NCBI GenBank assembly: GCA_913048525.1
Contig: CAJWWP010000001.1
Coordinates: 47,074-111,073, forward strand
Length of the DNA stretch: 64,000 nt
Source of the DNA: an uncultured Chloroflexota bacterium
GTDB lineage: Bacteria > Chloroflexota > Dehalococcoidia > Lucifugimonadales > UBA826
Reading direction: 5' to 3'
Shown: in pieces, positions 1 to 64,000 of the stretch
Layout: the number at the start of each line of letters is the position of its first letter
Position numbering within the stretch: the stretch's first letter is position 1
Translations under genes and position numbers: made by a program
Notes under the pieces: generated by a model
What the model saw: only the letters and a program-made list of their open reading frames with translations
The model's database searches: none
What the model was told of the DNA's origin: nothing

Positions 1-122
1 GCTAACTCATTCAAATGAGAATCTGTTACCAATGAGGCGATCTCTATTACTACATGTTCGTCCTCAAGGCCCGTCATTTCTAAGTCTATCCAGACTAGGT
101 TTTTTTCTTTATCTTCGTTCAC
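1..122 (-). CDS. orn: oligoribonuclease, N-terminal fragment (gene runs off the window start)
   Basis: Not in the ORF track because it is edge-truncated. The minus-strand reading frame from GTG (122..120) gives [40 protein letters not shown] and stays open to nt 1. It closely resembles the Orn N-terminus (WIDLEMTGL ... IIEIA.LVTD, ExoI DxE motif). AGAGGAA SD at 133..127. Confidence 0.7.
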
Positions 123-168
123 TGCATTCCTCTGGTAGATTTTTTCAAGATAATGTTATCGTAATGCT

Positions 169-822
169 ATGTCCTCCAAATCAAAATCGGCGTCTAAATA
201 TGTTAATGATCTTTTCGATGATGCCAGAGAGCTTACATCGGATACTATAAATCCTTTTTCATACTGGGTGCTAATAGGAAAGATAGCCGCTGGAGAGTAC
301 CCAGGTAAGCAGTTCTCGAAAAACCCCTCGACTTTCATCGCCTCTGTTGTTCATTCTGTTATCGCATTGTTTAGAAGTAGATTTGCTGCTCGTAACTCCC
401 CAGGCTGGAAAATCGGACAACTGATGGACTCTGGGATTGACACGTTTATCGATCTTACAGAGTCAGGGGAGCGGCCACCATACAACATGCATTTGCATAC
501 ACAGAGACGCAAGCGTTCTCGTAGGTCGGAATATTATCGTTTTCCAATCCCAGATAAAAATGTGACCAGTCTAGAACAAATGAAGGAAATACTGGATCTT
601 ATCGATTCTGAAGTTTTTGAGGGGAGGTCTGTTTACATTCATTGTTTCAGAGGATTGGGAAGGACGGGGATTGTCGTGGGTTGTCTTTTATCCCGGCACG
701 GTATGGTTGGTGAAAAAGCACTTGAGAGGATTCCTGAAATAAGGAAAGGAGTTGCTGGAGATTTTAGAAAATCCCCGGAGAATGAGGCTCAACGTCGGTT
801 CGTTGTAGATTGGAGTGAGTGA
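169..822 (+). CDS. protein-tyrosine / dual-specificity phosphatase-like protein
   Basis: 217 aa ORF. The CX5R P-loop HCFRGLGRTG (res 158-167, nt 640-669) is the signature of Cys-based PTP/DSP phosphatases. Confidence 0.7.
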   Translation: MSSKSKSASKYVNDLFDDARELTSDTINPFSYWVLIGKIAAGEYPGKQFSKNPSTFIASVVHSVIALFRSRFAARNSPGWKIGQLMDSGIDTFIDLTESGERPPYNMHLHTQRRKRSRRSEYYRFPIPDKNVTSLEQMKEILDLIDSEVFEGRSVYIHCFRGLGRTGIVVGCLLSRHGMVGEKALERIPEIRKGVAGDFRKSPENEAQRRFVVDWSE

Positions 823-833
823 TAGGTATCACC

Positions 834-1328
834 CTAACTCAGAGATAGATCTTGTATTACCTGCACCGAGGAAATCTTAAGCAATTCATCAGGGTGGATT
901 AATATCTTTCCAGATCGACTTCCTCCGCCAACTATCAATTTCTCCAATCTCATAATTTTGTGGTCTACGTAGATGGGGAGTTTTATTGGTAATGCAAAAG
1001 GAGTGACTCCTCCAATCATCATGCCAGTCAGCTGTACCGTGTCCTCTGCGTTAGCGAATGATAAACGGGAAACACCCATCAAGCTTTTAACTTTTTTATT
1101 AACATCAAGCCTATCGGTGCCGAGAACAATACATCCTGAAAATTTCTTTTCACCTCTTTTAGAGGCGACTATTATCGTATTTCCAGATTCTTCCATTCTG
1201 AACCCATACTTTTCGCAAAACTGTGACGTGTCTGCAAAATCTGGATCTACTTCTATCCATTCATACTCAACTTTCAGATCTTGCAGGATATTTTTGACTC
1301 GTGATTCAATATTGCCGCTTTCAGCCAT
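834..1328 (-). CDS. YbaK/EbsC-type aminoacyl-tRNA editing (deacylase) domain protein
   Basis: 164 aa. Contains GGVTPFALP and a late GGG block typical of YbaK/ProX trans-editing domains. GAAGGGAGA SD upstream of the ATG. Confidence 0.6.
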   Translation of the reverse strand: MAESGNIESRVKNILQDLKVEYEWIEVDPDFADTSQFCEKYGFRMEESGNTIIVASKRGEKKFSGCIVLGTDRLDVNKKVKSLMGVSRLSFANAEDTVQLTGMMIGGVTPFALPIKLPIYVDHKIMRLEKLIVGGGSRSGKILIHPDELLKISSVQVIQDLSLS

Positions 1329-1388
1329 ATCAAGTCTCCCTTCGTTATTAGTAGTTTAAGATTATAAACCTGCTGAGTAAAATCTGGA

Positions 1389-2639
1389 TTGGTTAGGCTA
1401 AAATATTTTCTGATTATGAATAAAAAGAAGTTTGAAATAAGTCATCTCATTTCACAAGGTGCCAAGCTGAGAGGGGCTGGCTCGGATAAGGTTAGCACCC
1501 CGTGGGGTGTCGGCTCAGATAATTCAAACCTCATTGATCTACGTGTCGGTATGCCTGATAGGGAAAATCTGCCCTCCATAGCATTAGCGAAGCACATATC
1601 CGATATTCTCGAATCAGGAGATGTGACAGCACTAGAATATGAATACGGTAGCGGCGATGCAGATTTAAAGGCTATTTTGAGTGATCCTGATTATGGGTTT
1701 ACCGATCATTCTTCCATTCCTGATCAATTCGCTTTTTACAATGGGAGTTCTGGCTGTATGGAGGCATTCTGTGCGACCTTTGTGGACAAAGATGACGTGG
1801 TTATAGTCGAGGGGCCCAGCTTCCCAGGAACCGTTAGGGCTATTCTAAGGTCTGAAGGATTCATTAGAGAAGTAGGATCCGATCTTGAGGGGGCATCTAT
1901 AGGGGAAATTGAAGAGATTTATTTAGACTGTGTCGCAAATGACAGAACTTTAAAAGCTATCTATACGATTCCGGATTTTCATAATCCTCTCGGAAGGACG
2001 ATGTCACTACCTCGTCGTAAAGAGATTGCTGATTTCTGCCAAGAGCGTGAGATTCTTGTACTGGAAGACACGACCTATTCCAGCCTATATTTTGATTCAC
2101 CTCCCCCGAGCTCTATTTATTCAATTAGCTCCGGAATTGGAGTGTTGCAGATGGGGACTTTTAGCAAAACAATTGCTACGGGACTCCGACTTGGATGGCT
2201 GCATGGCACCGCTAAACTTATAGCGGCTCTTCATAAGACTCGATCCGATCTTGGAAATGTTCCGTTCATTCAAAATGCAGTAAGTCGATTTATTCTTAGC
2301 GGTGAATACGACGAGCATATCGTGGAAATGAGAAGCCTATATGGGGTGAAATGTCAAAATCTATGCCGTTCGCTTGATGAGAATTGCGCGGAGTATATCG
2401 ATTATCAAATACCAGGTGGAGGATTTTACCTCTGGTTAAAGATTCTGGGTGTTAGTGCAACGGATCTAGTGGAAAAAGCATGGGAAGGCGGGCTAGCTTT
2501 TCCAGACGGGAATTTGTTTTTTCAGGATCCCGTTAAGAATGAGAACAGCATTCGCTTAGCCTTTAGTGGGACACCTCAAGATAAATTGCTGGAGGTTGGA
2601 CCGATACTAAGGCGATCATTCGAGAAAATACTGGATTAG
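1389..2639 (+). CDS. PLP-dependent aminotransferase, class I/II
   Basis: 416 aa. PLP-lysine motif GTFSKTIATGLRLGW. Overall fold-type I aminotransferase pattern (NP.G ... EDTTY). The longest ORF starts at TTG 1389; an in-frame ATG at 1416 is an alternative start. Confidence 0.8.
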   Translation: MVRLKYFLIMNKKKFEISHLISQGAKLRGAGSDKVSTPWGVGSDNSNLIDLRVGMPDRENLPSIALAKHISDILESGDVTALEYEYGSGDADLKAILSDPDYGFTDHSSIPDQFAFYNGSSGCMEAFCATFVDKDDVVIVEGPSFPGTVRAILRSEGFIREVGSDLEGASIGEIEEIYLDCVANDRTLKAIYTIPDFHNPLGRTMSLPRRKEIADFCQEREILVLEDTTYSSLYFDSPPPSSIYSISSGIGVLQMGTFSKTIATGLRLGWLHGTAKLIAALHKTRSDLGNVPFIQNAVSRFILSGEYDEHIVEMRSLYGVKCQNLCRSLDENCAEYIDYQIPGGGFYLWLKILGVSATDLVEKAWEGGLAFPDGNLFFQDPVKNENSIRLAFSGTPQDKLLEVGPILRRSFEKILD

Positions 2640-2648
2640 GTTTAAATT

Positions 2649-4229
2649 CTATGGAATAGCCCTACCGGTTGTGGTTCCAGTACATTCCTCTTTGGAAACC
2701 GCTACTTCCCCGTTTACGATCACAAAGGGTATTCCTGTTGGAAATTGCTTGGGGTCGTCGTACGTAGCGTTGTCATTGATGGTAGCGGGGTCGAAAAGGA
2801 CTATATCAGCAAAATATCCTTCCTGTATCTTTCCTCGCTGCTTTAGTCCGAATCTCCTTGCCGGGTTGTCGGTTATCCTTTGGATGGTATGTTCCAGCGG
2901 CATAGCATTGTATTTTCTCTGAAACCTGCCGACTACACGGGGAAATGTTCCGTAAGCTCTAGGATGAGGATAGCTACCCAATGGTATAGAGTCACTTCCG
3001 ACCATGTAGTCAGGCCGTGACAGAAACTCCATAGCGTCTTGGTTTATTTGTTCCCAGACCGCGACACTTAATGGTGGTGAACCCCAGTATCCCACTTCGC
3101 CCTCATTCTCCAGAAGAATATCGCAGATCGTGGTGCCCAGTGAAACTTCTCTTTCCTTAGCAATGCGGGTCAGCGAGATGCCTTCATACTTAGGGGCCTT
3201 TGCTACATAGGAGAATACCGCGTCGTTGATAGGACGAGGAGAGTCGTTATCCAGATAATCGGCCAGAAGATTTTTTTCGTTAGGATTCCTAAGCTTTTCA
3301 AGTAGTCCTGCCAAGCCACCCTCATGAGCATAACTTGGAAAGAAGCTGAGGGGGAATGTGCTACCCGTCGGATATGGATAGAGCTCCAGGGAAACATCGA
3401 CACCTTCAGAAATGGCTTGGTCTATTTCCTCAATTCGATTAGAGACTTCTCCGGCAGTATTTTCATCAGTTCTGAAGTGTGAAAAATGTAGTTTTACTCC
3501 AGATCTTTTTGATATTTCCAGCGCTTCCGTGATACCTCCTCCACCGAATCCTCTGTCAATGTTTTTGTCACGAAGATGTGTAACATAAACACCACCAAAT
3601 TCTGCTACAACTGAACAAAGCTCTATTATTTCCTCAGTATCACTCCATGCGTTTGGAAAGTAAGACATTCCAGTGGCAAGCCCTACGGCTCCTTCTTCCA
3701 TCCCACGCCTAACAAGTTCCTTGGCTTTTCCAAGTGAGGTATCCCTTAGAGGTTTATCATTAAAACCTACAGTTTCAAGGCGGATTGCTCCATGGGCAAT
3801 ACAGTAGGCTGTGTTGATTGAGACTTTTCTGTCGTAATTTTCTCTGAAAGCAGTGACTGAAGACATGTCAAGATTTTTTGGCGGGAGTCCCAAAATTCCT
3901 GAAAGATACCTTCGGTTTAACAGGTAATTTTCTCTTGAAAGTGGCGCATAGGATAAGCCGTCTTGTCCCAGTATCTCTGTAGTTACGCCTTGTCTTAACG
4001 AGTGGGCATGCTGAGGAATGTTGAGAAGTGCTCCATCTGAATGAGTGTGTGTATCGATGAATCCTGGGGAAGCTGCCAGGCCATTGGCTTCTATTACGAG
4101 ACGGTCACTGGTAGATTCTATATTTGATATAGATTCTATTTTGTCGTTTTTGATAAGAATATCGCTAACGAAAGGTGGGGCCCCTGTTCCATCGTAAATC
4201 ATGGGGGACTTTATCAGTATGCTTGTCAT
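2649..4229 (-). CDS. N-acyl-D-amino-acid deacylase (D-aminoacylase) family amidohydrolase
   Basis: 526 aa. The N-terminal composite beta-domain is followed by PGFIDTHTHSD (HxH metal site) and QGVTTEILGQDG, as in D-aminoacylases (Amidohydro_3). AAAGGTG SD. Confidence 0.7.
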   Translation of the reverse strand: MTSILIKSPMIYDGTGAPPFVSDILIKNDKIESISNIESTSDRLVIEANGLAASPGFIDTHTHSDGALLNIPQHAHSLRQGVTTEILGQDGLSYAPLSRENYLLNRRYLSGILGLPPKNLDMSSVTAFRENYDRKVSINTAYCIAHGAIRLETVGFNDKPLRDTSLGKAKELVRRGMEEGAVGLATGMSYFPNAWSDTEEIIELCSVVAEFGGVYVTHLRDKNIDRGFGGGGITEALEISKRSGVKLHFSHFRTDENTAGEVSNRIEEIDQAISEGVDVSLELYPYPTGSTFPLSFFPSYAHEGGLAGLLEKLRNPNEKNLLADYLDNDSPRPINDAVFSYVAKAPKYEGISLTRIAKEREVSLGTTICDILLENEGEVGYWGSPPLSVAVWEQINQDAMEFLSRPDYMVGSDSIPLGSYPHPRAYGTFPRVVGRFQRKYNAMPLEHTIQRITDNPARRFGLKQRGKIQEGYFADIVLFDPATINDNATYDDPKQFPTGIPFVIVNGEVAVSKEECTGTTTGRAIP

Positions 4230-4280
4230 TTTTCACACCTTTTTAGTTTCGAAATAATTCGTTGTAACTCCACATCCAGG

Positions 4281-5534
4281 TTATATACCAGATTTTACAT
4301 CCATTTTCTGGAATCGTTTTGAAAAACTTAGGCTGATTAAGCCTAAAATTGAGACGAATGTAGTTGTTATTAGAACGGCATCATAATTCCATATTTCTGC
4401 TATCCACCCTGCTATAGCTGGGGCGACTGCGAACCCCCAAACAAAACCCATACTTGTGAGGGAGAAAATGACACCGAAATTCCTGGTTCCCAGAGAATCT
4501 GATGTCAGTACCGGCCTGACAATGCTGACAAGACCGTACATGCCCCCCTGTATTGTGACGAAAATCAATACCATCAATAACTTTTCATCACCAAATAACA
4601 GAAGAACACTTGTGCCTGCGAACGCAACTAGACATAGAGTAGCTATCTTAGTGGCGGGAATATCCCTGCTAGAGAAGTGCTCTGCCAGGAAGAGAATAAA
4701 TCTTGCCAAGACCTGCATTGGTCCTATCAAGGAGGCTAAAATTACAGCAGTACTGTCGGAAATGCCTTTACTTTGTAGTAGCGGGAATATTTGGCTAACG
4801 AACATACCCTGTGTTGCTGCAAATGCTGCAAAAGTTATGAAAATTAGCCAAAATACTGGGTTCTTTATGAGAGGAATTACGGTATCTAAAAATGGAGTTA
4901 CTGTTGGTGACTGAATGTCATGGGTTGCTTCTCCAGTTTCCTGATCTGGAACTTGTCTATTGGTCTCGGGACTTCCATACCAAAATAATGGTGCTGTTAC
5001 AAAAATCAACGTTAAGCTGAATAGGTGTAAAGTATTGTCCCAGCCAATAGCATCACTCAGAATTGTTGATACTGAATATGAAACACTGCTGGCAAATCCT
5101 GCTTGGAGTGTAATAAACACGATCGCGTTTTTGGAATTATTTTTGTATGTTCGGGTGATGTATGAAAAACAAGGTTCGTATAGGCATCCAGCCATTGCAA
5201 TACCAATGAGTACCCAGATGCAGTAAAAGGCCAGAATGCTCCCCACATAGGGGATAACAGAAATTAATAAAGCGCCTGCGCATACACTCAGCGTGAAAAG
5301 GATCCTAGAATGACCTTTGTCTATGATTCTACCTGCAGCTATACCGGCAATTGCTGACGATGCAAGGGCGAGTGTAAACGCAACAGAGATCTCGGCAATG
5401 CTCCATCCGAAGTGATCTGACCAACGGAGCAACATGGCCGGGAAGACATAAAAAATAGCCGCCCATACCAGCATTTCTCCAATACCCAGAGACCAGAGTC
5501 TAGAGTTGTGCCATATGGGTCTACTGTTTTCCAT
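4281..5534 (-). CDS. MFS transporter
   Basis: 417 aa, about 12 hydrophobic segments. MFS motif-A-like GRIIDKGHSR after TM2. GGTGGA SD. Confidence 0.8.
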   Translation of the reverse strand: MENSRPIWHNSRLWSLGIGEMLVWAAIFYVFPAMLLRWSDHFGWSIAEISVAFTLALASSAIAGIAAGRIIDKGHSRILFTLSVCAGALLISVIPYVGSILAFYCIWVLIGIAMAGCLYEPCFSYITRTYKNNSKNAIVFITLQAGFASSVSYSVSTILSDAIGWDNTLHLFSLTLIFVTAPLFWYGSPETNRQVPDQETGEATHDIQSPTVTPFLDTVIPLIKNPVFWLIFITFAAFAATQGMFVSQIFPLLQSKGISDSTAVILASLIGPMQVLARFILFLAEHFSSRDIPATKIATLCLVAFAGTSVLLLFGDEKLLMVLIFVTIQGGMYGLVSIVRPVLTSDSLGTRNFGVIFSLTSMGFVWGFAVAPAIAGWIAEIWNYDAVLITTTFVSILGLISLSFSKRFQKMDVKSGI

Positions 5535-5623
5535 AATGATTATTATCCACCTTCCAAACTAGGAATCTTTTATGAAGTTTCAGAACGGAAGCCCTTGGGA
5601 ATTATATGGAAGGTTTAAAACTT

Positions 5624-5672
5624 CGCTTAAAATTCTTTTTTTAATAGTTATATGACTACCCAATTTTAAGCG
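5624..5672. promoter_or_regulatory. 11-bp perfect inverted repeat (CGCTTAAAATT-N27-AATTTTAAGCG) in a divergent promoter region
   Basis: Read directly: 5624-5634 is the exact reverse complement of 5662-5672. It lies between the divergent MFS (start 5534) and enolase (start 5734) genes. Candidate operator or 5'-UTR stem. Confidence 0.3.
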
Positions 5673-5733
5673 TGTACTATAGCCCCGTTTTCAGATGAAA
5701 CTCTTTAATACATTGTGACAAGGAAGGGATTTT

Positions 5734-6906
5734 ATGAGAGAGGCACCAGTAATAACTAAGGTTGAGGCTATCCATTTCGAACATGTGCTTGAAAATGTGG
5801 GAAAAGATTACAACACTTTCAATATGGTTTTTGAACCAGGAGGGAGTCTTGTTCAATCGAATACGATCTTAAGAATTCATACCGATAAAGGCATCGTTGG
5901 GGAGTACCCGGGCGTTATTGGACCGGCCATGGCAGAGCTGAGGGCAATTGGTAACTATCTTGTAGGTAAGAATTCTCTTGCTCGTGAGTCGATTTATAAT
6001 GATTTAAAGAGAGGCTCCAGACACTGGGCGATGCTGGGAATGAGTGTTGTTGATATCTGTCTATGGGATATCGCTGGCAAGTTTTATGATGAACCTCTGT
6101 ACAGGCTTTTGGGGGGAGAACGACGTCCACTGAAAGCCTATGCGTCTACTCTGCATGGAGATGAAAACGGAGGCCTCACCACGCCCCAAGACTTCGAGGA
6201 CTTCGCTAACCAATGTCTTGAAATGGGATATAAGGCGTTTAAAGTACACGGCTGGGGTCTTGCGAGAGATAATATTCAGAGGGAAATAGATAATGTCCTT
6301 AATTTGGGAGAAAAATTTTCTGGTAAGTTAGATCTTCTGATCGATCCAGCCTGCGAGATAAAGAATTTTGGTGATGCCCTTAAATTAGGCCAAGCTTGTG
6401 ACGAGGCTAATTTTTTCTGGCTGGAGGATCCCTTCCAAGACAATGGAGTCTCTCAATTTGCCCATAGGAAGTTGAGACAAATGTTGAAGACTCCTATTCT
6501 CCAGACTGAGCACATACGTCTTTTAGAACAACACGTCGATTTTATTGTCGCGGATGCGACGGATTACGTTAGATGTGGAGCCCATGAGGATGGTGGCGTC
6601 ACAGGTGCGATGAAAATTGCTCATGCAACGGAAGGATTTGGATTAGATGTGGAACTGCATGGCCCTGGGCCAGTTCACAGGCACATAATGTCGGCTATAA
6701 GGAATACAAATTTTTTTGAACTAGGGTTGGTTCATCCCAATGTTCCCTCCACAAAACCGCCTGTATATCTGGATTATAATGACAATCTTGACGGGATCGA
6801 TGCAGACGGAAATGTATTCGCTCCAGAAGGCGCGGGTATCGGGGTAGAACTGGATTGGGACTGGATCAATGCTCATAAACTCGGAGAGGAAGTTATAGCA
6901 GAATAG
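5734..6906 (+). CDS. enolase-superfamily enzyme (mandelate racemase/muconate lactonizing enzyme family)
   Basis: 390 aa. Capping-domain motif DICLWDIAGKFYDEPLYRLLGG plus barrel-domain acidic ligands (LIDP..., WLEDP). AAGGAAGGG SD. Confidence 0.85.
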   Translation: MREAPVITKVEAIHFEHVLENVGKDYNTFNMVFEPGGSLVQSNTILRIHTDKGIVGEYPGVIGPAMAELRAIGNYLVGKNSLARESIYNDLKRGSRHWAMLGMSVVDICLWDIAGKFYDEPLYRLLGGERRPLKAYASTLHGDENGGLTTPQDFEDFANQCLEMGYKAFKVHGWGLARDNIQREIDNVLNLGEKFSGKLDLLIDPACEIKNFGDALKLGQACDEANFFWLEDPFQDNGVSQFAHRKLRQMLKTPILQTEHIRLLEQHVDFIVADATDYVRCGAHEDGGVTGAMKIAHATEGFGLDVELHGPGPVHRHIMSAIRNTNFFELGLVHPNVPSTKPPVYLDYNDNLDGIDADGNVFAPEGAGIGVELDWDWINAHKLGEEVIAE

Positions 6907-6977
6907 TGTTTGGAACAAAATTTGATTGTTGGATAGGGTAAAATCCGCAAGTTACTATTATCAGGAGAAGTAAAACT

Positions 6978-7736
6978 ATGACATCTAATGGAAAAGTTGC
7001 TGTGATTACAGGTGCAGGTAGTGGCATAGGTAGGTCAGCTGCGTTGCATTTGTTCAAGGATGGTTATTCTGTTGCACTTGCTGGCAGGCGCTTGGAACCT
7101 CTAGAGGAATCTATTTCACTAGCGGGAGTCGATGGTGCTAGAGCAATTGCTGTGCCGACTGACGTTGGGGATACAGATGCGATAGCTAATTTGTTTGAGG
7201 AGACTAAGAAAGCGTTTGGCAGGGTAGATGTTCTTTTTAATAACGCAGGAATTGGGTCACCAAGAATGCCTATTGATGAACTTCCTGTCGAAGACTGGAA
7301 AAGGGTGGTTGATACAAATCTAACAGGCAGTTTTGTATGTGCTCAACATGCCATAAGAATGATGAAAGAACAATCACCTCAGGGTGGTCGGATTATTAAT
7401 AACGGTTCGATATCTGCTTATGTTCCTCGCCCTGAAGCAGTCGCATATACGGCGACGAAACATGCAATCACTGGGCTTACGAAACAGATTTCACTGGATG
7501 GGAGACCTTTTGATATCGTGTGTAGTCAGGTCGATGTAGGTAATGCGGCCACTCCCATGACGGCGAGAATGGCTAATGGGGTACCTCAGGCTAATGGTGA
7601 AATGGCAGTTGAACCCACCTACAATGTTGATCATGTGGGGGAGACAATTTCATATATTAGTAATCTGCCTTTAGAGGCGAATATTCAGTTTGTGACCATT
7701 ATGGCTAGTAAAATGCCATATATTGGGAGAGGATAA
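6978..7736 (+). CDS. short-chain dehydrogenase/reductase (SDR)
   Basis: 252 aa. [10 protein letters not shown] cofactor motif, NNAG, catalytic YTATK. AGGAGAAG SD. Confidence 0.9.
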
Positions 7737-7825
7737 GTTCTTTCCTAATTTGTAAAACATCAGCGAATCGGTGGTCAGAAATAGCACTCTAACTATTATC
7801 AAACATCGATTTGCTGCTCATTGAT

Positions 7826-9487
7826 TCAAATTCGGAACATCCCGTCTCCTTGCGAAATGTAGGCTTGCCCGCCGCTAAGTCCAACCGGTGAACCATCGGC
7901 CCTCCAACAAGCTGCGCCATGTATAAACCCCTCACTGTCGAACATTATTCCATTCATTCCTCCTGCTATTCGGTCGACTCTCTCTATCGAATGCCCCATT
8001 TTGTCGAGGCCTTCAGATGCTTCATCAGAAACTGAAAATTCAAGTTCTAAGTTTTGGCCTTGCGTCCACACCCTAGGTGCTTCGACAGCCTGCTGAAGGG
8101 ACATTCCGTGGTCAATTACATTGATAATTCCTTGCAGAACAGAGCCAAATATTCTTCTCCCACCAGGGGTTCCCAAAGCCATGAATGGTTTTCCGCCTTT
8201 GAAAACAGTTATAGGTGCCATACTGCTTAGCACTCTTTTGCCAGGAACTATTGAATTTGCGTTGCCAGGATGGGGATCAAAGTTATATAGAGTGTTATTC
8301 AAAGTAACGCCGGTTCCCGGTACAGTAACTCTTGACCCGAAGGCGTCGTTAAGTGTCTGAGTCATAGAAACTATGTTTCCGTCATTGTCAGCAACTGTAA
8401 GGTGAGTAGTGTTTTCTGACTCTCCTAGTTGTAGTTCTGGGTTGCCATGTACAAATGACCCGGCTTTTTGCAAATCTATTTCAGAATATCTGATATCGGC
8501 ATAACGTTTTGACACCAATTCTTGAACAGGAACGTCTACAAAGTCTGGGTCTCCCATAAATCTGAATCTATCTGAGAATACTATCTTCAAAGTTTCAGCC
8601 AACAGATGAATGTATTCTTTTGTTCCGAATCCCATCGCTTCGATATTAAATTTTTCGAGCAAATTAAGAGCTTGAACTATATGTGTGGCGCCGGAGCTGG
8701 CAGGTCCAACACCGACAATCTCGTAACCCCTGTAATTTCCCTTAACCGGGTTTCTGTATTCAAGTTGATATTTTTCTATGTCGTCCTGGGTGACGATACC
8801 TCCGTTTTTTGCCATTTCCTTCTCTATGGCATTACCCAGCCAGCCTCTTGTCAATATCTCATCACCCGTTTTAGATATTTCACGTAACACGGAGGCATAG
8901 TTCTGATTTCGTAATAGCTGTCCAGTGGAAAGAGGGTTATTGTTATTGAAGAACAAATCGCGACTGCCCGGGTAGGATTTCAAGGCAATTTTGTTGGTCT
9001 CAATAATTCCGGCTAGGTAGGGACTTATGGAGAAACCTTGCTCTGCGTATCTCATGGCCGGTTGCACAGTATTCTCAAAATCTAAATTCCCATACTTGGT
9101 CTGGATGTGGTACCAGCATTGCAATCCAGCAGGCACCCCAACTGACAAATGACCGATCTTATTTTTCTGTTGCTCGGTTTCCATGTAGTCGGGCCAGGAG
9201 TCCGATATCGGGGTGAACATATCGGGTTGGGCGGCAGCAGGTGCCGTACAGTAGTTGTCTATAGTTATAGAGGAGTTGGTAGATGCATTATGTATGTTTA
9301 CGAATCCTGCCCCAGTTATCCCAACCATCATCGGCTCAACAACTGTAAGAGCTAAGACGGTTGCCACAGCCGCGTCGACTGCATTTCCTCCAGTGGCAAG
9401 CATCTCTATTCCAGCAAGAGATGCCAGTGCATGATTAGAGGTCACTACACCCCTGGACCCGATAGCTTCCTGTTTTAAAGTTTTCAT
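7826..9487 (-). CDS. ggt: gamma-glutamyltransferase family protein (no signal peptide)
   Basis: 553 aa. Autoprocessing/catalytic Thr context ENTTHLTVADNDGNIVSMTQTLN and TPGGRRI. The N-terminus starts directly in the mature domain (GVVTSNHALAS). Confidence 0.8.
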   Translation of the reverse strand: MKTLKQEAIGSRGVVTSNHALASLAGIEMLATGGNAVDAAVATVLALTVVEPMMVGITGAGFVNIHNASTNSSITIDNYCTAPAAAQPDMFTPISDSWPDYMETEQQKNKIGHLSVGVPAGLQCWYHIQTKYGNLDFENTVQPAMRYAEQGFSISPYLAGIIETNKIALKSYPGSRDLFFNNNNPLSTGQLLRNQNYASVLREISKTGDEILTRGWLGNAIEKEMAKNGGIVTQDDIEKYQLEYRNPVKGNYRGYEIVGVGPASSGATHIVQALNLLEKFNIEAMGFGTKEYIHLLAETLKIVFSDRFRFMGDPDFVDVPVQELVSKRYADIRYSEIDLQKAGSFVHGNPELQLGESENTTHLTVADNDGNIVSMTQTLNDAFGSRVTVPGTGVTLNNTLYNFDPHPGNANSIVPGKRVLSSMAPITVFKGGKPFMALGTPGGRRIFGSVLQGIINVIDHGMSLQQAVEAPRVWTQGQNLELEFSVSDEASEGLDKMGHSIERVDRIAGGMNGIMFDSEGFIHGAACWRADGSPVGLSGGQAYISQGDGMFRI

Positions 9488-9508
9488 CAGACTTAGGACT
9501 CTTTAAAT

Positions 9509-11170
9509 CTAAAGAGAACCGTCAATAACGATATCAATGACGGACGGTTTGTTAGCTGACAGGGCACGTTGAATGGCTGGTCCTATTTCATCAGGGTCTG
9601 TAACTCGCTCGCTTTGTATCCCCATCCCTTTTGCAATTTCGGAAATATCGAAGGGAGTATCGAAATTAGAATAAAGAAGGTTTTCACCTGCTGGTTCTGG
9701 TTCAGAAAGTACCTCAGTCTGGTATATGTTGAAATTTACCTTCAACACCCTATACATTCCGTTGTTGCAAATAACGAATACACAAGGAATATCATCGTTC
9801 GCCGCTGTCCAAAGCCCTTGTATTGTCATCATAGCGCTTCCGTCACCAATGATTCCTATCACGGGGCGGTCTGGGAAGGCGCATTTGGTGCCCATAGTGG
9901 CGCCTATTCCTCCACCAATAGACTGCCCCCGGACTCCTCTCATATCATCTCTTTTTTCAGCAATAAAATAGTGTCGAGAGGCACCATTATTACTTACGGA
10001 GTCATTCACAACTATCGTGTTTTTAGGGATGGCTTTGGAGAGCTCATACATCATGCGTGCCGGTGGCATAGGTTTGTTGTTCCAATGCGATGTTACTGAA
10101 TCCTCGTAGAGTTTCTTCTCTTCCTCAGACTGCTGGACTACAGACTCTCTTCTCTTATCAACTTCTGTAGTGTCCAGCCGACCAGATATATGTTCGATGA
10201 GTTCCTTTAACCCAGATTTGCAATTCGATATTATTCCAACATCCGTTGGTTCACTTTTGCCGACACGGCCAGGAATAGGGTCTATATGTACCAGCTTAGT
10301 ATTTTCTCCAAGTATCACGTCTCCCCAGTAGAAAAGTTCATCAAATGTGTCTGTTCCCACGGTTATTATCAGATCGTATCCCTTTAATGCTTCACGTTGG
10401 GCAGCGACCCTGAGAGAGTGAACTCCAAGGTACTGAGGGTGTGTTGTAGGAAAGGAAACCTCGGCTCCTCCGGATTGGTATACCGGTAAACCAGCAAGTT
10501 CAGCAAGCTGTACAGCCTCTTCGAGGGCATCATCGTCTGAAGCTCTATCTCCTACCATGAGAAGTGGGCTTTTCGCCGAAATGAGAAGTTCTGCGGCTTT
10601 TTCTATGCCCGCAGGGTCTGGTCTTACGTTGTCATGGATATCAGACGACGGCACTATATTCATATCAGCCATGCCTTCTAATGCATTTGCTGTAAATCCT
10701 ACATATACGGGTCCTTTGGGATGGCTGTTGGCCTCATTAAACGCTCTCCGCATTACGCTTGGAATCTGTTCAGCGATATCCAGTTCCACTGACCATTTAG
10801 TAACTGGTCGTACTAACTCAGCCAGATCGGTTTTGTTTTCGTTGATTTTTCGAGCGTCGTAATTGCATGAGGTAACGACAAGTGGTGTTCCCGTGTTGAG
10901 TGCATCGAGCATTAGGGCAATGCCGTTAGCTAGTCCACTATCAACATGAAGACTCACAAAGGCTGTCTTCTGGGTTGAACGGGCATATGACTCACCCATC
11001 CCTACAGCAACACTTTCTTGAAGCGCCATAACGTATTTGAATTCCGGGTAATTTCCCAGCATATCAATAAGTGGCCCTTCACTCGTTCCAGGGTTACCGA
11101 ATATATACTCGATACCCTCAGCTTTAAGCATTTCGAGAACGGCTTGTTTCCCGGACATTAGCTCGCCCAT
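9509..11170 (-). CDS. thiamine-diphosphate-dependent decarboxylase, benzoylformate-decarboxylase-like
   Basis: N-terminus IFGNPGTSEGPLID...YVMALQESVAVGMGESYA resembles the BFD/MdlC pattern. ThDP motif GDGSAMMT...NNGMY. AAGGAG SD 5 nt before ATG 11170; the longest ORF begins at GTG 11176. Confidence 0.75.
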   Translation of the reverse strand: MGELMSGKQAVLEMLKAEGIEYIFGNPGTSEGPLIDMLGNYPEFKYVMALQESVAVGMGESYARSTQKTAFVSLHVDSGLANGIALMLDALNTGTPLVVTSCNYDARKINENKTDLAELVRPVTKWSVELDIAEQIPSVMRRAFNEANSHPKGPVYVGFTANALEGMADMNIVPSSDIHDNVRPDPAGIEKAAELLISAKSPLLMVGDRASDDDALEEAVQLAELAGLPVYQSGGAEVSFPTTHPQYLGVHSLRVAAQREALKGYDLIITVGTDTFDELFYWGDVILGENTKLVHIDPIPGRVGKSEPTDVGIISNCKSGLKELIEHISGRLDTTEVDKRRESVVQQSEEEKKLYEDSVTSHWNNKPMPPARMMYELSKAIPKNTIVVNDSVSNNGASRHYFIAEKRDDMRGVRGQSIGGGIGATMGTKCAFPDRPVIGIIGDGSAMMTIQGLWTAANDDIPCVFVICNNGMYRVLKVNFNIYQTEVLSEPEPAGENLLYSNFDTPFDISEIAKGMGIQSERVTDPDEIGPAIQRALSANKPSVIDIVIDGSL

Positions 11171-11337
11171 GTGCACTCCTTAAATAATTTGATCAATAGA
11201 TTTATTTCTCGTCATAATATGGAATGTTACATAGCGAATGCATCATGATCAATTTCACCCATTAATATTTCCTAAAAAATTATCGAAGTACCTTGTATTT
11301 GTGGTGATAACATCATCTCCAATTTATATTTGATCGA

Positions 11338-12501
11338 TTGATGCTGGAGGAATTTAACGTGCCTAAACCAACCAGAATAGAAAAAGTAGAGACAATCTTG
11401 TGGGACAAGTGGTTACTTTTGAAAATTCACTGTGAAGATGGCACCGTGGGTATTGGAGAGGGAGGTGTTCACGGATGGCAGAGACCCACTCAAACTATGA
11501 TAGAAACTATGGAACCGTATTTACTTGGTAAGAACCCAGATCACATCGAACATCACTATCAGTGGCTATATCGATCGTCACACTTTATGGGGTCAGTTGT
11601 TCAAGGAGCTTTATCAGCTATAGACATTGCTCTATGGGATATTAAGGGCAAACGTCTGGAGGTACCTATTTTTGATCTCATGGGAGGTAAAACTCGTGAC
11701 AGAGTGCGCTGTTATATGCATGTCGGATCTGGCGATTTTGGATCTGCCGATGATTTGGCTAAAGACGCCTTAAATGCAGTTAAACAGGGATTCACTGCTG
11801 TTAGATTTACTCCGTTTTCTTCCGACTATTACCTCCATAAATCCTATTCTGAGTGGGCTGACGAAGCAGTGAAAAGGGTGTCTGCAGTGCGAGAAACAGT
11901 AGGTTCTGATGTAGACATATGTGTGGAAATACACAGGCAGATGAATCCGGCAGAGAGTATAGCGTTGGGGAGAAGACTAGAGGAGTTTAACCCTTTCTTT
12001 TATGAGGATCCCATGTTGCCAGATAGCCCGGCCATAATGGGAGAAGTTGCTAAAAAATGCAATATCCCTATAGCAACTGGCGAGAGATTTACCACAATTT
12101 TCGAATATCAACAGTTACTGGAGGCGAATGCAGCTTCGTATGTTCGTCCTGACTTATGTCTGTGTGGAGGTTTGTCTGGCTGTAAAAAAGTTGCTGCTAT
12201 GGCAGAGGCCCACCACGTAAAAGTTATTCCTCATAATCCTCTTTCGCCTATTAGTACCGCTGCATGTGTACAACTCGATGCATGTATACCTAACTTTGCT
12301 CTCCAGGAATACACCGGTGAGTCAGAACCACCAAAGAGCGAACTGTTGCTCAAGCCCCTGGAACTCAAGGGAGGCTATATTACCGTTCCGGATGGACCTG
12401 GACTGGGAGTTGAGATTAATGAAGAAGCCCTGAAAATGCCGGAAGACCCCAAAGTTTTAGACACCCCTATAGGTTTTGATGGCTCTGTTCAGGACAGGTG
12501 A
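11338..12501 (+). CDS. enolase-superfamily acid-sugar dehydratase-like enzyme (galactonate/mannonate dehydratase-like)
   Basis: 387 aa. DIALWDIKGKRLEVPIFDLMGGKTRDRVRCY, then EDP and ATGE barrel motifs. The likely true start is GTG 11359, 8 nt after GGAGG (11346-11350). Confidence 0.8.
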   Translation: MMLEEFNVPKPTRIEKVETILWDKWLLLKIHCEDGTVGIGEGGVHGWQRPTQTMIETMEPYLLGKNPDHIEHHYQWLYRSSHFMGSVVQGALSAIDIALWDIKGKRLEVPIFDLMGGKTRDRVRCYMHVGSGDFGSADDLAKDALNAVKQGFTAVRFTPFSSDYYLHKSYSEWADEAVKRVSAVRETVGSDVDICVEIHRQMNPAESIALGRRLEEFNPFFYEDPMLPDSPAIMGEVAKKCNIPIATGERFTTIFEYQQLLEANAASYVRPDLCLCGGLSGCKKVAAMAEAHHVKVIPHNPLSPISTAACVQLDACIPNFALQEYTGESEPPKSELLLKPLELKGGYITVPDGPGLGVEINEEALKMPEDPKVLDTPIGFDGSVQDR

Positions 12502-12505
12502 TTTT

Positions 12506-13954
12506 TCACTGAATATTTTTAGGGTTTGGGTAAAGTGATAACCCCACGCCTACCAAAGTGACCGCGGTAAGTGCTATGAACGAAACTCTCATTCCTTTGA
12601 GAAACGATGAGACTAATTCTGTTTCGGATCCGAAGCTTACTGCTGACAGATTGGCTTCGAAACCCATTGAACTCATCACCAATGTGACTATCGTCGCTGA
12701 AATTGGTATGGAAATCAGGCTTCCAGAATTCCTGATCAAGTTTATGAAACCTATAACTGCGCTTTGGTTTGATTCCGGAGTCACGGCTAGGATAGCGCTG
12801 TTATTGGGGCCATAGAATGCTCCCATTCCCGCACTGATAGGTATCATGGCGATGTAGGGTAGAAAACCGTATGATGATTCATCAAGGGTCGCCAACATTA
12901 TCAAGCCGATTGATCCCAGCAATAACCCCCCTACTGTGAATATTCTTGTTCCAAAACGATCTGACAATCTCCCGCTGAGTGGACTCACAATCGCCATGCA
13001 GGCTGCGGCGGGGATAAAAACGCTACCTACCTTGTCGGGTGGATATCCCAGAACATATTTTAAATAGAATGGAAGCAAAAATAAGGCTGATGACAATCCC
13101 AGAAAACATATTAAATTGGACAAAATTGATAAACCGAATATGGGTCGTCTAAATAGCCGCAGATTCAAAATCGGATTATCAACTATTAGGCCTCGCCATA
13201 CAAAAAAACCGCCGGAAACCAGTGACAACGCTATAACTGACACGGGTATGAAAGACCATCCGGAGTGAGCAGCCATAGTAATACCAGCCAGTAGTGCTGA
13301 GAGAGTGGCCACAGACAGTGCGGCTCCGAACCAATCAAATTGTGAATTAGAAATTGGATTGGCGCGGTGAGAACCCAATGCTGAGAACGCCAATAATGCT
13401 CCTGCTAAAGAAACCAAGGATGTAACTATAAATACGCTTCTCCAACCAGCATATGTTGTAACTAAGCCGCCTACCGTTGGCCCCGCGACGTTACCTAGAC
13501 CGACGAATATGAGTACTAGTCCCACCGCTTTTCCTTTTTGTCCTTCCCCAAACGCCGCAATTGCAATGATAAATGCGGTACCTTGGATCATTGCCCCGCC
13601 TATTCCCTGCAGAATTCTTCCAGAAAGTAATATTTCTATTGATGGGGCAACAGAGCTTCCAATTCCTCCAAAGGCGAATATTATTAGTCCAGAGACAATG
13701 ACCTTTTTGCTACCTAATATGTCAGTCAATCTTCCCATTGGTAGTAACAAAGCCGCTACCATAAGCAGGTATGTTGTATTTATCCACTGGGCCGTTGGAA
13801 TATCAGATCCAAATTCCTCTGCTATGTTTGGCAATATGACATTTGATGCACCTCTGTCCAGGGCAGAACCCATGATAGACAGTGCCGCAACTGAAAAGGT
13901 TAGCCAAGGTGAATGAGGCGTTTTTTTGTGTGAGGTTATAGAGTCATGAGTCAT
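12506..13954 (-). CDS. MFS transporter (14-TMS DHA2/EmrB-like)
   Basis: 482 aa, about 14 hydrophobic segments. Motif A GRLTDILGSKK. Confidence 0.75.
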   Translation of the reverse strand: MTHDSITSHKKTPHSPWLTFSVAALSIMGSALDRGASNVILPNIAEEFGSDIPTAQWINTTYLLMVAALLLPMGRLTDILGSKKVIVSGLIIFAFGGIGSSVAPSIEILLSGRILQGIGGAMIQGTAFIIAIAAFGEGQKGKAVGLVLIFVGLGNVAGPTVGGLVTTYAGWRSVFIVTSLVSLAGALLAFSALGSHRANPISNSQFDWFGAALSVATLSALLAGITMAAHSGWSFIPVSVIALSLVSGGFFVWRGLIVDNPILNLRLFRRPIFGLSILSNLICFLGLSSALFLLPFYLKYVLGYPPDKVGSVFIPAAACMAIVSPLSGRLSDRFGTRIFTVGGLLLGSIGLIMLATLDESSYGFLPYIAMIPISAGMGAFYGPNNSAILAVTPESNQSAVIGFINLIRNSGSLISIPISATIVTLVMSSMGFEANLSAVSFGSETELVSSFLKGMRVSFIALTAVTLVGVGLSLYPNPKNIQ

Positions 13955-14072
13955 ATTTGGCCAAGTAAAAAGGATACACGTTGGAGATACTCTTATGTCT
14001 TAAATATGTAAAATTGGTATGTTTCAGTAGTAGGGAAACCTAAGTTAATAAAGATTGGAAAGAGAGGACCAA

Positions 14073-14396
14073 ATGTTTTTAATCAGGAGAGTATGTAAAG
14101 TGGAAAGGAAAGATGCTTGGGAGGTGGCGAGGCTTCTACGCAGCATATGTGATGCCTATTCAGAATCCACTGGCAGGGCTGAGGCTACTGTATATGTAAG
14201 TGGAACTGGAACTCCTTCATCGGAAATAGAGGTTTGCGCAGAATGGGAACAAGAAACTATAGATGCCAACAGGATGCCCAACGTTCCAGATAGTGTGAAA
14301 TCTGACAACGGCGTTATGTTTCCGCTTCTAAAATCATACGAGATAGAATTTCATGAGATAGCTACTAATGAAAAAATATTGGAACGATCCGGCTGA
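14073..14396 (+). CDS. hypothetical protein
   Basis: ORF 14055..14396. ATG 14073 is preceded by AGAGAGGA. No motif recognised. Confidence 0.35.
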   Translation: MFLIRRVCKVERKDAWEVARLLRSICDAYSESTGRAEATVYVSGTGTPSSEIEVCAEWEQETIDANRMPNVPDSVKSDNGVMFPLLKSYEIEFHEIATNEKILERSG

Positions 14397-14483
14397 AACC
14401 CTTTCAATCGAGGTCCGAATAGCAAATCCCAAGTAGCAATGTGATTAAGCTGGTCTGAAACCTATTTGTTTGTATCGTTAAAG

Positions 14484-15365
14484 TCAGTTATTTTCTTCAT
14501 CATTAGCACCTGAATTTTTTGCGGATAACATCGACGCAAATGGGCCAAGAAGATTTGTGAATTCCATTGGGAAAACAAATTTGGTAGCACTTCCTTTGCC
14601 CATTTCTTTTAGTGTTTCAAAATATTGGAGACTAATGGTGTTTGTGTCTACATTGCTTGCGACTTGGTGGATTCTATCCAGTGCGATGCTAAATCCATCC
14701 GCTCTTAAAACTGCTGCTTGCTGATCTCCCTCAGCAGTTAAAATTTCCGACTGTCGATGTCCTTCTGCTCTGAGGATTTCTGCTTGTTTATCTCCCTCCG
14801 CGATTTCGATCTCTGCTTGTCTTTTTCCTTCCGCTTCAGTAACGTCGGCTCTCCTTATACGCTCTGCAGACATCTGGCGATTCATTGCCTCTTGAATGTC
14901 TGGAGCAGGTTCTATCTCTTTGATTTCGACTGCTGACACTCTGATCCCCCATCTTCCAGTAATGTCATCCAGCTTTACTCGCAATTCCCGGTTTATTCTC
15001 TCTCTTTGAGACAACACATCATCGACATTCATCTCACCGATTACAGCTCTGAGTATGGTAGTCGCCATTCCAATTACCGCCTGATGGTAATTTATTACTT
15101 CTAAGACGACTTTTTGCGCTTCACTTTCAATGGGTCTTAAATATACAAGGAAGGTTATGTCGATTGGGGCGTTGTCTCTTGTGATGTTGGTTTGTCTTGG
15201 GATATTTATCACTTCTTCTCGTAGATCGATTCTTGTACCTGTTTGAAATGGCCAAATCAGGATTTGAAGCCCTGGTCCCCGCAATCCGGATCTTTCATTA
15301 AATTTACCCAGAGTAAATACCGCTAATCGTTCATACTGTTTAACTACTTTTATAAGTGGAATCAT
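14484..15365 (-). CDS. SPFH/band-7 (stomatin-like) protein
   Basis: 293 aa. Opens with an SPFH core (VKQYERLAVFTLGKF ... DNAPIDITFLVYLRP ... LRAVIGEMNVDDVL) followed by a coiled-coil tail. AGGGAGGAA SD. Sits immediately downstream of nfeD-like gene. Confidence 0.9.
   Translation of the reverse strand: MIPLIKVVKQYERLAVFTLGKFNERSGLRGPGLQILIWPFQTGTRIDLREEVINIPRQTNITRDNAPIDITFLVYLRPIESEAQKVVLEVINYHQAVIGMATTILRAVIGEMNVDDVLSQRERINRELRVKLDDITGRWGIRVSAVEIKEIEPAPDIQEAMNRQMSAERIRRADVTEAEGKRQAEIEIAEGDKQAEILRAEGHRQSEILTAEGDQQAAVLRADGFSIALDRIHQVASNVDTNTISLQYFETLKEMGKGSATKFVFPMEFTNLLGPFASMLSAKNSGANDEENN
14697..14834 (-). repeat. four tandem 33-nt (11-residue) repeats inside the SPFH gene
   Basis: Residues 178-223: AEGKRQAEIEI / AEGDKQAEILR / AEGHRQSEILT / AEGDQQAAVLR / ADG. 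This is a hendecad periodicity in the C-terminal coiled-coil region. Confidence 0.6.
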
Positions 15366-15382
15366 TTATTTCCTCCCTAACA

Positions 15383-16735
15383 TTAATCTGTATCTTGTTT
15401 CTGGACTGAAAGTGTTACTCCGTCCGTATTTTTTACTATTACAAACTCTCCAACCGCTGGTGATGCACAATCGCTATACATCTCCGCGGTCCATAGATCC
15501 GAACCTACTTGGATCGTTCCTATGGGGCTCAAAGGAGTTTTAACCACACCTATGGAACCAATAATTGCAGAGGTATGGGAGGGCATCCCTTTGCCGACTG
15601 CTTCGGAGAGAGCTTTTAATGTGAGTATTACTGAGCCGCTCAAGGTTGTACCTACTATCCCAATTACCCAAAGGTTCACTCCGAAAATACCCCGATCAAA
15701 GCCTGGAATACTGAAATCGCCAAATAGTAGAAATGAGCCCACTAAGAAACATATGATTCCACCTGTTATATACAATCCAATTCCAGGCGCCTGCGCTTCT
15801 GCAAAAAAAAGTATGAAAGCCCCAAATATTAGTGCCAAAGCTAGCCAGTTTACAGGTAGCTGTCCCATACCAGTAAAAGCTAGGGAGATCGCTAAAATTC
15901 CAATAAATCCTCCTACTAGTATCCCTGGTTGAATAAACTCAAGTGTCAAAGCTATGCTTCCTATGGTTAAAAGGACAAATGTTATGTTCGGATCACCCAC
16001 AGCGTCCAGAAACTTTTCGAGCATGGTTCTTTCGAAAGTTCGTATTTCGAGGTTAGAAGTTTCCAAAGTTACGTTTCCAGAGGGCGTAACAACTGTTGAT
16101 CCGTTTATTTCGTCTAGTAGAGAAGTCTGACTCTCTGAAATATAGTCGATTATTCCCGATGCTAGCGCTTCCGAAGATGTATAGGATCTAGCCCTTGTTA
16201 CAGTCAACTCTAATTCCTGCGAAGGTCTGCCTCTCCTTTCCGATATAGATCTGAGGAGTGCGGCCGCATCTTGTGATACTTTATCTTTTATAGTCTCTCC
16301 GAGATCCTCTCCTGATGCGCCCACAGGAGTAGCGGCGCCGATGTTGGTTGTAGGGGCCATAGCAGCTACGTGAGATGCAGCGACGATGAATGTTCCTGCT
16401 GAACCTGCTCGAGCACCCGCAGGGGAAACATATGTTATGACGGGCACCTCAGATACTAAAATCTCAGATACTATTTCTCGTGTTGGCTCCAGCATTCCAC
16501 CAGGGGTATCAAGCTCTATAAGTATCGCCGAAACTCTGGAGGAAGATGCAGCATCACCTATCATGCGTTTAAGATGAGAAGCCGTAGATGGCTGTATCGC
16601 ACCTCGGATTTCTGTCTTATATATGATCTTTGAGTTTATTTCTGAGGCAAATACTACGCCAACGACCTGCATGGTCAAAATGACAAGAGAAGCCAAAGTA
16701 GCCAGTCGCAGTGTTCGCAATATATTACTTCGCAA
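15383..16735 (-). CDS. NfeD-family membrane-bound ClpP-class serine protease
   Basis: ELDTPGGMLEPTREIV ... PAGARAGSAGTFI ... MAPTTNIGAATPV (ClpP-like domain), then about 5 TM segments and a C-terminal OB-like NfeD domain. The longest ORF starts at TTG 16801. TTG 16735 follows AAAGGAG by 5 nt and yields a classical N-terminal anchor (MRSNILRTLRLATLASLVIL). Confidence 0.85.
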   Translation of the reverse strand: MRSNILRTLRLATLASLVILTMQVVGVVFASEINSKIIYKTEIRGAIQPSTASHLKRMIGDAASSSRVSAILIELDTPGGMLEPTREIVSEILVSEVPVITYVSPAGARAGSAGTFIVAASHVAAMAPTTNIGAATPVGASGEDLGETIKDKVSQDAAALLRSISERRGRPSQELELTVTRARSYTSSEALASGIIDYISESQTSLLDEINGSTVVTPSGNVTLETSNLEIRTFERTMLEKFLDAVGDPNITFVLLTIGSIALTLEFIQPGILVGGFIGILAISLAFTGMGQLPVNWLALALIFGAFILFFAEAQAPGIGLYITGGIICFLVGSFLLFGDFSIPGFDRGIFGVNLWVIGIVGTTLSGSVILTLKALSEAVGKGMPSHTSAIIGSIGVVKTPLSPIGTIQVGSDLWTAEMYSDCASPAVGEFVIVKNTDGVTLSVQKQDTD

Positions 16736-16964
16736 GGGGGCTCCTTTTAGGGGCCTATTACCTTTATTGATTCTACCAGTCTTTCTCGAACTATCTCGCA
16801 ATGTCCAGACAGATTCTTCGAATCGAGCTAGGGGGAAAGTGTGTTTTCTATGTTGCTGTTTCAGACAATATTCGTTTACCCACTTATATTTGTGACTCCT
16901 GTTAACATGAAGGGCTGAATCTTTTAGTAGTTTGTTTTCCTGATGAGTGGAATATGGAGACTTG

Positions 16965-17969
16965 ATGGAGTACGTAAAATTAGGTAGTTCTGGATTACTT
17001 GTTTCCCCCTTGTGTCTTGGGACTATGATGTTCGGAAGCGCTGCAAATGAACGTGAATCTATAGCAATAACTCATCGGGCTGTAGATGACGGCATCAATT
17101 TTATCGACACAGCGAATGCGTATAACAATGGTTTATCTGAGACCATATTAGGTAAGGCATTAGAAGATCGTCGCGACAAGGTTGTACTTGTAACAAAGGT
17201 TAATGCCTCTACAGGGGACGGCCCTAACGAGGGGGGGTTGAGTAGATATCACATATTAAACGAGGTAGAGAATAGTCTTAGGAGACTAAAAACCGATCAT
17301 ATAGATATCTACATGCTTCACAGGAGGGATTTTGGCACCCCTTTAGAAGAATCTTTGGGAGCGATGAATGATCTTGTAAGACAAGGGAAAGTGCGTTACA
17401 TAGGGATGTCCAACCACTATTCCTGGCAGGTTAGAGGTGCGCTTGACCAAGCAAAGTATGAGGGAGTCTCACCGGTTGTTTGTGTGCAAGATCTCTACAA
17501 CATAGTAAACCGGGATTTAGAAGTCGATATGTTGCCGTTTTGTTATGAATTCGGAGTTGGTGTAATGGCGTACAGCCCTCTGGCAAGAGGGATTTTGACG
17601 GGTAAATATAGGCTGGGTGAAAATCTTCCTCCTGAGTCAAGGGCAGGGAGAGGCGATAGGCGAATGCTCGAGACTGAGTTGAGGGATGGGAGCCTAGCAG
17701 TAGCTCAAGAGCTTGCAGAACTGGCAGAAGGAACAGGAAAAAAACTGTCCCAGTTTGCCCTGAATTGGGTGATATCCAATCCGATTGTTACCTCTGCGAT
17801 TATTGGTCCTCGGAACCTCGATCAATATGAGGATAATCTTGGGGCTTTGGGTTGGGATATAGACTCTTCCATACTCAGTAAGGTTGATGCATTGGTCCCA
17901 CCAGGAGAGCATACAGGAAATGGATTCAACGATCCTCAGAATCCGGTAAGAGGCAGACCAGATTCATAA
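16965..17969 (+). CDS. aldo/keto reductase
   Basis: N-terminus MEYVKLGSSGLLVSPLCLGTM, DTANAY, and the catalytic-tetrad context are all typical of AKRs. The longest ORF starts at GTG 16947. Confidence 0.85.
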   Translation: MEYVKLGSSGLLVSPLCLGTMMFGSAANERESIAITHRAVDDGINFIDTANAYNNGLSETILGKALEDRRDKVVLVTKVNASTGDGPNEGGLSRYHILNEVENSLRRLKTDHIDIYMLHRRDFGTPLEESLGAMNDLVRQGKVRYIGMSNHYSWQVRGALDQAKYEGVSPVVCVQDLYNIVNRDLEVDMLPFCYEFGVGVMAYSPLARGILTGKYRLGENLPPESRAGRGDRRMLETELRDGSLAVAQELAELAEGTGKKLSQFALNWVISNPIVTSAIIGPRNLDQYEDNLGALGWDIDSSILSKVDALVPPGEHTGNGFNDPQNPVRGRPDS

Positions 17970-18067
17970 ATATTTGGATTAGCTTCTTCTGGCATTATGG
18001 ACCCACGGCCAGTCTTTGAAATAATTGAGTGCGATTAAAATATTTTTTGAGAAGGGGTGTTTGTTAA

Positions 18068-19012
18068 ATGCGTTATAGAACGCTTGGTAAAACTGAACTA
18101 AACGTTTCACTTCTCAGTTTCGGTTCAGGTGGACCCAGCAAATTGGGACAAAATACAGGGCTTTCTGGGAAGGAGCAAACCGATCTTATTAAACGAGTGA
18201 TGGATCTGGGCATCAATTTCATAGATTCCTCAGAAGGCTATGGTGAGAGTGAAGAGATATTAGGTAAAGGACTAGAAGGAATTTCAAGAGATTCCTATTT
18301 TCTCGCTACCAAAAGTATGTGTAGAAACAGACATGGTGAACTCAGAGATCCAGAAAAATTCTCTGCAGCAATCGACAGGAGCCTCAAGAGACTCGGGACT
18401 GACTATATCGATATTATGCAGTTTCATCTGCTGAACAAGGATGATTATGATGGCGTTGTGGATACCTTATATCCAGTTATGGACAAAGCTAGGACGGCAG
18501 GCAAAATTAGATTCATAGGTTTCAGTGAGCAGTACAAAACGGAACCAGACCATAGGACGGTTACCCATGCACTGAAGGTTGATCCCGATCTTTGGGATAC
18601 AGTCATGCTTAAGTATGGGATTCTAAATCAATATGCTGCCAAGGAAGCATTACCCCTTGCTCAAAAAAATAATGTGGGTGTCATCAATATGGCAGTGATT
18701 AGAGAAAAACTTCCGAACCCGAAGTTGTTAAGAGAACAGATCAAGATATGGAAAGAGGAAGGTTTACTAAATCCCATTGACCTAGATGATATAGATCCGC
18801 TTGGCTGGCTCATCAAGGGGGGGGTTAAATCTGTGGTCGATGCAGGATACATATTTGCCGGCGATCATCCCGGTGTTTCAACTGTCCTCACAGGTACATC
18901 GTCTGTTTCTCACCTCGAAGACAACGCCAGAGCATTGAATCTATTAGCTCTGCCTGAATCAGACACCCTAAAGTTGAGAAGTCTTTTTGGTGAAATAGCG
19001 GTGTATATATGA
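18068..19012 (+). CDS. aldo/keto reductase
   Basis: 314 aa. MRYRTLGKTELNVSLLSFG, DSSEGYG, YIDIMQFH. Confidence 0.8.
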   Translation: MRYRTLGKTELNVSLLSFGSGGPSKLGQNTGLSGKEQTDLIKRVMDLGINFIDSSEGYGESEEILGKGLEGISRDSYFLATKSMCRNRHGELRDPEKFSAAIDRSLKRLGTDYIDIMQFHLLNKDDYDGVVDTLYPVMDKARTAGKIRFIGFSEQYKTEPDHRTVTHALKVDPDLWDTVMLKYGILNQYAAKEALPLAQKNNVGVINMAVIREKLPNPKLLREQIKIWKEEGLLNPIDLDDIDPLGWLIKGGVKSVVDAGYIFAGDHPGVSTVLTGTSSVSHLEDNARALNLLALPESDTLKLRSLFGEIAVYI

Positions 19013-19013
19013 G

Positions 19014-20042
19014 TTAGGTCACTTCCAGTGTAGGGTTTCTAAGGGGAGCAGCAAATTGGGTTTTGTCTAACTCAATAAAGTCTTTCTGGTAGACCTGAAC
19101 TCTGTACGATTCGAAGTCAGGAATAAACAGTCTAAAATCTTCATCGATACGTACAGAACGAGGCCTTCTTATATATCTTTCATCTTCCAGTCGACCTGAT
19201 TCACGGAGTCGATTTGGCACGGCATTGGTTAGCATGTAATTTCGTGCGACCTTTGAAAGAGTGGCATCTCCCTGGAAACTCCAGACTTGATCTCCCTCTG
19301 AATTAAATTGTAGGACTCTATTATTTCCCCAGTCAGCCACATATATATCCCCGTGAGAGTCTACTGATATCCCCGTGGGTCTTTGGAATTCTGCGTCACC
19401 AGACCCAGTTTTACCAAAGGTATTTTTTAAATCCCCTACACCTGTGAAAATCTGAACTCTATTGTTTCCCCAATCGGAAACGTAAATATCGTCATTTTCA
19501 TCCACCTCAACTCCCCAGGGGAGGTTTAGCTGGCCTTCTCCACTTCCAAAAGATCCAAAGGATTCGAGGTACTTCCCGTCTATAGTGTAGCGTTGTATTC
19601 TGTGGTTTTTAGAATCCGCGATAATTAAGTTGCCAGAACTGTCGAAAGCGATTCCAGTGGGGCCGTCAAACTGTCCTACTCCTGATCCTTTCTCACCAAA
19701 TTTAGAAATGAAATTTCCTTCATTATCCAGACGGGTAATTCTGTTTGTATATTCATCACTTACAAATAGGTCTTCGTTAGGACCGGTCAATATGTTCACG
19801 GGCCATATAAATTGACCATCTTCTGTTCCGTAACTACTGAACCCTTCGAGTTCATCAGTAAGTTCCTCCATATCGTCAACTGACCATATTCTTATGGTGG
19901 CAACTCCTTCTGATCTCATTAGGATATACAGCTTCTTATCTTCACCAAAAGATATGTCGGTTGGAAAGTTTGTCACTCTCCTCATACCTAGAGTGGTCAG
20001 ATACGGAAATCCCGCTCTTAATATTCCATGTGGTCGGGTCAT
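19014..20042 (-). CDS. NHL-repeat beta-propeller protein (paralog 1)
   Basis: 342 aa. Repeated blades read G.FD.P.GIA.D..GN.YV(A/S)D..N.R(I/V)Q, e.g. YVSDWGNNRVQIF and YVADWGNNRVLQF. No signal peptide. AGAGGTA SD. Confidence 0.8.
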   Translation of the reverse strand: MTRPHGILRAGFPYLTTLGMRRVTNFPTDISFGEDKKLYILMRSEGVATIRIWSVDDMEELTDELEGFSSYGTEDGQFIWPVNILTGPNEDLFVSDEYTNRITRLDNEGNFISKFGEKGSGVGQFDGPTGIAFDSSGNLIIADSKNHRIQRYTIDGKYLESFGSFGSGEGQLNLPWGVEVDENDDIYVSDWGNNRVQIFTGVGDLKNTFGKTGSGDAEFQRPTGISVDSHGDIYVADWGNNRVLQFNSEGDQVWSFQGDATLSKVARNYMLTNAVPNRLRESGRLEDERYIRRPRSVRIDEDFRLFIPDFESYRVQVYQKDFIELDKTQFAAPLRNPTLEVT

Positions 20043-20074
20043 TGCTACTGTACCTCTTGTAACGTCATTACGAG

Positions 20075-21211
20075 TTATAGATAGAAAGGTTTAATCTGTT
20101 CAAATTCCCCTTTGACTATTGGTTTCGCATCAAGGTCGAGCCATTGTTCCAAAACAGTTCCATAGATGCCTCTGAAGTCGATGGTATGTTTCAGATCCTC
20201 GCCATGCTCCCAATCCGATGGGGCTAGCGAAGGATATTCGGAATAAAGATCACCTTTAACGTTTTTCCCAAATAAAAACGCTCCTCCTCCTGACCCATGA
20301 TCTGTGCCACTTCCATTGTCTCTCATGCGCCTTCCAAATTCAGTGAATACTAGAATTGCTACATTTTCAGATTCGTCATGTTGATCTAAGTCATCTAGAA
20401 AATCAGAAATTGCCCCGGAAAGATCGGCCATTAACTTTGGATGAGTAGGCATTTCGTTTGCGTGTGTGTCGTAACCACCGTGATTAGTATAAAAAATTCT
20501 TGTTCCTAGACCACTTAAATGTATTCTGGCCACATCTCTTAGGCTTTTGGCTATTGAGTTATCAGCATATTCGACTGAAGATTGATAGTTTGAAGCCACG
20601 TCACCGAGCATATCTGCTCCCTTAAGTACATCTAATCCAGTCTTGCCTATGTATTCAGAGACAACCCCACTACCTATGGCCTGACCGTAAATGTCTTTGA
20701 AAGCCTGCAGTGCTTTATCACGAAGCTGTTCTTTCTCAATTTGATTCATGACTCCGTAGCCTTCGAGATCACTTATTGAAGTTACAGGAACTCCAGCGAC
20801 AGACATAGCTCTTGGCAAACCTTGGCCAATATTAACTCCTGTGAGAACATTTTCGCTTTTGGGATCTAATTCACGGACGGCCAGCCCCAGCCAGCCTTCA
20901 CTTCCGACCCGATCCGGTTCACAAGTGTGCCAGATATCCATGCCTCTGAAATGAGATCTATTTGAGTCCGGATATCCGATTCCCTGTATTATGGCCATTC
21001 GTCCTTCATCGTAAAGACGTTTGAAAGGAGCCGCATTTTTGTTGATAGCTAAAGTGTCGTTAATCGGTAACACATCATCTTGACTCATCACTATCTTTTT
21101 CCGGGCATCATAGTAGTGATCATTGGTAAATGGAACGATGGTATTCATGAAATCGTTCCCACCGGTCATTTGCACTACTACAAGTGTTTTATCCTTACTC
21201 TTCGTTGCCAT
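20075..21211 (-). CDS. DUF1501 (sulfatase/alkaline-phosphatase-like) family protein, lacking a Tat signal
   Basis: LVVVQMTGGNDFMNTIVP ... HGGYDTH ... FTEFGRR ... GTDHG is the DUF1501 pattern as I remember it. ATG 21211 is preceded by AAAAGGGGAA; the longest ORF starts at TTG 21232. Confidence 0.7.
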   Translation of the reverse strand: MATKSKDKTLVVVQMTGGNDFMNTIVPFTNDHYYDARKKIVMSQDDVLPINDTLAINKNAAPFKRLYDEGRMAIIQGIGYPDSNRSHFRGMDIWHTCEPDRVGSEGWLGLAVRELDPKSENVLTGVNIGQGLPRAMSVAGVPVTSISDLEGYGVMNQIEKEQLRDKALQAFKDIYGQAIGSGVVSEYIGKTGLDVLKGADMLGDVASNYQSSVEYADNSIAKSLRDVARIHLSGLGTRIFYTNHGGYDTHANEMPTHPKLMADLSGAISDFLDDLDQHDESENVAILVFTEFGRRMRDNGSGTDHGSGGGAFLFGKNVKGDLYSEYPSLAPSDWEHGEDLKHTIDFRGIYGTVLEQWLDLDAKPIVKGEFEQIKPFYL

Positions 21212-21263
21212 TGGAATTCCCCTTTTTCTCAAACAGAGCTATCTTATGAGTATTTTTAGGATA

Positions 21264-22655
21264 TTAAGCAAATTGGTAATCTACACTAGATGCTGCCATT
21301 TGTATAAGATTGTGTACACCCGCGTTTCCTTTCTCATCGCTGAGTGTTTTTGCGTAGGCATTTAGTGATGACAGGGTCTCGTCACTAACTGTCAGCGCCC
21401 CAAGTAGATCAAGACACCTGCTAACTAATTGTTCAGGGTTGTCGTCTAAGCTACCTGCTTTAGAGAGCATCTCTGCTACACCTGGTTTATTTGGATCGGC
21501 AAACTGTTTTTCGACGAATCCAACTCTTTCACTCAACGTGCCGGAGTCTATCCACTCAAATCCGGTATGCCATCCCTCAACGGTTGGAGGGTTCATGAGT
21601 CTCTGTCCCATCACAGCAAGCGGTCCCTCTATTGCTGAACCGTTCAGAGTGGTCACGGCAAACTCATGTATCCCGGGTTTCGGTCTACTAAATTCTCCCG
21701 TCTGCCTGATCACACCCACTATGAGCTCTGTGGGGCTTTTTACCTTGGGTTTGGCCGAAGATTCCTTGAAAAATTCAGAGCTGAATAAGGTTTTCAACAC
21801 AACCTTCATATCACCCCTTGACTCCATGAACGCTGTTGTGAGCTCTTCTATAGCCTCCGGGTTTTTCGGCGGCACTGTCTCCCACGATGGGACTTGAATC
21901 TCGTCCTCTACGAAAAAGTTATATAAATGTCTGGATAAGAACCTTGCTGTTGCAGACTGTTTAATTATTATTTCTATGATGTCGCCACCGTCAAAATTTC
22001 CCCGCTGACCGAGAAATTCCTTTTCACCGTAGTCGTGATCTTCGGGTAGGAATTGGAATACGGCTTCATGGTGACCATAGGGGTAAAGAGACAATGGTTG
22101 CTTAAAAGTCCATCCTGTGAATGATCTCGAGGCATTTTTAATATCGTCTTCCGTGTAATTACCTACCCCCATGGAGAATAGTTCTAGTAACTCTCTGCCA
22201 TAATTTTCGTTAATTTCGTCTTTATGATTCTCGTTGTTGTCTAGCCAAAATATCATTGCTGGGTCTTTGGACAGTTCTAGAAGTATTTTCCCGAAATTTG
22301 TCATACCTACGTTACGGAAAAGGTTGATTTCATTGTAGAGTGAAGGGCCGTGTTCGCTCTTTCCCCAAGCGACTGGGAAAATGTGGTGAAGAAATAGTGC
22401 CATCTTTTCTTCGAGGGGGCGCTTCGTGTTGGCCATTCTGTAGAGCCATTTACCAACGTGAACAGCCACTGGCTCCCCCACGTAATATCTCTCCACATAT
22501 GACATATCGATCTCATCAAAACGTTCAGGATTAACTAGATCTTCTACGATTTCGTCATATGTTTGCTCCGAGGTCAACCGATCTAACTCAGATGGAGTTG
22601 CACCGAATCCAGCTCTTCTCATAAGGTGAGCTACCAGCTTTCTATCAGACTTCAT
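21264..22655 (-). CDS. DUF1800 family protein (paralog 1)
   Basis: HLMRRAGFGATPSEL at the N-terminus, FWLDNNENHK, NENYGRELLELFSMGVG. ATG 22655 follows TGGAGAAAG; the longest ORF starts at TTG 22670. Confidence 0.7.
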   Translation of the reverse strand: MKSDRKLVAHLMRRAGFGATPSELDRLTSEQTYDEIVEDLVNPERFDEIDMSYVERYYVGEPVAVHVGKWLYRMANTKRPLEEKMALFLHHIFPVAWGKSEHGPSLYNEINLFRNVGMTNFGKILLELSKDPAMIFWLDNNENHKDEINENYGRELLELFSMGVGNYTEDDIKNASRSFTGWTFKQPLSLYPYGHHEAVFQFLPEDHDYGEKEFLGQRGNFDGGDIIEIIIKQSATARFLSRHLYNFFVEDEIQVPSWETVPPKNPEAIEELTTAFMESRGDMKVVLKTLFSSEFFKESSAKPKVKSPTELIVGVIRQTGEFSRPKPGIHEFAVTTLNGSAIEGPLAVMGQRLMNPPTVEGWHTGFEWIDSGTLSERVGFVEKQFADPNKPGVAEMLSKAGSLDDNPEQLVSRCLDLLGALTVSDETLSSLNAYAKTLSDEKGNAGVHNLIQMAASSVDYQFA

Positions 22656-22779
22656 AGTAACTTTCTCCAATAAATGTAGGTCAATTACTTTGTTGCAACT
22701 CTACAATAATCTCATTAAATTATGAACTTAATTTTCTTACTATTGCGTGGCTAGTATCTACAAACCCTGAGTTTTATCA

Positions 22780-23622
22780 TCAAGATAGCTTTGCGATAAC
22801 CTCTGGGATTCGCTCATCCAAGGTATCAAACCCGACCCACTCTCCAAATCTAGCTGACAACGTTGCAATAACTGAGTCAGTTGCCTGTTCTGCGTTGCGA
22901 CCCTCTTCTATTGCACTTTTGCTGCTATTTACAAGCTCGTGTATGAAACTTCTGGCTTCAAGCAAATCTTCGTGATTTCCGTTAGGTCCATGGCCTGAGA
23001 CAAACGTTTCTATTGGGAGCTCAGCTATTTTGTCATCGGTCTCCGGCCAATCGGCGGGATAACTATCACCCAGATATGGAACTCTTCGATCTTGTATAAC
23101 GTCTCCCGTGAATACTAATTTCTCCTCTGGAACGTGAATAAAGATGTCACCACTTGTGTGAGCTCTACCAAAATATAGAAGCTCTAGCCGGCGTCCTCCA
23201 ATATAAAGGGACATACTGCTGTCAAATGTTAAATTTGGGGGTGTTATGTTGACAATTTTTGCCTCTTCTGCCCAGGGATCATCTCCTGTAACTATCTTAG
23301 AACGCCACTGGTCGTTCCATTGGTCGTCGGTCATTTCGAGATAGCAGTTTTGGTGGCCTATTATGGTTGCATCAGGAAATTCTTCATTTCCCCAGGAATG
23401 GTCCCAGTGCGCATGCGTGTCTATCACATACTTAATGGGTTTGTCGGTTATAAGCTTCACGTCAGAGATAAGATCTCTTGCAAAGGATGGCATTCTTAAG
23501 GAATCGATTATTAGAACTCCTTCATCACCAACGATAATGCCGGCATTGGTGAGATTCTCATGTAATCTTGCATAAATACCAGAAGCTACCTCAATAATTT
23601 CTGTTCCTGGCGTTGAGTTCAT
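22780..23622 (-). CDS. MBL-fold metallo-hydrolase
   Basis: 280 aa. HxHxDH motif DTHAHWDHSWG, plus downstream His/Asp ligands (HTSGD, SGHG). AGGGAGGAA SD. Confidence 0.85.
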   Translation of the reverse strand: MNSTPGTEIIEVASGIYARLHENLTNAGIIVGDEGVLIIDSLRMPSFARDLISDVKLITDKPIKYVIDTHAHWDHSWGNEEFPDATIIGHQNCYLEMTDDQWNDQWRSKIVTGDDPWAEEAKIVNITPPNLTFDSSMSLYIGGRRLELLYFGRAHTSGDIFIHVPEEKLVFTGDVIQDRRVPYLGDSYPADWPETDDKIAELPIETFVSGHGPNGNHEDLLEARSFIHELVNSSKSAIEEGRNAEQATDSVIATLSARFGEWVGFDTLDERIPEVIAKLS

Positions 23623-23669
23623 TCTTTTCCTCCCTTTGGGTTCCTCTAATAACTACTGGGTTACATCAT

Positions 23670-24827
23670 TTATAGAATATGCGCTTCTAGGACCTTCTCA
23701 TCGAACTCTATACCTAAACCAGGCCCTGTTGGGGGAACGATAAAGCCGTTGTCTAGGACCAATGGCTCTTTGAAAATTGATCTGTGAAGAGGTCCGTCAT
23801 TGGCCTCTTGAATTACGAAATTGGGTGAGCAAGTATCTATTTGAATTGCAGCTGCAGCGGCTACGGGACCGCAGTACATGTGGGGAGCTATCAGAGCATA
23901 GTGCGCCTCTGCTAGACCTGCGATTTTTTTTGCTTCGGTTATTCCTCCACATTGGCCTACGTCCAATTGGATAATTTGAGCCGCCTTTTTTTCTAATAGT
24001 TGAGCAAATTCGTATTTGGTAACAAGCCTCTCGCCACTAGCGATAGGAATATTTGTATGTGCGGCAACCCGGGCCATTTCGTCAATATTTTCAGGCATCA
24101 CTGGTTCTTCAAACCAGAAGGGATGGTAGGGTTCCATATAATCGGCTACTCTGATGGCACTGTATGTCGATAACTGCCCATGCGTTCCGATACCAACTTC
24201 AAGATCATTTCCGACAGCATTCCTTATGCTTTCAAAAATTTTTCCGCAGTACTCTATTTCCCATAATGGGATATCTCGAGGTCCCCGGGCTGGAGGGAAT
24301 GGATCTATTTTACAGGCGGTATTACCTTCCTCCATTAGTTGTATTGCTACATCACCGGCGATCTCCGGGTTTTCCATTATTAAGCCCTTATCCGTTCCTG
24401 GCGGCATGTATGCATATGCTCTCAGTTTTTCATGATACTTACCGCCAAGGAGATTGTAGATTGGCTGGTTGCAGGCTTTTCCTACAATGTCCCATAGAGC
24501 CATGTCTATCGCGCTCATGGCTGGTGTTGCGTACAAGCTGGGGTGTCTGAAGTCGTGAGCACCGCCGTACATGTCATCCCATATTTTTTCGATTTGAAAA
24601 GGATCTTTACCTATCACATATCTATCTGCTAACTGTTGGATAAGGCTAATATGAGGTTTGATATGTTCGGGATCAATGTAGTTGCCTACGACTCTTTCCC
24701 CGAGCCCTACTATGCCTTCATCGGTAAATATCTGTAAGAAAAGAAAATATCTGCCTCCAACAAAATGTTTTCTAGCTTTGTCTTCTTCATTTTGGATAAC
24801 CATTGTTTTAACTTTAGTTATTTTCAC
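23670..24827 (-). CDS. enolase-superfamily acid-sugar dehydratase-like enzyme
   Basis: 385 aa. MKITKVKT start, DMALWDIVGKACNQPIYNLLGG, FEEP, ASGE. GTG start with AAGGAA SD. Confidence 0.8.
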   Translation of the reverse strand: MKITKVKTMVIQNEEDKARKHFVGGRYFLFLQIFTDEGIVGLGERVVGNYIDPEHIKPHISLIQQLADRYVIGKDPFQIEKIWDDMYGGAHDFRHPSLYATPAMSAIDMALWDIVGKACNQPIYNLLGGKYHEKLRAYAYMPPGTDKGLIMENPEIAGDVAIQLMEEGNTACKIDPFPPARGPRDIPLWEIEYCGKIFESIRNAVGNDLEVGIGTHGQLSTYSAIRVADYMEPYHPFWFEEPVMPENIDEMARVAAHTNIPIASGERLVTKYEFAQLLEKKAAQIIQLDVGQCGGITEAKKIAGLAEAHYALIAPHMYCGPVAAAAAIQIDTCSPNFVIQEANDGPLHRSIFKEPLVLDNGFIVPPTGPGLGIEFDEKVLEAHIL

Positions 24828-24894
24828 TAGACGTTCCTTATGTCATTAAAACAGAAAATTCACTTTAAAATTCTGTGGCAGTATATAGCTTGTT

Positions 24895-25626
24895 TTAGGC
24901 GTCAAACCTATTCCACGTCGGAGTAATTAGAACTTCGTTGATGGTGACGTGGGGGGGTTGTTTTGCTATGAAAAGGATCAATTCTCCGAGGTCTTCAGAC
25001 TGTAGTATTCTCGCTTGATCTTCCGCACTGACCGGCACAGGGCGTTGTTCAAGAATTGGGGTAGCTACTTCTCCTGGGCATACTGCTGTAGCCCGTATTC
25101 CGTTGTTCCTTTCCTCTAGAAGTAGACTTGCGGTCATTGCATTCATGGCATGCTTCGCCGAAGTGTAACCGGGCCCAGTTAGCTTTCCAACACTTTTCGC
25201 AGCCATTGAGGATATATTCATGATCAGGCCTCCCCCTTGTTTTCTCATTGTAGGGAGGACCGCTTGGCAGCAATAAAATGCTCCGCTTAGGTCTATGTTA
25301 ATAACGCTGTCCCAGCCTTCAATGGATATGTTGTTCCAGTTACGGTCACGCACGTTTATTCCTGCGCTAAAAACCCCAATATCGATTCTCCCGTACTCCT
25401 GAACGACCTTTCCAACGACATCTTCTACTGCTCCACTATCTGAAACATCTAGAGGTTGTATTGTTACGTTGTTACCAATATGTTCTGCGACATTTTCCAG
25501 AACTTCACGTCTTCTGCCAGATAAGACAACAGAGCATCCCGCTTCCGCGAGTTTTATTGCAGCGCTTTCACCGATTCCAGTTCCAGCTCCTGTTATCCAA
25601 GCCACTTGTCCTTCTAAATTATGCAT
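24895..25626 (-). CDS. short-chain dehydrogenase/reductase (SDR)
   Basis: 243 aa. TGAGTGIGES, catalytic YTSAK. GAAGGAGAA SD. Confidence 0.9.
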   Translation of the reverse strand: MHNLEGQVAWITGAGTGIGESAAIKLAEAGCSVVLSGRRREVLENVAEHIGNNVTIQPLDVSDSGAVEDVVGKVVQEYGRIDIGVFSAGINVRDRNWNNISIEGWDSVINIDLSGAFYCCQAVLPTMRKQGGGLIMNISSMAAKSVGKLTGPGYTSAKHAMNAMTASLLLEERNNGIRATAVCPGEVATPILEQRPVPVSAEDQARILQSEDLGELILFIAKQPPHVTINEVLITPTWNRFDA

Positions 25627-25656
25627 ATTGTTCTCCTTCGAAAGTTCGAGTGTAAC

Positions 25657-26445
25657 CTATAGATTTTGGTCTTTGCAGACATCTTGGTCGAATAGAATGT
25701 GCCCTGTGTAGTTAGCGTCTTGTCCGCATACCCATACAGCAGCTTTTCCCATCTCATCAGCCGGTTCGAATTCAAGGGTTGGATTTTCAGGGTCATTCTC
25801 TGCCCAGATATTTCCTGGGGTACGAATTCTACCTTGAGGTGAAAGCACGTTGACCTTTATATTGTCCCCTTGAAGTTCACGTGCGAGCCCTTGCGAAAAT
25901 CTTTCTAGGCCTGACTTCACCATTCCGTAGAAACTGCCCTCTCGTCTTTGTGGTGTCGAATCATATGGTCCTGATCCTGGGAAGACACCAGCGACTGAAG
26001 AAACGTTTATGATGTCTCCTCTTCCGGCGTCTTTTAAGTGAGGCAAGGCATATTTCATCAGTAAGAGCGGACCTCTTAGGTCAATTTGCCAAATGAGATC
26101 TAGGTGTCTATCCTGGACCGTCTCCAAATTTCCTGGAACGAGTATCGCAGCGTTATTAATTACTATATCAAGCCCCCCAAGCTCTTCGGCTGCCTGAGAC
26201 ACACCATTTGTGATGCTTTCAGGATCACGCATATTCATCACCACGGGTGTTGCAGTTCCCCCTTCTGAATTAATCGATTCAGCAACGCTGTAAATTGTTC
26301 CCGGGAGCCTCTTATCGGTTACCTCGACTGTTCTGGCGGCGATAGCGACCTTTGCACCAGCTTTGGCCAGATGTTTCGCAAGATATTCGCCAATTCCTCT
26401 ACTAGAACCTGTAATTAGGGCGATTCTTCCATCAAGGCTTCCCAT
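25657..26445 (-). CDS. short-chain dehydrogenase/reductase (SDR)
   Basis: 262 aa. TGSSRGIGEY, NNAA, YGMVK. AAGGAGAG SD. Confidence 0.85.
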   Translation of the reverse strand: MGSLDGRIALITGSSRGIGEYLAKHLAKAGAKVAIAARTVEVTDKRLPGTIYSVAESINSEGGTATPVVMNMRDPESITNGVSQAAEELGGLDIVINNAAILVPGNLETVQDRHLDLIWQIDLRGPLLLMKYALPHLKDAGRGDIINVSSVAGVFPGSGPYDSTPQRREGSFYGMVKSGLERFSQGLARELQGDNIKVNVLSPQGRIRTPGNIWAENDPENPTLEFEPADEMGKAAVWVCGQDANYTGHILFDQDVCKDQNL

Positions 26446-26573
26446 TATTGCTCTCCTTTTTGTTTTTTACATATGGATTCGTAATATTAACCAAATGTGT
26501 CTATGGTGGCTATCCTTTTGTTTTGAAGTAAAGATCTGAGTTAGACGCGTTAGTGAGGTAATATATCGTTGAT

Positions 26574-27596
26574 ATGAAACCAAAATATTTAAAAACTATC
26601 GGCATAAAAACTAATCAACCCGTTGGGAGAGGTTTTCTTTTCCCATACGATGTTACATTTGATTCTTCTGGGATGATTTATGCTCTAAACAGGGGGAGAA
26701 TCAGTCAGGGCCTTGGTACCAGAATACAGATATTTGATTACGATGAAGAATGGTACGGTGAATTTGGGGAAGGAAGTGGAACAGGCCCTTTAAACTTTCT
26801 AATTCCTGTGGCAACAGCATTCAATTCCAAAGATGAACTTTTTGTGAGCGATGAAGGCGCCGGAGAGGTCAAAGTTTTCAGTCAGAAAGGTATCCCTTTA
26901 TATCAGGTAGGAGGGGAATCTGGTACGTGGGGCTGTGAGTTAATGGGTCCTTCTGGCATCGCGTTTGATGCAGATGACAATCTTTACGTTACCGAACGTT
27001 CTGCTTCTCGCCTGACGAAGATAGATGGCGATGGGAATGTAAGATACAGGGTTGGTGAGCCTGGTGATGGTCATCTGCAGTTCAATATGCCCTGGGGGAT
27101 AGCGACGGATGAGGACGGCTGTGTATATGTGGCAGATTGGAGAAACGATAGGATTCAAAAACTAGACCCTGATGGAAATTTCATCAAAGTATTTGGGAAA
27201 TCTGGAAACGCCGAGGGTCATTTCAATAGACCTTCCTCAGTCGCTGTGGATGGTAGTGGGAATATGTACGTGACTGACTGGGGAAATGAAAGGGTGCAGG
27301 TGCTTGATCCTGAGGGGCATTTTTTGCAAATACTTGAAGGCCAGGCGACTCTTTCTAAATGGGCTGAACAGTGGCTGACAGTCAACCCTGACGAATATTC
27401 TGCTAGGCGCTCATCAAATCTTTCGGTTTTGGATTTGCCTGCTCATCTGCAGAGTCCTTATCAGATTGGTTCACAGACTGAACATCTGTTTTGGGGTCCT
27501 GTATCAGCAAAGATAGATGATCATGAAAGGCTATACATAACCGAGCATAGTCGAGCTCGGATTCAGGTTTTCGATATATCTGATAAGGGCCTATGA
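26574..27596 (+). CDS. NHL-repeat beta-propeller protein (paralog 2)
   Basis: 340 aa. Blades include YVADWRNDRIQKL and YVTDWGNERVQVL. Shares the unusual ATLSK segment with paralog 1. Confidence 0.8.
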   Translation: MKPKYLKTIGIKTNQPVGRGFLFPYDVTFDSSGMIYALNRGRISQGLGTRIQIFDYDEEWYGEFGEGSGTGPLNFLIPVATAFNSKDELFVSDEGAGEVKVFSQKGIPLYQVGGESGTWGCELMGPSGIAFDADDNLYVTERSASRLTKIDGDGNVRYRVGEPGDGHLQFNMPWGIATDEDGCVYVADWRNDRIQKLDPDGNFIKVFGKSGNAEGHFNRPSSVAVDGSGNMYVTDWGNERVQVLDPEGHFLQILEGQATLSKWAEQWLTVNPDEYSARRSSNLSVLDLPAHLQSPYQIGSQTEHLFWGPVSAKIDDHERLYITEHSRARIQVFDISDKGL

Positions 27597-27640
27597 GTTA
27601 AAGAATCTGGCAACTACCGTTAGGTTATGGGGTACAAGTT

Positions 27641-29086
27641 ATGACAATTGCTCGAAGAAATGTACAAGTTAACACTAAATACAGGCAGATAAGCCATCTT
27701 TTGAGGCGAGCAGGATTTGGTGCCACACCCGGTGAGATGGATCGCTATATGGGAATGGATTATTCAGAGGTTGTCGATGAACTTCTCAATGTACCAGGAA
27801 CATCTGCTATGCCAAATGACGTGATATTCAGAATGTTTCCCGAATATCACGCTTCCCTTGGTGTAGACGCATGTGCCAATTGGGCTTACAGAATGGTTTC
27901 TACAGATAATCCGTTGGAAGAGAAAATAGCTCTTTTCTGGCATGGAATATTCGCTACTGGGAATGACAAGCTCAACAATCCACTGGTTTTACTTAATCAG
28001 ATTGACACATTTAGAAGAAACGGAATGAGTAGATTTGACGATATATTGCTCGATCTCTCCAGAGACCCCGCCATGTTGATTTGGCTGGATAATCAGACTA
28101 ACCATAAGGATTCAATTAACGAGAATTATGGACGAGAAATCCTAGAATTATTCTCAATGGGTGTTGGTAATTATACCGAAGATGACATCAAAGAATGCGC
28201 TCGAGCTTTTACAGGATGGTCGGTAAAAAATGCCGAGTACATGGCTTTGATGGGCCAAAAAGACTCGATATGGCCCTATAGCAGAATTTCATGGCATTAC
28301 GAGTATTGTCAGAATGATCATGATGATAGTGAAAAGACTTTCCTAGGCGAAATGGGTAAATTCGGCGGGGAGGATATTATAGAAATTATTTGCAGACAAG
28401 AATCCACAGCAAAATTTATATCGCGGCATTTATATAATTTTTTCGTGGAGGATGAGGTTCAAGTGCCTTCATGGCAGGATGTGCCTCCTAAGAATCCCGA
28501 GGCAATATCTACTCTGATGGAGGCATATTTTGAGCACGGGCATGATTTAAATAAGGTTCTGAAGGTTCTTTTTGAATCCGATTTCTTTAAAGAATCTGAG
28601 TATAAGAAAGTTAAGGGTCCGGCGGAGATGGTTATTAATGTCCTTCGCTTGTCAGGTGGGTTTGAGGAGCCGAGCCTATCAATGATCCAGGCGGTTGACG
28701 AGGCAGGATTTATGGGGCAATTACTTTTTTACCCTCCATCAGTAGAAGGTTGGCACACCGGTCAGGAATGGATTACAAGCGGATCGGTGCTAGATAGAGT
28801 AAATTTTTCGTCAGCTCGCTTAACCGATCTGTCTTCTCCAGGCATTAGAGATATAGTAAACAGAGTAAGGAACCGTTGTGGGGCTGATACAAGACCAGAT
28901 TATGTAATACAAGTTTTTCTTGAGCTTTTGGGAATAATTGAAATTTCGGATATGACATTTGATCTATTGTTGGAGGTCTGTGGTGGAGAGAATTCCGTGA
29001 TTGACGTAACTACCGGGAGTTTTGATGTGATGGCATCGAATCTCCTACGTGTTATAGGCTCTTCGAAAGAGTTTCACTTAGTGTAA
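27641..29086 (+). CDS. DUF1800 family protein (paralog 2)
   Basis: 481 aa. HLLRRAGFGATPGEM, IWLDNQTNHK, NENYGREILELFSMGVGNYTEDDIK. Long peptide blocks are shared with 21264..22655. Confidence 0.7.
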   Translation: MTIARRNVQVNTKYRQISHLLRRAGFGATPGEMDRYMGMDYSEVVDELLNVPGTSAMPNDVIFRMFPEYHASLGVDACANWAYRMVSTDNPLEEKIALFWHGIFATGNDKLNNPLVLLNQIDTFRRNGMSRFDDILLDLSRDPAMLIWLDNQTNHKDSINENYGREILELFSMGVGNYTEDDIKECARAFTGWSVKNAEYMALMGQKDSIWPYSRISWHYEYCQNDHDDSEKTFLGEMGKFGGEDIIEIICRQESTAKFISRHLYNFFVEDEVQVPSWQDVPPKNPEAISTLMEAYFEHGHDLNKVLKVLFESDFFKESEYKKVKGPAEMVINVLRLSGGFEEPSLSMIQAVDEAGFMGQLLFYPPSVEGWHTGQEWITSGSVLDRVNFSSARLTDLSSPGIRDIVNRVRNRCGADTRPDYVIQVFLELLGIIEISDMTFDLLLEVCGGENSVIDVTTGSFDVMASNLLRVIGSSKEFHLV

Positions 29087-29414
29087 TTATCCGGATTATG
29101 GAAATACGACTTTGTCTTCAATTCCGGACTGGAATAAGTCACCTTCAAAATAGAATTTTGCAATCTCTTTTTCGTCCAACTCATTCAGCGATATCGTCCA
29201 CATAGCCAGGGGGTAAAGCGACAAGCACCATAAACCCTCACCATTTCTCATGAGGTTTCAAGCGTGGGGAGAGTTACCCTATATTTGAGCTCAGTCCCGC
29301 ATAAAATTTTGAATGCATTTAGTATAACGATCCACCATTTGGAGCTCCAACCCAAATGACGGATTGTCTACTACACACATACCTCTGTGAATGAAAAAAA
29401 AGAGGAAAAAATTA

Positions 29415-29987
29415 ATGAATGACTTTGACGCATTAGTTTCTAAAATTGAACAAATCGCAAAAAATAAGCCGCACACAATTATAGGAATTACGGGGTTTGG
29501 AGGATCAGGTAAATCATATTTAACAGATAGACTGAAAGACCATTTTGGTATTAATGACGATCAGATTGTTCGAATTGATAATTTATATGGTCTAAATCCT
29601 AACGGGCCAGGGATATTTGATCAGAGTGATTGGAATCTCATAGAACATATTCTTAAAGATTCAAGTGCTGGTAAGAGGATTAAATATCAAGGAAAGGACA
29701 ATAAAGGAAAGGTTCTATATTTTGACGAAGATTTACCCGAAATAGTTATTTTCGAGGGAATAAGACTACTGCAGCCAGAGTTTAATCAATATTTTGACAT
29801 AAGTGTGTGGATTGACTGTCCTCAAGATTTCGCCATCGAACGTGCGAAGGCTAGAGATCGCTCACAAGGAGCAGATGAAGAAACCGTAGGTGGCTGGGAT
29901 ACTGATTGGGGACCAAAGGACAAAAAATATTTTGACTCCTATAGACCTGATCAATTAGCAAACTTTATCTACAGGGATTATCAATAA
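29415..29987 (+). CDS. uridine kinase/phosphoribulokinase-family P-loop kinase
   Basis: Walker A GITGFGGSGKS, Walker-B-like IVIFEGI, and a lid-like region WIDCPQDFAIERAKARD. ATG 29415 follows AGAGGA by 8 nt; the longest ORF starts at ATG 29391. Confidence 0.6.
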   Translation: MNDFDALVSKIEQIAKNKPHTIIGITGFGGSGKSYLTDRLKDHFGINDDQIVRIDNLYGLNPNGPGIFDQSDWNLIEHILKDSSAGKRIKYQGKDNKGKVLYFDEDLPEIVIFEGIRLLQPEFNQYFDISVWIDCPQDFAIERAKARDRSQGADEETVGGWDTDWGPKDKKYFDSYRPDQLANFIYRDYQ

Positions 29988-30064
29988 GTGAGAAAAAAGA
30001 TTTATAGTTTATCCGATTCCTAGAAACCGATCGATCGAATGCTTAATTATAGAAGGTGAGGAAT

Positions 30065-31666
30065 ATGCCAATTGATCACGACCGAGAGTACTGGAAGCCT
30101 GGAATGCCCTGGGACAAGGCTCTTGAAGATATCGAGTATGTTAAGGAACTTGCCAGCGAAATGGGAGGTTCGGATCGAATCGAACGCCAACACAGTGGGG
30201 GCCGATATACGGTCAGGGAAAGGATAGAAAAGATTCTAGACTCTGGTAGTTTTCTTGAAGCTGGACCAATGGTGGGAGCCGCCGAATTTGACGATGATGG
30301 CAATCTGAAAGAATTTACTCCCGGAGCCTACGTCATGGGGCTTGGAGAAATAGATGGCCGTCCAGTTGCAATTGGAGGTGATGATTTCACGATTTCGGGT
30401 GGTAGTCCCCACAATGTCAGGAAAAATTCTCGCCAATTCACACAACCACTGGCGATGCAATATGGCATTCCATATGTGCAGCTGGTTGAGGGTGTTGGGC
30501 ATAGTGCGAAAGCGGATGAGGCGGCAGGTCATATGGGACTTCCGGATGGATCACAGTGGCATGAAGGAGTGGAACTTTTAAAAAAAGTTCCTGTTGCTGC
30601 TGGAATAATGGGTTCGGTTGCAGGGGCTCCGGCAGCTTACGCTTTAATGTCTCACTTTACGGTTATGGTAAAGGAGCAATCCCAAATATTCCCCTCTGGA
30701 CCTCCTGTGGTTAGACGTGCGATTGGGGAAACTCTTGATAAAGAAGAACTTGGCGGATACAGGATGCATGTTCATGACAGTGGTCAGGTTGATAATGTTG
30801 CCGATACTGAAGAAGAGGCTTTTGAACAGATTAAAAAGTTTATATCCTACCTACCCAATACCACATCCGATGTCGCAGACCGCGTGGAAACTGGTGATTC
30901 TCCAGATAGGAGACCTGAAGAATTACTAAGCATTATTCCACCTAATCGAAAGCGTTCATATGACCCTCGTAAACTTATAAGTTTGGTTGTCGACAATGGT
31001 GATTTTTTTGAGATGAGGAGACATTGGGCAGGGGCTGTTATCACGGGATTTGCAAGACTGGATGGGTACAGCGTTGGTATCGTAGGTAGCGACCCAAGAT
31101 TTCTCGCAGGTGCTATGGACGGCTGGGCGGCTGAAAAATATACTCACTTTCTCGATCTCTGCGATGCCTTCAATTTGCCGGTTGTGGTATTTCTGGACAT
31201 GCCCGGGTTTATGTTGGGATCCCATGCGGAGAGAAAGGCCACTATGAGGAGGGGAGTGAGAGCGCTCATTGCTAGCGCAGAGGCCGAAATTCCCAAAGTA
31301 GAATTCAATGTAAGAAAGGCGTATGGAGTTGCTGCTGACGCAATACATAGTCTCGGACATCCCAATGGATTAAATCTTCGTTATGGCTGGCCCGCGGGAG
31401 AATGGGGTGGGATACCAATAGAAGGGGGTGTTGCTGCCGCTTACAGAAGGGAAATTGAATCTGCGGAAGATCCGGAAGCACACAGGGAGATGATTGAGAA
31501 TAGGTTACTAAGACTCAGATCCCCTTTTAGAGCTGCCTACAAAGGCGACGTGGTTGATCTAATAGACCCGAGAGATACTAGGCGGTTAGCATGTAAGTTT
31601 GTGAAGTTGGCCCAACCTATGCTGGCCAAACTTTCACAGAGGCCTAAGAGGGCTGTTAGGCCATAA
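30065..31666 (+). CDS. acyl-CoA carboxyltransferase (biotin-dependent carboxylase beta / 12S-type subunit)
   Basis: About 533 aa. RIERQHSGGRYTVRERIEKILDSGSFLE at the N-terminus and two crotonase-like halves (GGDDFTISGGS ... FLDMPGFMLG) are typical of the carboxyl_trans domain. The longest ORF starts at GTG 30056. Confidence 0.85.
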   Translation: MPIDHDREYWKPGMPWDKALEDIEYVKELASEMGGSDRIERQHSGGRYTVRERIEKILDSGSFLEAGPMVGAAEFDDDGNLKEFTPGAYVMGLGEIDGRPVAIGGDDFTISGGSPHNVRKNSRQFTQPLAMQYGIPYVQLVEGVGHSAKADEAAGHMGLPDGSQWHEGVELLKKVPVAAGIMGSVAGAPAAYALMSHFTVMVKEQSQIFPSGPPVVRRAIGETLDKEELGGYRMHVHDSGQVDNVADTEEEAFEQIKKFISYLPNTTSDVADRVETGDSPDRRPEELLSIIPPNRKRSYDPRKLISLVVDNGDFFEMRRHWAGAVITGFARLDGYSVGIVGSDPRFLAGAMDGWAAEKYTHFLDLCDAFNLPVVVFLDMPGFMLGSHAERKATMRRGVRALIASAEAEIPKVEFNVRKAYGVAADAIHSLGHPNGLNLRYGWPAGEWGGIPIEGGVAAAYRREIESAEDPEAHREMIENRLLRLRSPFRAAYKGDVVDLIDPRDTRRLACKFVKLAQPMLAKLSQRPKRAVRP

Positions 31667-32859
31667 TGGGGAAGATTCCTAAAGGAAACAGTCATCAACT
31701 TCCTCTTGAAGGGACAAGAGTTCTAGAGGTATCCGAGGGTGTTGCCGGTCCGTACTGTGGTAGGTATCTAGCATCGCTGGGTGCTGAAGTTGTTAAGATT
31801 GAGCGTCCTCCACTTGGCGACTGGACCAGAGAAGTGGGCCCATTTATTGAGGGTCTGCCTCCCGGGGATAATAGCGCTCTTAACTTATACAACAATCAAG
31901 GAAAGAAGTCCGTCCTGTTGGAATGGACATCCAACAACGGGTTTGAGAACCTCCAATCTTTAGTGCCGGGGTTCGATATTCTTATAGAAGATTGGGATTT
32001 AAATCTTAGGGATGATATTGGTGTCGAGCGTAGTAGATTCGTTGATTCCAATCCAGGACTTATAGAGATTTCAGTGACTCCGTTTGGGCTTTCTGGTCCG
32101 TATGCAAGATGGAAGTCAAGTCCACTTGTCCAGCTGGCTCTGGGCGGATATATGTATCTCACAGGTGAAAGGGGTAAGGAACCTCTGATGCTTCCTGGGA
32201 GACAGCCTGATTATTTGACCGGTTTGAATGCTAGTGCTGCAGTCCACATAGCGCTATGGGAGAGGGAAAGGAGCGGGTCTGGGCAATTCCTCGAGATGTC
32301 TATGTTGGAGACCCTTGCAACATTGCATCAGTTTACAATGGAAATGACTACCTTTGAGGGAGTTCTTCGGATGAGAAACGGGAATCAGTGGCAGAAGGAG
32401 AGCTCTTTTGCATCGTACGGAATAACTACTTTGCCTTGTAGTGACGGGTACATCTGTTTTGGTATTTCTACAGAAGATCAATGGGAGCGTCTATGCGCAA
32501 TGATAGGTAGGGAAGATCTAATAGATGACCCAAATTACGATACCAGAATAAAAAGAGCTGATAACTCGGAATATCTTGACGAACTTCTTACTGAATGGAT
32601 TTCGAATCGCACCCGGCGTGAAATCTTTGTGGAAACTTCAGAAATTTGGGGACTGCCAACTGCACCAATTCTCGATATGTCTGAAGTAGTAAAAGACGAG
32701 CAGTTCATCTACAGAAATATTTTCCACGACCAAGTGCTTGGTAAAGGGCAGACTGTCACATTCCCTAAATATCCATATATTGCTTCGGAGATGAAGCCTA
32801 GGATAGGAATGGCACCGCGTCTTGGTGAACATACTGAAGATGTGTTGAGGACTAAGTGA
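31666..32859 (+). CDS. family III (CaiB/BaiF) CoA-transferase, subunit/paralog A
   Basis: 397 aa. LGAEVVKIERPPLGDWTR motif. The start ATG overlaps the upstream stop (TAATG). Confidence 0.85.
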   Translation: MGKIPKGNSHQLPLEGTRVLEVSEGVAGPYCGRYLASLGAEVVKIERPPLGDWTREVGPFIEGLPPGDNSALNLYNNQGKKSVLLEWTSNNGFENLQSLVPGFDILIEDWDLNLRDDIGVERSRFVDSNPGLIEISVTPFGLSGPYARWKSSPLVQLALGGYMYLTGERGKEPLMLPGRQPDYLTGLNASAAVHIALWERERSGSGQFLEMSMLETLATLHQFTMEMTTFEGVLRMRNGNQWQKESSFASYGITTLPCSDGYICFGISTEDQWERLCAMIGREDLIDDPNYDTRIKRADNSEYLDELLTEWISNRTRREIFVETSEIWGLPTAPILDMSEVVKDEQFIYRNIFHDQVLGKGQTVTFPKYPYIASEMKPRIGMAPRLGEHTEDVLRTK

Positions 32860-34055
32860 ATATGGTTCAGGGCCTTGTTTCCTCAGGAAGCCTATCGAAT
32901 ATTCGTGTTCTTGACCTAACTCGAGTTTGGGCTGGTCCTTTGGCGACTAGAGTGATGGGTGACTTTGGTGCTGACATAATCAAGATAAGTGATCCTAGAG
33001 TACAACTTCTGAGTTCCAACGGTCTAAACCACAAACTTAACCGCAACAAAAGAAATATTGGGATCAGGCTGGATATAGAGGAAGGAAGAGAAATATTGCT
33101 TGGACTTGTAAGAAAGTCTGACGTAATAGTTGAGAACTTCCGGCCCCGAGTGATGAGAAATTTGAAGATAGATTATGAAGTTCTCAAAACTGTTAAACCA
33201 GATATTATTTTTGTGTCGATGCCTGGTTTTGGAGCGAATGGGCCTTATTCTGAGTACCCTGCGTTTGGAACGACAGCTGAGGCAGTAGCTGGTATTCCCT
33301 CCCTTATAGGCTACGGAGACGGAGTGCCAATATCTACCGGTATAGCTTATGGTGATCCTGTCTCGGGTCTGAATGCCATAACTTTAATAATGGCTGCTCT
33401 CCGAATGAGGAATAAGACAGGACACGGACAATTTATAGACATCGCATTGTCAGCAAGTCCACTGTGCAATATTGGCGAGTATGTTGCAGCATATTCGAGC
33501 TCAGAAAACATCACCAGTCCCTCCGGCAACAGGTCTATAGAATATTCTCCGCAAGGTGCTTTTCGATGCAGGGGAAGAGATCAATGGATTGGTATCAGTG
33601 TCTTTAATGACGACGAGTGGATGAACTTGAAAGACTTAGTTAGTGATCCCGATCTCAATAACATAGAAACGTTTAGCTTGGAACAAAGACAAGATAATGA
33701 GGAGATCATAGAAGGAGCAATAGCAAAATGGACGTCTAGGCTTGACGTATTTGAAGCCGTTTCTCTTCTTCAGGAAAATGGCGTCAGGGCTGGTACGGTC
33801 AGCAGTGGCGCTCAACTCTTGGAGGATCCTCACCTAAACGATCGGGATTTCTTTTTTGATCTTGAAGAGAAAGAATATGGGTGGAAAAGATATGATGGGA
33901 ATTCCATTCCCGGGAATAGGATTCCCAAGTCTCAATGGAGTCCAACCAACAATGTTGGTGTTAATAGCAAAGAAATACTAACCGATTTATTAGGGTATAC
34001 AGAATCTTTTTGCGAAGCCCTGGCCTCAAAGGAAGCGGTTTATTTTGAGGAGTGA
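32856..34055 (+). CDS. family III (CaiB/BaiF) CoA-transferase, subunit/paralog B
   Basis: 399 aa. FGADIIKISDP and the catalytic-Asp context IAYGDPVSGLNA. The GTG start overlaps the upstream TGA (GTGA); ATG 32862 is an alternative start. Confidence 0.85.
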   Translation: MNMVQGLVSSGSLSNIRVLDLTRVWAGPLATRVMGDFGADIIKISDPRVQLLSSNGLNHKLNRNKRNIGIRLDIEEGREILLGLVRKSDVIVENFRPRVMRNLKIDYEVLKTVKPDIIFVSMPGFGANGPYSEYPAFGTTAEAVAGIPSLIGYGDGVPISTGIAYGDPVSGLNAITLIMAALRMRNKTGHGQFIDIALSASPLCNIGEYVAAYSSSENITSPSGNRSIEYSPQGAFRCRGRDQWIGISVFNDDEWMNLKDLVSDPDLNNIETFSLEQRQDNEEIIEGAIAKWTSRLDVFEAVSLLQENGVRAGTVSSGAQLLEDPHLNDRDFFFDLEEKEYGWKRYDGNSIPGNRIPKSQWSPTNNVGVNSKEILTDLLGYTESFCEALASKEAVYFEE

Positions 34056-34080
34056 ACGTTGAAAGAAAGGAGTCTTAAGA

Positions 34081-34302
34081 ATGGCAGTCCATGAAGTAAA
34101 ATCCCCGATGACCGGTCGGGTTGTAGAGGTACTAGTTTCGGTTGGTGATCACGTAGTAGAGGCAGATCTCCTAGTGGTTGTTGAATCGATGAAGATGGAG
34201 AATGAGGTTTTCTCTGAAGTTGCAGGGACTGTATCCGAAGTACGGGTAGAAGAGGACCAAAACGTGAGCGAGGAGGAAGTTATCTTTGTTATATCTGACT
34301 GA
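34081..34302 (+). CDS. stand-alone biotinyl/lipoyl carrier domain protein (mini-BCCP)
   Basis: 73 aa. Biotinylation motif VVESMKMENEV (Lys38, nt 34192-34194). AAGGAG SD. Confidence 0.8.
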   Translation: MAVHEVKSPMTGRVVEVLVSVGDHVVEADLLVVVESMKMENEVFSEVAGTVSEVRVEEDQNVSEEEVIFVISD

Positions 34303-34358
34303 GTTTGAAATAGCATATTTCGTAGCTAAATTAAACGATATGTGAAAGAGGTATCTTA

Positions 34359-34721
34359 GTGAAAGTTGCGTACATATTAAATACCCCGAATGCGGCAAAT
34401 TATAAGGTTGGATCCATGATTCTTCCACAACTTGAGGCCGGAACCCATGGTGTTGACGTATTGGGGATATTTTTCTTTGATGATAATTGTTTCATGTTGC
34501 GGGAAGGAGATCCTAAGGGAGAAAGGCTAGCTGCCATCGCTAAAGAAAAAGGAATGCTGCTAATGATGTGTGATCAATGCGCAATTCAAAGAGGCTTGGC
34601 GACTGGTGAAACAGGGGAGGCTGAGGTTAATGGAGTGGCCGAAGGGGTGTCGGTGGGATGTTTCCCGGATCTTTATGCCGCTCTTGCTCCTAATCCTCCT
34701 GACCAGGTGATATCTCTGTAG
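34359..34721 (+). CDS. DsrE/TusD-like small protein (tentative)
   Basis: 120 aa. MKVAYILN start, FFFDDNCF and MCDQCAIQRGL resemble the DsrE-family pattern (FF..DGV ... C..(C/A)...RG(L/I)). GTG start with AAGAGG SD. Confidence 0.4.
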   Translation: MKVAYILNTPNAANYKVGSMILPQLEAGTHGVDVLGIFFFDDNCFMLREGDPKGERLAAIAKEKGMLLMMCDQCAIQRGLATGETGEAEVNGVAEGVSVGCFPDLYAALAPNPPDQVISL

Positions 34722-34760
34722 AAAACGTCCATATTAATCAGCTACACCAAAGTACATATA

Positions 34761-35486
34761 ATGATGTATATGGCGTCTCTTCCCTTACATAAAATCCGCA
34801 TTTTGCATACGTCAGATACACATCTTGGTGACCCTTATGGGCACCCGATATCTGAAATAGCTTTTGCATCAACTGTTAGAGCCGCTGATGTTTTCAATGC
34901 GGACTACATGCTAATTGCGGGGGATGTTTTTGATAATGCTCGGATTGAAGATTCGGTAATCAGTAATTTTTTTGATCAGCTTGCTAAATTAGATATCCCT
35001 GTGATTATTCTTCCTGGAAACCATGATTTGATGGATGAACATTCCTTGTACAAGCGGGATTTGTTTTTAAACGCACCCTCTAATCTCTATGTATTTAGTA
35101 GAAATGAAGGTGAATTATTCTCATTCCCTGAAATAGATTTTTGGGGCAAAGCTATGGTTGAGCATAGTCCTGAGTTCAAACCTCTTAATGGAATGGCACA
35201 GGCTTCTAGGAGCAAGTGGCTAGTAGGAATGGCCCACGGTCACTTCGAAGAAAAGGGTGTTGGAAGTGGACGATCATCTTTGATATTTCCTTCCGACATA
35301 GCCTCTCTTAGTTGCCACTATCTTGCTCTTGGCCATTGGGATGTCTACACGGATGTGTCGCAAGGAGATGTCCCCGCCTTCTATTCTGGAGCTCCCGCAG
35401 GTATATTCAGGTCTAATTTCTCTGCTATAACTGTTGACTTGGATCCAGAAAATGGTGTTACTCACCGCTTGAGGAAATTTGATTGA
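34761..35486 (+). CDS. calcineurin-like metallophosphoesterase
   Basis: 241 aa. The motifs occur in canonical order: HTSDTHLG, AGDVFD, GNHD, MAHGH, GHWD. Confidence 0.75.
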   Translation: MMYMASLPLHKIRILHTSDTHLGDPYGHPISEIAFASTVRAADVFNADYMLIAGDVFDNARIEDSVISNFFDQLAKLDIPVIILPGNHDLMDEHSLYKRDLFLNAPSNLYVFSRNEGELFSFPEIDFWGKAMVEHSPEFKPLNGMAQASRSKWLVGMAHGHFEEKGVGSGRSSLIFPSDIASLSCHYLALGHWDVYTDVSQGDVPAFYSGAPAGIFRSNFSAITVDLDPENGVTHRLRKFD

Positions 35487-35557
35487 TGCCGATGTGACTA
35501 CGATGCCTCTGTCGTATAACCTTCCAGTAAGTAAATAGGCACAATGAGGAGATTGTA

Positions 35558-36214
35558 GTGCACAAAATTGAAGACATGTGGATAACCCCTGGTCCTAGAC
35601 CTAATGGGCTTCAAGCCTCTGAAGAAGGGCTTTGGGTAATAGATGCAGGTAATAATCATGTATATCTTCTGGACTATGAAACGGGACAGCCCCATGTGGA
35701 CGTTGAAACGGAAACCTATAAATCCAGTGGGATCACAGCGATTCGAGAAGAATTGTGGGTTTCATCAACTCATAACTCGCGAATATATAGACTGGAGAAA
35801 GACGGAAGCACTATAGAATATTTTGATCCCCCAGGTCTAAATGATGTGGATCCACGGGATTCGGGACCCGACTATATAAGACCTCACGGGTTGGAATGGA
35901 TGAATAACAGCACGGTTTGGGTTTCTGTGAAGCCTGCTCTTCGGAATTATCTATTCGATATATCTACGAGACGCATTATTAAGTCTATACCCACTCCGGG
36001 AGTTGCTCCCCATGGATTAGCTTGGGATGGAGAGGGATTATGGTGTGCCGATAGAGCTAGCGGCACTATTCATAAACTTGAACCTGATTCCGGAGTTGTG
36101 TTGGATGAAATCAAGGTGCAGGAGCCGGAATTGCATGGACTGACGATTCACGAAAACTATCTGTGGTTTTGTTGCGATCCGAGCAGGCGCGTCTGTAGGA
36201 TTCAGTTGGATTGA
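35558..36214 (+). CDS. beta-propeller-like repeat protein (glutamine-cyclotransferase-like, tentative)
   Basis: 218 aa. Four spaced (P/L)(N/H)GL...W repeats: PNGLQASEEGLW, PHGLEW, PHGLAWDGEGLW, LHGLTIHENYLW. GTG start with GAGGAG SD. Confidence 0.35.
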   Translation: MHKIEDMWITPGPRPNGLQASEEGLWVIDAGNNHVYLLDYETGQPHVDVETETYKSSGITAIREELWVSSTHNSRIYRLEKDGSTIEYFDPPGLNDVDPRDSGPDYIRPHGLEWMNNSTVWVSVKPALRNYLFDISTRRIIKSIPTPGVAPHGLAWDGEGLWCADRASGTIHKLEPDSGVVLDEIKVQEPELHGLTIHENYLWFCCDPSRRVCRIQLD

Positions 36215-36246
36215 TCTGAACCCGAATTAATCAAGGAGAAAAATCC

Positions 36247-36642
36247 ATGACTTATTCCGTAAACCATGTACATATTAGGGCGAAAGATCCAGATGAATCG
36301 GCTAAGTGGTATGAGGAATTCTTTGATGCCAAAATACTGTCATCGCGGGAAGTAATGCCGGGAACTATTACTGTTAGTATGGACGCTGGTGGACCAGTGA
36401 GACTAAATATTTCTTCACAACCTGAGGGCTCCTCTGATAACACCGTACCTGCAGAACTAAATCGGCTAGGGCTCGAGCATTTTGGGTTCGATACCACTGA
36501 TATCGAATTTGATATACGGAAATTTGAGAGCGCTGGAGTGAGAATTGTTTTGCCTATTACGGAAATTTCCGGCGGGACAAAACTTGCCTACATAGAGGGA
36601 CCGGACAAGGTTCTGATAGAACTGGTTCAACCTGTTCATTAG
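36247..36642 (+). CDS. VOC (glyoxalase/bleomycin-resistance/extradiol dioxygenase) family protein
   Basis: 131 aa. VNHVHIRAKDPDESAKWYEEFF and GLEHFGF ... IELVQ are typical paired beta-alpha-beta-beta-beta modules. AAGGAGA SD. Confidence 0.8.
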   Translation: MTYSVNHVHIRAKDPDESAKWYEEFFDAKILSSREVMPGTITVSMDAGGPVRLNISSQPEGSSDNTVPAELNRLGLEHFGFDTTDIEFDIRKFESAGVRIVLPITEISGGTKLAYIEGPDKVLIELVQPVH

Positions 36643-36653
36643 GAGTATATGTT

Positions 36654-37415
36654 ATGGCTTTGAATGGAAGACTCGAAGGTAAAGTGGCTGTCGTTACCGG
36701 AGCTAGCAACGGTATGGGAGCGGCAGAATCTAAGCTTTTAGCTTCTGAAGGTGCCCATGTTGTCGCCTGCGACATACAGGCTGAGTCTGGAGAGGAAGTA
36801 GTAAGCGAAATACTGTCGGAGGGAGGAAGCGCTGAATACGCGCATTGTGATGTTACATCTGAAATAGAATGGAAATCTGTCATTGAGAGTACTGTTTCCA
36901 AGTACGGGGGCTTGCACGTGCTGGTAAATAACGCTGGGATCAGCAGTACTTCTGTTGAAGATAATCTGGCAACAGATGCCTGGGAAAACATTATGAATAT
37001 TAACGCAACGGGCGTTTTTCTGGGCACCAAGACTGCTGCAGAAGTAATGAAAGAACAGGGAGGTGGATCCATCGTGAACATTTCCTCAATAATGGGATTT
37101 GTAGGGGGTGAGTATGGACATCCTGCATATCATGCTTCCAAAGGTGCGGTTAGAATTTTTTCAAAGGCAATGGCTGTTAAATATGGACCTCATGGAGTGA
37201 GGGTGAACACAGTGCACCCAGGTTTCATGCCACCAATGACTTCATCAAATCATCCTTCGTCGGGATCCAGAGACCACTATGTTGCCCAAACCCCTCTACG
37301 TAGAACCGGAAAGACAATTGAGGTGGCCTATGGAGTACTTTTTCTGGCGTCTGATGAAGCATCATTTGTTACTGGTACGGAGCTCGTTATCGACGGGGGG
37401 TATATTGCCCAGTAG
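36654..37415 (+). CDS. short-chain dehydrogenase/reductase (SDR)
   Basis: 253 aa. TGASNGMGAA, NNAG, YHASK. Confidence 0.9.
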   Translation: MALNGRLEGKVAVVTGASNGMGAAESKLLASEGAHVVACDIQAESGEEVVSEILSEGGSAEYAHCDVTSEIEWKSVIESTVSKYGGLHVLVNNAGISSTSVEDNLATDAWENIMNINATGVFLGTKTAAEVMKEQGGGSIVNISSIMGFVGGEYGHPAYHASKGAVRIFSKAMAVKYGPHGVRVNTVHPGFMPPMTSSNHPSSGSRDHYVAQTPLRRTGKTIEVAYGVLFLASDEASFVTGTELVIDGGYIAQ

Positions 37416-37418
37416 TAG

Positions 37419-38216
37419 GTGATGATTATGAGCAGTAATGGGATAGGAAGACTCACGGGGAAGGTAGCTATAGTCACTGGGGCAGGCTCTCGCGGTGAGG
37501 TAGTAGGTAATGGCCAGGCCACCGCTTTATTGTTTGCACGAGAAGGCTGCAAAGTTTTATTGGTTGATTCTGAAGAAGAAAATTTATCTAGAACCCTTAA
37601 GAAGATTTCAGAACAAGGTGGAGAGGCTTCATTTTACGTGGGGGATGTATCAAAGGAATCAGATTGTCAGAAGATGGTGGAGTTGGCGGTAAATGCCTAC
37701 GGGCATCTCAATATACTTCACAACAATGTCGGTGTAGGTGGGTCAGGGACTGTCGTAGAGGTTGAAGTTGGGCAGTGGGATCACGTAATGGATGTGAATG
37801 TAAAGTCGATGATGCTTACCAGCAAATATGCGATTCCTAAAATCGCCTCATGTGGAGGCGGTGCTGTGATTAATATCTCGTCAATATCTGCTATTAGGCC
37901 TAGAGGGCTTACCCCATATACGGTTTCAAAGGGTGCTGTTATAGCGTTAACAAAGGCTATGGCGGTTGATCATGCTGCTGACAAGGTGAGAGTTAACTGT
38001 ATATTACCTGGACCTATATTTTCTTCGATGACCTCAGCCAAAATGACTGAGGAAGTTAGGGAATTGCGTCGAAAATCTTCCCCTATGGGTATAGAAGGTT
38101 CCCCTATGGACATAGCCAATGCAGCTTTATATTTAGCAGGTGATGAGTCCCGATGGGTGACTGGAATTTCATTAATCGTTGACGGAGGTGTTTCATTGAT
38201 GAGTCCTCAAAGGTAG
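37419..38216 (+). CDS. short-chain dehydrogenase/reductase (SDR) with an insertion in the glycine-rich loop
   Basis: 265 aa. TGAGSRGEVVGNGQA (extended loop), HNNVG, YTVSK. The GTG start is 3 nt after the upstream stop. Confidence 0.85.
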   Translation: MMIMSSNGIGRLTGKVAIVTGAGSRGEVVGNGQATALLFAREGCKVLLVDSEEENLSRTLKKISEQGGEASFYVGDVSKESDCQKMVELAVNAYGHLNILHNNVGVGGSGTVVEVEVGQWDHVMDVNVKSMMLTSKYAIPKIASCGGGAVINISSISAIRPRGLTPYTVSKGAVIALTKAMAVDHAADKVRVNCILPGPIFSSMTSAKMTEEVRELRRKSSPMGIEGSPMDIANAALYLAGDESRWVTGISLIVDGGVSLMSPQR

Positions 38217-38260
38217 GTGTGCAGCAATCGAATAAATAGTTAACTCTGGAGGAAGATGAA

Positions 38261-39013
38261 ATGAGATTGGAAAATAAAGTTTCGATTATCACTGGTGGTG
38301 CTAGTGGTATGGGGGCTGCCGAGGCAGCATTGTTTGCTTCTGAGGGCTCTAATGTTGTTGTGGCGGATATGAGAATAGAGGACGGAATGGAGGTCGTCGA
38401 TGAGATCAGATCTGCTGGCGGTATTGCTACCTTCATGGAGCTTGATGTAACTGATGAAGAAAGATGGGAAGTAGTGGTGGCTGACGTTTTAAACCAGTTT
38501 GGCACTATAGACGTTTTGATAAATAATGCCGGAATAAGCGGTTCCTACCAACCAGATATTATGAGTTTAGAAGCATACGACCGACTCATGAATGTTAATT
38601 CGCGCGGTGTTTTTTTAGGAATGCGAAGTGTACTCCCTGCTATGTGCCAGAGTGGGTCGGGATCAATAGTAAATATATCGTCCATATCTGGCATTGTTGG
38701 ACAGAGTTATGTTCATATGGGATACAACGCTTCTAAAGGGGCGGTAAGGATAATGACGAAGTCGGCAGCGGTGCAGTATGCAGAAAAAGGGATAAGAGTC
38801 AATTCTGTTCACCCCGGAATAATGCCGCCAATGGTTACCTCAGTTGGCACTGCTGATCCTGAAACAAGGAAAATAATGCTAGAAGATGTTCCTATGAACA
38901 GGGTAGGCCTTGTTGGAGAAGTTGCCAATGCGGTTTTATTTCTCGCCTCTGAAGAGGCCTCGTATATAACCGGAGCTGAATTACCTGTTGATGGGGGCCT
39001 TACTGCTCGGTAA
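38261..39013 (+). CDS. short-chain dehydrogenase/reductase (SDR)
   Basis: 250 aa. TGGASGMGAA, NNAG, YNASK. GGAGGA SD. Confidence 0.9.
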   Translation: MRLENKVSIITGGASGMGAAEAALFASEGSNVVVADMRIEDGMEVVDEIRSAGGIATFMELDVTDEERWEVVVADVLNQFGTIDVLINNAGISGSYQPDIMSLEAYDRLMNVNSRGVFLGMRSVLPAMCQSGSGSIVNISSISGIVGQSYVHMGYNASKGAVRIMTKSAAVQYAEKGIRVNSVHPGIMPPMVTSVGTADPETRKIMLEDVPMNRVGLVGEVANAVLFLASEEASYITGAELPVDGGLTAR

Positions 39014-39058
39014 TCGGCAAAGTTTTATCGCTAACGCAAGTAACAAGAGAGGTGCAGC

Positions 39059-39376
39059 ATGGCTTTTTATCGATTATTTACAGGTGCCGATGGGCAATCT
39101 CATATGGAGGAATATAAACCCCCACAGGAGATGCCGGCTACTGGAGTGGTGTTTAGGAAGCACGAGCCAGGAAATTTTATTGATTGGCATACTGCTCCCC
39201 GCAAACAGTTTCTGGTGACTCTTGAAGGTGAGGTTGAAATAGGATTGGGAGATGGAACTCTTTACAGGTTAGGTCCTGGAGATATGATGCTTGCCGAAGA
39301 TTTGGATGGCCAAGGACATACTACGAGAGCAGTTGGTGAGATTCCGAGGATCTCGATAGCCATACCTGTTGAATGA
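39059..39376 (+). CDS. small cupin-like protein (tentative)
   Basis: 105 aa. WHTAPRKQFLVTLEGEVEIGLGDG...LGPGDMMLAEDLDGQGH resembles a single cupin barrel. AGAGGTG SD. Confidence 0.4.
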   Translation: MAFYRLFTGADGQSHMEEYKPPQEMPATGVVFRKHEPGNFIDWHTAPRKQFLVTLEGEVEIGLGDGTLYRLGPGDMMLAEDLDGQGHTTRAVGEIPRISIAIPVE

Positions 39377-39411
39377 AAATATTATAGATAGTTGTCTGGA
39401 GGCAAAAAATC

Positions 39412-40194
39412 TTGGATAAGCAATCGATGGTTACCAGTGCTGACAGTCTTTTCGTTGCTAGGAAAAGACATATTCCTACGCTTGCAATTACTTCTTCTAT
39501 AAATGATTTAACTGTGGATGGAGCATATGGTATTCAACAGGAACTTTTAAAAAAATTAACAATCGAAGGTGACGTGATTGTGGGAGGTAAAATTGGGCTT
39601 AGCTCAAAGGCTAATCAGGAAAAATTTGGAATAAATGAACCAATTTTTGGGCATTTATTAGCCTCCATGATGATTCCGGAGGGAGAACCTATATCTATTG
39701 ACAGCATGTTTCGTCCTATAGTCGAACCAGAGATATCCTTTTTGTTATCCAAGGATTTGAAGGGGCCAGGAGTTACTGTGGGTAACGTTTTGGCGGCTAC
39801 CGCAGGAGTCATGCCCGCATTCGAGATAGCTGATAGCAGATATGAAACTCCCATATCTAGAATTGAAGACAATATCGCCGATAATTCTGGCGCAGCAATA
39901 GTAATACTTGGTGGAAAACTTACCAAGATAGATAACTTAGATTTACGGCTAGTAGGGATGGTTCTTGAAGAGAATGGAGAAGTTATTTCAACAGGTGCCG
40001 GAGCAGCAGTTCTTGGCAATCCTGCGCAGGCAGTTGCTAATCTTGCTAACAGGTGGGCGGACTTCGATATTGGGCTTAAAGCTGGCGATATAGTTATATC
40101 AGGCACCCCCGTTGCAGCTGTTCCCGCGGAGACCGGAGATTCATTCAGCGCAATTTTTGACAGACTGGGTGCCGTGTCCGTGAGTTTTTCATGA
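39412..40194 (+). CDS. 2-keto-4-pentenoate (2-oxopent-4-enoate) hydratase family protein
   Basis: 260 aa. AYGIQQELLKK...GGKIGLSSKANQEKFGINEPIFGHL ... EPEISFLL matches the MhpD/XylJ/HpcG-type hydratase pattern (FAH fold). TTG start after GGAGG. Confidence 0.7.
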   Translation: MDKQSMVTSADSLFVARKRHIPTLAITSSINDLTVDGAYGIQQELLKKLTIEGDVIVGGKIGLSSKANQEKFGINEPIFGHLLASMMIPEGEPISIDSMFRPIVEPEISFLLSKDLKGPGVTVGNVLAATAGVMPAFEIADSRYETPISRIEDNIADNSGAAIVILGGKLTKIDNLDLRLVGMVLEENGEVISTGAGAAVLGNPAQAVANLANRWADFDIGLKAGDIVISGTPVAAVPAETGDSFSAIFDRLGAVSVSFS

Positions 40195-40227
40195 TCACCT
40201 TTAGTTCTTAGAATAGGAAATAAGATT

Positions 40228-41058
40228 TTGAGTAAGACATCTGAACACATTTTTACGATGCATATTGAAGATGGTGCTCCATCTCATCCTGGAGGTAGCA
40301 ATAATTATTTTGTTGGTGACCCTCAAAAAAAAATGGTCATCATTGACACTGGGGATTACGAACGTAATTGGACGAAATCGATTATCGATTACTATATCCA
40401 GCTTGGAAAACCTTCCATAGAGGCTATTTTAATCACTCATGGGCATGGGGACCACACCGGGGGACTAGATAGAATTCAAGATTTAGTGGGGTGTCCCGTT
40501 CGCTGCCATCCCGATCTTGCGGGCAAACTCTCAAGAATACTTGGGGACGAAAGCATGGTGGTTCCTTTAGAAGATAGAGAAAAGATACATCTAGATAATT
40601 CCGTTGATTTGGAGGTCATATTTACTCCAGGCCACGAAGTTGATCACGTTTGCTACTACCTGGCATCTGACAGGGCTATGTTTACAGGTGATGCCGTTTT
40701 GGGTGCAAGCTCGACGTCAGTTAGAGATCTCACGTCGTATATGAAGTCGTTGGAATTAATTACGGCTTATGAGCATGACACGGTTTGTCCGGCGCATGGG
40801 CCCGTTGTGCCGCCACCAAAGGGTAAAGGCCTCGTTCGATGGCAGCTCGACCATAGAATAAGTAGGGAAAAACAAGTTCTTGAGTCCCTTGAAAACGGTG
40901 AAATGTCAATTAGCGATATAAGGTCGTTGATCTATCCGTCTGACCTAGACGAGAGGTTAATTCCAACTGCGGAAAGTAACGTTGAGCGCCATCTAGATAA
41001 ACTGGTTGGTGAGAGTATGGTACGGAGGAAGGACTCGGTTTTTACTATTATCCAGTAA
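40228..41058 (+). CDS. MBL-fold metallo-hydrolase with C-terminal winged-helix-like domain (LACTB2-like architecture)
   Basis: 276 aa. ITHGHGDHTGG, TPGHEVDH, PAHG. The C-terminal roughly 60 aa (VLESLENGEMSISDI...HLDKLVGESMVRR) resemble the beta-lactamase-associated winged helix. Confidence 0.75.
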   Translation: MSKTSEHIFTMHIEDGAPSHPGGSNNYFVGDPQKKMVIIDTGDYERNWTKSIIDYYIQLGKPSIEAILITHGHGDHTGGLDRIQDLVGCPVRCHPDLAGKLSRILGDESMVVPLEDREKIHLDNSVDLEVIFTPGHEVDHVCYYLASDRAMFTGDAVLGASSTSVRDLTSYMKSLELITAYEHDTVCPAHGPVVPPPKGKGLVRWQLDHRISREKQVLESLENGEMSISDIRSLIYPSDLDERLIPTAESNVERHLDKLVGESMVRRKDSVFTIIQ

Positions 41059-41084
41059 CACCTGGTTGGCTTTGACCCAGAATT

Positions 41085-42266
41085 TCATGTTGTTTCGTTT
41101 ATAGTACTGAGTAAATGGGATGCCAGTTGTTCAAGAGCCCTTGCTTCGATGGGAGGATTCGATATTCCGCTTCTTACATCCCTGAAGTACCTCTCCAGTG
41201 GTTTGTCTTTGTCCAATCCAACTGCCCCAACTATTCTCATAGCGAGATCGGTAATAGATATTGCTGCCTCTATGGTTTGCACTTTTATGATTGATATCTC
41301 GGGCAATAAGTCTTCTCTGTCATCTGGGTAGTCTTCCCAATCTTCACAGCAAGATAAAAGGCTTCTTCTAGCCCTTAACAGTTGAGATTCCATTCTTGCT
41401 ATCTGTTCCCTTATATGAGGAATATCAGAAATTGTGCCTGCTGCCCCTGTTGGTCTACGGTTCAACGCGAATTTGATTGCATAGAGTCGGGCTGAGTGGG
41501 CTATCCCCAAATTTGCTCCGCTTAATAACATGGGAAACCATGCGGCCCCATCTGGAGAAGTGCTGTTTTGTTTTTTGGAATTTGAACGAGATATAAAATC
41601 TTTTTCAGAAACTTTTACATTGTCAAATATTATGTCGTGAGATCCCGTTGCTCTCATGGACATTGAGTTCCAGGTTTCCTCGATACTTACACCGGAAGAA
41701 TCCATTTCCACAACTATTTTGGCAACATCTCCACTTCCATCCTCAACGGCTGCTAGTGTCATGGCATAGGTTAGAACTGGAGATAATGTTGACCAGGTTT
41801 TTCGTCCATTAAGAACCCATTCATCGCCATTTGATTTTATCAGTGAGGTGGAGGGACGACCTCCTCCCCGAGGACTCCCAAGTTCTGGTTCAGAAGCTAT
41901 GTTGTTGGTTATCGCTCCTGACCGGACTACATCGTTAAAAATCTTGGATCTGATTTTTTCGGGCCACTGATCTGATTCTGATTCTGTTCCTACAACCTGA
42001 TGGTGCATTCCGACGGCGACAGCTGTTGAGCCACAAGCCTTTCCAATCTCATATTGAGAAAGTACCATGTCAGTGATTCCGTGCCCAAGACCTCCGTATT
42101 TCTCTGGGACGCATGCTTTAAGGTATCCCTTTTGCCTTATTAGACTGAAGTGTTCCACAGGAAATGTTGCGCTGAAGTCATGATGGTGGGAAGTTGGGCC
42201 AATTTCTTTTGCTATAGATTTTGCACTTTCAACGATTTTTTTTTGTTTTTCACTGTTTGGCCACAT
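41085..42266 (-). CDS. acyl-CoA dehydrogenase-fold flavoprotein (dehydrogenase or ACAD-fold oxygenase)
   Basis: 393 aa with a three-domain ACAD-like layout. The C-terminus LERYFRDVRSGISNPPIEARALEQLA aligns by eye to the ACAD ...[12 protein letters not shown]... region but lacks the Glu. Confidence 0.7.
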   Translation of the reverse strand: MWPNSEKQKKIVESAKSIAKEIGPTSHHHDFSATFPVEHFSLIRQKGYLKACVPEKYGGLGHGITDMVLSQYEIGKACGSTAVAVGMHHQVVGTESESDQWPEKIRSKIFNDVVRSGAITNNIASEPELGSPRGGGRPSTSLIKSNGDEWVLNGRKTWSTLSPVLTYAMTLAAVEDGSGDVAKIVVEMDSSGVSIEETWNSMSMRATGSHDIIFDNVKVSEKDFISRSNSKKQNSTSPDGAAWFPMLLSGANLGIAHSARLYAIKFALNRRPTGAAGTISDIPHIREQIARMESQLLRARRSLLSCCEDWEDYPDDREDLLPEISIIKVQTIEAAISITDLAMRIVGAVGLDKDKPLERYFRDVRSGISNPPIEARALEQLASHLLSTINETT

Positions 42267-42432
42267 ATGTATTTCCTAGGGTTTTTCAGACTAGGTCGAT
42301 ATTCTATCTGACAAACCAGCACTTTACTTGTAGAGTGGTTACCTATAAAAATGTGGGACAAACAACTAAAAACAAATTAGAGATCTGTTTGTATAGATCT
42401 TTGTTTTATGACCGAATGAGAGGTGAGACAGA

Positions 42433-43605
42433 ATGAATCTTCCTGAAAGAATGACTTTTGGCATATTTTTGGGGCCATTTCATAGAGTCGGAGAAAATCC
42501 GACTTTAGCTTTTCACAGAGATATGGAGCTTATAGAGTGGCTCGATGAGCTCGGATATGACGAAGCTTGGATAGGAGAACACCATAGTGCTGGGTGGGAA
42601 ATTATTTCATCACCTGAACTGTTCATTGCAGCGGCTGCGGAGAGAACAAAGCATATCAAGCTGGGGACTGGGGTAGTTAGCCTTCCTTACCATCATCCCT
42701 TTATGGTGGCCAATCGAATGGTTCAACTGGATCATATGACAAGGGGTCGCATAATGTTTGGTGTTGGACCTGGAGCATTACCTACGGACGCATATATGAT
42801 GGGTATTGATCCAACCACTCAACGTAGGAAAATGGAGGAATCACTTGCAATTATCCTTCGCCTGTTCACTGAAGATGAGCCGATAACATACAAAGGAGAA
42901 TGGTTTGAACTTAATGAGGCCTTGCTCCAGATTAAACCTTACCAGCGGCCGTATATGCCTATTGCGGTGGCATCTATCCAATCTCCCTCTGGTGTTGTTC
43001 TCGCAGGTAAATATGGCGCGTCAGTTTTGACAATAACTGTTCCACGCGACCCGTCTGCTGGGCGCGCTGATTACAGTAAACTTTGGGATATTGCGGAGGA
43101 AACGGCCAAGGAGAATTCAAAAGTAGTGAGGCGCGAAGAATGGAGATTAACAGTTCCTGTTCACGTAGCTGAAACTACGCAACAGGCTAGGGACGATGTA
43201 CGAGTAGGAGCATGTCAGTTTCTTAGGGAATATTCTGAAGGAACCAATGGTCGAGATCCTGTGTTCAACGGTGCAGATGAAGATCTTGTAGATTGGATGG
43301 CTGACCATGGTTACTGGATTGTTGGGAGCCCCGACGACTGCATAGAAGGTATTAATCAGCTTGCTAGAGAAAGTGGCGGTTTCGGAGGTTTTCTTGTTCA
43401 GACAGTTGACTGGGCACCGCGGGAAACTATGTTAAAGAGCTATGAACTTATCGCCAGGTATGTTATGCCGCAGTTTCAGGGATCGGTTAGGTCAATAGAG
43501 GCTTCAAACCAGTGGGCGAAGGATAGAATCGAGCCCCTCTTGGCCGGAAGAGTAAAAGGCTTGGAGACAGCTAAGAATGATTATGCTGAGTCTAGGGATG
43601 AATAA
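42433..43605 (+). CDS. luciferase-like flavin-dependent monooxygenase (LLM; LimB-like)
   Basis: 390 aa. FGIFLGPFH ... YDEAWIGEHHS ... IKLGTGVVSLPYHHP ... GRIMFGVGPG. GAGAGGTGAG SD. Confidence 0.85.
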   Translation: MNLPERMTFGIFLGPFHRVGENPTLAFHRDMELIEWLDELGYDEAWIGEHHSAGWEIISSPELFIAAAAERTKHIKLGTGVVSLPYHHPFMVANRMVQLDHMTRGRIMFGVGPGALPTDAYMMGIDPTTQRRKMEESLAIILRLFTEDEPITYKGEWFELNEALLQIKPYQRPYMPIAVASIQSPSGVVLAGKYGASVLTITVPRDPSAGRADYSKLWDIAEETAKENSKVVRREEWRLTVPVHVAETTQQARDDVRVGACQFLREYSEGTNGRDPVFNGADEDLVDWMADHGYWIVGSPDDCIEGINQLARESGGFGGFLVQTVDWAPRETMLKSYELIARYVMPQFQGSVRSIEASNQWAKDRIEPLLAGRVKGLETAKNDYAESRDE

Positions 43606-44420
43606 TGGCTTCTCAAATTTTTGATCTGTCTGGAAAAGTATCGGTAGTTTCCGGAGCTGCTCAAGGAATGGGGAGAGCAATGTCTGTTGCTTTAGCTGAG
43701 TCTGGGTCTGATGTGGCTATCATCGATTTAAATGGAGCGGGACTTTCTGATACCGCTTCCTATATCAAGTCGATCGGTAGAAATGTGGAGATGTTTACTG
43801 AGGACATTTCAGACGTGGAGGCGATTCCAGGAATTTTTTTGGACGTGATGGAAAGATACGGAAGGGTGGATTTTTTAGGAAATGTTGCTGGCGGGAAAAC
43901 GGTTATGGGGTCCTCAGAGGATTTCAAGGTGGAGGATTTTGAAAGATCATTAAAAAGTCTGGTAATTGGACGTTTTTTGATGTGTCGTGAGGCCGGGAGA
44001 ATTATGCTGAAACAGGGGAAGGGCTCAATAGTAAATATTGGTTCAATTGGAGGCATATCATCCCTGGGTAGAGGTCAGATTGCCTATCAGACTGCTATGG
44101 GGGCGGTCGTTCAAATGACCAGAAGCTTAGCCACAGAGTGGGCAAGTCGTGGAGTTAGGGTGAATGCGATCCTTCCTGCTCAGGTGCTAAACCCGGGGCT
44201 CCAGGACCGGATTGAAAAAACTCCGGATGTGCTTAAAACTTTTCTTAGTGGGATTCCTGCAGGGAGAATAGGAAATCCTGATGACATTAAGGGATTGTCA
44301 GTTTTTCTAGCCTCAGATTCAGCTTCTTGGATCACAGGAGCATTGATACCTATGGATGGGGGCAATACAGCACTTAATGCGGGAGGTTCTTATCCTGGGT
44401 CTCCCCAGACTTCCGGGTAA
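43605..44420 (+). CDS. atypical SDR (catalytic Lys replaced: YxxxM)
   Basis: 271 aa. SGAAQGMGRA cofactor loop. The active-site segment reads AYQTAMGAV (Y161 nt 44085-44087, M165 nt 44097-44099) instead of YxxxK. The start overlaps the LLM stop (TAATG). Confidence 0.8.
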   Translation: MASQIFDLSGKVSVVSGAAQGMGRAMSVALAESGSDVAIIDLNGAGLSDTASYIKSIGRNVEMFTEDISDVEAIPGIFLDVMERYGRVDFLGNVAGGKTVMGSSEDFKVEDFERSLKSLVIGRFLMCREAGRIMLKQGKGSIVNIGSIGGISSLGRGQIAYQTAMGAVVQMTRSLATEWASRGVRVNAILPAQVLNPGLQDRIEKTPDVLKTFLSGIPAGRIGNPDDIKGLSVFLASDSASWITGALIPMDGGNTALNAGGSYPGSPQTSG

Positions 44421-44463
44421 GAGTACGATATAAGACAACTATAAATTTTTCGAGGATATAACG

Positions 44464-45621
44464 ATGATCACAAAATTCGATAGCCTTTTTGCCGGCCACG
44501 TAGATATGGATAACGTTGGATATGCTGGAGTCGCTGTTAACGATAGAGTTTTTGGTAACGACAGTTTGTCTGGTGTTTTCGACAAAACCTCAAAAATAGC
44601 CAAAACCATGGATGAGAGTGGATTTAACACGTTTTGGATGGCTGAGCATCACTTTCAACCTGAAGGGTATGAATGTCTCCCAAATGTATTGATGCTTGCA
44701 GTACATTTAGCGCATTTAACTTCCAACATAAAACTTGGGTGCGGATTTAATATTGCTCCCATGTGGCATCCTCTCAGGCTGGCGGAAGACTATGCTACTG
44801 CAGATATACTCACAGGAGGTAGGACGGTTTTCGGGGTTGGTAGGGGATATCACACCAGGGAGGTGGAGTCCTTTGGGTCCCCTTTACTTGACCAGCCAGC
44901 CAACAGGAATCTGTTTGAAGAGCAGGTCGACATCATATTTAAGGCGTTTCACAATGAGAGTTTTTCCCATAAAGGGGAAAATTATGTCATACCTCCAGAA
45001 GTTGAATACAGAGGGTATGATTTAGAAGAGATAACTCTAGTTCCACGTCCAGTCAACACGCCTGTTGAGTGCTGGCAACCAATCCAGAGTGCTACTCCAA
45101 GAGGGATGGATTTTATGGCCAAGCATGGCATAAGTGGAATTATTGGAGGAGGGAGCTCTGAAGGTGGTGCAATGGTGAATGCTATGAATGCATTTAGGGA
45201 CGCGTATCAGCGTGCAGGGACGGAGTTGGAACTTGGCGAAAAGCTTTCGATAGGATTTCACTATCATATAGCTGATACTAAAGAAAAGGCTATGGAAGAG
45301 GTGGCAGGATATTATGAAGAAAACCTTAAGATGTTCGGTCCATTAAGGTTGGTGAGAGCCCTTTCAGATGAACAGATTGAAATTATGTCAGATCCATCAC
45401 GTGCCCCTACAGCCGATTTGCCGAGAATAGAGGATGCAGTGGCAGCCGGCGGTGTCTTAGCAGGTCCTCCTGATCTAATAATTCAGCAGCTCAAAGAACT
45501 TGAAAAGCTTTATCCCGGACTAGACAGAGTTAGTGTTAGCCATCCTATGGGCACGCCAGAAACAGTTATTACGGAGCAGCTTCAACAATTTTCAGAAGAG
45601 GTTATGCCCGCTTTCAAGTAG
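44464..45621 (+). CDS. luciferase-like flavin-dependent monooxygenase (LLM)
   Basis: 385 aa. FNTFWMAEHHFQPEGY ... IKLGCGFNIAPMWHP ... GRTVFGVGRGY. Confidence 0.85.
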   Translation: MITKFDSLFAGHVDMDNVGYAGVAVNDRVFGNDSLSGVFDKTSKIAKTMDESGFNTFWMAEHHFQPEGYECLPNVLMLAVHLAHLTSNIKLGCGFNIAPMWHPLRLAEDYATADILTGGRTVFGVGRGYHTREVESFGSPLLDQPANRNLFEEQVDIIFKAFHNESFSHKGENYVIPPEVEYRGYDLEEITLVPRPVNTPVECWQPIQSATPRGMDFMAKHGISGIIGGGSSEGGAMVNAMNAFRDAYQRAGTELELGEKLSIGFHYHIADTKEKAMEEVAGYYEENLKMFGPLRLVRALSDEQIEIMSDPSRAPTADLPRIEDAVAAGGVLAGPPDLIIQQLKELEKLYPGLDRVSVSHPMGTPETVITEQLQQFSEEVMPAFK

Positions 45622-45630
45622 ATCAATGTT

Positions 45631-46497
45631 TTATGGTCGGGCCATTTGAAGAAATTTCTCGATGGAATTTATGTGTTCGTCGGGGAACTTCAACCCGTTG
45701 TTCATTGTGTTAACGGATAGATGAGTTGCTCCCAAATTTCGCCATCCATCAATTTCATTTTGAACATCTGAGTCGGAAAGATCCTTCAATGTGACCCAGC
45801 TTTCTATCCCTATATCGCCTATGTCACGACCTTCTTCTCTCAGATATCCGGTTAGTTTTTCGATCATTAGCTGCCGAGATTCGTCAGGTTTTCCCACTGG
45901 CATCCATCCATCCCCGAGTCGAGCAACCCTTTTCAGCACGATATCGGCAGTTCCACCAAACCATATTGGTATCGAGCCTTCGGGTGGAAGTGGGTTTATT
46001 CCTGCATCAGTCACTTTATGGGATTTGCCTTCATATGTGATTAACTCGTTCTGCCAGAGGGACCTCATCAGGTCTATTTGTTCCTCAGATCTCTTACCCC
46101 TTGTGGAAAAATCTTGATCTAGGGCTTCATATTCCACGGGGTTCCATCCGATTCCGATCCCCATTCTAAGTCTTCCTCCAGATAGAAGGGATACTGTGGC
46201 GGCCTGCTTAGCAGCAAGAACGGTTTGTCTCTGCGGAAGAATTATTATTCCTGTAACCAATTCTATTTTTTCAGTTGTGGCGGCTATGTGACCAAACAAT
46301 ACCAAAGGTTCGTAGAACGAGTCGGTGTGGCGGTATGCCCCCGACCAACCTGGCCTGCTTTCAGCGTTAGCTCCTATCACGTGGTCAAATGCCAATATAT
46401 GATCGAATCCTAACGATTCTACGGCTTGTGAATATGCCTTTATTGCTCCTGGATCGGTTCCGGACTCTGTCTGTGGGAAAACAGCTCCTATACGCAT
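45631..46497 (-). CDS. short LLM-class oxidoreductase (size and N-terminus typical of the F420-dependent subgroup; cofactor not determinable)
   Basis: 288 aa. MRIGAVFPQTE ... GFDHILAFDHV ... GRLRMGIGIGW. AAAGGAAT SD. Confidence 0.75.
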   Translation of the reverse strand: MRIGAVFPQTESGTDPGAIKAYSQAVESLGFDHILAFDHVIGANAESRPGWSGAYRHTDSFYEPLVLFGHIAATTEKIELVTGIIILPQRQTVLAAKQAATVSLLSGGRLRMGIGIGWNPVEYEALDQDFSTRGKRSEEQIDLMRSLWQNELITYEGKSHKVTDAGINPLPPEGSIPIWFGGTADIVLKRVARLGDGWMPVGKPDESRQLMIEKLTGYLREEGRDIGDIGIESWVTLKDLSDSDVQNEIDGWRNLGATHLSVNTMNNGLKFPDEHINSIEKFLQMARP

Positions 46498-46535
46498 TTT
46501 AAATTCCTTTAATTTGTCTTTTGTTCAGGTACCAG

Positions 46536-47597
46536 TTAGGACAGTGCATTTGTATAAATCGTTTTTTCCGATGCTGATGATTTATATACAGATAAGGCCA
46601 CCTCCAAAACCTTGGTCGAGAAGTTTATATCCATATCGGGGTTCTTTTCATCAATTATTGAGTCAACGAAGCTTGCAGCTGCTCCTTTGAAACCGTGGAT
46701 CCAGTCTGATGGTATGTCGTAAGTAGTGGTATGGTCTCCTTTTATCAAAATAACCGGCGCCATATCCAAAAACTCGCCCGTACATCTTGTTACCCAAATT
46801 GTTCCTTTTGGACCAACTATCTCAAAGAATTCATCAGCTGGGTAATATTTGGTTCTCATTGGCATATCTTTGGCGCTCGAATAGTCCATAGTGACCAGAC
46901 AGTCTTTGTCCCTCACTTTCATCACGGCGGCACTGGGGGTATTGTCTATGTAGTCCTCGTTGTGAGTCACGATACTGGTTACTTTCTCGATATCTCCTAC
47001 CCAAGATATAGCAGTTGCATATTTATGCCATCCGTCGTCGTAGAGCATGCCACCAGGATTAAGTTTAGGATTCCGACGCCAGAGATAAGTATCGGTTTCA
47101 ACTGGTACTCTTACTTTATCCATCCCACCCCTTATTGTTCGTATTCTCACTAAAGAAGGTGATCCGATTTCTCCAGAGTCTATGAGTTGTTTAGCTTTGA
47201 CTATCGGAGGGTAATACAGAAAGTTTTCAGTTACTCTGAATATCCGGTCACTTTTTTTAACCATTTTCCCAATTTCTGAGGCTTCCTTCATTGAAGTAGC
47301 GAGTGGTTTTTGACATGAGATGTGTTTCCCGGCCTTTAGTCCAGAGATAATTTGTTCCGCGTGTAAATATGTTGGCGTTAATAATTCAACTGCGTCTACA
47401 TTCTTATTTGAAAGGATGTCATCATATTCAGTGAATATATCTGGGCTAATTCCCCATTCTTTAGCTTTTGATGTAGCTCTTTCAGGGATAGGATCACAGA
47501 GTGCGATAATTTCGCATTTACTGTGATCTAGGTAACCAGGTACGTTAAGGTTGGAGATGGCTCCACAACCTACAATAGCTAATTTGACCTTGTCCAT
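46536..47597 (-). CDS. Gfo/Idh/MocA family NAD(P)-dependent oxidoreductase
   Basis: 353 aa. N-terminal Rossmann KLAIVGCGAIS and the EKP-like CQKPLA motif. AAGGTGA SD. Confidence 0.85.
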   Translation of the reverse strand: MDKVKLAIVGCGAISNLNVPGYLDHSKCEIIALCDPIPERATSKAKEWGISPDIFTEYDDILSNKNVDAVELLTPTYLHAEQIISGLKAGKHISCQKPLATSMKEASEIGKMVKKSDRIFRVTENFLYYPPIVKAKQLIDSGEIGSPSLVRIRTIRGGMDKVRVPVETDTYLWRRNPKLNPGGMLYDDGWHKYATAISWVGDIEKVTSIVTHNEDYIDNTPSAAVMKVRDKDCLVTMDYSSAKDMPMRTKYYPADEFFEIVGPKGTIWVTRCTGEFLDMAPVILIKGDHTTTYDIPSDWIHGFKGAAASFVDSIIDEKNPDMDINFSTKVLEVALSVYKSSASEKTIYTNALS

Positions 47598-47656
47598 GGT
47601 TTTTTCACCTTATGATTTTTAGCTAATTTATTGAGTTAGGGCTGAAGATCCCTTCG

Positions 47657-48589
47657 CTATTCATCATCATTTCCAGCCAACCTGACTTCAATGTTTCCAG
47701 CCCTTTCTTCTTGTAGAAGTAATGCTATCCGGGAGTCCTGTTCGGCCCAGCCTCTGTTAAGAGCAGCAGTTAGTTCATTATAGGCGTGGCTTGCAGCTTC
47801 CATCGGGACGTCATACTCTCTTCCAAGTTCCAAGGCTAAAGCCACATCTTTTCGGGCTAGTTTAAGTGCGAAATTAGGTGGATCAAACTTCCCCTTAAAA
47901 TATGTTTCCGGTAGTGTAACGTTAAGTAAATTTCCTCTGCCTACACTTCCATTTCTAATACACTCGACCAGAGCCTCTGCTTCAACGCCGGCTTTTACAC
48001 CAAGCGTAAGGCATTCTGACAGGATCATCTGCATTCCGTAACCGATTGAGTTGTGCATGAGTTTACATATACTGCCAGCACCTATATCTCCTGTATAAGT
48101 CACCTTGTCCCCAAAAGATTCAAGGAGCGGCAACAGTTGGTCGAAAGTATCTCTATCTCCTCCAACCATCACAGCTAGCAATCCTTTTTGTGCCCCCCTC
48201 ACCCCTCCACTGATGGGTGCATCCATCACAGTGGCACCTTTGTTTCCAAAGGTGTCTGCAAGTCTACGTATCAACGTTGGAGAACTAGTGCTAAGATCCA
48301 ACCAGACAGAACTTCCTGAAACGCCTTCGAGTAAGCCATTTTCTCCAGTAGCGACTGCTTCCACTTCCAGTGGCCCTGGAAGAGAGGTGAATATCACGTC
48401 ACATTTTTCCGCTACCTCCCTCGGGCTATCAGCCCATTCAGCGCCGAATTCCAGTATCGGGATCGCTGCATTGCGGTCTAGGTCATGTACGATCATCTTG
48501 TACCCTGACTTAGCTATATTCATAGACATTCCACTTCCCATGTTTCCAAGACCTATAAATCCAACCACTGTGTCTGAACCCTTGCCCAT
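47657..48589 (-). CDS. beta-hydroxyacid dehydrogenase (3-hydroxyisobutyrate dehydrogenase family)
   Basis: 310 aa. VGFIGLGNMGSGMSMN, DAPISGG, and the catalytic-Lys context CKLMHN. Confidence 0.85.
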   Translation of the reverse strand: MGKGSDTVVGFIGLGNMGSGMSMNIAKSGYKMIVHDLDRNAAIPILEFGAEWADSPREVAEKCDVIFTSLPGPLEVEAVATGENGLLEGVSGSSVWLDLSTSSPTLIRRLADTFGNKGATVMDAPISGGVRGAQKGLLAVMVGGDRDTFDQLLPLLESFGDKVTYTGDIGAGSICKLMHNSIGYGMQMILSECLTLGVKAGVEAEALVECIRNGSVGRGNLLNVTLPETYFKGKFDPPNFALKLARKDVALALELGREYDVPMEAASHAYNELTAALNRGWAEQDSRIALLLQEERAGNIEVRLAGNDDE

Positions 48590-48743
48590 TTAATGACTCC
48601 CGAATTAGTATTTGCCTAGTTTTCGTTTTGAGGATGCCGTTATCCAGGATTGGTGGCATCAAACCTTGGAGTCATGTTAGTTGCTTGGATGAAGCGTTAC
48701 AAATATGTCTAATGGACCGGTGTAACAGTAAAAGGAGTTGTAA

Positions 48744-49583
48744 ATGCAGGAAACCATTCGCGTCGGGAATGTAGATATTGTGGCCTTGCTTGATTTAATC
48801 CCACCAGCAAGGGCGACTGAGGACTTTTTCCCGGATGTGCCATCTAGCGCATGGGAACCCTATAAGGACGAGGTGTTAGAGAAAGGCAATTTACAGCTGT
48901 ACTACGGTTGTTTCCTCGCAAGGAGTAATGGGAAAAACGTTCTTGTAGATACCGGGATTGGACCTGGACCGCATCCAAGCCGCGATAACAAAAAGGGCAA
49001 TTTGATAAATGATCTCAAGAGAGTTGGGGTTGATCCGTCAGATGTGGATATTGTTGTGCATAGCCATTTGCATATTGATCACGTGGGTTGGAACCTGGAT
49101 CTAACTACTGATCCCCCCAAACCATATTTTCCGAATGCAAGGTATCTCGTGCCAAGGGTAGATTGGGATCATTTTAGGAAGCCAGAGAATCTCGTTAATG
49201 CTCCCTGGGTATCTGAAAATGTGATACCTCTTCAGGGTCTTTCACTGATGGATCTTTTTGAGGACGGTGACTCGATAACAGACGAGATCACAGCCATGAT
49301 AACCCCTGGGCACACTCCTGGGCATATGGTCTTTCTTTTGGACTCAGCTGGATCAAAAGGTGCCATCACAGGAGATGCCATCCACAGCAAGGTACAAATA
49401 CAAGAGCCATCCTGGAGTGCTGGCGTAGACGTTGACAAGTCTGCTAGTGAGAGGAGTCGTTTGGAACTCATTCGAAGGGCGGTATCCGGTGACTTGATTA
49501 TAGCGGCGGGACACTTTCATCCTGATGAACACTTCGGGAGAATTAAACAAGAGGGTGAGAAGGCTAAGTGGGTTGTCGCCTAA
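48744..49583 (+). CDS. MBL-fold metallo-hydrolase
   Basis: 279 aa. HSHLHIDHVGW, TPGHTPGH, GHFH. AAAGGAG SD. Confidence 0.8.
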   Translation: MQETIRVGNVDIVALLDLIPPARATEDFFPDVPSSAWEPYKDEVLEKGNLQLYYGCFLARSNGKNVLVDTGIGPGPHPSRDNKKGNLINDLKRVGVDPSDVDIVVHSHLHIDHVGWNLDLTTDPPKPYFPNARYLVPRVDWDHFRKPENLVNAPWVSENVIPLQGLSLMDLFEDGDSITDEITAMITPGHTPGHMVFLLDSAGSKGAITGDAIHSKVQIQEPSWSAGVDVDKSASERSRLELIRRAVSGDLIIAAGHFHPDEHFGRIKQEGEKAKWVVA

Positions 49584-49635
49584 GTGAGTGAAAAAAATTG
49601 AAATTCAATTAAGATTTGATTTGGAGGAGAATTAA

Positions 49636-50394
49636 ATGGGTAGACTGGATGGGAAAGTCGCAATTATCTCAGGTGGGTCAAAAGGTCAAGGAGCCGTAGA
49701 GACGAAGCTGTTTGTATCAGAAGGAGCAAAAGTTTTATTTGGAGATATTCTTGACGACGAGGGGCAGCAGATTGAAAGTGAAATTGCTGAAACTGGAGGA
49801 GAAGCCACTTACTGTCATCTGGACGTTACAAGTGAATCGGACTGGGAATCAGTTGTTCGTTTGGCGGAAGAAAAATATGGGAGGTTGGATATACTAGTCA
49901 ATAACGCTGGGGTGTCAATTAGACACGAGGGGATGGATTTAACAGGTGATGAGTGGGATGCTGTCATGAACATTAACGCTAAAGGGGTATTTCTTGGCAC
50001 CAAGGCATGCATTCCTGCTATGCAGAGGTCTGGAGGGGGATCTATAGTAAACATTTCCTCTATTGCTGGTAACTATGGGAGACCATTGGCTGCTCCAGTT
50101 TACTCCGCTTCCAAGGGGGCAGTAAGGGTATTCACTAAATCTACGGCTGGAAGGTTTTCGGCCGATGGAATACGGGCTAATTCGATACACCCTGGCCCTA
50201 TTGACACAGACATGATTCGAGCAGCGACAAACTCTGTGAGACCAGAGTCACGTGTGGGTGAAATACCTTTAGGCAGATTAGGAAAGCCTGAAGATGTGGC
50301 TTTTGGCGTTTTGTTTCTAGCCTCTGACGAGTCTTCGTTTATTACAGCGAGTGAGTTGACTATAGACGGGGGAGTGACAGGTATAAGACCCTAG
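49636..50394 (+). CDS. short-chain dehydrogenase/reductase (SDR)
   Basis: 252 aa. SGGSKGQGAV, NNAG, YSASK. GGAGGAG SD. Confidence 0.9.
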   Translation: MGRLDGKVAIISGGSKGQGAVETKLFVSEGAKVLFGDILDDEGQQIESEIAETGGEATYCHLDVTSESDWESVVRLAEEKYGRLDILVNNAGVSIRHEGMDLTGDEWDAVMNINAKGVFLGTKACIPAMQRSGGGSIVNISSIAGNYGRPLAAPVYSASKGAVRVFTKSTAGRFSADGIRANSIHPGPIDTDMIRAATNSVRPESRVGEIPLGRLGKPEDVAFGVLFLASDESSFITASELTIDGGVTGIRP

Positions 50395-50431
50395 CTATTT
50401 CTAAGAATTTCTGATTTTTAAAGGAGTAATT

Positions 50432-51184
50432 ATGTTGAACAAAGCTAAACAAAAAATGTTGGAAGGGCGACCAGCTGTTGGGGCAGAAGTTAATCTTGGG
50501 TCTACCTTGTCAGTTGAAATAATTGCCCCGTTGGGTTTTGATTTTGTAATTGTAGATAACCAACATGGGAATTGGGCTGACCAAACTAGCATGCTGGCTT
50601 TCAGAAACATAGTCCTTGGCGGATCCGTTCCTATGGCAAGGGTTCGGAAGAACGACTTTGGCCTAATTGGCCGGTTATTGGACAACGGGTCACTGGGAGT
50701 TGTTGTTCCCATGGTTAATAATGCAGATGAGGCGAAGGAGGCTGTGTATGCAGCAAGGTATCCTCCTCTTGGAGGCAGATCGTCTGGCGCATTTGGAGTT
50801 GGTATACATGGTCCGGGATATGACGAATGGGCTGGTGAAGAAATATTTTTGGGAGTTCAGATAGAGACGGCGGAGGGAGCTCAAAACGCCAAAGAAATCA
50901 TGTCCGTAGAGGGTATAGATGGTTGTTGGATTGGTCCAGGAGATTTATCTCGCTACAGTGGGATGGATTTAACAACGCAAGAAGGGAGGGATTTGCACCA
51001 TAAAACCATTGAGGAGATAATTGCTGACTGCCAAGAGGCTGGAAAGATACCTGGGATTTGGACTGGCGACGCTGACGGTGCAAATCACTGGATTTCTCAT
51101 GGATGTCTGTTTCTTACAGCTGGTGCCGACGGTGGGTGGGTTGAGAAAATGGCGAAACAAACACTAGCAGATTTGGACATATAA
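50432..51184 (+). CDS. HpcH/HpaI-family 2-keto-3-deoxy-acid aldolase
   Basis: 250 aa. GFDFVIVDNQHG ... ARVRKND ... LLDNGSLGVVVPMVNNADEAKEAV..ARYPPLGGRS matches the HpaI/HpcH class II aldolase pattern. AAAGGAG SD. Confidence 0.85.
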   Translation: MLNKAKQKMLEGRPAVGAEVNLGSTLSVEIIAPLGFDFVIVDNQHGNWADQTSMLAFRNIVLGGSVPMARVRKNDFGLIGRLLDNGSLGVVVPMVNNADEAKEAVYAARYPPLGGRSSGAFGVGIHGPGYDEWAGEEIFLGVQIETAEGAQNAKEIMSVEGIDGCWIGPGDLSRYSGMDLTTQEGRDLHHKTIEEIIADCQEAGKIPGIWTGDADGANHWISHGCLFLTAGADGGWVEKMAKQTLADLDI

Positions 51185-51216
51185 ATTTCACCGGATTTAT
51201 CTGACAGGCAGATGGT

Positions 51217-52587
51217 TCAGTGGCTGGCTGACTTGTGGGAAGGATGAATAGGCTTTTTGGCGAATAGAAAGGCTACGCTTCCTACGGCGCCCAAAATAGC
51301 CATTGATACAAATGCAGTTGTGTAGTCCTGATGTCGGTCGAAAAGTGTCCCAGCAAACACTGGGCCTATCATGGTCATTATCATCATTATAATGGCGGAT
51401 ATTCCCATGATTTTGCCAAATGACTTTCTTCCGAAATATTCGCCTCTCATGGCGGTTGTTATGGGGGCTCGTGCTCCAAACCCTGCTCCGTATATTATTG
51501 CAAAGAGTAGAGCTGTCCATACGGAACTGACAATAACAGCGAGGGCGACTCCAATTGCCTGAAGACATCCAAAACAAAACAGTGCATATCGTTTTGTTAC
51601 CCTGTCTCCTATAACCCCGCCAAAAAGTTGGGATAAACCACCTATACCCATAGATATACCCCACACCAAAGCCGCGATTTCGAGTGTTAGACCCTGATTC
51701 TTAAAAGCTAATATCAGGTGTACCATCATGGTGGAGGTCATCATAGCTGAGGCTCCGTGACCAATTGATATGTACCAGAATGCTTTTTCTCTGATTGCTT
51801 CAGTAATTGTGAAATCCTGATTGTTAGTCACAATATTGGCTGATTCAGCGGCTATGTTTTCCTTGTTTTTTATACCGTCTGGAACTTCTCCTATCTCTTC
51901 AGGAGTGTTTCTAATGGTTTTCCAAATTAGTATTGGCACGAACAGGAATATTAGAGAAATCAATACGGCTGTGAGGCGCCACCCGAGTATTTCGGGAAGC
52001 ATCAATAATGCTAATAGGGGAACAATAGCGAATGTTCCGACCGAAAATCCCACTCCTCCTATTGACATAGCTAGGCTTCTATTTCTATCGAACCAGTTGT
52101 TAATGATTACTGTCATTGGTATCCATGCCCCTAGGGTGGATCCCAGCATTATCACGAGATAGGCAAGATAAAATATTAGCGGGTCATTCCATCTGGAGTC
52201 TCCTGGTGTGAAAGGATTTGTTGCACTTAGTAATAGATACCCTATAACTCCGACAAAAGCTCCGGATATCGCTGTTTTTTTCCCCCCGAACCTGTCGATC
52301 AAGTAGCCCACAATTGGCGCGGCGATGCTTCCTTCTAGTTGTCCCAATGAAAATGCCCAGGATAATTGCCCTCTTGCCCATCCAAAATCACGTTCTAAAG
52401 AGTCAATCCAAAGCCCTGTTGCTCCAAATGTTGGGCCTGAGAGGATTGCATTTACAGCTAGAGCGGTAACTGCTATCCACCAACCGTAAAATATTTTGTT
52501 TGGGTGAGGTTTAGGAAACAAAGACGTCCGGCTTTCTTTAGAAAAAGAAGTTTGAGTAGATCTCGTGCGAGCCTGCCACTTCGTCAA
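51217..52587 (-). CDS. MFS transporter
   Basis: 456 aa, about 12 TM segments. Motif A GYLIDRFGGKK. The start is uncertain (TTG 52587, poor SD). Confidence 0.75.
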   Translation of the reverse strand: MTKWQARTRSTQTSFSKESRTSLFPKPHPNKIFYGWWIAVTALAVNAILSGPTFGATGLWIDSLERDFGWARGQLSWAFSLGQLEGSIAAPIVGYLIDRFGGKKTAISGAFVGVIGYLLLSATNPFTPGDSRWNDPLIFYLAYLVIMLGSTLGAWIPMTVIINNWFDRNRSLAMSIGGVGFSVGTFAIVPLLALLMLPEILGWRLTAVLISLIFLFVPILIWKTIRNTPEEIGEVPDGIKNKENIAAESANIVTNNQDFTITEAIREKAFWYISIGHGASAMMTSTMMVHLILAFKNQGLTLEIAALVWGISMGIGGLSQLFGGVIGDRVTKRYALFCFGCLQAIGVALAVIVSSVWTALLFAIIYGAGFGARAPITTAMRGEYFGRKSFGKIMGISAIIMMIMTMIGPVFAGTLFDRHQDYTTAFVSMAILGAVGSVAFLFAKKPIHPSHKSASH

Positions 52588-52655
52588 CTCTCTAATCTAG
52601 GAAGTTTCAAACCTAAGGTTAAAGAATTGACGAAACTTCACTTGAAGTATTGCTA

Positions 52656-53918
52656 TTAGTCTCCCGTTGGTACCGCAGCTTCTTCTGAAATTTCTCCAAT
52701 GGGTTCCCCGGTCTTTGGACTAACCTCGAATGGACTGCGTAACTCTAGTTCATCCGCGATTTCTCGTACAGCTGGAATTACTTCTTCTCCCATCAGGCGA
52801 AGGCTTCTCATCTGATCATCGTGAGTCATGGCGCCGTCACCATCCCAGAAAAATACTGATCCTGGCCTTAGGTACTCCAACACGTGTCTTATTTTTGGAA
52901 TTACTGTTTTGGGAGTTCCCGAAATAATCGTGTAGTCTTCGACCTGCTCTTCAAAAGATCTAGAAAGTTGTCCGCCTCTGTTCGCTGTTGCAACATTGGC
53001 GGTTGGGAGTACTCTTCTCCGCGATGTTAATCCTGGAAGTTTCAACAAGGCAGGATTTGCAGTTCCTTCATTTCCAGCCAGAAATGGATTGCTTGGTCCT
53101 TGTACAAATTTCCTTGCGACTTCCTCTGCTAATTCCTCAGTTTCATCGACGTGAACCTTCCACAAATAGCCGAAGTTTTGGGACCCAGCCTCATATCCCT
53201 CTTCTTTGGCAGTGTCGTGGTACACCTGAAATGATTGGCGTGTTGGTTCTAATTGGGTGGCCAACATTATGTAAGGTATACGTTGCTTTGCAGCCCAGAC
53301 GATTGAGTCTCTGCTGACAACTCCTGGAAGCATAATTTGAGGGTGTGGCTTTTGGTAAGGGCGCATCCATGGATTTACGTACCTGTATTGGTAGTGTTTT
53401 CCTTCCCATCTAAATGGACCTGGTTCAGTCCAAGCTTTAATTATAAAATCGTGAGCTTCTTGGAATCTCTCCCAGTTATAAGCCGGAGGGGCGTTGTGAG
53501 AGACGCTCTCTCGACCAGTTCCTCGCACCCAACCAGAAACTAGACGTCCTTTAGATATCATATCGATCATCGCTAGCTGTTCGACGAGCCATAAAGGATC
53601 GTCCCATATCGGGAGAATGTTTCCAAGCAACACTATTTTGGCCTTTTTCGTTATACGGGCCAAAATAGAAGCTTCTACATTCATAGCTCCACCCATGCAG
53701 AATGGTGTGCTGTGATGCTCGTTAAGCATAAGTCCATCGAAGCCCATTTCTTCCGCATATACCTTTTCGTCCAAGTATCTGTTGTAGAGGGCAGATCCCA
53801 AAATTGGATCGTATATTTCGTTGCTTACGCTTAAGTCTTTTATCGGCAATCCCGTGGCACCAAAGTATCCCGAGTCAGGATCCTGGTAAGGTCTTTCAGT
53901 GAAGTGTCCGATGAACAT
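52656..53918 (-). CDS. luciferase-like flavin-dependent monooxygenase (LLM), long form
   Basis: 420 aa. GFDGLMLNEHHSTP ... IVLLGNILPIWDDP ... GRLVSGWVRGTG. GAGGAGG SD. Confidence 0.8.
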   Translation of the reverse strand: MFIGHFTERPYQDPDSGYFGATGLPIKDLSVSNEIYDPILGSALYNRYLDEKVYAEEMGFDGLMLNEHHSTPFCMGGAMNVEASILARITKKAKIVLLGNILPIWDDPLWLVEQLAMIDMISKGRLVSGWVRGTGRESVSHNAPPAYNWERFQEAHDFIIKAWTEPGPFRWEGKHYQYRYVNPWMRPYQKPHPQIMLPGVVSRDSIVWAAKQRIPYIMLATQLEPTRQSFQVYHDTAKEEGYEAGSQNFGYLWKVHVDETEELAEEVARKFVQGPSNPFLAGNEGTANPALLKLPGLTSRRRVLPTANVATANRGGQLSRSFEEQVEDYTIISGTPKTVIPKIRHVLEYLRPGSVFFWDGDGAMTHDDQMRSLRLMGEEVIPAVREIADELELRSPFEVSPKTGEPIGEISEEAAVPTGD

Positions 53919-53957
53919 TTATTGCCTCCTCATCACTAAATACGAAGTGAACGAGCA

Positions 53958-54761
53958 TTATTTTGAATCTAGGAACGTTGTTATTATTTTGACAAATTCG
54001 CCTGGTTTTTCAATCTCAGGTCTATGACCGACATTTTCCATCACCTGCATTGTGGAACCGGGTATAGACTCTTGATATATTCGGCCGGCATCGATGGGAA
54101 CTATTTTGTCGTTTCCCCCCCAAACAATCAGAGTATTTAAATTCTTTAGCCTGTGTAGCAGATGCTTCAGACCTAGACTGTACATATAGGGTTTCCATCC
54201 TAGTTTGCACGATTGCTCTCTAGCTATTTCCCAAAGTTCGAGCATTTCAGGACTGGGTTCCTCAGGGCATATGAGATCGAATTCAGCACAGGAACTGGAA
54301 TCGTGTATGGCTTCTCTCAGGTAGTCGGGAGCCAGGTTAAGAAATATGTCATATATTTCTCCCTCTTCAGGTTTGACTCCTGTGGGAGCAACAAGGGCTA
54401 GCTTACGAAACTTGGAAGGATCCATAACAGCCATCTCAGCAGCTAGCCATCCCCCAAAAGAAAATCCTACAAGGTCTATCTCGTCTAAGCCCATATCATC
54501 AAGTGCTTCTAGATACCATCCTGCAAGATCCCGAACCTGCATCATCCAATCAATCCCCTTAGATTCGTCATAGCCTGGATGGCTAGGGGCGTAAACTTTT
54601 CGGGATGTCGACAAGGTTTCGTGATAGCTCATCCAACCTGGGAACCCTAGTTCTCCGTGTAGGATCAGTAATGGACTACCTTCACCGGCAGTACGCATCT
54701 GAATTGTTGCCCCTGCCACTTCCAACCTGGATTCTTTAAAAGACGCTTCGCTAACGGCCAA
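53958..54761 (-). CDS. alpha/beta-fold hydrolase (C-C hydrolase/esterase-like)
   Basis: 267 aa. HG oxyanion motif LLILHGELG, nucleophile elbow GFSFGGW, C-terminal His (NVGHRP). Confidence 0.8.
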   Translation of the reverse strand: MAVSEASFKESRLEVAGATIQMRTAGEGSPLLILHGELGFPGWMSYHETLSTSRKVYAPSHPGYDESKGIDWMMQVRDLAGWYLEALDDMGLDEIDLVGFSFGGWLAAEMAVMDPSKFRKLALVAPTGVKPEEGEIYDIFLNLAPDYLREAIHDSSSCAEFDLICPEEPSPEMLELWEIAREQSCKLGWKPYMYSLGLKHLLHRLKNLNTLIVWGGNDKIVPIDAGRIYQESIPGSTMQVMENVGHRPEIEKPGEFVKIITTFLDSK

Positions 54762-54940
54762 TGTTCCCTCACTCTTTCGGATACCAAATGTTTTCGCAAT
54801 CCTAGTGGTCTCTACGATCTATTTCAACTCATTCTTCACAGAAATTCACTCTAATAGATGCCAAATAGGTCCACAAGATGATATAAATCGCTTTATAACA
54901 CTTTATGGAAGCTGCACGTTAACACGATTGGAGGTGAATT

Positions 54941-56194
54941 TTGCAAGGAACCAGGTCCATTTCACAACCAGACGGCCCTCTTAAGGGAGTTAAAGTATTA
55001 GATTGGACGATTTGGCAATTTGGACCAGTTAGCACTTCAATGATGGGGGATATGGGTGCAGATGTCATAAAAATTGAGTCTCTCGACGGAGATCCGGGAA
55101 GAGGTCTGGCGAGGGCATCAAACCTGAAAATGGATCTTGGTGAAGGTAGGGTGGCGTACTTTGAGGCCTTGAATAGGAATAAGCGAAGTTTAGCTGTGAA
55201 CCTAAAAACTGAGGAAGGGTTAGAAGTTGTCCATGAGCTAGTAAAAGATGCAGATGTCTTTGTTCAGAATTTTCGTAGTGGAGTTGCAGAGAGGCTTGGA
55301 GTTGGCTATGACACGTTGTCGAAGATAAACCCGAAGTTAATTTACGGTTCGGCCAACGGTTATGGCCCAAATGGACCTGACGCTGTCCAGCCTTCGTTCG
55401 ATGGGTGTGGACAGGCCAGATCAGGATTGATGATGTCTGCAACGGAAGACTATCAAGAATATCCTACAAGGATCACTCAGGGGGTTTCTGATCAAATCGG
55501 TGGAATAATGCTTTGCCAGGGGATTTTGGCAGCACTTGTATCAAGGGGTATACGAGGCGTGGGACAAAAAGTCGAAACATCTCATTTGAGTGCCAATATG
55601 TGGCTCCAGGGTTTAGGAATTTCAATGAGTCTACTGCAGGGCGGTGTGAATTTCGCCTCATATAGTAGGGAAAGTCCAACAAATCCGTTATCAAATACCT
55701 ACAATGGTAGTGATGGCAAATCAATAGTGATGATGCATCTCCAACCTGATAGGTATTGGGCCCCTCTTATGAAAGAGATGGGACTTGAACAGTTTATTGA
55801 AGACGAAAGGTTTGTCGATATGTCGGCCAGAGCAGAAAATGCTACCGACATAGTTAAAATTCTTGACGAGAGGTTTGCGACAAAGACGGTTGCTGAGTGG
55901 GATAAGTTATTTCGAGATTCTGAGACTGATTTTATCTACGCATTGGTTCAAAGTATTGAAGAACTCTCAGACGATATTCAGGTTCAGTCCAATAATTACA
56001 TAACGCATTTTGATCATCCCGTTTTGGGTGATGTTCAGATGTGTAACCATCCAAACATATATAGCGACACCCCGGCGGGCATCTGGAAGGAGGCCCCAGA
56101 GGTAGGGCAAGACACAGAGGAAATTCTTATAGAAAATTTGGGATACGATTGGGATGATATAGGCCGGCTTCAATCTGCCGGCGCAATCCTGTAA
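54941..56194 (+). CDS. family III (CaiB/BaiF/Frc-like) CoA-transferase
   Basis: 417 aa. MGADVIKIESLDGDPGR, catalytic-Asp context GVSDQIGG. TTG start after GGAGGTGA. Confidence 0.85.
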   Translation: MQGTRSISQPDGPLKGVKVLDWTIWQFGPVSTSMMGDMGADVIKIESLDGDPGRGLARASNLKMDLGEGRVAYFEALNRNKRSLAVNLKTEEGLEVVHELVKDADVFVQNFRSGVAERLGVGYDTLSKINPKLIYGSANGYGPNGPDAVQPSFDGCGQARSGLMMSATEDYQEYPTRITQGVSDQIGGIMLCQGILAALVSRGIRGVGQKVETSHLSANMWLQGLGISMSLLQGGVNFASYSRESPTNPLSNTYNGSDGKSIVMMHLQPDRYWAPLMKEMGLEQFIEDERFVDMSARAENATDIVKILDERFATKTVAEWDKLFRDSETDFIYALVQSIEELSDDIQVQSNNYITHFDHPVLGDVQMCNHPNIYSDTPAGIWKEAPEVGQDTEEILIENLGYDWDDIGRLQSAGAIL

Positions 56195-56238
56195 AAATAT
56201 ATTGCCTTATTAAAGGCATTCAATAGAGAGGAGACAGT

Positions 56239-57903
56239 ATGGCAGAAATAGATGGGGGACACCTTTTCGCGAAGGCTCTAAAGAAGGAAGGTGTGGAGTA
56301 TATATTCACCTTGAACGGAGGTCATATATACAACCTGTATGAAGGTTGTGCAGATGAAGGTATTAAGATAGTTGACTTTCGACATGAGCAGGTAGCAGCT
56401 CACGCAGCTGAAGGTTGGGCTAAAGTTACTGGCAAACCAGGTGTTGCCATTGTAACCGCTGGGCCTGGGGTAACGGATGCCGTAACTGGTATCGCGAATG
56501 CTTACCAAGCACCAAGCCCTATGATTATGATTGGAGGCAACGCAGGTATTGCAGACCATCTACGTGGTGGATTACAGGACTTCGATAGTGCGACTTTTCT
56601 AAAACCTGTAACCAAATTCTCTGAACAGGTGAAAAGGGTAGAACGTATACCCGAATATGTCGCGAACGCTTTTAGAGCAGCAACAAGCGGTGTACCTGGC
56701 CCAGCTTATCTGGAAATCCCTATCGATATCGTAGGTGGCGTGACTGATGAAGAAAATGTTAGATATCCTGACAGATATAGAACCGAGGCAAGAGCTTTCG
56801 GTGACCCAGAATATATACAAAAGGTCGTCGATATTTTAAAGAATGCTGAGCGCCCCATGATCCTTGCGGGATCAGATGTCTGGTGGTGTGATGCTGCTGA
56901 AGAGCTTAGGAGATTTGTTGAAACTATAGATTCTCCAGTTTTCCTTAATGCCATGGGTAGAGGAAGTCTTCCTTCAAATCATCCAAATTTAGGGAGTTTG
57001 GGAAGGAGATATGGCTTGGTCAAGTCTGACGCTGTGGTCCTCATTGGAACTCCAATAGATTTCAGATTGAGCTATGGTGAAGACAGATTGTTCCCCCAGA
57101 ACCCGAAGCTTATAGAAATCATGATGGATGGAAACAAAATTGGCCAGAATAGAGATGTTGATGCGGGTGTGGTAGGAGACGTTGGTGCGGTTTTGGGTCA
57201 GGTTCTAGATGGATTAGAGGCATCTGGATACAAATCCAAGGGAAAGTCTTGGGTCGAAGAAGTTATGACCGAGGACAAGGCATTAAAGGCTGCTGATGAG
57301 GAACTACTGAATAGTGACTCTAACCCAATACATCCCATGAGACTTTGCAAAGAACTAAGAGATGTACTGGATGAAGATGCCACTGTTATAGGTGATGGAG
57401 GTGACATCGTTACTTTCGCTGCCAGAGTACTTAACATAAATAAACCTGGACACTGGCTTGACCCCGGACAGTTTGGATGTCTTGGAGCTGGTAGTGGGTT
57501 TGCTGCTGCTGCTCAGCTAGCCAGACCCGGGAAACAGGTCTGCATAGTCTATGGAGATGGTGGATTTGGACTGACCGGATTTGATGTTGAGTCATATGTG
57601 AGATTTGATTTGCCGATTGTTTCCATAGTTGGTAATAACGGGGCCTGGAACCAGACCACTCAAGGTGTGGTTAAAAGAGGGGGAAGAGCTCTTGGGACCT
57701 ATCTTTCACAAGACACCGATTATGCCAAGATAATGGAAGGTATGGGAGGTCACTCAGAGCGGGTGTCTGAGCCAGACCAGATAAAACCGGCTCTTGAGAG
57801 AGCCTTTGAGTCTGGTAAACCGGCGTTGGTGGACGTTGTAATAGACCAAAATGTCTCCTATGGAACTATGGGAGGAAGGTCAAGAGAGCAGCGTCAGTAC
57901 TAG
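56239..57903 (+). CDS. ThDP-dependent enzyme, oxalyl-CoA decarboxylase / 2-hydroxyacyl-CoA lyase-like
   Basis: 554 aa. FRHEQVAAHAAEGWA (catalytic Glu), GGLQDFDSATFLKPVTKFS aligns by eye to the HACL1/Oxc G.(F/L)Q(E/D) region, and the ThDP motif is GDGGFGLT...GNNGAWN. GAGAGGAGA SD. Confidence 0.75.
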   Translation: MAEIDGGHLFAKALKKEGVEYIFTLNGGHIYNLYEGCADEGIKIVDFRHEQVAAHAAEGWAKVTGKPGVAIVTAGPGVTDAVTGIANAYQAPSPMIMIGGNAGIADHLRGGLQDFDSATFLKPVTKFSEQVKRVERIPEYVANAFRAATSGVPGPAYLEIPIDIVGGVTDEENVRYPDRYRTEARAFGDPEYIQKVVDILKNAERPMILAGSDVWWCDAAEELRRFVETIDSPVFLNAMGRGSLPSNHPNLGSLGRRYGLVKSDAVVLIGTPIDFRLSYGEDRLFPQNPKLIEIMMDGNKIGQNRDVDAGVVGDVGAVLGQVLDGLEASGYKSKGKSWVEEVMTEDKALKAADEELLNSDSNPIHPMRLCKELRDVLDEDATVIGDGGDIVTFAARVLNINKPGHWLDPGQFGCLGAGSGFAAAAQLARPGKQVCIVYGDGGFGLTGFDVESYVRFDLPIVSIVGNNGAWNQTTQGVVKRGGRALGTYLSQDTDYAKIMEGMGGHSERVSEPDQIKPALERAFESGKPALVDVVIDQNVSYGTMGGRSREQRQY

Positions 57904-57915
57904 TAATAAATATTA

Positions 57916-57940
57916 GGGCCCCTGTACTTAAAGGGGGCCC
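57916..57940 (+). terminator. GC-rich hairpin (GGGCCCC-N11-GGGGCCC) between the ThDP enzyme and hot-dog genes
   Basis: The perfect 7-bp stem was read directly (57916-57922 / 57934-57940). No U-tract follows, so it is an attenuator or mRNA-stability element rather than a canonical intrinsic terminator. Confidence 0.25.
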
Positions 57941-57951
57941 GTTAACAAAAG

Positions 57952-58830
57952 ATGGGGGTCCGTAATATGACAAACAGAGAACATCACTCTGAGGAAGCTT
58001 TTGTAGGAAAGGAACTGGAACCTCGAGCGTTTGAGGTATCTACAAATCATGTACAAGATTACTTTGAAGGTCTTAAATTGGACTCCGATTGGTATGAAGA
58101 TAGCGGGGAAAGTAGTGACAAGTTACTTCCATCAATGATTCTTGTAGACGCTGAGTCAATGGCTGGAGCCAGTTTCCGTAATAATTTTGGCAACCTATGG
58201 ATGCGTCAAGAGCTCGACTTTCATGCTCCTTTAACTTCGCGAACAGAGATGAGAGTTGAATCTCGAGTCCAAGATATATACGAGTGGAGAAACAGGACGA
58301 TCGTTCTTCAAGAATCCACCATCTATGGGGAAAATGACACTATTCTCGGTGTGATGCGCCATCATCAGAGTTATTTACTCGACCAGAATTCAGGCAGAGT
58401 GGCGCTGAGAAAGCCTTCTGATAAAGAAGGGGTTCGGAAATTCAATGTCCCAAAAGGTGATCTATTGGATCCAGTCACGAGAGAAATTGATTTAGAGATG
58501 TGTGGAACATTCTTTCATGGGAACAAGCACTATCACACAAATCGAGAGGCATCTCAGGAGCTAGGATTTGAGGAGGTGGTCGTTGGGGGAAAAATGACTA
58601 TTTCCTACATCGGGGATATGTTGGATCGAAGCTTTGGCCAGAAATGGTTTGAAGGTGGCAAGCTGGATGTTAAATTCACCAATATTGTTTGGCCAGGTGA
58701 CAGGGTAACAGCGAGAGGGGTACTTACAGATGAAAGATCTGTAAGCGACGATATTGCAGAGGCTCGGGTGTGGATGGAAAAAGACGACGGTACTGTGGTT
58801 ATAGTTGGCAACGCATATATACCGGACTAG
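57952..58830 (+). CDS. double hot-dog fold (MaoC-like) protein with a degenerate hydratase-2 motif
   Basis: 292 aa. The C-terminal half FHGNKHYHTNREASQELGFEEVVVGGKMT...KFTNIVWPGDRV aligns by eye to MaoC SGDxNPIHxDxExA...GF...HG...(R/K)F..PV..GD, with Asp replaced by Asn. ATG 57967 is an alternative start. Confidence 0.5.
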   Translation: MGVRNMTNREHHSEEAFVGKELEPRAFEVSTNHVQDYFEGLKLDSDWYEDSGESSDKLLPSMILVDAESMAGASFRNNFGNLWMRQELDFHAPLTSRTEMRVESRVQDIYEWRNRTIVLQESTIYGENDTILGVMRHHQSYLLDQNSGRVALRKPSDKEGVRKFNVPKGDLLDPVTREIDLEMCGTFFHGNKHYHTNREASQELGFEEVVVGGKMTISYIGDMLDRSFGQKWFEGGKLDVKFTNIVWPGDRVTARGVLTDERSVSDDIAEARVWMEKDDGTVVIVGNAYIPD

Positions 58831-58869
58831 TGGTAACAGCCTGTAGCTTTTTCTTAGTACCGAAACACA

Positions 58870-60489
58870 TTGAGTGAGTCTTTTGATGTGGTCGTTATAG
58901 GTGGCGGCCCATCTGGAAGTTGTGCCGCTTCCATGGCGGCCAAAGCTGGTTTGTCCGTTGTGCTTCTCGAACGCCTCAAATTTCCTAGAGACCACATAGG
59001 TGAATCCTTGCTTCCGGCCAGTATGCCTATACTTAGAGAGTTAGGTGTTGAGGCGGAAATAGCTGCTGCGGGATTTCCTGTCAAACATGGGGCCACTATG
59101 GTGTGGGGGAGTGGATCTGAACCTTGGACGTGGAGCTTCAGTGAAACGAACCAAGAATACACTAAAGCATATCAGGTTAACCGCCCCGAATTCGATACTA
59201 TTCTTCTCAATAAAGCGCGAGTTGTAGGCGTCGATGTTAGAGAGGAGAATCAAGTAATTGAAGTGATTTTTCTCGATGAAAGAGCCGTGGGAGTTCGTTG
59301 CAATAACCGACTAGGAACTGAGCTTTTTATAGAGTCCAGAATGGTTATAGACTGCAGTGGTCAATCATCCTTGATTTCCAGGGCTAAGAATCTTCGCCAA
59401 TGGGATGATAGCTTTCAAAATCTCGCAATATACGGGTATTTTGAAAACTCGACTCCCCTGCCTAAACCTAACGAGAACAATATTTTTATTGAATCTTTTT
59501 CAGAGGGTTGGATTTGGAATATACCTTTAAAGGAAAACATTGCTAGCGTTGGAATTGTGCTAGATTCAAAAAAAGCATCACAGGAATTACAATCCAGGGA
59601 TGTTGAAGATTACTTTCAGGTGAATCTGTCATATGCGAAAGAATCTAGTCGGATGCTTCAATCAGCAAAGCTTCTCAAGCCTCCCCAAGTCGTAAAGGAC
59701 TGGTCATACACATCCAGCCAAATCGCCGGTCTATCTTGGGTCCTAGCAGGTGATGCGGCTTGTTTTATAGACCCATTGTTTTCATCAGGCGTACATATGG
59801 CTCTTATGTCGGGAGTTCTAGCATCAGCTTACGCGGTCACGGTACTATCAGACCCAGATATGGAGATAGCTACCGCCCGTGTGTATGAAGATATGATCAG
59901 AAGGGAGTATTCCTTGTTCAGGGAGTTGGCCCAACTTTTCTATCAGACAAATAGATCTGTTGACTCTTACTTTTGGGAGGCGAGAAAAATATTGGGCCGA
60001 GGTGGGATTTCTACTGGGCGGGAGGCCTTTATCAAAGCTGTATCTGGACAATCTGTAAGGGGTTATGAAAGGGCTGTTTTGGAAAAGGGGGAATTACCAG
60101 AATCGTTCAAATATGCTCTTGAATCGCAACAGAATGATAGGGATTCTCGACGACGGGAGTTGGAAATGTACTTTAATGACTGGAATCATCTGGTCCCTTA
60201 CTTACATGAAGATACCTATGTTGTTAGAAAGCCTGTTTTATCTGCAGGTAGGTTCGAGTGGGGACTCGTGCTCCACTCACCTGAGAGACAGGATGATACC
60301 GATTGTAGTTCGTTTGTTGCATTGTTATTAGATTTGATCGACGGTGAAGCGAATATGCGTTTAATATCTGAGCGAGTCAGAGATAAAGTGAATAGTCCGG
60401 ACAAAACAGTTATCAACGAGTATTTGAAGAAAACTGTAGAAATACTCTATGTAGAAGGGGCTATAAGTAAGTTACAGCTAGTGAAATAG
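58870..60489 (+). CDS. FAD-dependent halogenase-like protein (flavin-dependent halogenase family signature)
   Basis: 539 aa, TTG start. VVIGGGPSGS (GxGxxG), LKFPRDHIGESLLP, GWIWNIPL (WxWxIP, nt 59509-59526), LAGDAACFIDPLFSSGVHMA. Confidence 0.65.
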   Translation: MSESFDVVVIGGGPSGSCAASMAAKAGLSVVLLERLKFPRDHIGESLLPASMPILRELGVEAEIAAAGFPVKHGATMVWGSGSEPWTWSFSETNQEYTKAYQVNRPEFDTILLNKARVVGVDVREENQVIEVIFLDERAVGVRCNNRLGTELFIESRMVIDCSGQSSLISRAKNLRQWDDSFQNLAIYGYFENSTPLPKPNENNIFIESFSEGWIWNIPLKENIASVGIVLDSKKASQELQSRDVEDYFQVNLSYAKESSRMLQSAKLLKPPQVVKDWSYTSSQIAGLSWVLAGDAACFIDPLFSSGVHMALMSGVLASAYAVTVLSDPDMEIATARVYEDMIRREYSLFRELAQLFYQTNRSVDSYFWEARKILGRGGISTGREAFIKAVSGQSVRGYERAVLEKGELPESFKYALESQQNDRDSRRRELEMYFNDWNHLVPYLHEDTYVVRKPVLSAGRFEWGLVLHSPERQDDTDCSSFVALLLDLIDGEANMRLISERVRDKVNSPDKTVINEYLKKTVEILYVEGAISKLQLVK

Positions 60490-60505
60490 ATTGATTAGTT
60501 GGACG

Positions 60506-61726
60506 CTAGCTTTTTGTGGATTGCGATCTAACCATCTGGGGCCATAGCAGACAAACACCTATTGTCAAAAGTGAGCCCATGATCCCATTGAATACCAGAG
60601 CAACTTGGACTCCGGCTAATTCCGTTATTGCCCCGGAGAGTAATAGTCCCAAGGGCAATCCACCCACAGCCAGTTGCCTAAGTCCCATTATTCGCCCCCT
60701 AAGGTTTGAAGGGGTTAGGTTAAGAATCATAGTTGAAATCATGATTACACACATAGATGTTCCAATTCCTGCAGAAAAAAATATTGGCAGACTTACAAAA
60801 GTACTAGGAGCAAGACTTACTAGAGCTGTCGACACGTGCCATATAAAAGAGCTACAAACTATTAGCACCCCTCCTCTAATTCGAATTAAACCAGAACTGA
60901 GGCTAATGGAACCAATTGCGGCTCCTAACGAATAGGTTCCTAGAATTATCCCCAAGCTCTCCGAACTGGTCTGAAACACTTGCTTCACTACAACTGCAGC
61001 AAGTGAAAAGTAGAGCGGGTACGCGGTCAAATTAATTATTACTGCCATTATTAATAGACCAGCTAGTGCGGGGACAGTTCGTACATGTTTCAATGCTTCA
61101 ACCAAAGATGAAATCACAGGCCGCTTGTTATCGATATGAGTAGTGGTTACATGCAGGGGATTTTGTCCTATCCTGAATGAAAGCATGAATGATAGTAGAT
61201 AAAATATAATCACAACCGAATAACTCATTGTCATATCGGTCCAACTTAGTAAGTAACCACCGGCAATGGGACTGACTATTTGTGTTACATCACCTCCCGC
61301 TCTCTCCAATGCAAGACCATTCCGAATGCTTTTTTCGGGAACTATTTCGGGCATGATTGACTGGCGAACTACCATTTCGGCTGTTTTTGAAATGCCGAGA
61401 AATCCAGCCAATATTAGAATTTCCCACTTATCAAGATTGTCAAAAAATATTAATGTCAGACCGATACTTGAGTTGAGGAGGAATGAAGCCCTGACCAGGA
61501 TTATTAGAACTCTTTTTTCGAGGCGATCTACAACTACGCCTATCAGAGGGGCGAACAAAGTCGCTGTGAATCGAAGTGCGCCATATATTCCCAATATCAA
61601 GGGCGAGTTAGTTTTCTCAAGTATGAACCAGGATAGGATTACCATCTCCATATATTCAGCCCAGTGAAGAGTGGCAACCGATGTCCAAAGGTACCTATAG
61701 TCTTTGTACTTTAGGCTCTCTAACAT
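60506..61726 (-). CDS. MFS transporter
   Basis: 406 aa, about 12 TM segments. Motif A GVVVDRLEKRV. Confidence 0.8.
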   Translation of the reverse strand: MLESLKYKDYRYLWTSVATLHWAEYMEMVILSWFILEKTNSPLILGIYGALRFTATLFAPLIGVVVDRLEKRVLIILVRASFLLNSSIGLTLIFFDNLDKWEILILAGFLGISKTAEMVVRQSIMPEIVPEKSIRNGLALERAGGDVTQIVSPIAGGYLLSWTDMTMSYSVVIIFYLLSFMLSFRIGQNPLHVTTTHIDNKRPVISSLVEALKHVRTVPALAGLLIMAVIINLTAYPLYFSLAAVVVKQVFQTSSESLGIILGTYSLGAAIGSISLSSGLIRIRGGVLIVCSSFIWHVSTALVSLAPSTFVSLPIFFSAGIGTSMCVIMISTMILNLTPSNLRGRIMGLRQLAVGGLPLGLLLSGAITELAGVQVALVFNGIMGSLLTIGVCLLWPQMVRSQSTKS

Positions 61727-61829
61727 TGACCGCGCTGGGTAACCATAAGTTTGAGTGCCTTTCGTTCAATATTTTGGGACGTTGGAGAAGTTTTTAGAGA
61801 TTCTAATTATTATATTCGATCAATATTGT

Positions 61830-61873
61830 CCCACCTCACTTGCGTATTAAAGTGATAGAGTGGGTACTTTTTT
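61830..61873 (+). terminator. plus-strand intrinsic-terminator-like hairpin plus T6 tract between two minus-strand genes
   Basis: CCCAC-c-TCACTT [gcgtatta] AAGTGA-taga-GTGGG, followed by TACTTTTTTG (T-run 61868-61873). The orientation fits plus-strand termination only. Confidence 0.3.
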
Positions 61874-61927
61874 GTCTGCAAATTTGTTCTGGTGTGACCG
61901 TCAGTTCCGGTTCAAAATTCATTCACA

Positions 61928-63328
61928 TCATAATACTGAAGCGGGAGCTATCCATCCGCCAGTGATTTCCTCTACAGTTTCTAAGACAGACAGGACAATA
62001 TCTTCTCTCCAGGGTTTCCCTACTACCTGAACAGCTATTGGTAAATTGCTTGAAGATGTTCCTCCTCTTACTACTCCGGCCGGCCATCCAGTGACATTAA
62101 AGGCTGAAGTATACGAATAAAGAAACTTGTTTTCAGGTAGAAAGCTTTCACCAGGCCCCACTGCGGGTTTAGCAGATGCGGGACATAGAATCACATCGAA
62201 GTCTTTCATGAATTGGATCATTCCACTCCTGTAGTGATCTACCATCTCAAGAACTTCTGTGAACTCCGACGTTGGTATTTCTGAGGCTTCTTCTAGTCTA
62301 TTTTCGATGAATGGTGAGAATTGGCTGGTCCCTGCTTTCTTAAGGATTCTTCTGACCCATTCTCTTCCATCCCCTGTTCCATTCCTTCCATCGATTTGCT
62401 TCAACATGTTAAGTGGGTCAGGTAGGATCTCTACAGTTGCTGCTCCTCTGTCTTGTAATCCTGATGCTACATCTCTCACAATATCTGAAACCTCTTGAGT
62501 GGGTGACATCAAACCATTGTCTGTATGAAAAGCAATTCTCATTCCTTTTATATCTATTTCTCCCGGATCTCCGATGGGCATAGGTACTATGTACGGATCC
62601 TTAAAATCAGGGCCTGATATAACTTTTAGGATTGGATTAAGGTCTCGAACATACCGTGCCATAGGGCCATTCTGAGTTAGGGATTCCGTTGCTCCCAGAG
62701 CGTAAGAAATACAATGTCCTGTACGTGGGACTCTTCCTGAGGTCGGCTTGATTCCTGCAATTCCACAACTGTGTGATGGTATGCGTATGCTGCCTCCCGT
62801 ATCGCTGCCTATATCAAATGGGGACCCTCCAGTAGCGATGATTGCCGCGGCTCCTCCACTGCTTCCACCTGGAGACAGATTTATGTCGTAAGGATTTTTA
62901 GTTCTACCGTAGACCAAATTATCGGTATCAGCAGCAAGAGTCAGCTCTGGAGTATTGGTTTTCCCGAGTAAAATTGACCCGGCTTCACGAAGTCTTGATA
63001 CCAAAGTTGCGTCTGCCTCGGGGACTTCATTTTGTCTCCCCAGAGTTGCCCAGGTTGTAATAACTTCCTCTGTATCCAAGGAGTCTTTTAAGGTCATGGG
63101 AACTCCATGGAGAGGACCTCGGGTTATTCCTTGAGCGAGTTCATTATCTAATGAATCAGCTTCAGAGAGTGCTCTTTCAAAACAATCTTGCACTACTGCG
63201 TTTATAGAAGGGTTGATTTTGTTGATTCTTTCAATACACTTTTCTACGGCCTCTCTACTGGTTATCTCTTTTGAGGCGATCGCTTTTCCTATATCTACTG
63301 CGGATGATTGATTAACGTCTATACTCAT
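61928..63328 (-). CDS. amidase-signature (AS) family amidase
   Basis: 466 aa. GGSSGGAAAIIATGGSPFDIGSDTGGSIRIPS is the AS signature, with the upstream catalytic Lys context MTLKDS. AAGGAGAAAG SD. Confidence 0.9.
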   Translation of the reverse strand: MSIDVNQSSAVDIGKAIASKEITSREAVEKCIERINKINPSINAVVQDCFERALSEADSLDNELAQGITRGPLHGVPMTLKDSLDTEEVITTWATLGRQNEVPEADATLVSRLREAGSILLGKTNTPELTLAADTDNLVYGRTKNPYDINLSPGGSSGGAAAIIATGGSPFDIGSDTGGSIRIPSHSCGIAGIKPTSGRVPRTGHCISYALGATESLTQNGPMARYVRDLNPILKVISGPDFKDPYIVPMPIGDPGEIDIKGMRIAFHTDNGLMSPTQEVSDIVRDVASGLQDRGAATVEILPDPLNMLKQIDGRNGTGDGREWVRRILKKAGTSQFSPFIENRLEEASEIPTSEFTEVLEMVDHYRSGMIQFMKDFDVILCPASAKPAVGPGESFLPENKFLYSYTSAFNVTGWPAGVVRGGTSSSNLPIAVQVVGKPWREDIVLSVLETVEEITGGWIAPASVL

Positions 63329-63397
63329 TTCTTTCTCCTTGTGGTGGCAGCCTAATTTTGAATCTGCTGTGTTGGTTACATTTCTAGATCAAGCTGG

Positions 63398-64000
63398 CTA
63401 ATTACCCGGATTAAAAAAGTTGTCATCTGCAGAATTTTCGGGTTTGTATCCGAGTATTTTTTCTGCGTGATTAAGATCACGATAATTCCACTTGTTGTTT
63501 GAAACAGCGAAAACTGTTTCACATCTAATTGTGTTGGGAGCGTCTATGCAGAGTCTGAGCATGTTACATATATCGTCGTGTCCTAGGTAACTCGCATTTT
63601 CCCTAACACTCAAGGGTTTATTTTCTTTTTTAACAACACCTATTCGTACGCTGATTACAGAGAGGTTATATTCGTCTGAAAAATGTCGCCCCAGGGCCTC
63701 ACCCCAAACTTTGGTTGCGCCGTAAAGAGCATCTGGACGCACTTGTTCGTGAGTAATCATGTCAAAATCCTTTGGGACTTCGTGGTAACTGCCTTCAGCA
63801 ATTTCCTTATAAGGAGATACTCTCTCAAATCCTCTTATTGCACTTCCACTTGAAGCGAACACCACTCTTTTTACTCCTGCCCGCCGGGCTGCCTCAAAAA
63901 CGTTGTAGGTACCTACAACGTTAACGGAATGCTGATGTTCCCATTCCTGGGAACCTAGATATGCCGCAAGGTGCACTACTACATCCTGGTTGTCGAAAGC
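63398..64000 (-). CDS. NAD-dependent epimerase/dehydratase (extended SDR), C-terminal part; the N-terminus lies beyond the window end
   Basis: The frame stays open upstream of the tracked ORF to nt 64000 (AFDNQDVVVHLAAY...). VFASSGSA and YGATK (YxxxK) are present. The Rossmann N-terminus is missing, so the gene is truncated by the window. Confidence 0.75.
   Translation of the reverse strand, partial: AFDNQDVVVHLAAYLGSQEWEHQHSVNVVGTYNVFEAARRAGVKRVVFASSGSAIRGFERVSPYKEIAEGSYHEVPKDFDMITHEQVRPDALYGATKVWGEALGRHFSDEYNLSVISVRIGVVKKENKPLSVRENASYLGHDDICNMLRLCIDAPNTIRCETVFAVSNNKWNYRDLNHAEKILGYKPENSADDNFFNPGN

Follow-up and report, generated by a model that had tools for sequence, protein, structure and literature searches.

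The window, a stretch of 64,000 nucleotides, comes from a marine SAR202-type bacterium. In it, a conserved gene module of cytoplasmic proteins is present as two paralogs (Table 1). Module 1 (22655 to 19014, minus strand) is complete and runs DUF1800, DUF1501, NHL. On the plus strand, module 2 (26574 to 29086) is reduced to NHL followed by DUF1800. The gene orders that the sequence-only reading had given for both strands were matched by Pfam, and the divergent spacing it had described is exactly 128 bp.

Table 1. Genes and intergenic region of the two module copies and their upstream neighbours
Feature	Position	Strand	Basis
SDR	25657-26445	minus	Pfam
SDR	24895-25626	minus	Pfam
MR/MLE enolase-superfamily gene, galactonate-dehydratase-like	23670-24827	minus	Pfam + NCBIfam
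MBL-fold hydrolase (metallo-beta-lactamase)	22780-23622	minus	Pfam
DUF1800-1, gene 1 of module 1	21264-22655, 463 aa	minus	PF08811, E 5.8e-94
DUF1501, putative catalytic subunit	20075-21211, 378 aa	minus	PF07394, E 1.1e-23
NHL-1, gene 3 of module 1	19014-20042, 342 aa	minus	PF01436, E 9e-37
Divergent intergenic region	26446-26573, 128 bp	between SDR-led minus-strand block and module 2	
NHL-2, gene 1 of module 2	26574-27596, 340 aa	plus	PF01436, E 1.9e-28
DUF1800-2, gene 2 of module 2	27641-29086, 481 aa	plus	PF08811, E 1.2e-92

Every module protein matches the family that had been named for it. The scores of DUF1800-1 and DUF1800-2 against PF08811 are 316 and 312 bits (cut-off 26.1; profile positions 1-418 of 419), and those of NHL-1 and NHL-2 against PF01436 are 124 and 97 bits (cut-off 20). 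DUF1501 reaches 84 bits against PF07394 (cut-off 27), with its best stretch at residues 231-345 (profile 238-364 of 390). Two starts were moved. For DUF1501 the ATG at 21211 was taken from homologue starts (the longer ORF spans 20075-21232; the 378-aa protein is identical to P0241). For DUF1800-1 the ATG at 22655 was preferred to the TTG at 22670 that opens the mechanical ORF, and homologues begin MKSDR. DUF1501 is present in one copy only in the window, and no remnant of it was found 3' of DUF1800-2 in 29087-29390. A signal peptide or hydrophobic N-terminus was found in none of the five module proteins, including NHL-1 and NHL-2, which had been called cytoplasmic-looking.

The window paralogs are ancient. 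The amino-acid identity is 46% between the DUF1800 proteins (E 6e-138) and 33% between the NHL proteins (E 6e-51). At the DNA level, the DUF1800 genes are 52% identical over the whole gene and 31% identical at third codon positions, and third positions of the window paralogs are saturated. All four peptides quoted as common to both DUF1800 proteins are indeed shared, and the DNA identity of these blocks, judged by eye as roughly three-quarters, was measured as 77-82%. The dN/dS values are 0.02 for DUF1501, 0.05-0.06 for both NHL-1 and NHL-2 and 0.06-0.07 for DUF1800-2, so that all module genes lie within 0.02-0.07. Both module copies are under purifying selection. Thus, the divergence, the saturation and the dN/dS values bear out the proposed old duplication with retention of both copies. 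The near-equal lengths of the NHL proteins also held, as did their common (D/Q)ATLSK segment. The other segment claimed to be shared, YVADW(G/R)N(N/D)R, did not stand, being a generic blade motif that lies in different blades of the two proteins.

Recurrence of the module across genomes

About 160 loci were fetched, every one because it encodes a relative of NHL-1 or NHL-2, and the evaluation took in those NHL genes (n = 90) that have 3 kb or more of sequence on each side. Many loci come from related MAGs (Dehalococcoidia), and the effective sample is about 23-45 clusters. DUF1800 and/or DUF1501 adjoins the NHL gene on the same strand in 86 of the 90 cases, and both stand beside it in 70. After dereplication at 70% identity, 18 of the 23 NHL clusters have both partners, five have one and none has neither. 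These counts uphold the recurrent three-component module that had been suggested from this locus. The check on enrichment of NHL genes beside the pair likewise came out in its favour in these NHL-selected loci, with NHL genes of the family adjoining DUF1800, with or without DUF1501, in several phyla.

The usual order, DUF1800, DUF1501, NHL, was seen in 92 modules, and the median intergenic gaps in modules are 39 and 56 bp. The hosts are Dehalococcoidia/SAR202 and Caldilineaceae (Chloroflexota), Entotheonella/Tectimicrobiota, where two triads lie in tandem, Poribacteria and Latescibacterota. Modules also occur in marine, soil and rhizosphere metagenomes. The adjacency is still seen where NHL identity has fallen to 34% and where the gene order has been rearranged. 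DUF1501-DUF1800-NHL, DUF1800-NHL and NHL-DUF1800 were also seen, the last being kept by close relatives of NHL-2. The DUF1800-DUF1501-NHL module is real and conserved across phyla, almost unchanged in several, and it has apparently been undescribed until now.

The copy number of the components varies. Loci were found with the orders DUF1501-DUF1800-NHL-DUF1800-NHL (L105), DUF1800-DUF1800-DUF1501-NHL (L025, L047, L048), DUF1800-DUF1501-NHL-DUF1800 (L042, L044) and DUF1800-DUF1501-NHL-NHL (L150). OY762409.1 and MPND01, two genomes in which one locus has the pair alone, have a full triad as well, and the same is true of the window. DUF1800-NHL is the more constant pair, and DUF1501 is sometimes absent or common to two pairs. 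NHL and DUF1800 co-diversify: their distances correlate with r = 0.89, a value reached by 0 of 999 Mantel permutations, their clade assignments agree (ARI 0.89), and paralogous modules of the same genome fall in matched clades. The 150 top-ranking representatives of the NHL C-terminal region included no gene fusion.

Relation to the exported DUF1800-DUF1501 pair

The exported DUF1800-DUF1501 pair is found in Proteobacteria, Bacteroidota, Actinomycetota and Thermus, and a twin-arginine signal peptide on DUF1501 is typical of described pairs. The two Pfam families, their order and their tight adjacency recur in the window module. The module also has in common with the exported pair the motifs HLxxRAGFG and NENYxRELxELF in DUF1800 and GGND and GTDHG in DUF1501. 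The exported pair has been noted as a predicted operon (PMC5122149). Eight plasmid-borne pairs served as controls. A twin-arginine motif is carried by seven of their eight DUF1501 proteins, the N-terminus is hydrophobic or lipoprotein-like in several of their DUF1800 partners, and no NHL gene lies within 6 kb of any of the eight. In contrast, the window module is signal-less and adds the NHL propeller. In the NHL-selected loci, a twin-arginine motif (RRxFL-type) was found in 0 of 127 DUF1501 and 0 of 146 DUF1800 proteins. The module DUF1501 begins about 10 residues before its first strand and is only 22-32% identical to the plasmid DUF1501 proteins. The canonical exported pair was rejected as the class of the window module for lack of the twin-arginine signal, and the module is a distinct signal-less branch of that pair. 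Across the plasmid controls and the NHL-selected loci, the NHL coupling is specific to this branch and is not a property of all pairs.

The PSCyt1/PSCyt2/PSD1 (DUF1549/DUF1553)-DUF1501 modules of Planctomycetes and Verrucomicrobia (PMC3542564) are also comparable. They too combine DUF1501 with a large partner protein, each genome having many paralogous copies, and the partner appears to diversify around a constant DUF1501. DUF1800-1 weakly matches PSD1 (E 0.0026). However, their partners carry cytochrome-c motifs and carbohydrate-binding domains and are targeted to the membrane or periplasm, and no NHL protein is described there, whereas in the present module the partner is DUF1800 plus NHL, all components being cytoplasmic.

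Features of the three proteins

Pfam places DUF1501 in the alkaline-phosphatase clan, and PF07394 is matched by all of 25 diverse module DUF1501 proteins. Its invariant residues are D20 (GGND), S86-H87-F88-R89, D248-x-H250, E291-FGRR and D304-H305-G306. Among them, D20, S86-H87, D248-x-H250, E291 and D304-H305 are invariant in the 25 diverse sequences and at least 98% conserved in 112. The alkaline-phosphatase superfamily includes sulfatases, NPP/phosphodiesterases, cofactor-independent phosphoglycerate mutase and phosphopentomutase. The invariant residues of DUF1501 fit its pattern: an Asp follows the first strand (GGND), RSHF has a Ser/Thr-type nucleophile position, and D-x-H and a late DHG are present. 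DUF1501 has no detectable sequence similarity to any solved structure of the superfamily. A profile search of the PDB gave no matches, a weak Sulfatase match appeared in 1 of the 25 sequences, and the hhalign alignment with E. coli AslA was uninformative (probability 0.5). The AF2 model has a pLDDT of 31 and gives no usable fold. The superfamily assignment is thus a candidate one, drawn from Pfam clan knowledge and motifs only. To our knowledge, no DUF1800-like or propeller partner has been reported as a requirement for known members of the superfamily.

DUF1800-1 is a helical protein (AF2 model, pTM 0.82). No fold match to its model was found in the PDB, and its role is therefore a guess. Its family has the invariant polar motifs NENYGRELLELF, DHD and PP-VEGWHTG. 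The most conserved motifs are the low-confidence parts of the otherwise confident model, which fits sites needing a partner or ligand.

The NHL proteins are predicted six-bladed propellers. Six [VI]xDxxNxR[IV] blade motifs are visible in their alignment (A1), and the profile aligns with the six-bladed structures of TRIM71 and Brat. NHL-1 has 4512 homologues, and the best 120 of these are 63-90% identical and 341-346 aa long, except for one truncated entry of 323 aa. The termini MTRPHGLLRAGYPYL... and ...PLRNPTLEVT are conserved in the NHL-1 clade, and NHL-2 lacks them. The NHL profile is closest to the ligand-binding NHL domains of TRIM71, Brat and PknD (PDB relatives, E 7e-99 to 9e-33). The TRIM-NHL proteins (TRIM71/LIN-41, Brat, TRIM2/3, Thin) and the PknD sensor likewise have six-bladed NHL propellers, with ligands on the top face. 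However, these are domains of larger eukaryotic or kinase proteins, whereas NHL-1 stands alone and has, besides the conserved termini, an insert (GDATLSKVARNYMLTNAV...) ahead of blade 6 that is specific to its family. NHL-1 and NHL-2 also exceed the Pfam SGL (PF08450) cut-off of 26.3 with 41 and 47 bits, in a match that covers profile positions of about 122-218 of 246 only and spans about two blades. Through this partial match, NHL may itself be catalytic. Vgb_lyase and Phytase-like are weakly matched, and PAL scores far below the best PDB relatives. The best NCBIfam match is ScyF (NF035926), which was rejected as an equivalog at 176 and 156 bits, below the cut-off of 350. ScyF, ScyD and ScyE are bacterial NHL/beta-propeller proteins inside a metabolic (scytonemin) operon. 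ScyF differs in being an exported PEP-CTERM protein, and its operon context is unrelated to the module.

Proposed function and alternatives

We propose that DUF1800, DUF1501 and NHL act together as one unit, which is probably enzymatic and probably heteromeric. As to its type, our best guess is a heteromeric metallo-esterase of the cytoplasm. The catalytic subunit would be DUF1501, a metallo-hydrolase or transferase of the alkaline-phosphatase-superfamily type that cleaves or transfers a phosphoryl or sulfuryl ester, with Ser86 as the putative nucleophile and D20, D248/H250 and D304/H305 as predicted metal ligands. DUF1800 would be its obligate helical partner, and the invariant polar motifs may help to form the active site or to bind the substrate. 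The NHL propeller would be a third subunit of the cytoplasmic branch only, most likely serving in substrate recognition or as a scaffold. Module 2 and other additional DUF1800-NHL pairs would be alternative partner/specificity pairs using the single DUF1501 in trans. The chances of this explanation as a whole, with a catalytic DUF1501 and DUF1800-NHL as partner/specificity subunits, are judged about even.

A possible but less probable reading is that the proteins act separately, as soluble enzymes that share a catabolic pathway but do not assemble into a complex. DUF1501 would then remove a phosphate or sulfate ester, NHL would itself be an enzyme such as a lactonase or lyase (SMP-30/gluconolactonase, PAL or Vgb type), and DUF1800 would be the third step or a binding protein. 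The SGL scores and the weak Vgb_lyase and Phytase-like matches agree with this, as do the catabolic neighbours (enolase superfamily, SDR, AKR, MBL, CoA-transferase), a gene order that is not absolutely fixed and the dispensability of DUF1501 at some loci. However, the SGL match is confined to about two blades, the best PDB relatives of NHL are non-enzymatic, and PAL scores much lower. Besides, the tight co-diversification of NHL with DUF1800 and the conserved NHL termini are more typical of interacting subunits, and the copy-number variants keep DUF1800 and NHL paired. It is unlikely that the module is a non-metabolic cytoplasmic system for binding, scaffolding or storage, for example of metals or minerals, with DUF1501 silent or regulatory. 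The strong purifying selection on the full nucleophile and metal-ligand set of DUF1501 argues for catalysis, and free-living bacteria of ocean and soil commonly carry the module. Such a system would suit the likeness of NHL to ligand-binding domains and the many invariant acidic, His and Trp residues of DUF1800. In Entotheonella, the arsenic/barium-mineralising vesicle fraction also has two DUF1800 proteins among its abundant ones (PMC12981691), but these (W4LJC4, W4LDN1) differ from the DUF1800 proteins of its triads (W4LAK6, W4L4Y9).

An anti-phage defence system, in which the alkaline-phosphatase-superfamily protein acts like PglZ of BREX and the repeat protein is a sensor, seems very improbable. 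At one locus (L007), the triad does lie among genes for GmrSD/HNH, AAA_15/AAA_21, ADP-ribosylglycohydrolase and M78 peptidase. However, PADLOC-DB 2.0 has no match for DUF1800 or DUF1501, and its NHL-repeat match is a weak one to PD-T4-6 (E 5e-5). The identity across phyla among the best 120 NHL-1 homologues (63-90%) and the low dN/dS are not what fast-evolving defence genes show, metabolic genes dominate the neighbourhood, and several module copies per genome lie in stable contexts. Least probable of all is an adjacency due to chance or to lineage-inherited synteny with no functional meaning, which the present data refute. The many loci from related Dehalococcoidia MAGs and the selection of all loci through the NHL gene would favour it, but the adjacency spans at least four phyla and soil metagenomes, distant NHL proteins and rearranged orders. 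None of the 23 dereplicated clusters lacks both partners, and these neighbours are missing around a generic NHL protein that falls outside the family (Chlorohelix, 35% identity).

The neighbour genes hint at a catabolic role, in the breakdown of small organic acids or sugar-acid-like compounds. These genes vary between lineages, so the substrate inference is weak. In the window, the enolase-superfamily gene matches MR_MLE_C (197 bits) and MR_MLE_N (60 bits) and belongs to the superfamily. Galactonate dehydratase (NF010624) was rejected for it at 266 bits (curated cut-off 311). Only close relatives have the SDR, enolase and MBL genes (22780-26445) as neighbours. These genes lie outside the core module, and they may be co-transcribed with module 1. 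L088 and L089, both close relatives, keep the full SDR/SDR/enolase/MBL set together with the module, and L090 covers the upstream genes up to NHL-2. The MBL gene is also found near the module in L011, and enolase and SDR genes that belong to other subfamilies lie close to modules at 27 and 25 loci, respectively. No promoter consensus matched above chance in the divergent region, which presumably holds promoters for both directions. The region is about 85-89% conserved in L088-L090, and GTAATAT is present in it twice.

Gene content of the window and its DUF1800 and NHL paralogs

Pfam scans of both strands matched the gene content and order proposed by the sequence-only reading, in which a minus-strand block running from two SDR genes to the triad of module 1 faces a plus-strand NHL-DUF1800 pair, module 2 (see the table). 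The 64-kb window holds one DUF1501 gene. A DUF1501 pseudogene 3' of DUF1800-2 was considered and rejected because no remnant was found there. The window DUF1501 (378 aa) is identical to a protein found on 51 contigs. By the source names of its homologs, the window belongs to the SAR202/Dehalococcoidia group of Chloroflexota. The peptides quoted earlier as common to both DUF1800 proteins were all present. The two DUF1800 paralogs are 46% identical and the two NHL paralogs 33%. The DNA of the DUF1800 paralogs is 77–82% identical inside the quoted peptides and 52% identical over the whole gene; third codon positions are saturated, at 31%.

The 128-bp spacer is about 85–89% conserved in relatives whose proteins are 86–92% identical. 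GTAATAT occurs twice in it, and one copy precedes the start codon of NHL-2 by 10 nt. Neither of the flanking genes encodes a regulator, and a scan for consensus promoters and terminators gave results below chance expectation. Across the window as a whole, there are three enolase-superfamily genes (one of them upstream of module 1), two aldo/keto reductases, two CoA-transferase III genes and three tandem SDRs. Paralog expansions have been described for SAR202 genomes, and the paralog richness of the window fits them.

Coordinates of the features in the window and in the fetched loci (L numbers, from other genomes or metagenomes)
Feature	Position	Strand	Basis or remark
SDR	25657-26445	minus	Pfam
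SDR	24895-25626	minus	Pfam
MR/MLE enolase-superfamily enzyme	23670-24827	minus	Pfam
MBL-fold hydrolase	22780-23622	minus	Pfam
DUF1800-1	21264-22670	minus	Pfam; homologs point to start ATG 22655
DUF1501	20075-21232	minus	Pfam; homologs point to start ATG 21211, 378 aa
NHL-1	19014-20042	minus	Pfam
Divergent spacer	26446-26573		exactly 128 bp between minus- and plus-strand blocks
NHL-2	26574-27596	plus	Pfam
DUF1800-2	27641-29086	plus	Pfam
Enolase-superfamily paralogs	5734-6906, 11338-12501, 23670-24827		
Aldo/keto reductase paralogs	16947-19012		
CoA-transferase III paralogs	31666-34055		
Tandem SDR paralogs	36654-39013		
~110-aa protein	L116:10153-10518; L124:9959-10348		
~110-aa protein	L151:9048-9398; L165:3947-4279	minus	16 more loci in all
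MqnA/MqnD-family gene	L122:9105-9857; L128:1384-2148; L116:8948-10003		18 more loci
Copy-number variants	L105:3-5942; L150:3935-8939; L095:3-4373; L042; L044; L025; L047; L048		single DUF1501
Split DUF1800, Entotheonella factor	L001:7426-8832		also L002-L005
Triad in defence-island-like context	L007:4147-17898		

Recurrence of the NHL coupling and its restriction to a signal-less branch

The NHL-1 family gave 4512 matches at E<1e-10, and the best 120 of these were 63–90% identical and 341–346 aa long, except for one truncated entry of 323 aa. Precomputed gene calls showed two tandem DUF1800-DUF1501-NHL triads in Entotheonella and a single triad on an unrelated 2.9-Mb contig. Two sets of 80 loci each were collected, one from one-genome-per-species contigs with an NHL alignment and the other from metagenomes with NHL-2. 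Six-frame ORFs of these loci were searched with the window proteins, and the neighbours were tallied for each NHL gene. Every module locus was thus reached via its NHL protein, and the counts run from NHL to its partners. On either side, 90 NHL genes were flanked by 3 kb or more; of these, 70 had both DUF1800 and DUF1501 as same-strand neighbours, 11 had DUF1800 only, 5 had DUF1501 only and 4 had neither. The recurrent coupling expected from the window alone was therefore confirmed. When the NHL proteins were grouped by single linkage at 70% identity, both partners were found in 18 of 23 evaluable clusters, one partner in 5 and neither in 0. In all modules, whatever the flank length, the order DUF1800→DUF1501→NHL was dominant (n=92), and the main variants were DUF1800→NHL (n=15), NHL→DUF1800 (n=8) and DUF1501→DUF1800→NHL (n=6). 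The median intergenic gaps were 39 and 56 bp. The carriers include Dehalococcoidia/SAR202, Caldilineaceae, Entotheonella/Tectimicrobiota, Poribacteria and Latescibacterota, together with soil and rhizosphere contigs.

As a negative control, a generic NHL protein of Chlorohelix outside the family (35% identity) had no DUF1800 or DUF1501 neighbours. The same protein, of 570 aa and in an FHA/kinase context, was the best NHL match when a cultured carrier was sought among plasmids, and it was discarded as not belonging to a module. A search for Rosetta-stone fusions, made in a representative library with the C-terminal part of NHL-1 that is specific to the family, found none among the best 150 representatives. 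Its matches were fragments, generic NHL repeats or separate proteins some 335–355 aa in length. A homolog search with DUF1501 returned near-identical sequences only and added no diversity.

A twin-arginine motif was present in 0 of 127 DUF1501 and 0 of 146 DUF1800 proteins from module loci, and these proteins start a few residues ahead of their first conserved element. In contrast, 7 of 8 DUF1501 proteins from plasmid-borne DUF1800-DUF1501 pairs (Thermus, Miltoncostaea, Chondrinema, Azospirillum, Sphingomonas, Agarilytica, Vibrio and Novosphingobium), used as controls, carry an RR motif, and several of their DUF1800 partners have a hydrophobic or lipoprotein-like N-terminus. An NHL-family gene lay within 6 kb of none of the eight pairs. 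Since the module loci lack signals and the eight plasmid pairs lack NHL, the NHL partner accompanies the signal-less branch and is not general to DUF1800-DUF1501 pairs. A general rule that DUF1800 is always carried out of the cytoplasm by the DUF1501 Tat signal was considered and dropped, since several DUF1800 proteins of proteobacteria seem to bear signals of their own.

Two further genes were observed beside the module in other lineages. In 20 loci of marine and soil lineages, the module is adjoined by the gene of a strongly conserved protein of about 110 aa that contains no Cys (VYWPRVKxILDxIMxRW...GKMPLxGPFLSxxExxEIVxWIDxGMPEGP) and is absent from the window. At its C-terminus there is a weak resemblance to a cytochrome-c domain (PF13442, E 0.008) without the CxxCH motif, and the protein may be a fourth module partner in some lineages. 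In 21 loci, an MqnA/MqnD-family gene (PF02621, E 1e-30 to 1e-42) lies directly 3' of NHL, in most cases on its strand, and in 5 of the 21 it is followed by an EPSP-synthase-family gene.

Divergence of modules 1 and 2

The distances of NHL and DUF1800 were correlated over 121 co-located pairs (r = 0.89), a value that none of 999 Mantel permutations reached. Separate clustering of the two proteins gave matching clades (ARI 0.89 at k = 4). In the window and in the related locus L088, modules 1 and 2 belong to separate matched clades, and another locus, L080, follows the same pattern. Therefore, the two modules stem from an ancient duplication or from acquisition of one copy, and not from a local tandem event. 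The closest relatives of NHL-2, at 53% identity or more, have the order NHL→DUF1800 without DUF1501. Those at 43–50% show DUF1800→NHL or DUF1501→DUF1800→NHL, and at 42% or less the canonical triad appears again.

The whole divergent arrangement, including SDR-SDR-enolase-MBL, is also found in L088 (92%) and L089 (86%), and the dN/dS of all nine genes against close relatives was 0.02–0.07. The four upstream genes are not core, being unconserved with the module beyond close relatives; near modules elsewhere, enolase-superfamily genes of other subfamilies occur in 27 loci and SDR genes in 25.

Several loci vary in copy number around a single DUF1501. The orders seen were DUF1501-DUF1800-NHL-DUF1800-NHL (L105), DUF1800-DUF1800-DUF1501-NHL (L025, L047 and L048), DUF1800-DUF1501-NHL-DUF1800 (L042 and L044), DUF1800-DUF1501-NHL-NHL (L150) and, as a further variant, NHL-DUF1800-DUF1501-NHL. 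A pair-only locus and a full triad coexist in OY762409.1 and MPND01, as in the window. In Entotheonella factor, three ORFs take the place of an intact DUF1800 gene in the first tandem triad. Five independent assemblies or read sets agree on this split, and intact 468-aa relatives exist at 90% identity or more. Either the gene is a true pseudogene or the site is recoded.

Putative function of the module

Conserved positions of DUF1501 were D20 (in GGND), S86-H87-F88-R89, D248-x-H250, E291-FGRR and D304-H305-G306, in an alignment of 25 diverse members and at 98% or more in 112. From these motifs and the Pfam clan, which we take to be that of alkaline phosphatase, DUF1501 would have a metal-dependent active site of the alkaline-phosphatase superfamily with a Ser nucleophile. 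Searches of DUF1501 against the PDB, with the single sequence and with the 25-member profile, gave no match, and its hhalign alignment with E. coli AslA was uninformative. The AF2 model of DUF1501 reached a pLDDT of 31 from an input alignment that was 85–97% identical. DUF1800 was predicted by AF2 to be mostly helical with small hairpins (pTM 0.82), and the most conserved motifs of DUF1800-1 (21264-22655), residues 140-169 and 362-376, were the least confident (pLDDT <50). Its single sequence gave two chance-level PDB matches only (E 0.38 and 0.95), and a Foldseek search of the PDB with the model found no related structure. In the NHL-1 clade, both termini are near-invariant and an insert specific to the family precedes blade 6.

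The tight operon structure, co-diversification, strong constraint and loss of export signals point to DUF1800-DUF1501-NHL as a functional unit. Because extra DUF1800 and/or NHL genes accompany a single DUF1501, and two genomes with a pair-only locus also have a triad, we infer, as our preferred model, that DUF1501 would be the catalytic metallo-esterase or transferase subunit and the DUF1800-NHL pairs its partner or specificity subunits, with the module 2 pair using the module 1 DUF1501 in trans. The main rival is that the three proteins are separate pathway enzymes, NHL itself being catalytic. By similarity, NHL is closest to the ligand-binding propellers of TRIM71, Thin, TRIM2/3, Brat and PknD, whereas PAL scores much lower; ScyF is its best NCBIfam match, yet far under the ScyF cut-off. 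As regards the substrate, the neighbour genes hint loosely at organic-acid or sugar-acid catabolism. A bolder version, which we consider rather improbable, is a new class of cytoplasmic three-subunit metalloenzyme, in which interchangeable DUF1800-NHL specificity pairs would dock on a common alkaline-phosphatase-superfamily DUF1501 and cleave refractory phosphorylated or sulfated organics in SAR202, sponge symbionts and soil bacteria. Should this hold, the very large DUF1800/PSD1-DUF1501 families would for the first time be open to biochemical study.

The module is widespread in SAR202, a deep-ocean clade credited with breaking down recalcitrant dissolved organic matter, and occurs also in soils and in several phyla of sponge symbionts. 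No function has been assigned to DUF1800 or DUF1501, both of them large families, DUF1501 having dozens of copies per planctomycete genome, and in the searched literature they appear only as genomic curiosities or, once, as proteome matches. One paper describes them as a predicted operon that was transferred along with chitin synthases of bacteria (PMC5122149), another describes PSCyt/PSD1-DUF1501 modules specific to the PVC group (PMC3542564), and they also figure in a type VI secretion system survey. Full-text searches found no paper linking DUF1800 or DUF1501 to NHL, or SAR202 to NHL repeats. What is new here is a cytoplasmic, NHL-bearing form of the known pair that is widespread and experimentally tractable. 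Being signal-less, soluble and highly conserved with a fixed third partner, it should be much more accessible to biochemistry than the Tat-exported forms, and co-expression, pull-down, metal analysis and substrate screens become practical. In the sponge literature, PF01436 NHL proteins are tallied as 'eukaryotic-like proteins' (PMC11706023). The NHL family of the module is probably metabolic rather than a host-interaction factor, since its members are cytoplasmic, are encoded in operons and occur in free-living bacteria too. The DUF1800 proteins W4LJC4 and W4LDN1 are reported to be among the abundant proteins of an arsenic/barium-mineralising vesicle fraction of Entotheonella (PMC12981691); they are not the triad copies, whose accessions differ (W4LAK6 and W4L4Y9). 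A defence-system reading was rejected, as PADLOC gave no meaningful match. One triad, in L007, was observed in a defence-island-like context with GmrSD/HNH, an AAA_15/AAA_21 ATPase, an ADP-ribosylglycohydrolase and an M78 peptidase, as an isolated case.

Follow-up and report, generated by a model that had tools for sequence, protein, structure and literature searches.

A carboxyltransferase, paired family-III CoA-transferases and a small biotinyl carrier in a marine SAR202 bacterium: a probable acyl-CoA carboxylase with dispersed subunits

In a marine SAR202 bacterium, the genes for a carboxyltransferase (CT), two family-III CoA-transferases and a 73-aa stand-alone biotinyl carrier (mini-BCCP, hereafter BCCP) are packed as a single unit on the + strand of the 64-kb stretch of DNA that was analyzed (the window), with stops and starts that overlap or nearly overlap. 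The CT (30065..31666, 533 aa) is PccB/12S-like and matches PF01039 with E = 8e-98. It is followed by CoA-transferase subunit 1 (31666..32859, 397 aa; PF02515, E = 4.7e-79), subunit 2 (32856..34055, 399 aa; PF02515, E = 4.3e-83) and the BCCP (34081..34302; PF00364, E = 5.5e-20). Direct reading of the + strand places the TAA stop of the CT and the ATG start of CoA-transferase 1 in a TAATG with one common base (31664..31668), and the start of CoA-transferase 2 and the stop of CoA-transferase 1 in a GTGA (32856..32859). This GTG start has a GAGGA ribosome-binding site 5 nt upstream. Some gene callers start CoA-transferase 2 at an alternative ATG, 32862, giving 397 aa; depending on the start, the second junction has a 4-nt overlap or a 2-nt gap. 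A 25-nt spacer separates CoA-transferase 2 from the BCCP, whose start is preceded by AAGGAG. The CT open reading frame (30056-31666) is longer than the called gene, and the true start is almost certainly the ATG at 30065, judging from the preceding GGTGAGG ribosome-binding site, the 533 aa of the gene callers and the same length in nearly all listed homologs. An earlier sequence-only reading of this DNA was therefore correct in its gene content and tight coupling, and the PF00364 match and the sequence confirm the 73-aa biotinyl domain that it placed 25 nt downstream, with Lys38 in ESMKME.

The family of the CT is very highly conserved and occurs in Dehalococcoidia/SAR202, marine Gammaproteobacteria and Entotheonella. 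Among the homologs listed, identity ranges from 76 to 100% and nearly all are 533 aa; the Pseudomonadales members are ~84% identical. The closest solved structures are 1x0u, 1vrg, 7w5u and 1on3 (275-298 bits), the 12S subunit scores 275 bits, and GcdA is a weak match (83-97 bits). By these comparisons, the CT is nearest to PccB, 12S and archaeal PccB, not to GcdA. An Asp of the CT aligns with D422 of PccB, a residue whose role has been described (PMC7835884). The N-domain motif is EGVGHSAK, where canonical CTs have DSGGARIQ. With the MmdA model TIGR01117 the CT reaches 350 bits (cutoff 999), and the CT, both transferases and the biotin carboxylase (BC) associated with this family all score well under curated equivalog cutoffs. 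SAR202 MAGs possess 2-3 CT paralogs each, and the several paralogs of a genome fall into distinct clades with distinct neighbors.

The two CoA-transferases of the window share 22% identity and are, by sequence, old paralogs. When compared by phmmer with 9fn0, the structure of the succinyl-CoA:(R)-benzylsuccinate CoA-transferase BbsEF, CoA-transferase 1 scores 144 bits against chain A and 82 bits against chain B, while CoA-transferase 2 scores 174 bits against chain B, its top solved structure, and 58 bits against chain A. Moreover, 15 of 80 related genome loci encode a same-order fusion of both transferases (~805 aa), with CoA-transferase 1 orthologous to the N-terminal half (44% identity over 383 aa) and CoA-transferase 2 to the C-terminal half (45% over 375 aa). 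Low identity, reciprocal matching and fusion together strongly support a predicted BbsEF-like heteromer, as had been suggested. The identity 'CaiB' given to the two proteins at that time is a family label only, both being far under the L-carnitine CoA-transferase cutoff.

Like BbsEF, the window pair consists of adjacent, anciently diverged family-III subunits, with subunit 1 corresponding reciprocally to chain A and subunit 2 to chain B. The catalytic Asp of chain B is also found in the subunit-2 lineage, where it is invariant (39/39 sequences); in window subunit 2 it lies within AYGDPVSGL. In contrast to chain A, where a Tyr is aligned, window subunit 1 keeps a catalytic Asp (~residue 182, in RQPDYLTGL). 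This Asp occurs in 21/21 unfused orthologs and is Gln or Glu in the fused proteins, a difference that may point to distinct functions of the split and fused systems. The window pair further differs from BbsEF in its modest phmmer scores, in having neither other bbs-type beta-oxidation genes nor a benzylsuccinate synthase nearby, and in its host, a marine and presumably aerobic heterotroph. The layout of the fused relatives equals that of the DMSP CoA-transferase/lyase DddD, a likeness drawn from the published description and not from sequence, in which tandem family-III ('CaiB') domains occupy residues 1-416 and 439-821 of one polypeptide (PMC7174347). SAR202 transferases have been reported as DddD matches (PMC5395668). 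However, the window domains are separate genes, and carboxylase linkage is not reported for DddD.

The biotinyl-Lys38 of the BCCP sits in ESMKMENE, and SMKMENE is invariant in 38 BCCP orthologs of 73-74 aa, whether or not a BC adjoins. The BCCP is colinear across all locus arrangements, and that of the window is 63% identical to a BCCP sharing its cluster with a BC. Searches of the window itself for a BC, by blastp of E. coli AccC against all ORFs and by tblastn of three BCs of this family (E <= 10), produced nothing above noise. Nor was a membrane beta subunit found, the window ORFs with at least six predicted membrane helices all being MFS transporter or NfeD. Both absences agree with the sequence-only reading. 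The absence of a 5S-type subunit, also asserted there, holds for 10 kb on each side and for the larger ORFs of the remaining window.

Across a comparative set of 80 genome loci of the CT family (80-97% identity), an orthologous CoA-transferase pair or fusion adjoins the CT in 32, a 73-aa BCCP is present in 34 and a BC in 16; 39 have no transferase nearby. Seven loci combine the CT and the transferase pair without a BCCP, indicating that dispersal of parts is the norm in this CT family. One clade has the gene order [BioY]-fused CoA-transferase (~805 aa)-BCCP-BC-CT, and within the 80 loci a BC beside the CT is nearly confined to the fused-transferase clade, with one apparently split case flagged. 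No BC was found within 10 kb in the window's CT clade or the other split-transferase clades, whose loci are all on incomplete MAG/SAG contigs. The two transferase lineages recur with their order kept, as neighbors of either the CT or the BCCP or of both, in no fewer than four arrangements plus the fused form, and they accompany BCCP-BC also where the CT is elsewhere. Synteny, which had been proposed as a check on the unit, is thus conserved, in several permutations and with no single fixed order. The window also encodes, outside the four-gene core, an enolase-superfamily protein (MR_MLE, galactonate-dehydratase-like; 23670..24827, - strand) that scores 266 bits against NF010624 (cutoff 311). 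Its orthologs (69-72% identity) lie directly 5' of the CT in 10 loci, and homologs (~40%) lie 5' of the fused CoA-transferase in BC-containing loci. MR_MLE is a recurrent partner of the CT family and possibly belongs to the same pathway.

A stand-alone BC of the associated family is encoded on eight closed chromosomes whose CT locus lacks a BC. The BC and CT are 0.3-1.25 Mb apart in the three closed chromosomes examined, and twice the BC stands beside a fused CoA-transferase and BCCP. OY761144.1 has the order CoA-transferase-fused CoA-transferase-BCCP-PLD-like gene-BC ~0.34 Mb from MR_MLE-CT, OY764155.1 has CoA-transferase-fused CoA-transferase-BCCP-BC ~1.25 Mb away from the CT, and OY282441.1 has a lone BC ~0.49 Mb away.

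Based on this evidence, the best explanation, with a probability of about 0.6, is an ATP-dependent three-component acyl-CoA carboxylase, composed of a BC encoded elsewhere in the genome, the 73-aa BCCP and the PccB-like CT, together with a dedicated two-subunit family-III CoA-transferase. The ATP-dependent reading follows from related genomes, which encode a BC either in cis or in trans. A precedent for dispersal is provided by mycobacteria, in which BC and CT gene numbers are unequal and holoenzymes combine different CT subunits (PMC13612425). The unit is most likely an uncharacterized carboxylase with scattered parts and not a new kind of decarboxylase. The earlier proposal that it borrows a BC is favored by the related genomes, where a BC stands between BCCP and CT or hundreds of kb from the CT; this organism's own BC was not located in the window. 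We infer that such a BC is present in trans and pairs with the BCCP, and that the reaction runs in the direction of carboxylation. The companion proposal of a novel decarboxylase gained nothing in its favor, its sole ground being the missing BC, which is normal for this CT family. Counted against the carboxylase are the lack of a BC in the window and within 10 kb of the split-transferase loci on their incomplete contigs, the near-confinement of CT-adjacent BCs to the fused-transferase clade with its lost N-terminal Asp, and the departure of the CT motif from the canonical DSGGAR. None of the literature searched describes this carboxylase.

In the proposed mechanism, the CoA-transferase heteromer, with a catalytic Asp in both subunits, would put a carboxylic acid onto CoA. 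Because CoA would come from an acyl-CoA, probably succinyl-CoA or else the product of the pathway itself, this step would cost no ATP. A BC in trans would then use ATP and bicarbonate to carboxylate the BCCP biotin (Lys38), from which the CT would move the carboxyl group to the acyl-CoA at its alpha-carbon. The PccB-like similarity and the Asp equivalent to D422 prompt the guess that the substrate may be a short, possibly substituted acyl-CoA close to propionyl in size.

The three-subunit acyl-CoA (acetyl/propionyl-CoA) carboxylases of Sulfolobus/Metallosphaera, like the window family, have a separate BC, BCCP and PccB-type CT; 1x0u is the CT structure of this type of system, with actinobacterial PccB and AccD5 as further close relatives. 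In both cases the CT is a single chain with N and C domains (PF01039; best structures for the window CT 1x0u, 1vrg, 7w5u and 1xnv), and the window CT shares its D422-equivalent Asp with PccB-type carboxylases. In contrast, the window BCCP is just 73 aa, without an N-terminal extension, the BC of its family is often unlinked, EGVGHS replaces DSGGAR, the CT and family BC are under all curated equivalog cutoffs, and a two-subunit or fused CoA-transferase is a constant companion. No description of such a companion for any characterized carboxylase was found in literature searches. The mycobacterial/Streptomyces acyl-CoA carboxylases also have CT genes away from the BC partner and several CT paralogs per genome (PMC13612425). 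However, they possess a fused BC-BCCP alpha subunit and an epsilon subunit, while the window family has BC and BCCP as individual proteins and is accompanied by a CoA-transferase.

An unlikely alternative is that the CT and BCCP are subunits of a general acetyl/propionyl-CoA carboxylase and that the CoA-transferase pair functions in salvage (e.g., succinyl-CoA:propionate or acetate), with no specialized catabolic pathway. Such genes have been annotated in SAR202 as propionyl/acetyl-CoA carboxylase (PMC5395668). The extreme conservation of the CT, its PccB-like Asp, the BioY adjoining in BC-containing loci and one clade with BCCP-CT amid housekeeping-type genes (GHMP kinase, acetyl-CoA-synthetase-like, DinG) are consistent with this role. 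However, it fits poorly with CT paralogs in distinct clades with distinct neighbors, with the low equivalog scores of the CT, BC and both transferases, and with the repeated linkage of the CT to an enolase-superfamily gene. Additionally, Pseudomonadales should normally have an AccABCD-type acetyl-CoA carboxylase, so their ~84% identical CTs suggest horizontal transfer of an accessory function.

Less probable still is a BC-independent enzyme, in which the CT and BCCP would act without ATP in lineages such as this. It could be an acyl-CoA:acyl-CoA transcarboxylase, in which one dicarboxylyl-CoA would give rise to the carboxy-biotin that a second acyl-CoA receives, perhaps by transfer between CT paralogs, or a soluble decarboxylase whose dicarboxylyl-CoA substrate would be made by the CoA-transferase. 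The lack of a BC in the window and in the 10-kb surroundings of every split-transferase locus favors such an enzyme, as do the 2-3 CT paralogs per SAR202 MAG, which could serve two half-reactions. A BbsEF/SmtAB-like transferase would yield its dicarboxylyl-CoA substrate, and these two characterized heteromeric relatives, cited in the sequence-only reading, act on substituted succinates (C4-dicarboxylates). GcdABCD, MmdABCD, OadABG and the Propionibacterium transcarboxylase (12S/5S/1.3S) likewise combine a CT and a small biotin carrier in an operon without BC. Nevertheless, the biochemistry of Oad, Mmd and Gcd indicates that useful decarboxylation of carboxy-biotin requires a catalyst, and neither a membrane beta subunit in the window nor a 5S-like partner in the 10-kb flanks or the larger window ORFs was found. 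The CT is also distant from GcdA and far under the MmdA cutoff, and a BC is present in loci orthologous to the window. Furthermore, the CTs of BC-linked and BC-less loci are >80% identical, their BCCPs are colinear with one invariant motif, and in closed genomes a BC-less CT locus is accompanied by a family-specific BC at another chromosomal site.

Finally, it is very improbable that the transferase pair merely lies by chance between the CT and BCCP, with no functional link, for although SAR202 single-cell genomes are crowded with paralogs, encoding dozens of family-III CoA-transferases (PMC5395668), and 39 of the 80 CT loci have none nearby, the orthologous lineages recur in conserved order in at least four arrangements plus the fused form and go with BCCP-BC when the CT is elsewhere, the stop/start overlaps indicate co-translation, and the four-gene core is kept between the window and a related locus (L103) despite differing flanks.

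The four plus-strand ORFs at 30056-34302 were correctly described in the sequence-only reading, as their Pfam matches confirm. The first encodes a carboxyltransferase of the crotonase fold with both N and C domains (CT; PF01039, E = 8e-98, residues 41-517). It is followed by two family III CoA-transferases, here called subunit 1 (31666-32859; PF02515, E = 5e-79) and subunit 2 (32856-34055; PF02515, E = 4e-83), and by a 73-aa biotinyl carrier protein (BCCP; PF00364, E = 5.5e-20) with the motif ESMKME and Lys38. The proposed stop/start overlaps can be read directly from the sequence as TAATG at 31664-31668 and GTGA at 32856-32859, and the BCCP gene does lie 25 nt downstream of subunit 2, with an AAGGAG ribosome-binding site ahead of it. 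While the CT ORF itself stands, the GTG at 30056 at which it opens is almost certainly not the start. Instead, translation almost certainly begins at ATG 30065 (gene at 30065-31666), because this codon is preceded by a ribosome-binding site and because the gene callers and nearly all homologs give a protein of 533 aa. For subunit 2, the gene callers allow either GTG 32856 or ATG 32862. Promoter and terminator scans of 29000-35600 returned matches no more numerous than in shuffled sequence, so the limits of the operon are not defined by these scans.

The core of the unit is evident from related loci. In L103, a locus whose CT is 88% identical to that of the window, the CT, both transferases and the BCCP are kept amid different flanks, and these four genes therefore constitute the conserved core. 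Within the CT clade formed by the window and loci L011, L012 and L021, the order is always CT-transferase 1-transferase 2-BCCP. Ten marine contigs of one population encode a BCCP identical to that of the window; the gene order is the same in all, and none of the ten carries a biotin carboxylase (BC). Assemblies of this population are the NCBI MAG GCA_009391645.1 (VFGN01), which is among these contigs, and the SAG AC-647-P02 (VEXB01). Two neighboring genes were considered as further members and rejected. The upstream P-loop kinase gene (29391-29987) and the DsrE/SaoD-like gene downstream (34359-34721, plus strand) are retained only in the closest relatives, L011 and L021, and are absent from L012 and L103, where the core is kept. 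The latter gene encodes a 120-aa protein that passes the NCBIfam equivalog NF040913, "SaoD/DsrE family protein" (189.5 bits, cutoff 152), with only a marginal match to Pfam DsrE, and it probably lies outside the carboxylase unit. A VOC/glyoxalase gene at 36247-36642 was likewise rejected as a methylmalonyl-CoA epimerase (28 bits, cutoff 115). The region is flanked by two diverged copies (33% and 46% identity) of an NHL-repeat/DUF1800 gene set, at 19014-22670 (minus strand) and 26574-29086 (plus strand). This set is recurrent in SAR202, and in L103 the same families, with DUF1501, adjoin the four-gene core. The wider surroundings, which include short-chain dehydrogenases, luciferase-like monooxygenases, enolase-superfamily genes and MFS transporters, match published SAR202 genomics (PMC5395668).

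Placement of the CT against reference CTs, which the sequence-only reading had proposed, shows it to be PccB/12S-like. Among solved structures it is similar to human PCCB, the 12S subunit and the PccB proteins of archaea and bacteria (260-298 bits), and it is far removed from GcdA (83-97 bits) and from the beta subunits of MCC and GCC. It nevertheless falls outside the curated PccB and MmdA equivalogs, scoring 350 bits against a cutoff of 998.8 for the MmdA model TIGR01117. The CT family is very conserved, with a mean column identity of 87% in an alignment of 23 sequences. In the N-domain, the canonical DSGGARIQ reads EGVGHSAK, a change that is conserved family-wide, and the longer canonical DSGGARIQEG is replaced by EGVGHSAKADEA. 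In PccB, this part of the N-domain forms the oxyanion hole for the acyl-CoA. Opposite PccB D422 in the alignment, the CT has Asp, which is conserved at this position among CTs that carboxylate propionyl-CoA (PMC7835884), and this residue gives a weak hint that the substrate may be a small acyl-CoA.

In a genome collection with a single representative per species, 320 loci encode a relative of this CT, and the best 80, at 80-97% identity, were analyzed further. These belong to Dehalococcoidia/SAR202, Tepidiformaceae, Pseudomonadales, other marine or sponge-associated Gammaproteobacteria and Entotheonella; homologs labelled SAR202 or Dehalococcoidia are among them. Between Chloroflexota and Gammaproteobacteria or Entotheonella the CTs are 82-84% identical (L043, L073, L074, L080 and L083, on closed chromosomes of Pseudomonadales/Azotimanducaceae, and L085 of Entotheonella). 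This is far above expectation for vertical descent between phyla and points to horizontal transfer of the CT. In the gammaproteobacterial loci, the CT adjoins an NHL-repeat or enolase-superfamily gene, with neither BCCP nor CoA-transferases.

ORFs called in the 80 loci were searched with E. coli AccC and the proteins of the window as queries, and several arrangements were found. Synteny is conserved in the family, with a single gene order in the window's clade and several permutations across the 80 loci. No partner adjoins the CT in 39 loci, a fused transferase with BCCP and BC does so in 14, and a split transferase pair with BCCP, as in the window, in nine. The BCCP alone is present in eight loci, the split pair alone in seven and other combinations in three. 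A neighbor-joining tree of the CTs groups them by gene arrangement. An enolase-superfamily gene of the galactonate-dehydratase type (MR_MLE) recurs with either the CT or the BC.

A BC adjoins the CT in 16 of the 80 loci. No BC is encoded in the window, where neither blastp with E. coli AccC nor tblastn with three BCs from the associated family yielded anything above noise. Loci of the fused-transferase clade have the order (BioY)-fused transferase-BCCP (73 aa)-BC (445 aa)-CT, and the presence of the BC inside such a locus indicates that an ATP-grasp BC is the working partner of this CT family. When one of these BCs was used as the query, a family of BCs that stand alone, 442-463 aa long, was recovered, and eight closed chromosomes with a BC-less CT locus carry a member of it. 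The distance between BC and CT was measured on three of these eight. On OY761144.1, where the CT locus is MR_MLE-CT, the BC lies about 0.34 Mb away in the order transferase-fused transferase-BCCP-PLD-like gene-BC; on OY764155.1, a transferase-fused transferase-BCCP-BC locus lies about 1.25 Mb from the CT; and on OY282441.1, a BC stands alone about 0.49 Mb from the CT. Two further metagenomic contigs have the same pattern, and seven of the 80 CT loci have the transferase pair but not even a BCCP. Thus, the scattering of parts is the rule in this carboxylase family. Two of these BC loci have other neighbors. The 248-aa gene between BCCP and BC on OY761144.1 (L098, 9233-9979) has a weak PLD-like Pfam match, no NCBIfam match and no counterpart in the window. 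Genes beside the lone BC on OY282441.1 (L104, 1-1249) encode CD-NTase C-terminal and Cap15 domains and represent a CBASS-type anti-phage system unrelated to the carboxylase.

The carriers are colinear, and SMKMENE is unchanged in all 38 orthologs compared, both in loci with an adjacent BC and in loci without one. With 477-515 bits where TIGR00514 requires 626.5, the BCs of this system lie outside the curated AccC family. Because both the CT and the BCs are below curated equivalog cutoffs, the whole system is, by this measure, a distinct and unnamed carboxylase subfamily. A metagenome scan with the BC alignment returned, among the matches listed, only ordinary BCs at no more than 50% identity, none with the family's partners; these matches rested on the generic motif GGGGIGM.

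The most economical reading, to which we assign a probability of roughly 0.6, is that the unit encodes a two-subunit CoA-transferase together with two components, BCCP and CT, of an ATP-dependent acyl-CoA carboxylase. The CoA-transferase would activate an acid without ATP cost, and BCCP and CT would complete an acyl-CoA carboxylase with a BC from elsewhere in the genome. Domain identities, translational coupling, the joint inheritance of the components, the transferase fusion and a BC in cis or in trans in relatives are all shown by the sequences, while for this organism we infer a BC supplied in trans, the direction of the reaction and the substrate. Of the two options left by the sequence-only reading, the borrowed BC is supported by relatives with a BC in cis or in trans, while no evidence was found for a novel decarboxylase. 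For mycobacteria it is well documented that BC and CT genes differ in number (PMC13612425). In some clades the enzyme could possibly have a housekeeping role as an acetyl- or propionyl-CoA carboxylase, as one clade has BCCP-CT beside an acetyl-CoA-synthetase-like gene; however, two to three CT paralogs per genome in distinct contexts fit poorly with such a role.

It is unlikely that the enzyme is instead a transcarboxylase or decarboxylase that works independently of a BC. In agreement with such an enzyme, the loci of the split-transferase clades contain no BC within 10 kb; all of these loci are on incomplete contigs. Against it, the CTs are more than 80% identical across loci, the BCCP design is identical, and closed genomes have a BC away from the BC-less CT locus. 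A BC-independent enzyme would also lack its partners. The Oad, Mmd and Gcd decarboxylases have a membrane beta subunit and a CT of the MmdA or GcdA type, in contrast to the unit described here. As the sequence-only reading had noted, the beta subunit is absent: every window ORF with at least six predicted helices is an MFS transporter or NfeD, and no OAD_beta-type subunit was found in the Pfam-labelled related loci. The 12S/5S/1.3S transcarboxylase differs in having a 5S partner for its 12S CT. The reported absence of this HMGL-like TIM barrel also held, within 10 kb on each side and in the 10 larger window ORFs scanned.

The preferred reading also assumes that the two transferases act together. 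Their mutual identity is only 22%, and each corresponds to a different chain of a solved heteromer, the benzylsuccinate CoA-transferase BbsEF (PDB 9fn0). Specifically, subunit 1 scores 144 bits against chain A and 82 against chain B, while subunit 2 has chain B as its top match (174 bits) and scores 58 against chain A. In many Dehalococcoidia a fused protein of about 805 aa has an N-half orthologous to subunit 1 (44% identity) and a C-half orthologous to subunit 2 (45%), in the order of the window genes. The same-order fusion and the reciprocal match to the 9fn0 chains are strong indirect evidence that the transferases form a heteromer. Both PF02515 lineages co-occur, in order, in 32 of the best 80 of the 320 CT loci. 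The recurrence of the same two lineages in several arrangements contradicts chance adjacency of the transferases, which is very improbable. The name CaiB, used in the sequence-only reading, applies as a superfamily label only, since the two proteins reach 85 and 108 bits where the model for L-carnitine CoA-transferase (NF002914) requires 413.

The catalytic Asp equivalent to Frc Asp169, which lies within RQPDYLTGL in window subunit 1 and within AYGDPVSGL in window subunit 2, is present in 39 of 39 members of the subunit-2 lineage. In the subunit-1 lineage, it is present in all 21 unfused genes, including that of the window, whereas the N-half of the fused proteins has Gln or Glu (L020, L022, L031, L041, L095, L098, L099, L105 and others). 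This difference indicates that fusion accompanies the loss of one active site. Chain A of 9fn0 also lacks the Asp, like the fused N-halves and unlike window subunit 1. Because both window subunits retain it, the window transferase may have two different active sites. It is conceivable, though improbable, that in split-transferase SAR202 the CT and mini-BCCP operate without any BC, as a soluble transcarboxylase or decarboxylase that needs no ATP. Supplied by a CoA-transferase with two active sites, this enzyme would pass a carboxyl group from one CoA ester to another, possibly via the several CT paralogs of the genome, as carboxyl-rich dissolved organic matter is broken down.

With two domains in tandem, the fused relatives resemble DddD in layout only (PMC7174347, PMC5395668). 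In plasmid records, a tblastn search with a fused transferase recovered homologs that are also fused, at 31-34% identity, and a DddD annotation was on none of the records matched. Of the two plasmid contexts examined, the one on a Bosea plasmid has an enolase-superfamily (MR_MLE) gene close to the fused transferase, and neither has carboxylase genes; the plasmid homologs gave no indication of the substrate.

No description of this carboxylase/CoA-transferase module was found in the literature searched. Its constituents are a very conserved CT, a divergent BC, a BCCP of 73 aa and a CoA-transferase that is either fused or made of two subunits; an enolase-superfamily gene and BioY often accompany them. 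What is new is a probable biotin-dependent acyl-CoA carboxylase of known type in which the carrier is unusually small, the subunits are dispersed and the CT motif is divergent, and which has a CoA-transferase of its own, heteromeric or fused; the chemistry itself is probably conventional. The module occurs widely in a group of bacteria that is ecologically important and poorly understood. In the dark ocean, SAR202 rank with the most abundant groups of bacteria, and they are thought to oxidize recalcitrant, carboxyl-rich organic matter. Their CoA-transferase and enolase-superfamily paralogs are many, and we know of none with an assigned substrate. Identification of the substrate would explain what a large, as yet unannotated part of marine metabolism does and would define a carboxylation, and thus CO2-incorporating, step in these heterotrophs. 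In practical terms, a BC missing beside CT and BCCP is normal in this family and no sign of a decarboxylase.

Thiamine-diphosphate enzymes with TPP_enzyme_N/M/C domains are near family III CoA-transferases at 9509-11176 (minus strand) and 56239-57903 (plus strand) of the window, as well as in the related loci L101 (15674-17362) and L105 (11568-13211). These could carry out acyl-CoA-cleaving chemistry like that of 2-hydroxyacyl-CoA lyase. Farther along, at 58870-60489 (plus strand), a 539-aa flavin-dependent protein has a strong match to the tryptophan-halogenase domain (PF04820, E = 5.7e-46).

Follow-up and report, generated by a model that had tools for sequence, protein, structure and literature searches.

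The four-gene array at the centre of this study probably combines two independent modules, each conserved on its own, that have come to lie side by side in a single clade; module A would convert CoA thioesters. The juxtaposition lies in one genus of marine SAR202 (Dehalococcoidia). The initial annotation had treated all four genes as one unit; synteny split the array into modules A and B. The features discussed below lie in the window, the whole stretch of 64,000 nucleotides that was analysed.

51217..52587, minus strand: MFS transporter related to oxalate/formate antiporters and monocarboxylate transporters, 68 nt downstream of the LLM gene
52656..53918, minus strand: luciferase-like flavin-dependent oxidoreductase (LLM), module B, 420 aa, Pfam Bac_luciferase
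53958..54761, minus strand: alpha/beta hydrolase (ABH), module B, 267 aa, Pfam Abhydrolase_1 and Abhydrolase_6
54762..54940, no strand: divergent intergenic region of 179 nt, between ABH-LLM-MFS (minus) and CoAT-ThDP-hot dog-halogenase (plus)
54941..56194, plus strand: family III CoA-transferase (CoAT1), module A gene 1, 417 aa, TTG start, GGAGG SD
56239..57903, plus strand: ThDP enzyme of the Oxc/HACL/BAL branch, module A gene 2, 554 aa, GAGGAG SD
57952..58830, plus strand: double hot-dog protein of the hydratase-2/MaoC fold, module A gene 3, 292 aa (start ATG 57967 likelier)
58870..60489, plus strand: halogenase-like flavoprotein, module B, last in the module A array, 539 aa, TTG start
60506..61726, minus strand: MFS_3/MFS_1 transporter (Pfam), convergent, 3' boundary of the array

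Gene organization of the array

The four plus-strand ORFs are separated by 44, 48 and 39 nt. This co-directional layout agrees with the initial annotation, as do the flanking genes, the divergent ABH gene and the convergent MFS gene. Strong SD sites had been claimed for the array; they were found for the CoA-transferase and ThDP genes and for neither of the other two. No purine-rich SD was present within 15 nt of the halogenase TTG at 58870. For the hot-dog gene, the second ATG is the likelier start (287 aa); GGGGG lies 7 nt upstream of it, and most homologues begin there. No terminator-like site was found on the plus strand between the array genes, which makes the predicted co-transcription of all four plausible, although the scan gave no more sites than in shuffled sequence. 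One promoter-like match, on the minus strand (54827-54799), fell in the divergent intergenic region, in a scan that gave no more matches than shuffles; the region is a possible candidate for shared control. No Rfam families were found in 50-64 kb of the window.

Conservation of module A in SAR202

A scan centred on the hot-dog gene, with one genome per species, covered 64 Chloroflexota loci, of which 59 were evaluable. A ThDP orthologue lay upstream of the hot-dog gene in 52 of the 64 species loci (50 of the 59 evaluable), and SAR202 orthologues of CoAT1 (62-74% identity) sat upstream of the ThDP gene. That a family III CoA-transferase accompanies an Oxc/HACL-type ThDP enzyme is real and deeply conserved, mostly with CoAT1. 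The order CoAT1-ThDP-CoAT2-hot dog was found in 35 species loci, and CoAT2 was absent in 13. Module A ancestrally had this second CoA-transferase, which was lost in the window's clade. The hot-dog gene truly belongs to the module A unit and is conserved in it. In most such genomes, module A stands in a housekeeping neighbourhood, adjoining rsmI and metG.

The fourth gene behaved differently. The initial annotation proposed that absence of the four-gene synteny from relatives would speak against its reading, and this is what was found for the halogenase. A halogenase homologue or LLM orthologue was near the hot-dog gene in only 2 of the 64 species loci, both from the window's clade. The halogenase adjoined module A only in loci L007, L010, L011, L015 and L016, whose hot-dog proteins are 88-93% identical. 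The clade whose hot-dog proteins show about 70% identity has a three-gene module followed immediately by an opposite-strand gene, and its divergent gene upstream of module A encodes an unrelated LRR protein.

CoA-transferase and ThDP enzyme

CoAT1 matched Pfam PF02515 (CoA_transf_3) over its full length (336 bits). Its best NCBIfam matches were Frc models, far under their cut-offs (213 vs. 442 and 210 vs. 504 bits), and its best PDB matches were 10uh, a 409-aa 'formyl-CoA transferase' (199 bits), and SUGCT (163 bits). It shared 29% identity with frc of the Streptomyces and Phyllobacterium oxalate clusters, and its catalytic Asp, D184, aligned to the catalytic Asp of their products. On the scores and the identity, CoAT1 was rejected as an Frc equivalog.

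The ThDP enzyme contains all three Pfam domains (TPP_enzyme_N, M and C), with key residues E50, H29, L112-Q113, R256 and R396 and a C-terminal tail, Y541...MGGRSRxxRQY554. All NCBIfam scores were under cut-off: NF004516 (545 vs. 587 bits), actinobacterial HACL (375 vs. 600), Oxc (339 vs. 557) and AHAS TIGR00118 (338 vs. 538). In the PDB, the top solved structures were HACL/S (CfhHACL/S 8vzk, ApbHACL/S 8vza-f, AcHICL/S 7pt1), with 336 bits for 8vzk and 293-300 for the others, followed by MeOxc (277), BAL (262) and AHAS (at most 173). The two nearest HACL/S structures (336 and 300 bits) are active enzymes. With HACL/S and Oxc as the closest structures, the earlier assignment to the Oxc/HACL type, outside AHAS, was supported.

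Residues were mapped against ApbHACL/S (PMC11271303). Like HACL/S, the ThDP enzyme conserves E50, Q113 and the CoA-binding Arg (R256, equivalent to R260). Each key residue, and the tail, was retained by at least 50 of 51 ThDP sequences, namely the window enzyme and 50 SAR202 orthologues with 78-98% identity. A basic C-terminal tail forms the CoA lid in HACL/Oxc, and the constant Arg-rich tail of the SAR202 set agrees with this expectation (PMC11271303). Unlike HACL/S, the enzyme has neither ADP-binding Arg (V152 and P272 instead), has A395 at the second CoA-binding Arg position, with R396 adjoining, and carries G-G-H29 for G-[IF]-P in the active-site loop and W470-N471 for I475-G476. The loop and W470-N471 resemble benzaldehyde lyase, in what we take to be the BAL sequence. 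The loss of the ADP-binding Args, together with A395 and the G-G-H29 loop, suggests that the substrate might not be one of the known types of CoA ester.

Among cultured organisms, the nearest homologues of the ThDP enzyme (42-47% identity) were located in frc/oxlT clusters of Streptomyces, Phyllobacterium and Cupriavidus. In the clusters examined, they were the sole ThDP gene detected (Cupriavidus) or annotated (Streptomyces, Phyllobacterium), and their partners were frc, ADP-forming acyl-CoA synthetase, oxlT/OFA MFS, sucCD-like and panE2-like genes. Their NCBIfam score profile and H29/E50/Q113/R256 are the same as in the window enzyme, and the SAR202-specific C-terminal tail is unlike theirs.

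Double hot-dog protein

Pfam matched only the C-terminal half of the hot-dog protein (MaoC-like domain, 35 bits), and a PDB sequence search with it gave no match. With its AlphaFold2 (AF2) model (pLDDT 81), the best Foldseek matches were MFE-2 hydratase 2, Rv3389c, PaIch itaconyl-CoA hydratase, MeaC mesaconyl-CoA hydratase and Chloroflexus 4e3e, at 12-18% identity. The model indicates that the protein has the hydratase-2 double hot-dog fold. In the motif FHGNKHYH (residues 188-195; G190-N191-K-H-Y194-H195), N191 stands in place of the hydratase-2 Asp, as the initial annotation had noticed, H195 is retained and one residue is deleted. Among the 22 hot-dog sequences of alignment A1, H195 and Y194 were invariant, as were over 70 further columns, and position 191 was Asn in 19 and Asp in the remaining 3. 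The family comprises at least 480 homologues, from SAR202 or Dehalococcoidia wherever named, and its motif G-N-K-N-Y-H is close to invariant. The protein had been called degenerate; it is not, because the variant motif is conserved throughout the family and many other residues are invariant. The alignment points to a family under strong constraint, with an invariant catalytic His. The hot-dog gene is also linked to family III CoA-transferases in Rhodospirillaceae, without the ThDP enzyme, and one of these neighbours is Frc-like (377 bits).

Halogenase-like flavoprotein and module B

The fourth protein matched Pfam Trp_halogenase (158 bits), NCBIfam CmlS (287 vs. a cut-off of 900 bits) and, in the PDB, CndH 3e1t (307 bits; 41% identity over about 400 residues). 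Every halogenase motif is present. As in the 'variant B' halogenases CndH, CmlS and PltA, these are GxGxxG (11-16), the catalytic Lys (K72) and WxWxIP (W214-x-W216-x-I218-P219), all invariant in the 20 homologues of alignment A2 (47-92% identity). K72 aligns with the residue that we take, counting from the alignment, to be the catalytic Lys76 of CndH. Foldseek matches of the AF2 model (pLDDT 80) were FasV, CndH, CmlS, RadH and PltA; the CmlS alignment (552 columns, whole-chain TMq 0.70) may include the C-terminal domain. Unlike the variant B enzymes, the halogenase has a family-specific C-terminal domain (about 395-539) whose 145 residues gave no Pfam match. The scanned neighbouring ORFs included no carrier protein, NRPS/PKS or flavin reductase, and the conserved partners of the halogenase are the LLM and an alpha/beta hydrolase in catabolic surroundings.

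The halogenase-centred analysis covered 80 loci, and 41 metagenome loci were evaluable. In 29 of these 41, an LLM orthologue (55-90% identity) stood no more than 3 kb from the halogenase homologue, and in 22 it was immediately upstream and co-directional; the pairing was also found in L012-L014. The LLM missed all NCBIfam cut-offs, its best PDB match was luciferase alpha (71 bits), and its homologues number over 4000, with identity of at least 79% throughout the best 120. The ABH resembles meta-cleavage-product hydrolases (best PDB matches HsaD and BphD, about 52 bits); its homologues (31-71% identity) adjoin the LLM in many of the halogenase-centred loci, usually in the order ABH-LLM-Hal. None of the 80 loci contained a hot-dog homologue or a ThDP homologue above 31% identity. 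By this synteny, module B (ABH, LLM and halogenase) is a widely distributed unit, separate from module A.

Proposed function of module A

Module A is most likely a core operon that would handle a small carboxylic acid wholly as CoA thioesters. The family III CoA-transferase would load the acid onto CoA, the hydratase-2-type hot-dog protein would add water to the acyl-CoA or remove it, and the ThDP enzyme would cut the C1-C2 bond beside the thioester. The products would be formyl-CoA and a carbonyl compound, with CO2 in place of the latter for an oxalyl-CoA-like substrate. Formyl-CoA would be reused as CoA donor by the CoA-transferase, as in frc-oxc, so that an ATP-dependent ligase would be unnecessary. 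Our best guess for the substrate is a hydrated unsaturated dicarboxylate requiring two CoA-transferases. What the data show is the conserved gene set, the folds and the catalytic residues; how the steps are ordered, the recycling of formyl-CoA and the choice of substrate are our inference. In the window's clade, module A sits between the parts of module B, so that the halogenase has come to stand 39 nt behind the hot-dog gene, with which it is probably transcribed together.

Module A resembles the C4/C5 dicarboxylate routes (itaconate Ict/Ich; 3-hydroxypropionate bi-cycle) in combining a hydratase-2-fold double hot dog with one or two family III CoA-transferases. In the bi-cycle these are mesaconyl-CoA hydratase and mesaconyl-CoA C1-C4 CoA-transferase, likewise in the phylum Chloroflexota, and dicarboxylate hydratases (PaIch, MeaC, 4e3e) are among the best structural matches of the hot-dog protein. 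The module differs from these routes in the low identity, in the Asp to Asn change with the one-residue deletion, and in C-C cleavage by a ThDP enzyme instead of an HpcH/CitE-type lyase. The hydratase-2 product is 3-hydroxyacyl-CoA, whereas HACL requires 2-hydroxyacyl-CoA. Because of this mismatch, the scheme requires a CoA shift between two carboxyls or another role for the hot-dog protein. Against the scheme, CoAT2, the enzyme expected to perform the CoA shift, is missing from the window's clade, N191 stands where the hydratase has Asp, and all four proteins missed the NCBIfam equivalog cut-offs.

Alternative explanations

We consider it rather unlikely that module A serves simply to degrade oxalate, as an frc-oxc operon does or as the E. 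coli yfdW-yfdU-yfdE operon with its two CoA-transferases does. CoAT1 would then convert oxalate and formyl-CoA to oxalyl-CoA, the ThDP enzyme would decarboxylate it, CoAT2 would prime the cycle, and the hot-dog protein would be accessory, for example a thioesterase. A family III CoA-transferase directly upstream of an Oxc/HACL-branch ThDP enzyme does recall frc-oxc, and the second CoA-transferase in the operon of most SAR202 recalls yfdE of E. coli yfdXWUVE. Moreover, among named families CoAT1 and CoAT2 score best with the Frc and YfdE models, the nearest cultured ThDP homologues hold the oxc position as sole ThDP gene detected or annotated in frc/oxlT clusters, and an OFA-related MFS gene lies 2.4 kb away in the window. 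However, CoAT1 shares no more than 29% identity with those frc and scores under half of the Frc cut-offs, and Oxc models gave 323-339 bits on the ThDP enzyme against cut-offs of 557-739. L112-Q113 corresponds to F116-Q117 of ApbHACL/S, and its equivalence to Oxc Y120-E121 is assumed through that alignment, not one with OfOXC; both ADP-binding Args are absent, and the oxalate-cluster homologues do not share the SAR202 tail. Oxalate breakdown requires no hydratase, yet the hot-dog gene is integral to the SAR202 operon, is its most tightly linked gene, and accompanies CoA-transferases without a ThDP enzyme in Rhodospirillaceae. The genes that recur beside module A in SAR202 loci included none that was oxlT-like. 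It is more doubtful by far that the ThDP enzyme is an acetolactate/acetohydroxyacid synthase placed beside CoA-transferases by accident. Its best NCBIfam match, NF004516, is named 'acetolactate synthase' and TIGR00118 scores level with the Oxc model, but both fall below cut-off, and solved AHAS and AlsS gave 155-239 bits, whereas HACL/S and Oxc reached 277-336. In addition, the HACL-type R256 sits at what is presumably the GMHG position of AHAS, the CoA-transferase link holds in 50 of the 59 evaluable species loci, and the cultured relatives are located in frc/oxlT clusters.

A single four-gene pathway, in which the halogenase would act on a CoA-tethered substrate or C1 would be removed from halogenated or branched 2-substituted acyl-CoAs, also seems improbable. 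The co-directional genes, the short gap before the halogenase, the lack of a predicted terminator and the order kept in five related loci argue for it and against pure juxtaposition. So do the complete halogenase motifs and the CmlS-like overall architecture, the proposed native substrate of CmlS being an acyl thioester. However, the adjacency is limited to one clade, the clade of about 70% hot-dog identity has an opposite-strand gene right behind the hot dog, and the recurrent neighbour in the 80 halogenase-centred loci is the LLM. The halogenase start also has no SD, and no halide-related genes, dehalogenases or flavin reductases were found among the ORFs scanned in 30-64 kb. Halogenation of CoA-tethered substrates, suggested in the initial annotation, is not supported, and nothing we found points to halogenated substrates of the CoA/ThDP module. 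We favour the juxtaposition of two modules, while a functional link between halogenase and module A within the window's clade is conceivable.

Transporters and wider neighbourhood

ORFs of at least 150 aa were scanned over 30-50 kb, a threshold above the size of an 80-100 aa carrier protein; over 51-64 kb, ORFs of at least 80 aa were listed and ten of them scanned. No PKS/NRPS domains were found among the scanned larger ORFs of 30-64 kb. This part of the window is a catabolic island with LLMs, SDRs, CoA-transferases, an acyl-CoA dehydrogenase and amidases. The convergent MFS gene is syntenic within the window's clade only. The other MFS transporter, at 51217-52587, scored below cut-off with all NCBIfam models (L-lactate MFS SfMCT 113, OFA TIGR00890 74 and OxlT 58 bits) and was 21% identical to Phyllobacterium OxlT; its orthologues (61-63% identity) were found near ABH-LLM-Hal in L013, L097 and L099.

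Gene array and its signals

The array consists of four plus-strand ORFs separated by gaps of 44, 48 and 39 nt, as the initial annotation had described. The two flanks that it named, a divergent alpha/beta hydrolase and a convergent MFS gene, were also confirmed. The features are as follows:

53958-54761, minus strand: alpha/beta hydrolase (ABH), divergent flank, from ORF call and Pfam
54941-56194, plus strand: family III CoA-transferase CoAT1, full-length family III match in Pfam
56239-57903, plus strand: three-domain ThDP enzyme, from Pfam
57952-58830, plus strand: hot-dog protein with a MaoC-like C-terminal half, from Pfam
58870-60489, plus strand: halogenase-like flavoprotein, Pfam Trp_halogenase/FAD-binding
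60506-61726, minus strand: MFS gene, convergent flank of the array

Strong Shine-Dalgarno sites had been ascribed to all four genes. They were found only before the CoA-transferase (GGAGG) and the ThDP gene (GAGGAG), and the halogenase-like gene starts at a TTG without such a site. Judged from the starts of its homologues, the hot-dog gene probably begins at the second ATG, 57967. The promoter and terminator scan gave counts equal to the shuffle expectation, and no riboswitch or other RNA element was matched by Rfam in 50-64 kb at permissive thresholds. Co-transcription of the four genes is therefore plausible. A GC-rich inverted repeat without a T tract (GGGCCCC...GGGGGCCC) lies at 57917-57942, after the ThDP stop codon and ahead of the start of the hot-dog gene. 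This hairpin was rejected as a feature, its folding energy being no better than that of shuffles (z = -1.2).

Synteny of the CoA-transferase, ThDP and hot-dog genes

Contigs encoding hot-dog homologues of 93, 74, 69, 56 and 52% identity were compared. The hot-dog family alignment was scanned against one genome per species, and the proteins of the window were mapped onto the resulting 80 loci, 64 of which were Chloroflexota. The hot-dog homologues bearing a name come from the SAR202 cluster or Dehalococcoidia. The complete 11-gene neighbourhood is common to two GTDB species representatives, SAR202 SAG AC-647-P02 (L015) and MAG OSU_TB06 (L016), at 85-99% protein identity. A co-directional ThDP orthologue (78-98% identity) stands upstream of the hot dog in 52 of the 64 Chloroflexota loci, or in 50 of the 59 with enough upstream DNA. 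In 35/64 the order is CoAT1-ThDP-CoAT2-hot dog, CoAT2 being a second CoA-transferase for which no named equivalog was found. CoAT2 is absent in 13/64, including the clade of the window and a clade with about 70% hot-dog identity. We refer to these genes as module A.

A halogenase homologue lies within 10 kb of the hot dog in only two of the 64 loci (L015 and L016), and the clade of about 70% hot-dog identity has an opposite-strand gene following the hot dog. The proposed co-localisation of the four genes in relatives therefore held for the first three, and failed for the fourth beyond the clade of the window. In most genomes module A adjoins rsmI, metG and polyprenyl synthase, and this housekeeping neighbourhood points to vertical inheritance. 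Other clades also have a gene that diverges from module A on its upstream side. It was considered as the same hydrolase, but it encodes an LRR protein.

In Rhodospirillaceae MAGs, a pair of family III CoA-transferases, of which one is Frc-like (377 bits), flanks the hot-dog gene; an SDR and an MFS gene are present and the ThDP enzyme is absent. The occurrence of the hot dog with CoA-transferases but without ThDP indicates that the most basic association is that of hot dog and CoA-transferase, to which SAR202 adds the CoA-transferase and ThDP pair.

Two further genes were seen around module A. Some SAR202 carry, within the otherwise conserved operon, a 71-aa HicB-like antitoxin ORF between CoAT1 and the ThDP gene (L004 4651-4866, plus strand; L005). 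An 812-aa protein with two fused CoA_transf_3 domains is encoded on the opposite strand, 2-3 kb downstream of the hot-dog gene, at about ten SAR202 species loci (L004 11215-13653, minus strand; L005, L028, L029, L040, L042-L044, L050, L052 and L056). To us, this architecture recalls the DMSP CoA-transferase/lyase DddD.

Synteny of the halogenase-like gene

Halogenase homologues of 52-57% identity at three loci (L012-L014) adjoin orthologues of two window proteins, the luciferase-like oxidoreductase LLM (87-90%) and the alpha/beta hydrolase (60-65%), and no CoA-transferase, ThDP or hot-dog gene was found there. A halogenase-centred metagenome scan gave 80 loci, of which 41 were evaluable (at least 1.3 kb on both sides). 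An LLM orthologue (55-90% identity) occurred within 3 kb of the halogenase in 29/41. It was directly upstream and co-directional in 22 of the 41, 40-480 nt away in most and often in the order ABH-LLM-Hal; it was downstream and convergent in five, and upstream and divergent in two. In six of the 12 loci without LLM, the only halogenases are distant ones (≤39% identity). The 80 halogenase-centred loci contained neither a hot-dog homologue nor a ThDP homologue above 31% identity.

The recurrence of LLM and hydrolase beside the halogenase, and the absence of hot dog and ThDP, indicate that the halogenase-like gene belongs with LLM and the hydrolase (module B). In the window, LLM and the hydrolase lie immediately upstream of the array on the other strand, so that module B is divided in two by module A. 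The array is thus very probably a composite, in which two separately conserved modules are juxtaposed. The suggestion that the halogenase acts on CoA-bound substrates was not supported. The link was an over-reading: beyond the clade of the window, the halogenase pairs with LLM as a separate conserved set. Family III CoA-transferases near ABH-LLM-Hal were rejected as evidence of a link; they are distant paralogues found in 9 of 37 long loci, and chance adjacency is roughly estimated at about 20%, assuming about 50 family III paralogues per 3.5 Mb genome.

The conserved trio of ABH, 420-aa LLM and Hal occupies 52656-53918 (minus; LLM), 53958-54761 (minus; ABH) and 58870-60489 (plus; Hal) in the window, and was seen at L012-L014 and among L095-L174. 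It occurs in marine contigs and also in apparent soil and freshwater contigs, the habitat being read from sample identifiers only. LLM is unusually conserved, with 55-90% identity between loci whose halogenases share only 37-57%. It has more than 4000 homologues, the best 120 all at ≥79% identity. No flavin reductase was found among the conserved neighbours of the halogenase and LLM. Immediately downstream of the halogenase-like gene, at a distance of 10-196 nt, 11 loci (L106, L116 and nine others) encode a "Cyclase" family protein of about 309 aa (PF04199, the kynurenine-formamidase/isatin-hydrolase family), where other loci have an SDR or a MOSC-domain protein. The PF04199 neighbour may hint that the chemistry of module B is heteroaromatic (indole/isatin-type).

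CoA-transferase and ThDP enzyme

CoAT1 matched PF02515 with 336 bits over profile positions 1-366 of 366. Its D184 was aligned with the Asp of frc (GAQIGDSGTG), SUGCT and 10uh, which we take, from Frc D169, to be the catalytic residue forming the acyl-aspartyl anhydride. By these features CoAT1 is a complete family III enzyme. Its description as Frc-like was right as a resemblance, Frc being the nearest named family, but not as membership: the Frc models scored less than half of their cut-offs (TIGR03253, 210 against 504 bits; NF003809, 213 against 442) and matched only the N-terminal half.

The ThDP enzyme was placed by bit-score ranking against NCBIfam and PDB, and reached no NCBIfam cut-off.

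Table. Bit scores of the ThDP enzyme against NCBIfam models and PDB structures
NF004516, named "acetolactate synthase": 545 (cut-off 587)
NF058623, actinobacterial HACL: 375 (cut-off 600)
NF006721, Oxc: 339 (cut-off 557)
TIGR00118, AHAS: 338 (cut-off 538)
TIGR03254, Oxc: 323 (cut-off 739)
PDB 8vzk, CfhHACL/S: 336
PDB, other HACL/S: 293-300
PDB, M. extorquens Oxc: 277
PDB, benzaldehyde lyase (BAL): 262
PDB, E. coli and O. formigenes Oxc: 241-252
PDB, AlsS: 214-239
PDB, AHAS: ≤173

The best structural match, CfhHACL/S, is an active 2-hydroxyacyl-CoA lyase/synthase of a Chloroflexi bacterium (PMC11271303). The key residues of ApbHACL/S (PMC11271303) were mapped onto the window enzyme, and the residues that it has at these positions recur, each with at most one exception, in a set of 51 sequences made up of the window enzyme and 50 SAR202 orthologues. 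The ThDP-activating Glu is E50 (ApbHACL/S E54), present in 50/51 with an ambiguous X as the exception. The active-site Gln/Glu is Q113 (ApbHACL/S residue 117), invariant in the 51 sequences. R256 corresponds to the first acyl-CoA-binding Arg (R260); the second (R400) has A395 as its counterpart, beside an invariant R396. Both middle-domain ADP-binding Args (R156 and R276) are lost, being replaced by V152 (V or I across the set) and the invariant P272. The active site of Oxc comprises Y120-E121, Y483, S553 and R555 in O. formigenes numbering (PMC10192776). L112-Q113 was aligned to the ApbHACL/S pair assumed to be equivalent to Y120-E121, so that these two have probably been replaced. In place of the ApbHACL/S loop G-[IF]-P the enzyme has G-G-H29, and I-G becomes W470-N471. 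Both motifs resemble the BAL sequence, in which H29 and Q113 are catalytic. The core of the C-terminal tail, Y541...M-G-G-R-S-R-x-x-R-Q-Y554, is kept in all, or all but one, of the 51 sequences. It is similar in composition to the HACL/S CoA lid (R-K-x-Q...W) and different in sequence, and would be as expected of a functional CoA lid.

Cultured homologues of 42-47% identity were found in Streptomyces, Nonomuraea, Caballeronia, Cupriavidus metallidurans CH34 and Phyllobacterium. Their NCBIfam score profile matches that of the window enzyme, and they have H29, E50, Q113 and R256 in common with it. At three cultured loci examined, the homologue was the sole ThDP gene detected or annotated. The clusters also hold frc, ADP-forming acyl-CoA synthetase, oxlT/OFA-family MFS, sucCD-like and panE2-like reductase genes, and their frc genes are 29% identical to CoAT1. 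By position, these homologues stand in the oxc place of oxalate clusters.

The three ThDP genes (L175 7920-9674, Phyllobacterium; L176 6977-8659, Streptomyces; L177 8001-9626, C. metallidurans CH34) are annotated only as "thiamine pyrophosphate-binding protein", and the Oxc models score 219-272 bits against cut-offs of 557-739. This suggests that they are a second, unrecognised type of oxalyl-CoA decarboxylase, of the same subfamily as the SAR202 enzyme. The OFA-like MFS of the window (51217-52587) was rejected as an OxlT equivalent; its identity to OxlT is only 21%, and its orthologues are found alongside module B.

An assignment of the window enzyme to AHAS or acetolactate synthase has the highest NCBIfam score in its favour, but both models stay below their cut-offs and AHAS structures reach ≤173 bits against 336 for HACL/S. 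From the structure ranking, the residue map and the relatives in frc/oxlT clusters, we infer that the enzyme is not AHAS. It appears to be a sister subfamily of Oxc/HACL. Its most likely activity, at about even odds, is cleavage of the C1-C2 bond of an acyl-CoA to yield formyl-CoA.

Hot-dog protein

The hot-dog protein matched the MaoC-like C-terminal domain of Pfam with 35 bits (cut-off 27), and no sequence match was found in PDB. Its AF2 model (pLDDT 81) matches hydratase-2 double hot dogs, with Foldseek probability 1.00 and TM 0.65-0.69 to 1s9c, 1pn2, 8khg and 8hgn. The structural matches include MFE-2, Rv3389c, the itaconyl-CoA hydratase PaIch, the mesaconyl-CoA hydratase MeaC and 4e3e of Chloroflexus. 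The initially reported GNKHYH was confirmed, as part of FHGNKHYH at residues 188-195. The hydratase-2 motif G-D-x-N-P-[LIV]-H is not kept: the family has G-N-K-[NH]-Y-H, with one residue deleted. H195 and Y194 are invariant, and the Asp position is Asn in 19 and Asp in three of 22 diverse members. Invariance extends to over 70 additional columns, among them H137-H138-Q139-S140, R85-Q86, D222, D225, D239 and K241. Together with H195 and Y194, they argue for purifying selection and not for degeneration. The protein had been called degenerate, but the variant motif is conserved across the family, and the alignment marks it as a distinct, presumably active subfamily under purifying selection. No hot-dog homologues were found in cultured plasmids or chromids.

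Halogenase-like protein

The motifs GxGxxG (G11-G16) and WxWxIP (W214-P219) and K72 are fully conserved among 20 homologues with identities as low as 47%. Counted from the alignment, K72 aligns with Lys76 of CndH, which we presume to be catalytic, and the protein is 41% identical to CndH. Its model matches FasV, CndH, CmlS, RadH, PltA and Bmp2. CmlS was aligned over 552 columns (whole-chain TMq 0.70), which may include the C-terminal domain, for which no Pfam match was found. By sequence criteria the flavoprotein is a putative flavin-dependent halogenase, with all motifs present.

Proposed function of module A

In the conserved module A operon, a ThDP enzyme of the formyl-CoA-forming branch and a hydratase-fold protein accompany one or two CoA-transferases, and no ligase is among its conserved genes. 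The CoA-transferase would load an acid onto CoA, the hot dog would hydrate or dehydrate the acyl-CoA, and the ThDP enzyme would release formyl-CoA, which the CoA-transferase could reuse as in frc-oxc. Hydratase-2 products are 3-hydroxyacyl-CoAs, but HACL-type cleavage needs a 2-hydroxyacyl-CoA. In the simplest use of the four ancestral genes, an unsaturated dicarboxylate would be activated at one carboxyl and then hydrated, so that the hydroxyl would come to lie alpha to the free carboxyl and beta to the thioester. Transfer of CoA to the other carboxyl by the second transferase would then be followed by cleavage by the ThDP enzyme. We consider this specific substrate scheme unlikely, and it is weakened because CoAT2 is lost in the clade of the window.

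The main rival is that module A is a plain oxalate pathway. The logic of CoA-transferase plus ThDP enzyme is that of the known frc-oxc and HACL systems, and the initially proposed frc-oxc-like core gained support and was extended by the ThDP synteny, the structure ranking and the cultured frc/oxlT clusters. In Streptomyces, Cupriavidus and Phyllobacterium, the same ThDP subfamily also appears to take the place of Oxc within oxalate clusters. In contrast to frc-oxc and HACL, however, the SAR202 enzymes lack the ADP site and have His29 and a SAR202-specific tail, and SAR202 module A has an obligatory double hot dog with the Asn-type motif and a second transferase. The ThDP subfamily, the Asn-type hot dog, the second transferase and their spread over most SAR202 species sampled are new, and no published description of module A or of the LLM-halogenase pair was found in the literature searched.

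A more far-reaching possibility is that module A is an undescribed ATP-free C1-cleaving pathway of most SAR202. Refractory marine organic matter would supply (di)carboxylic acids, unsaturated or with a hydroxy group, which would be loaded onto CoA, hydrated by the new hot-dog subfamily and cut by the new Oxc/HACL-related ThDP subfamily, with formyl-CoA recycled as CoA donor. Separately, the hydrolase-LLM-Hal trio would be a widespread catabolic system with halogenase-type flavin chemistry, and both are perhaps one divergent regulon in the clade of the window. Taken as a whole, this picture is quite improbable.

Oxidation of recalcitrant dissolved organic matter is the role proposed for the SAR202 bacteria, which abound in the deep ocean. 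To our knowledge, almost no substrates have been assigned to their expanded CoA-transferase and LLM families. Module A offers a concrete entry point, because it is present in most SAR202 species in a housekeeping neighbourhood, with ThDP identities of 78-98%. It predicts the release of formate or formyl-CoA from a defined class of CoA esters.

Surroundings in the window

The 30-64 kb part of the window is a typical SAR202 catabolic island. It holds several LLM oxidoreductases, six SDRs, further family III CoA-transferases, a carboxyltransferase, an acyl-CoA dehydrogenase, metallo-beta-lactamases and an amidase. The ORFs scanned there gave no match to a PKS/NRPS or flavin-reductase domain; at 30-50 kb the ORFs listed were those of at least 150 aa, a limit below which a small carrier protein would fall. 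The surroundings of the halogenase are catabolic, not biosynthetic.

A second ThDP enzyme is encoded at 9509-11176 (minus strand), next to a gamma-glutamyltransferase and a galactonate-dehydratase-like enolase. Its nearest family is benzoylformate decarboxylase (NF005485, 319 bits; cut-off 493), and its identity to the ThDP enzyme of the operon is 25%. Tandem family III CoA-transferase genes at 31666-32859 and 32856-34055 (plus strand, 4-nt overlap) directly follow the carboxyltransferase gene (30056-31666, plus strand). They form another CoA-dependent module in the window and illustrate the expansion of these paralogues in SAR202.
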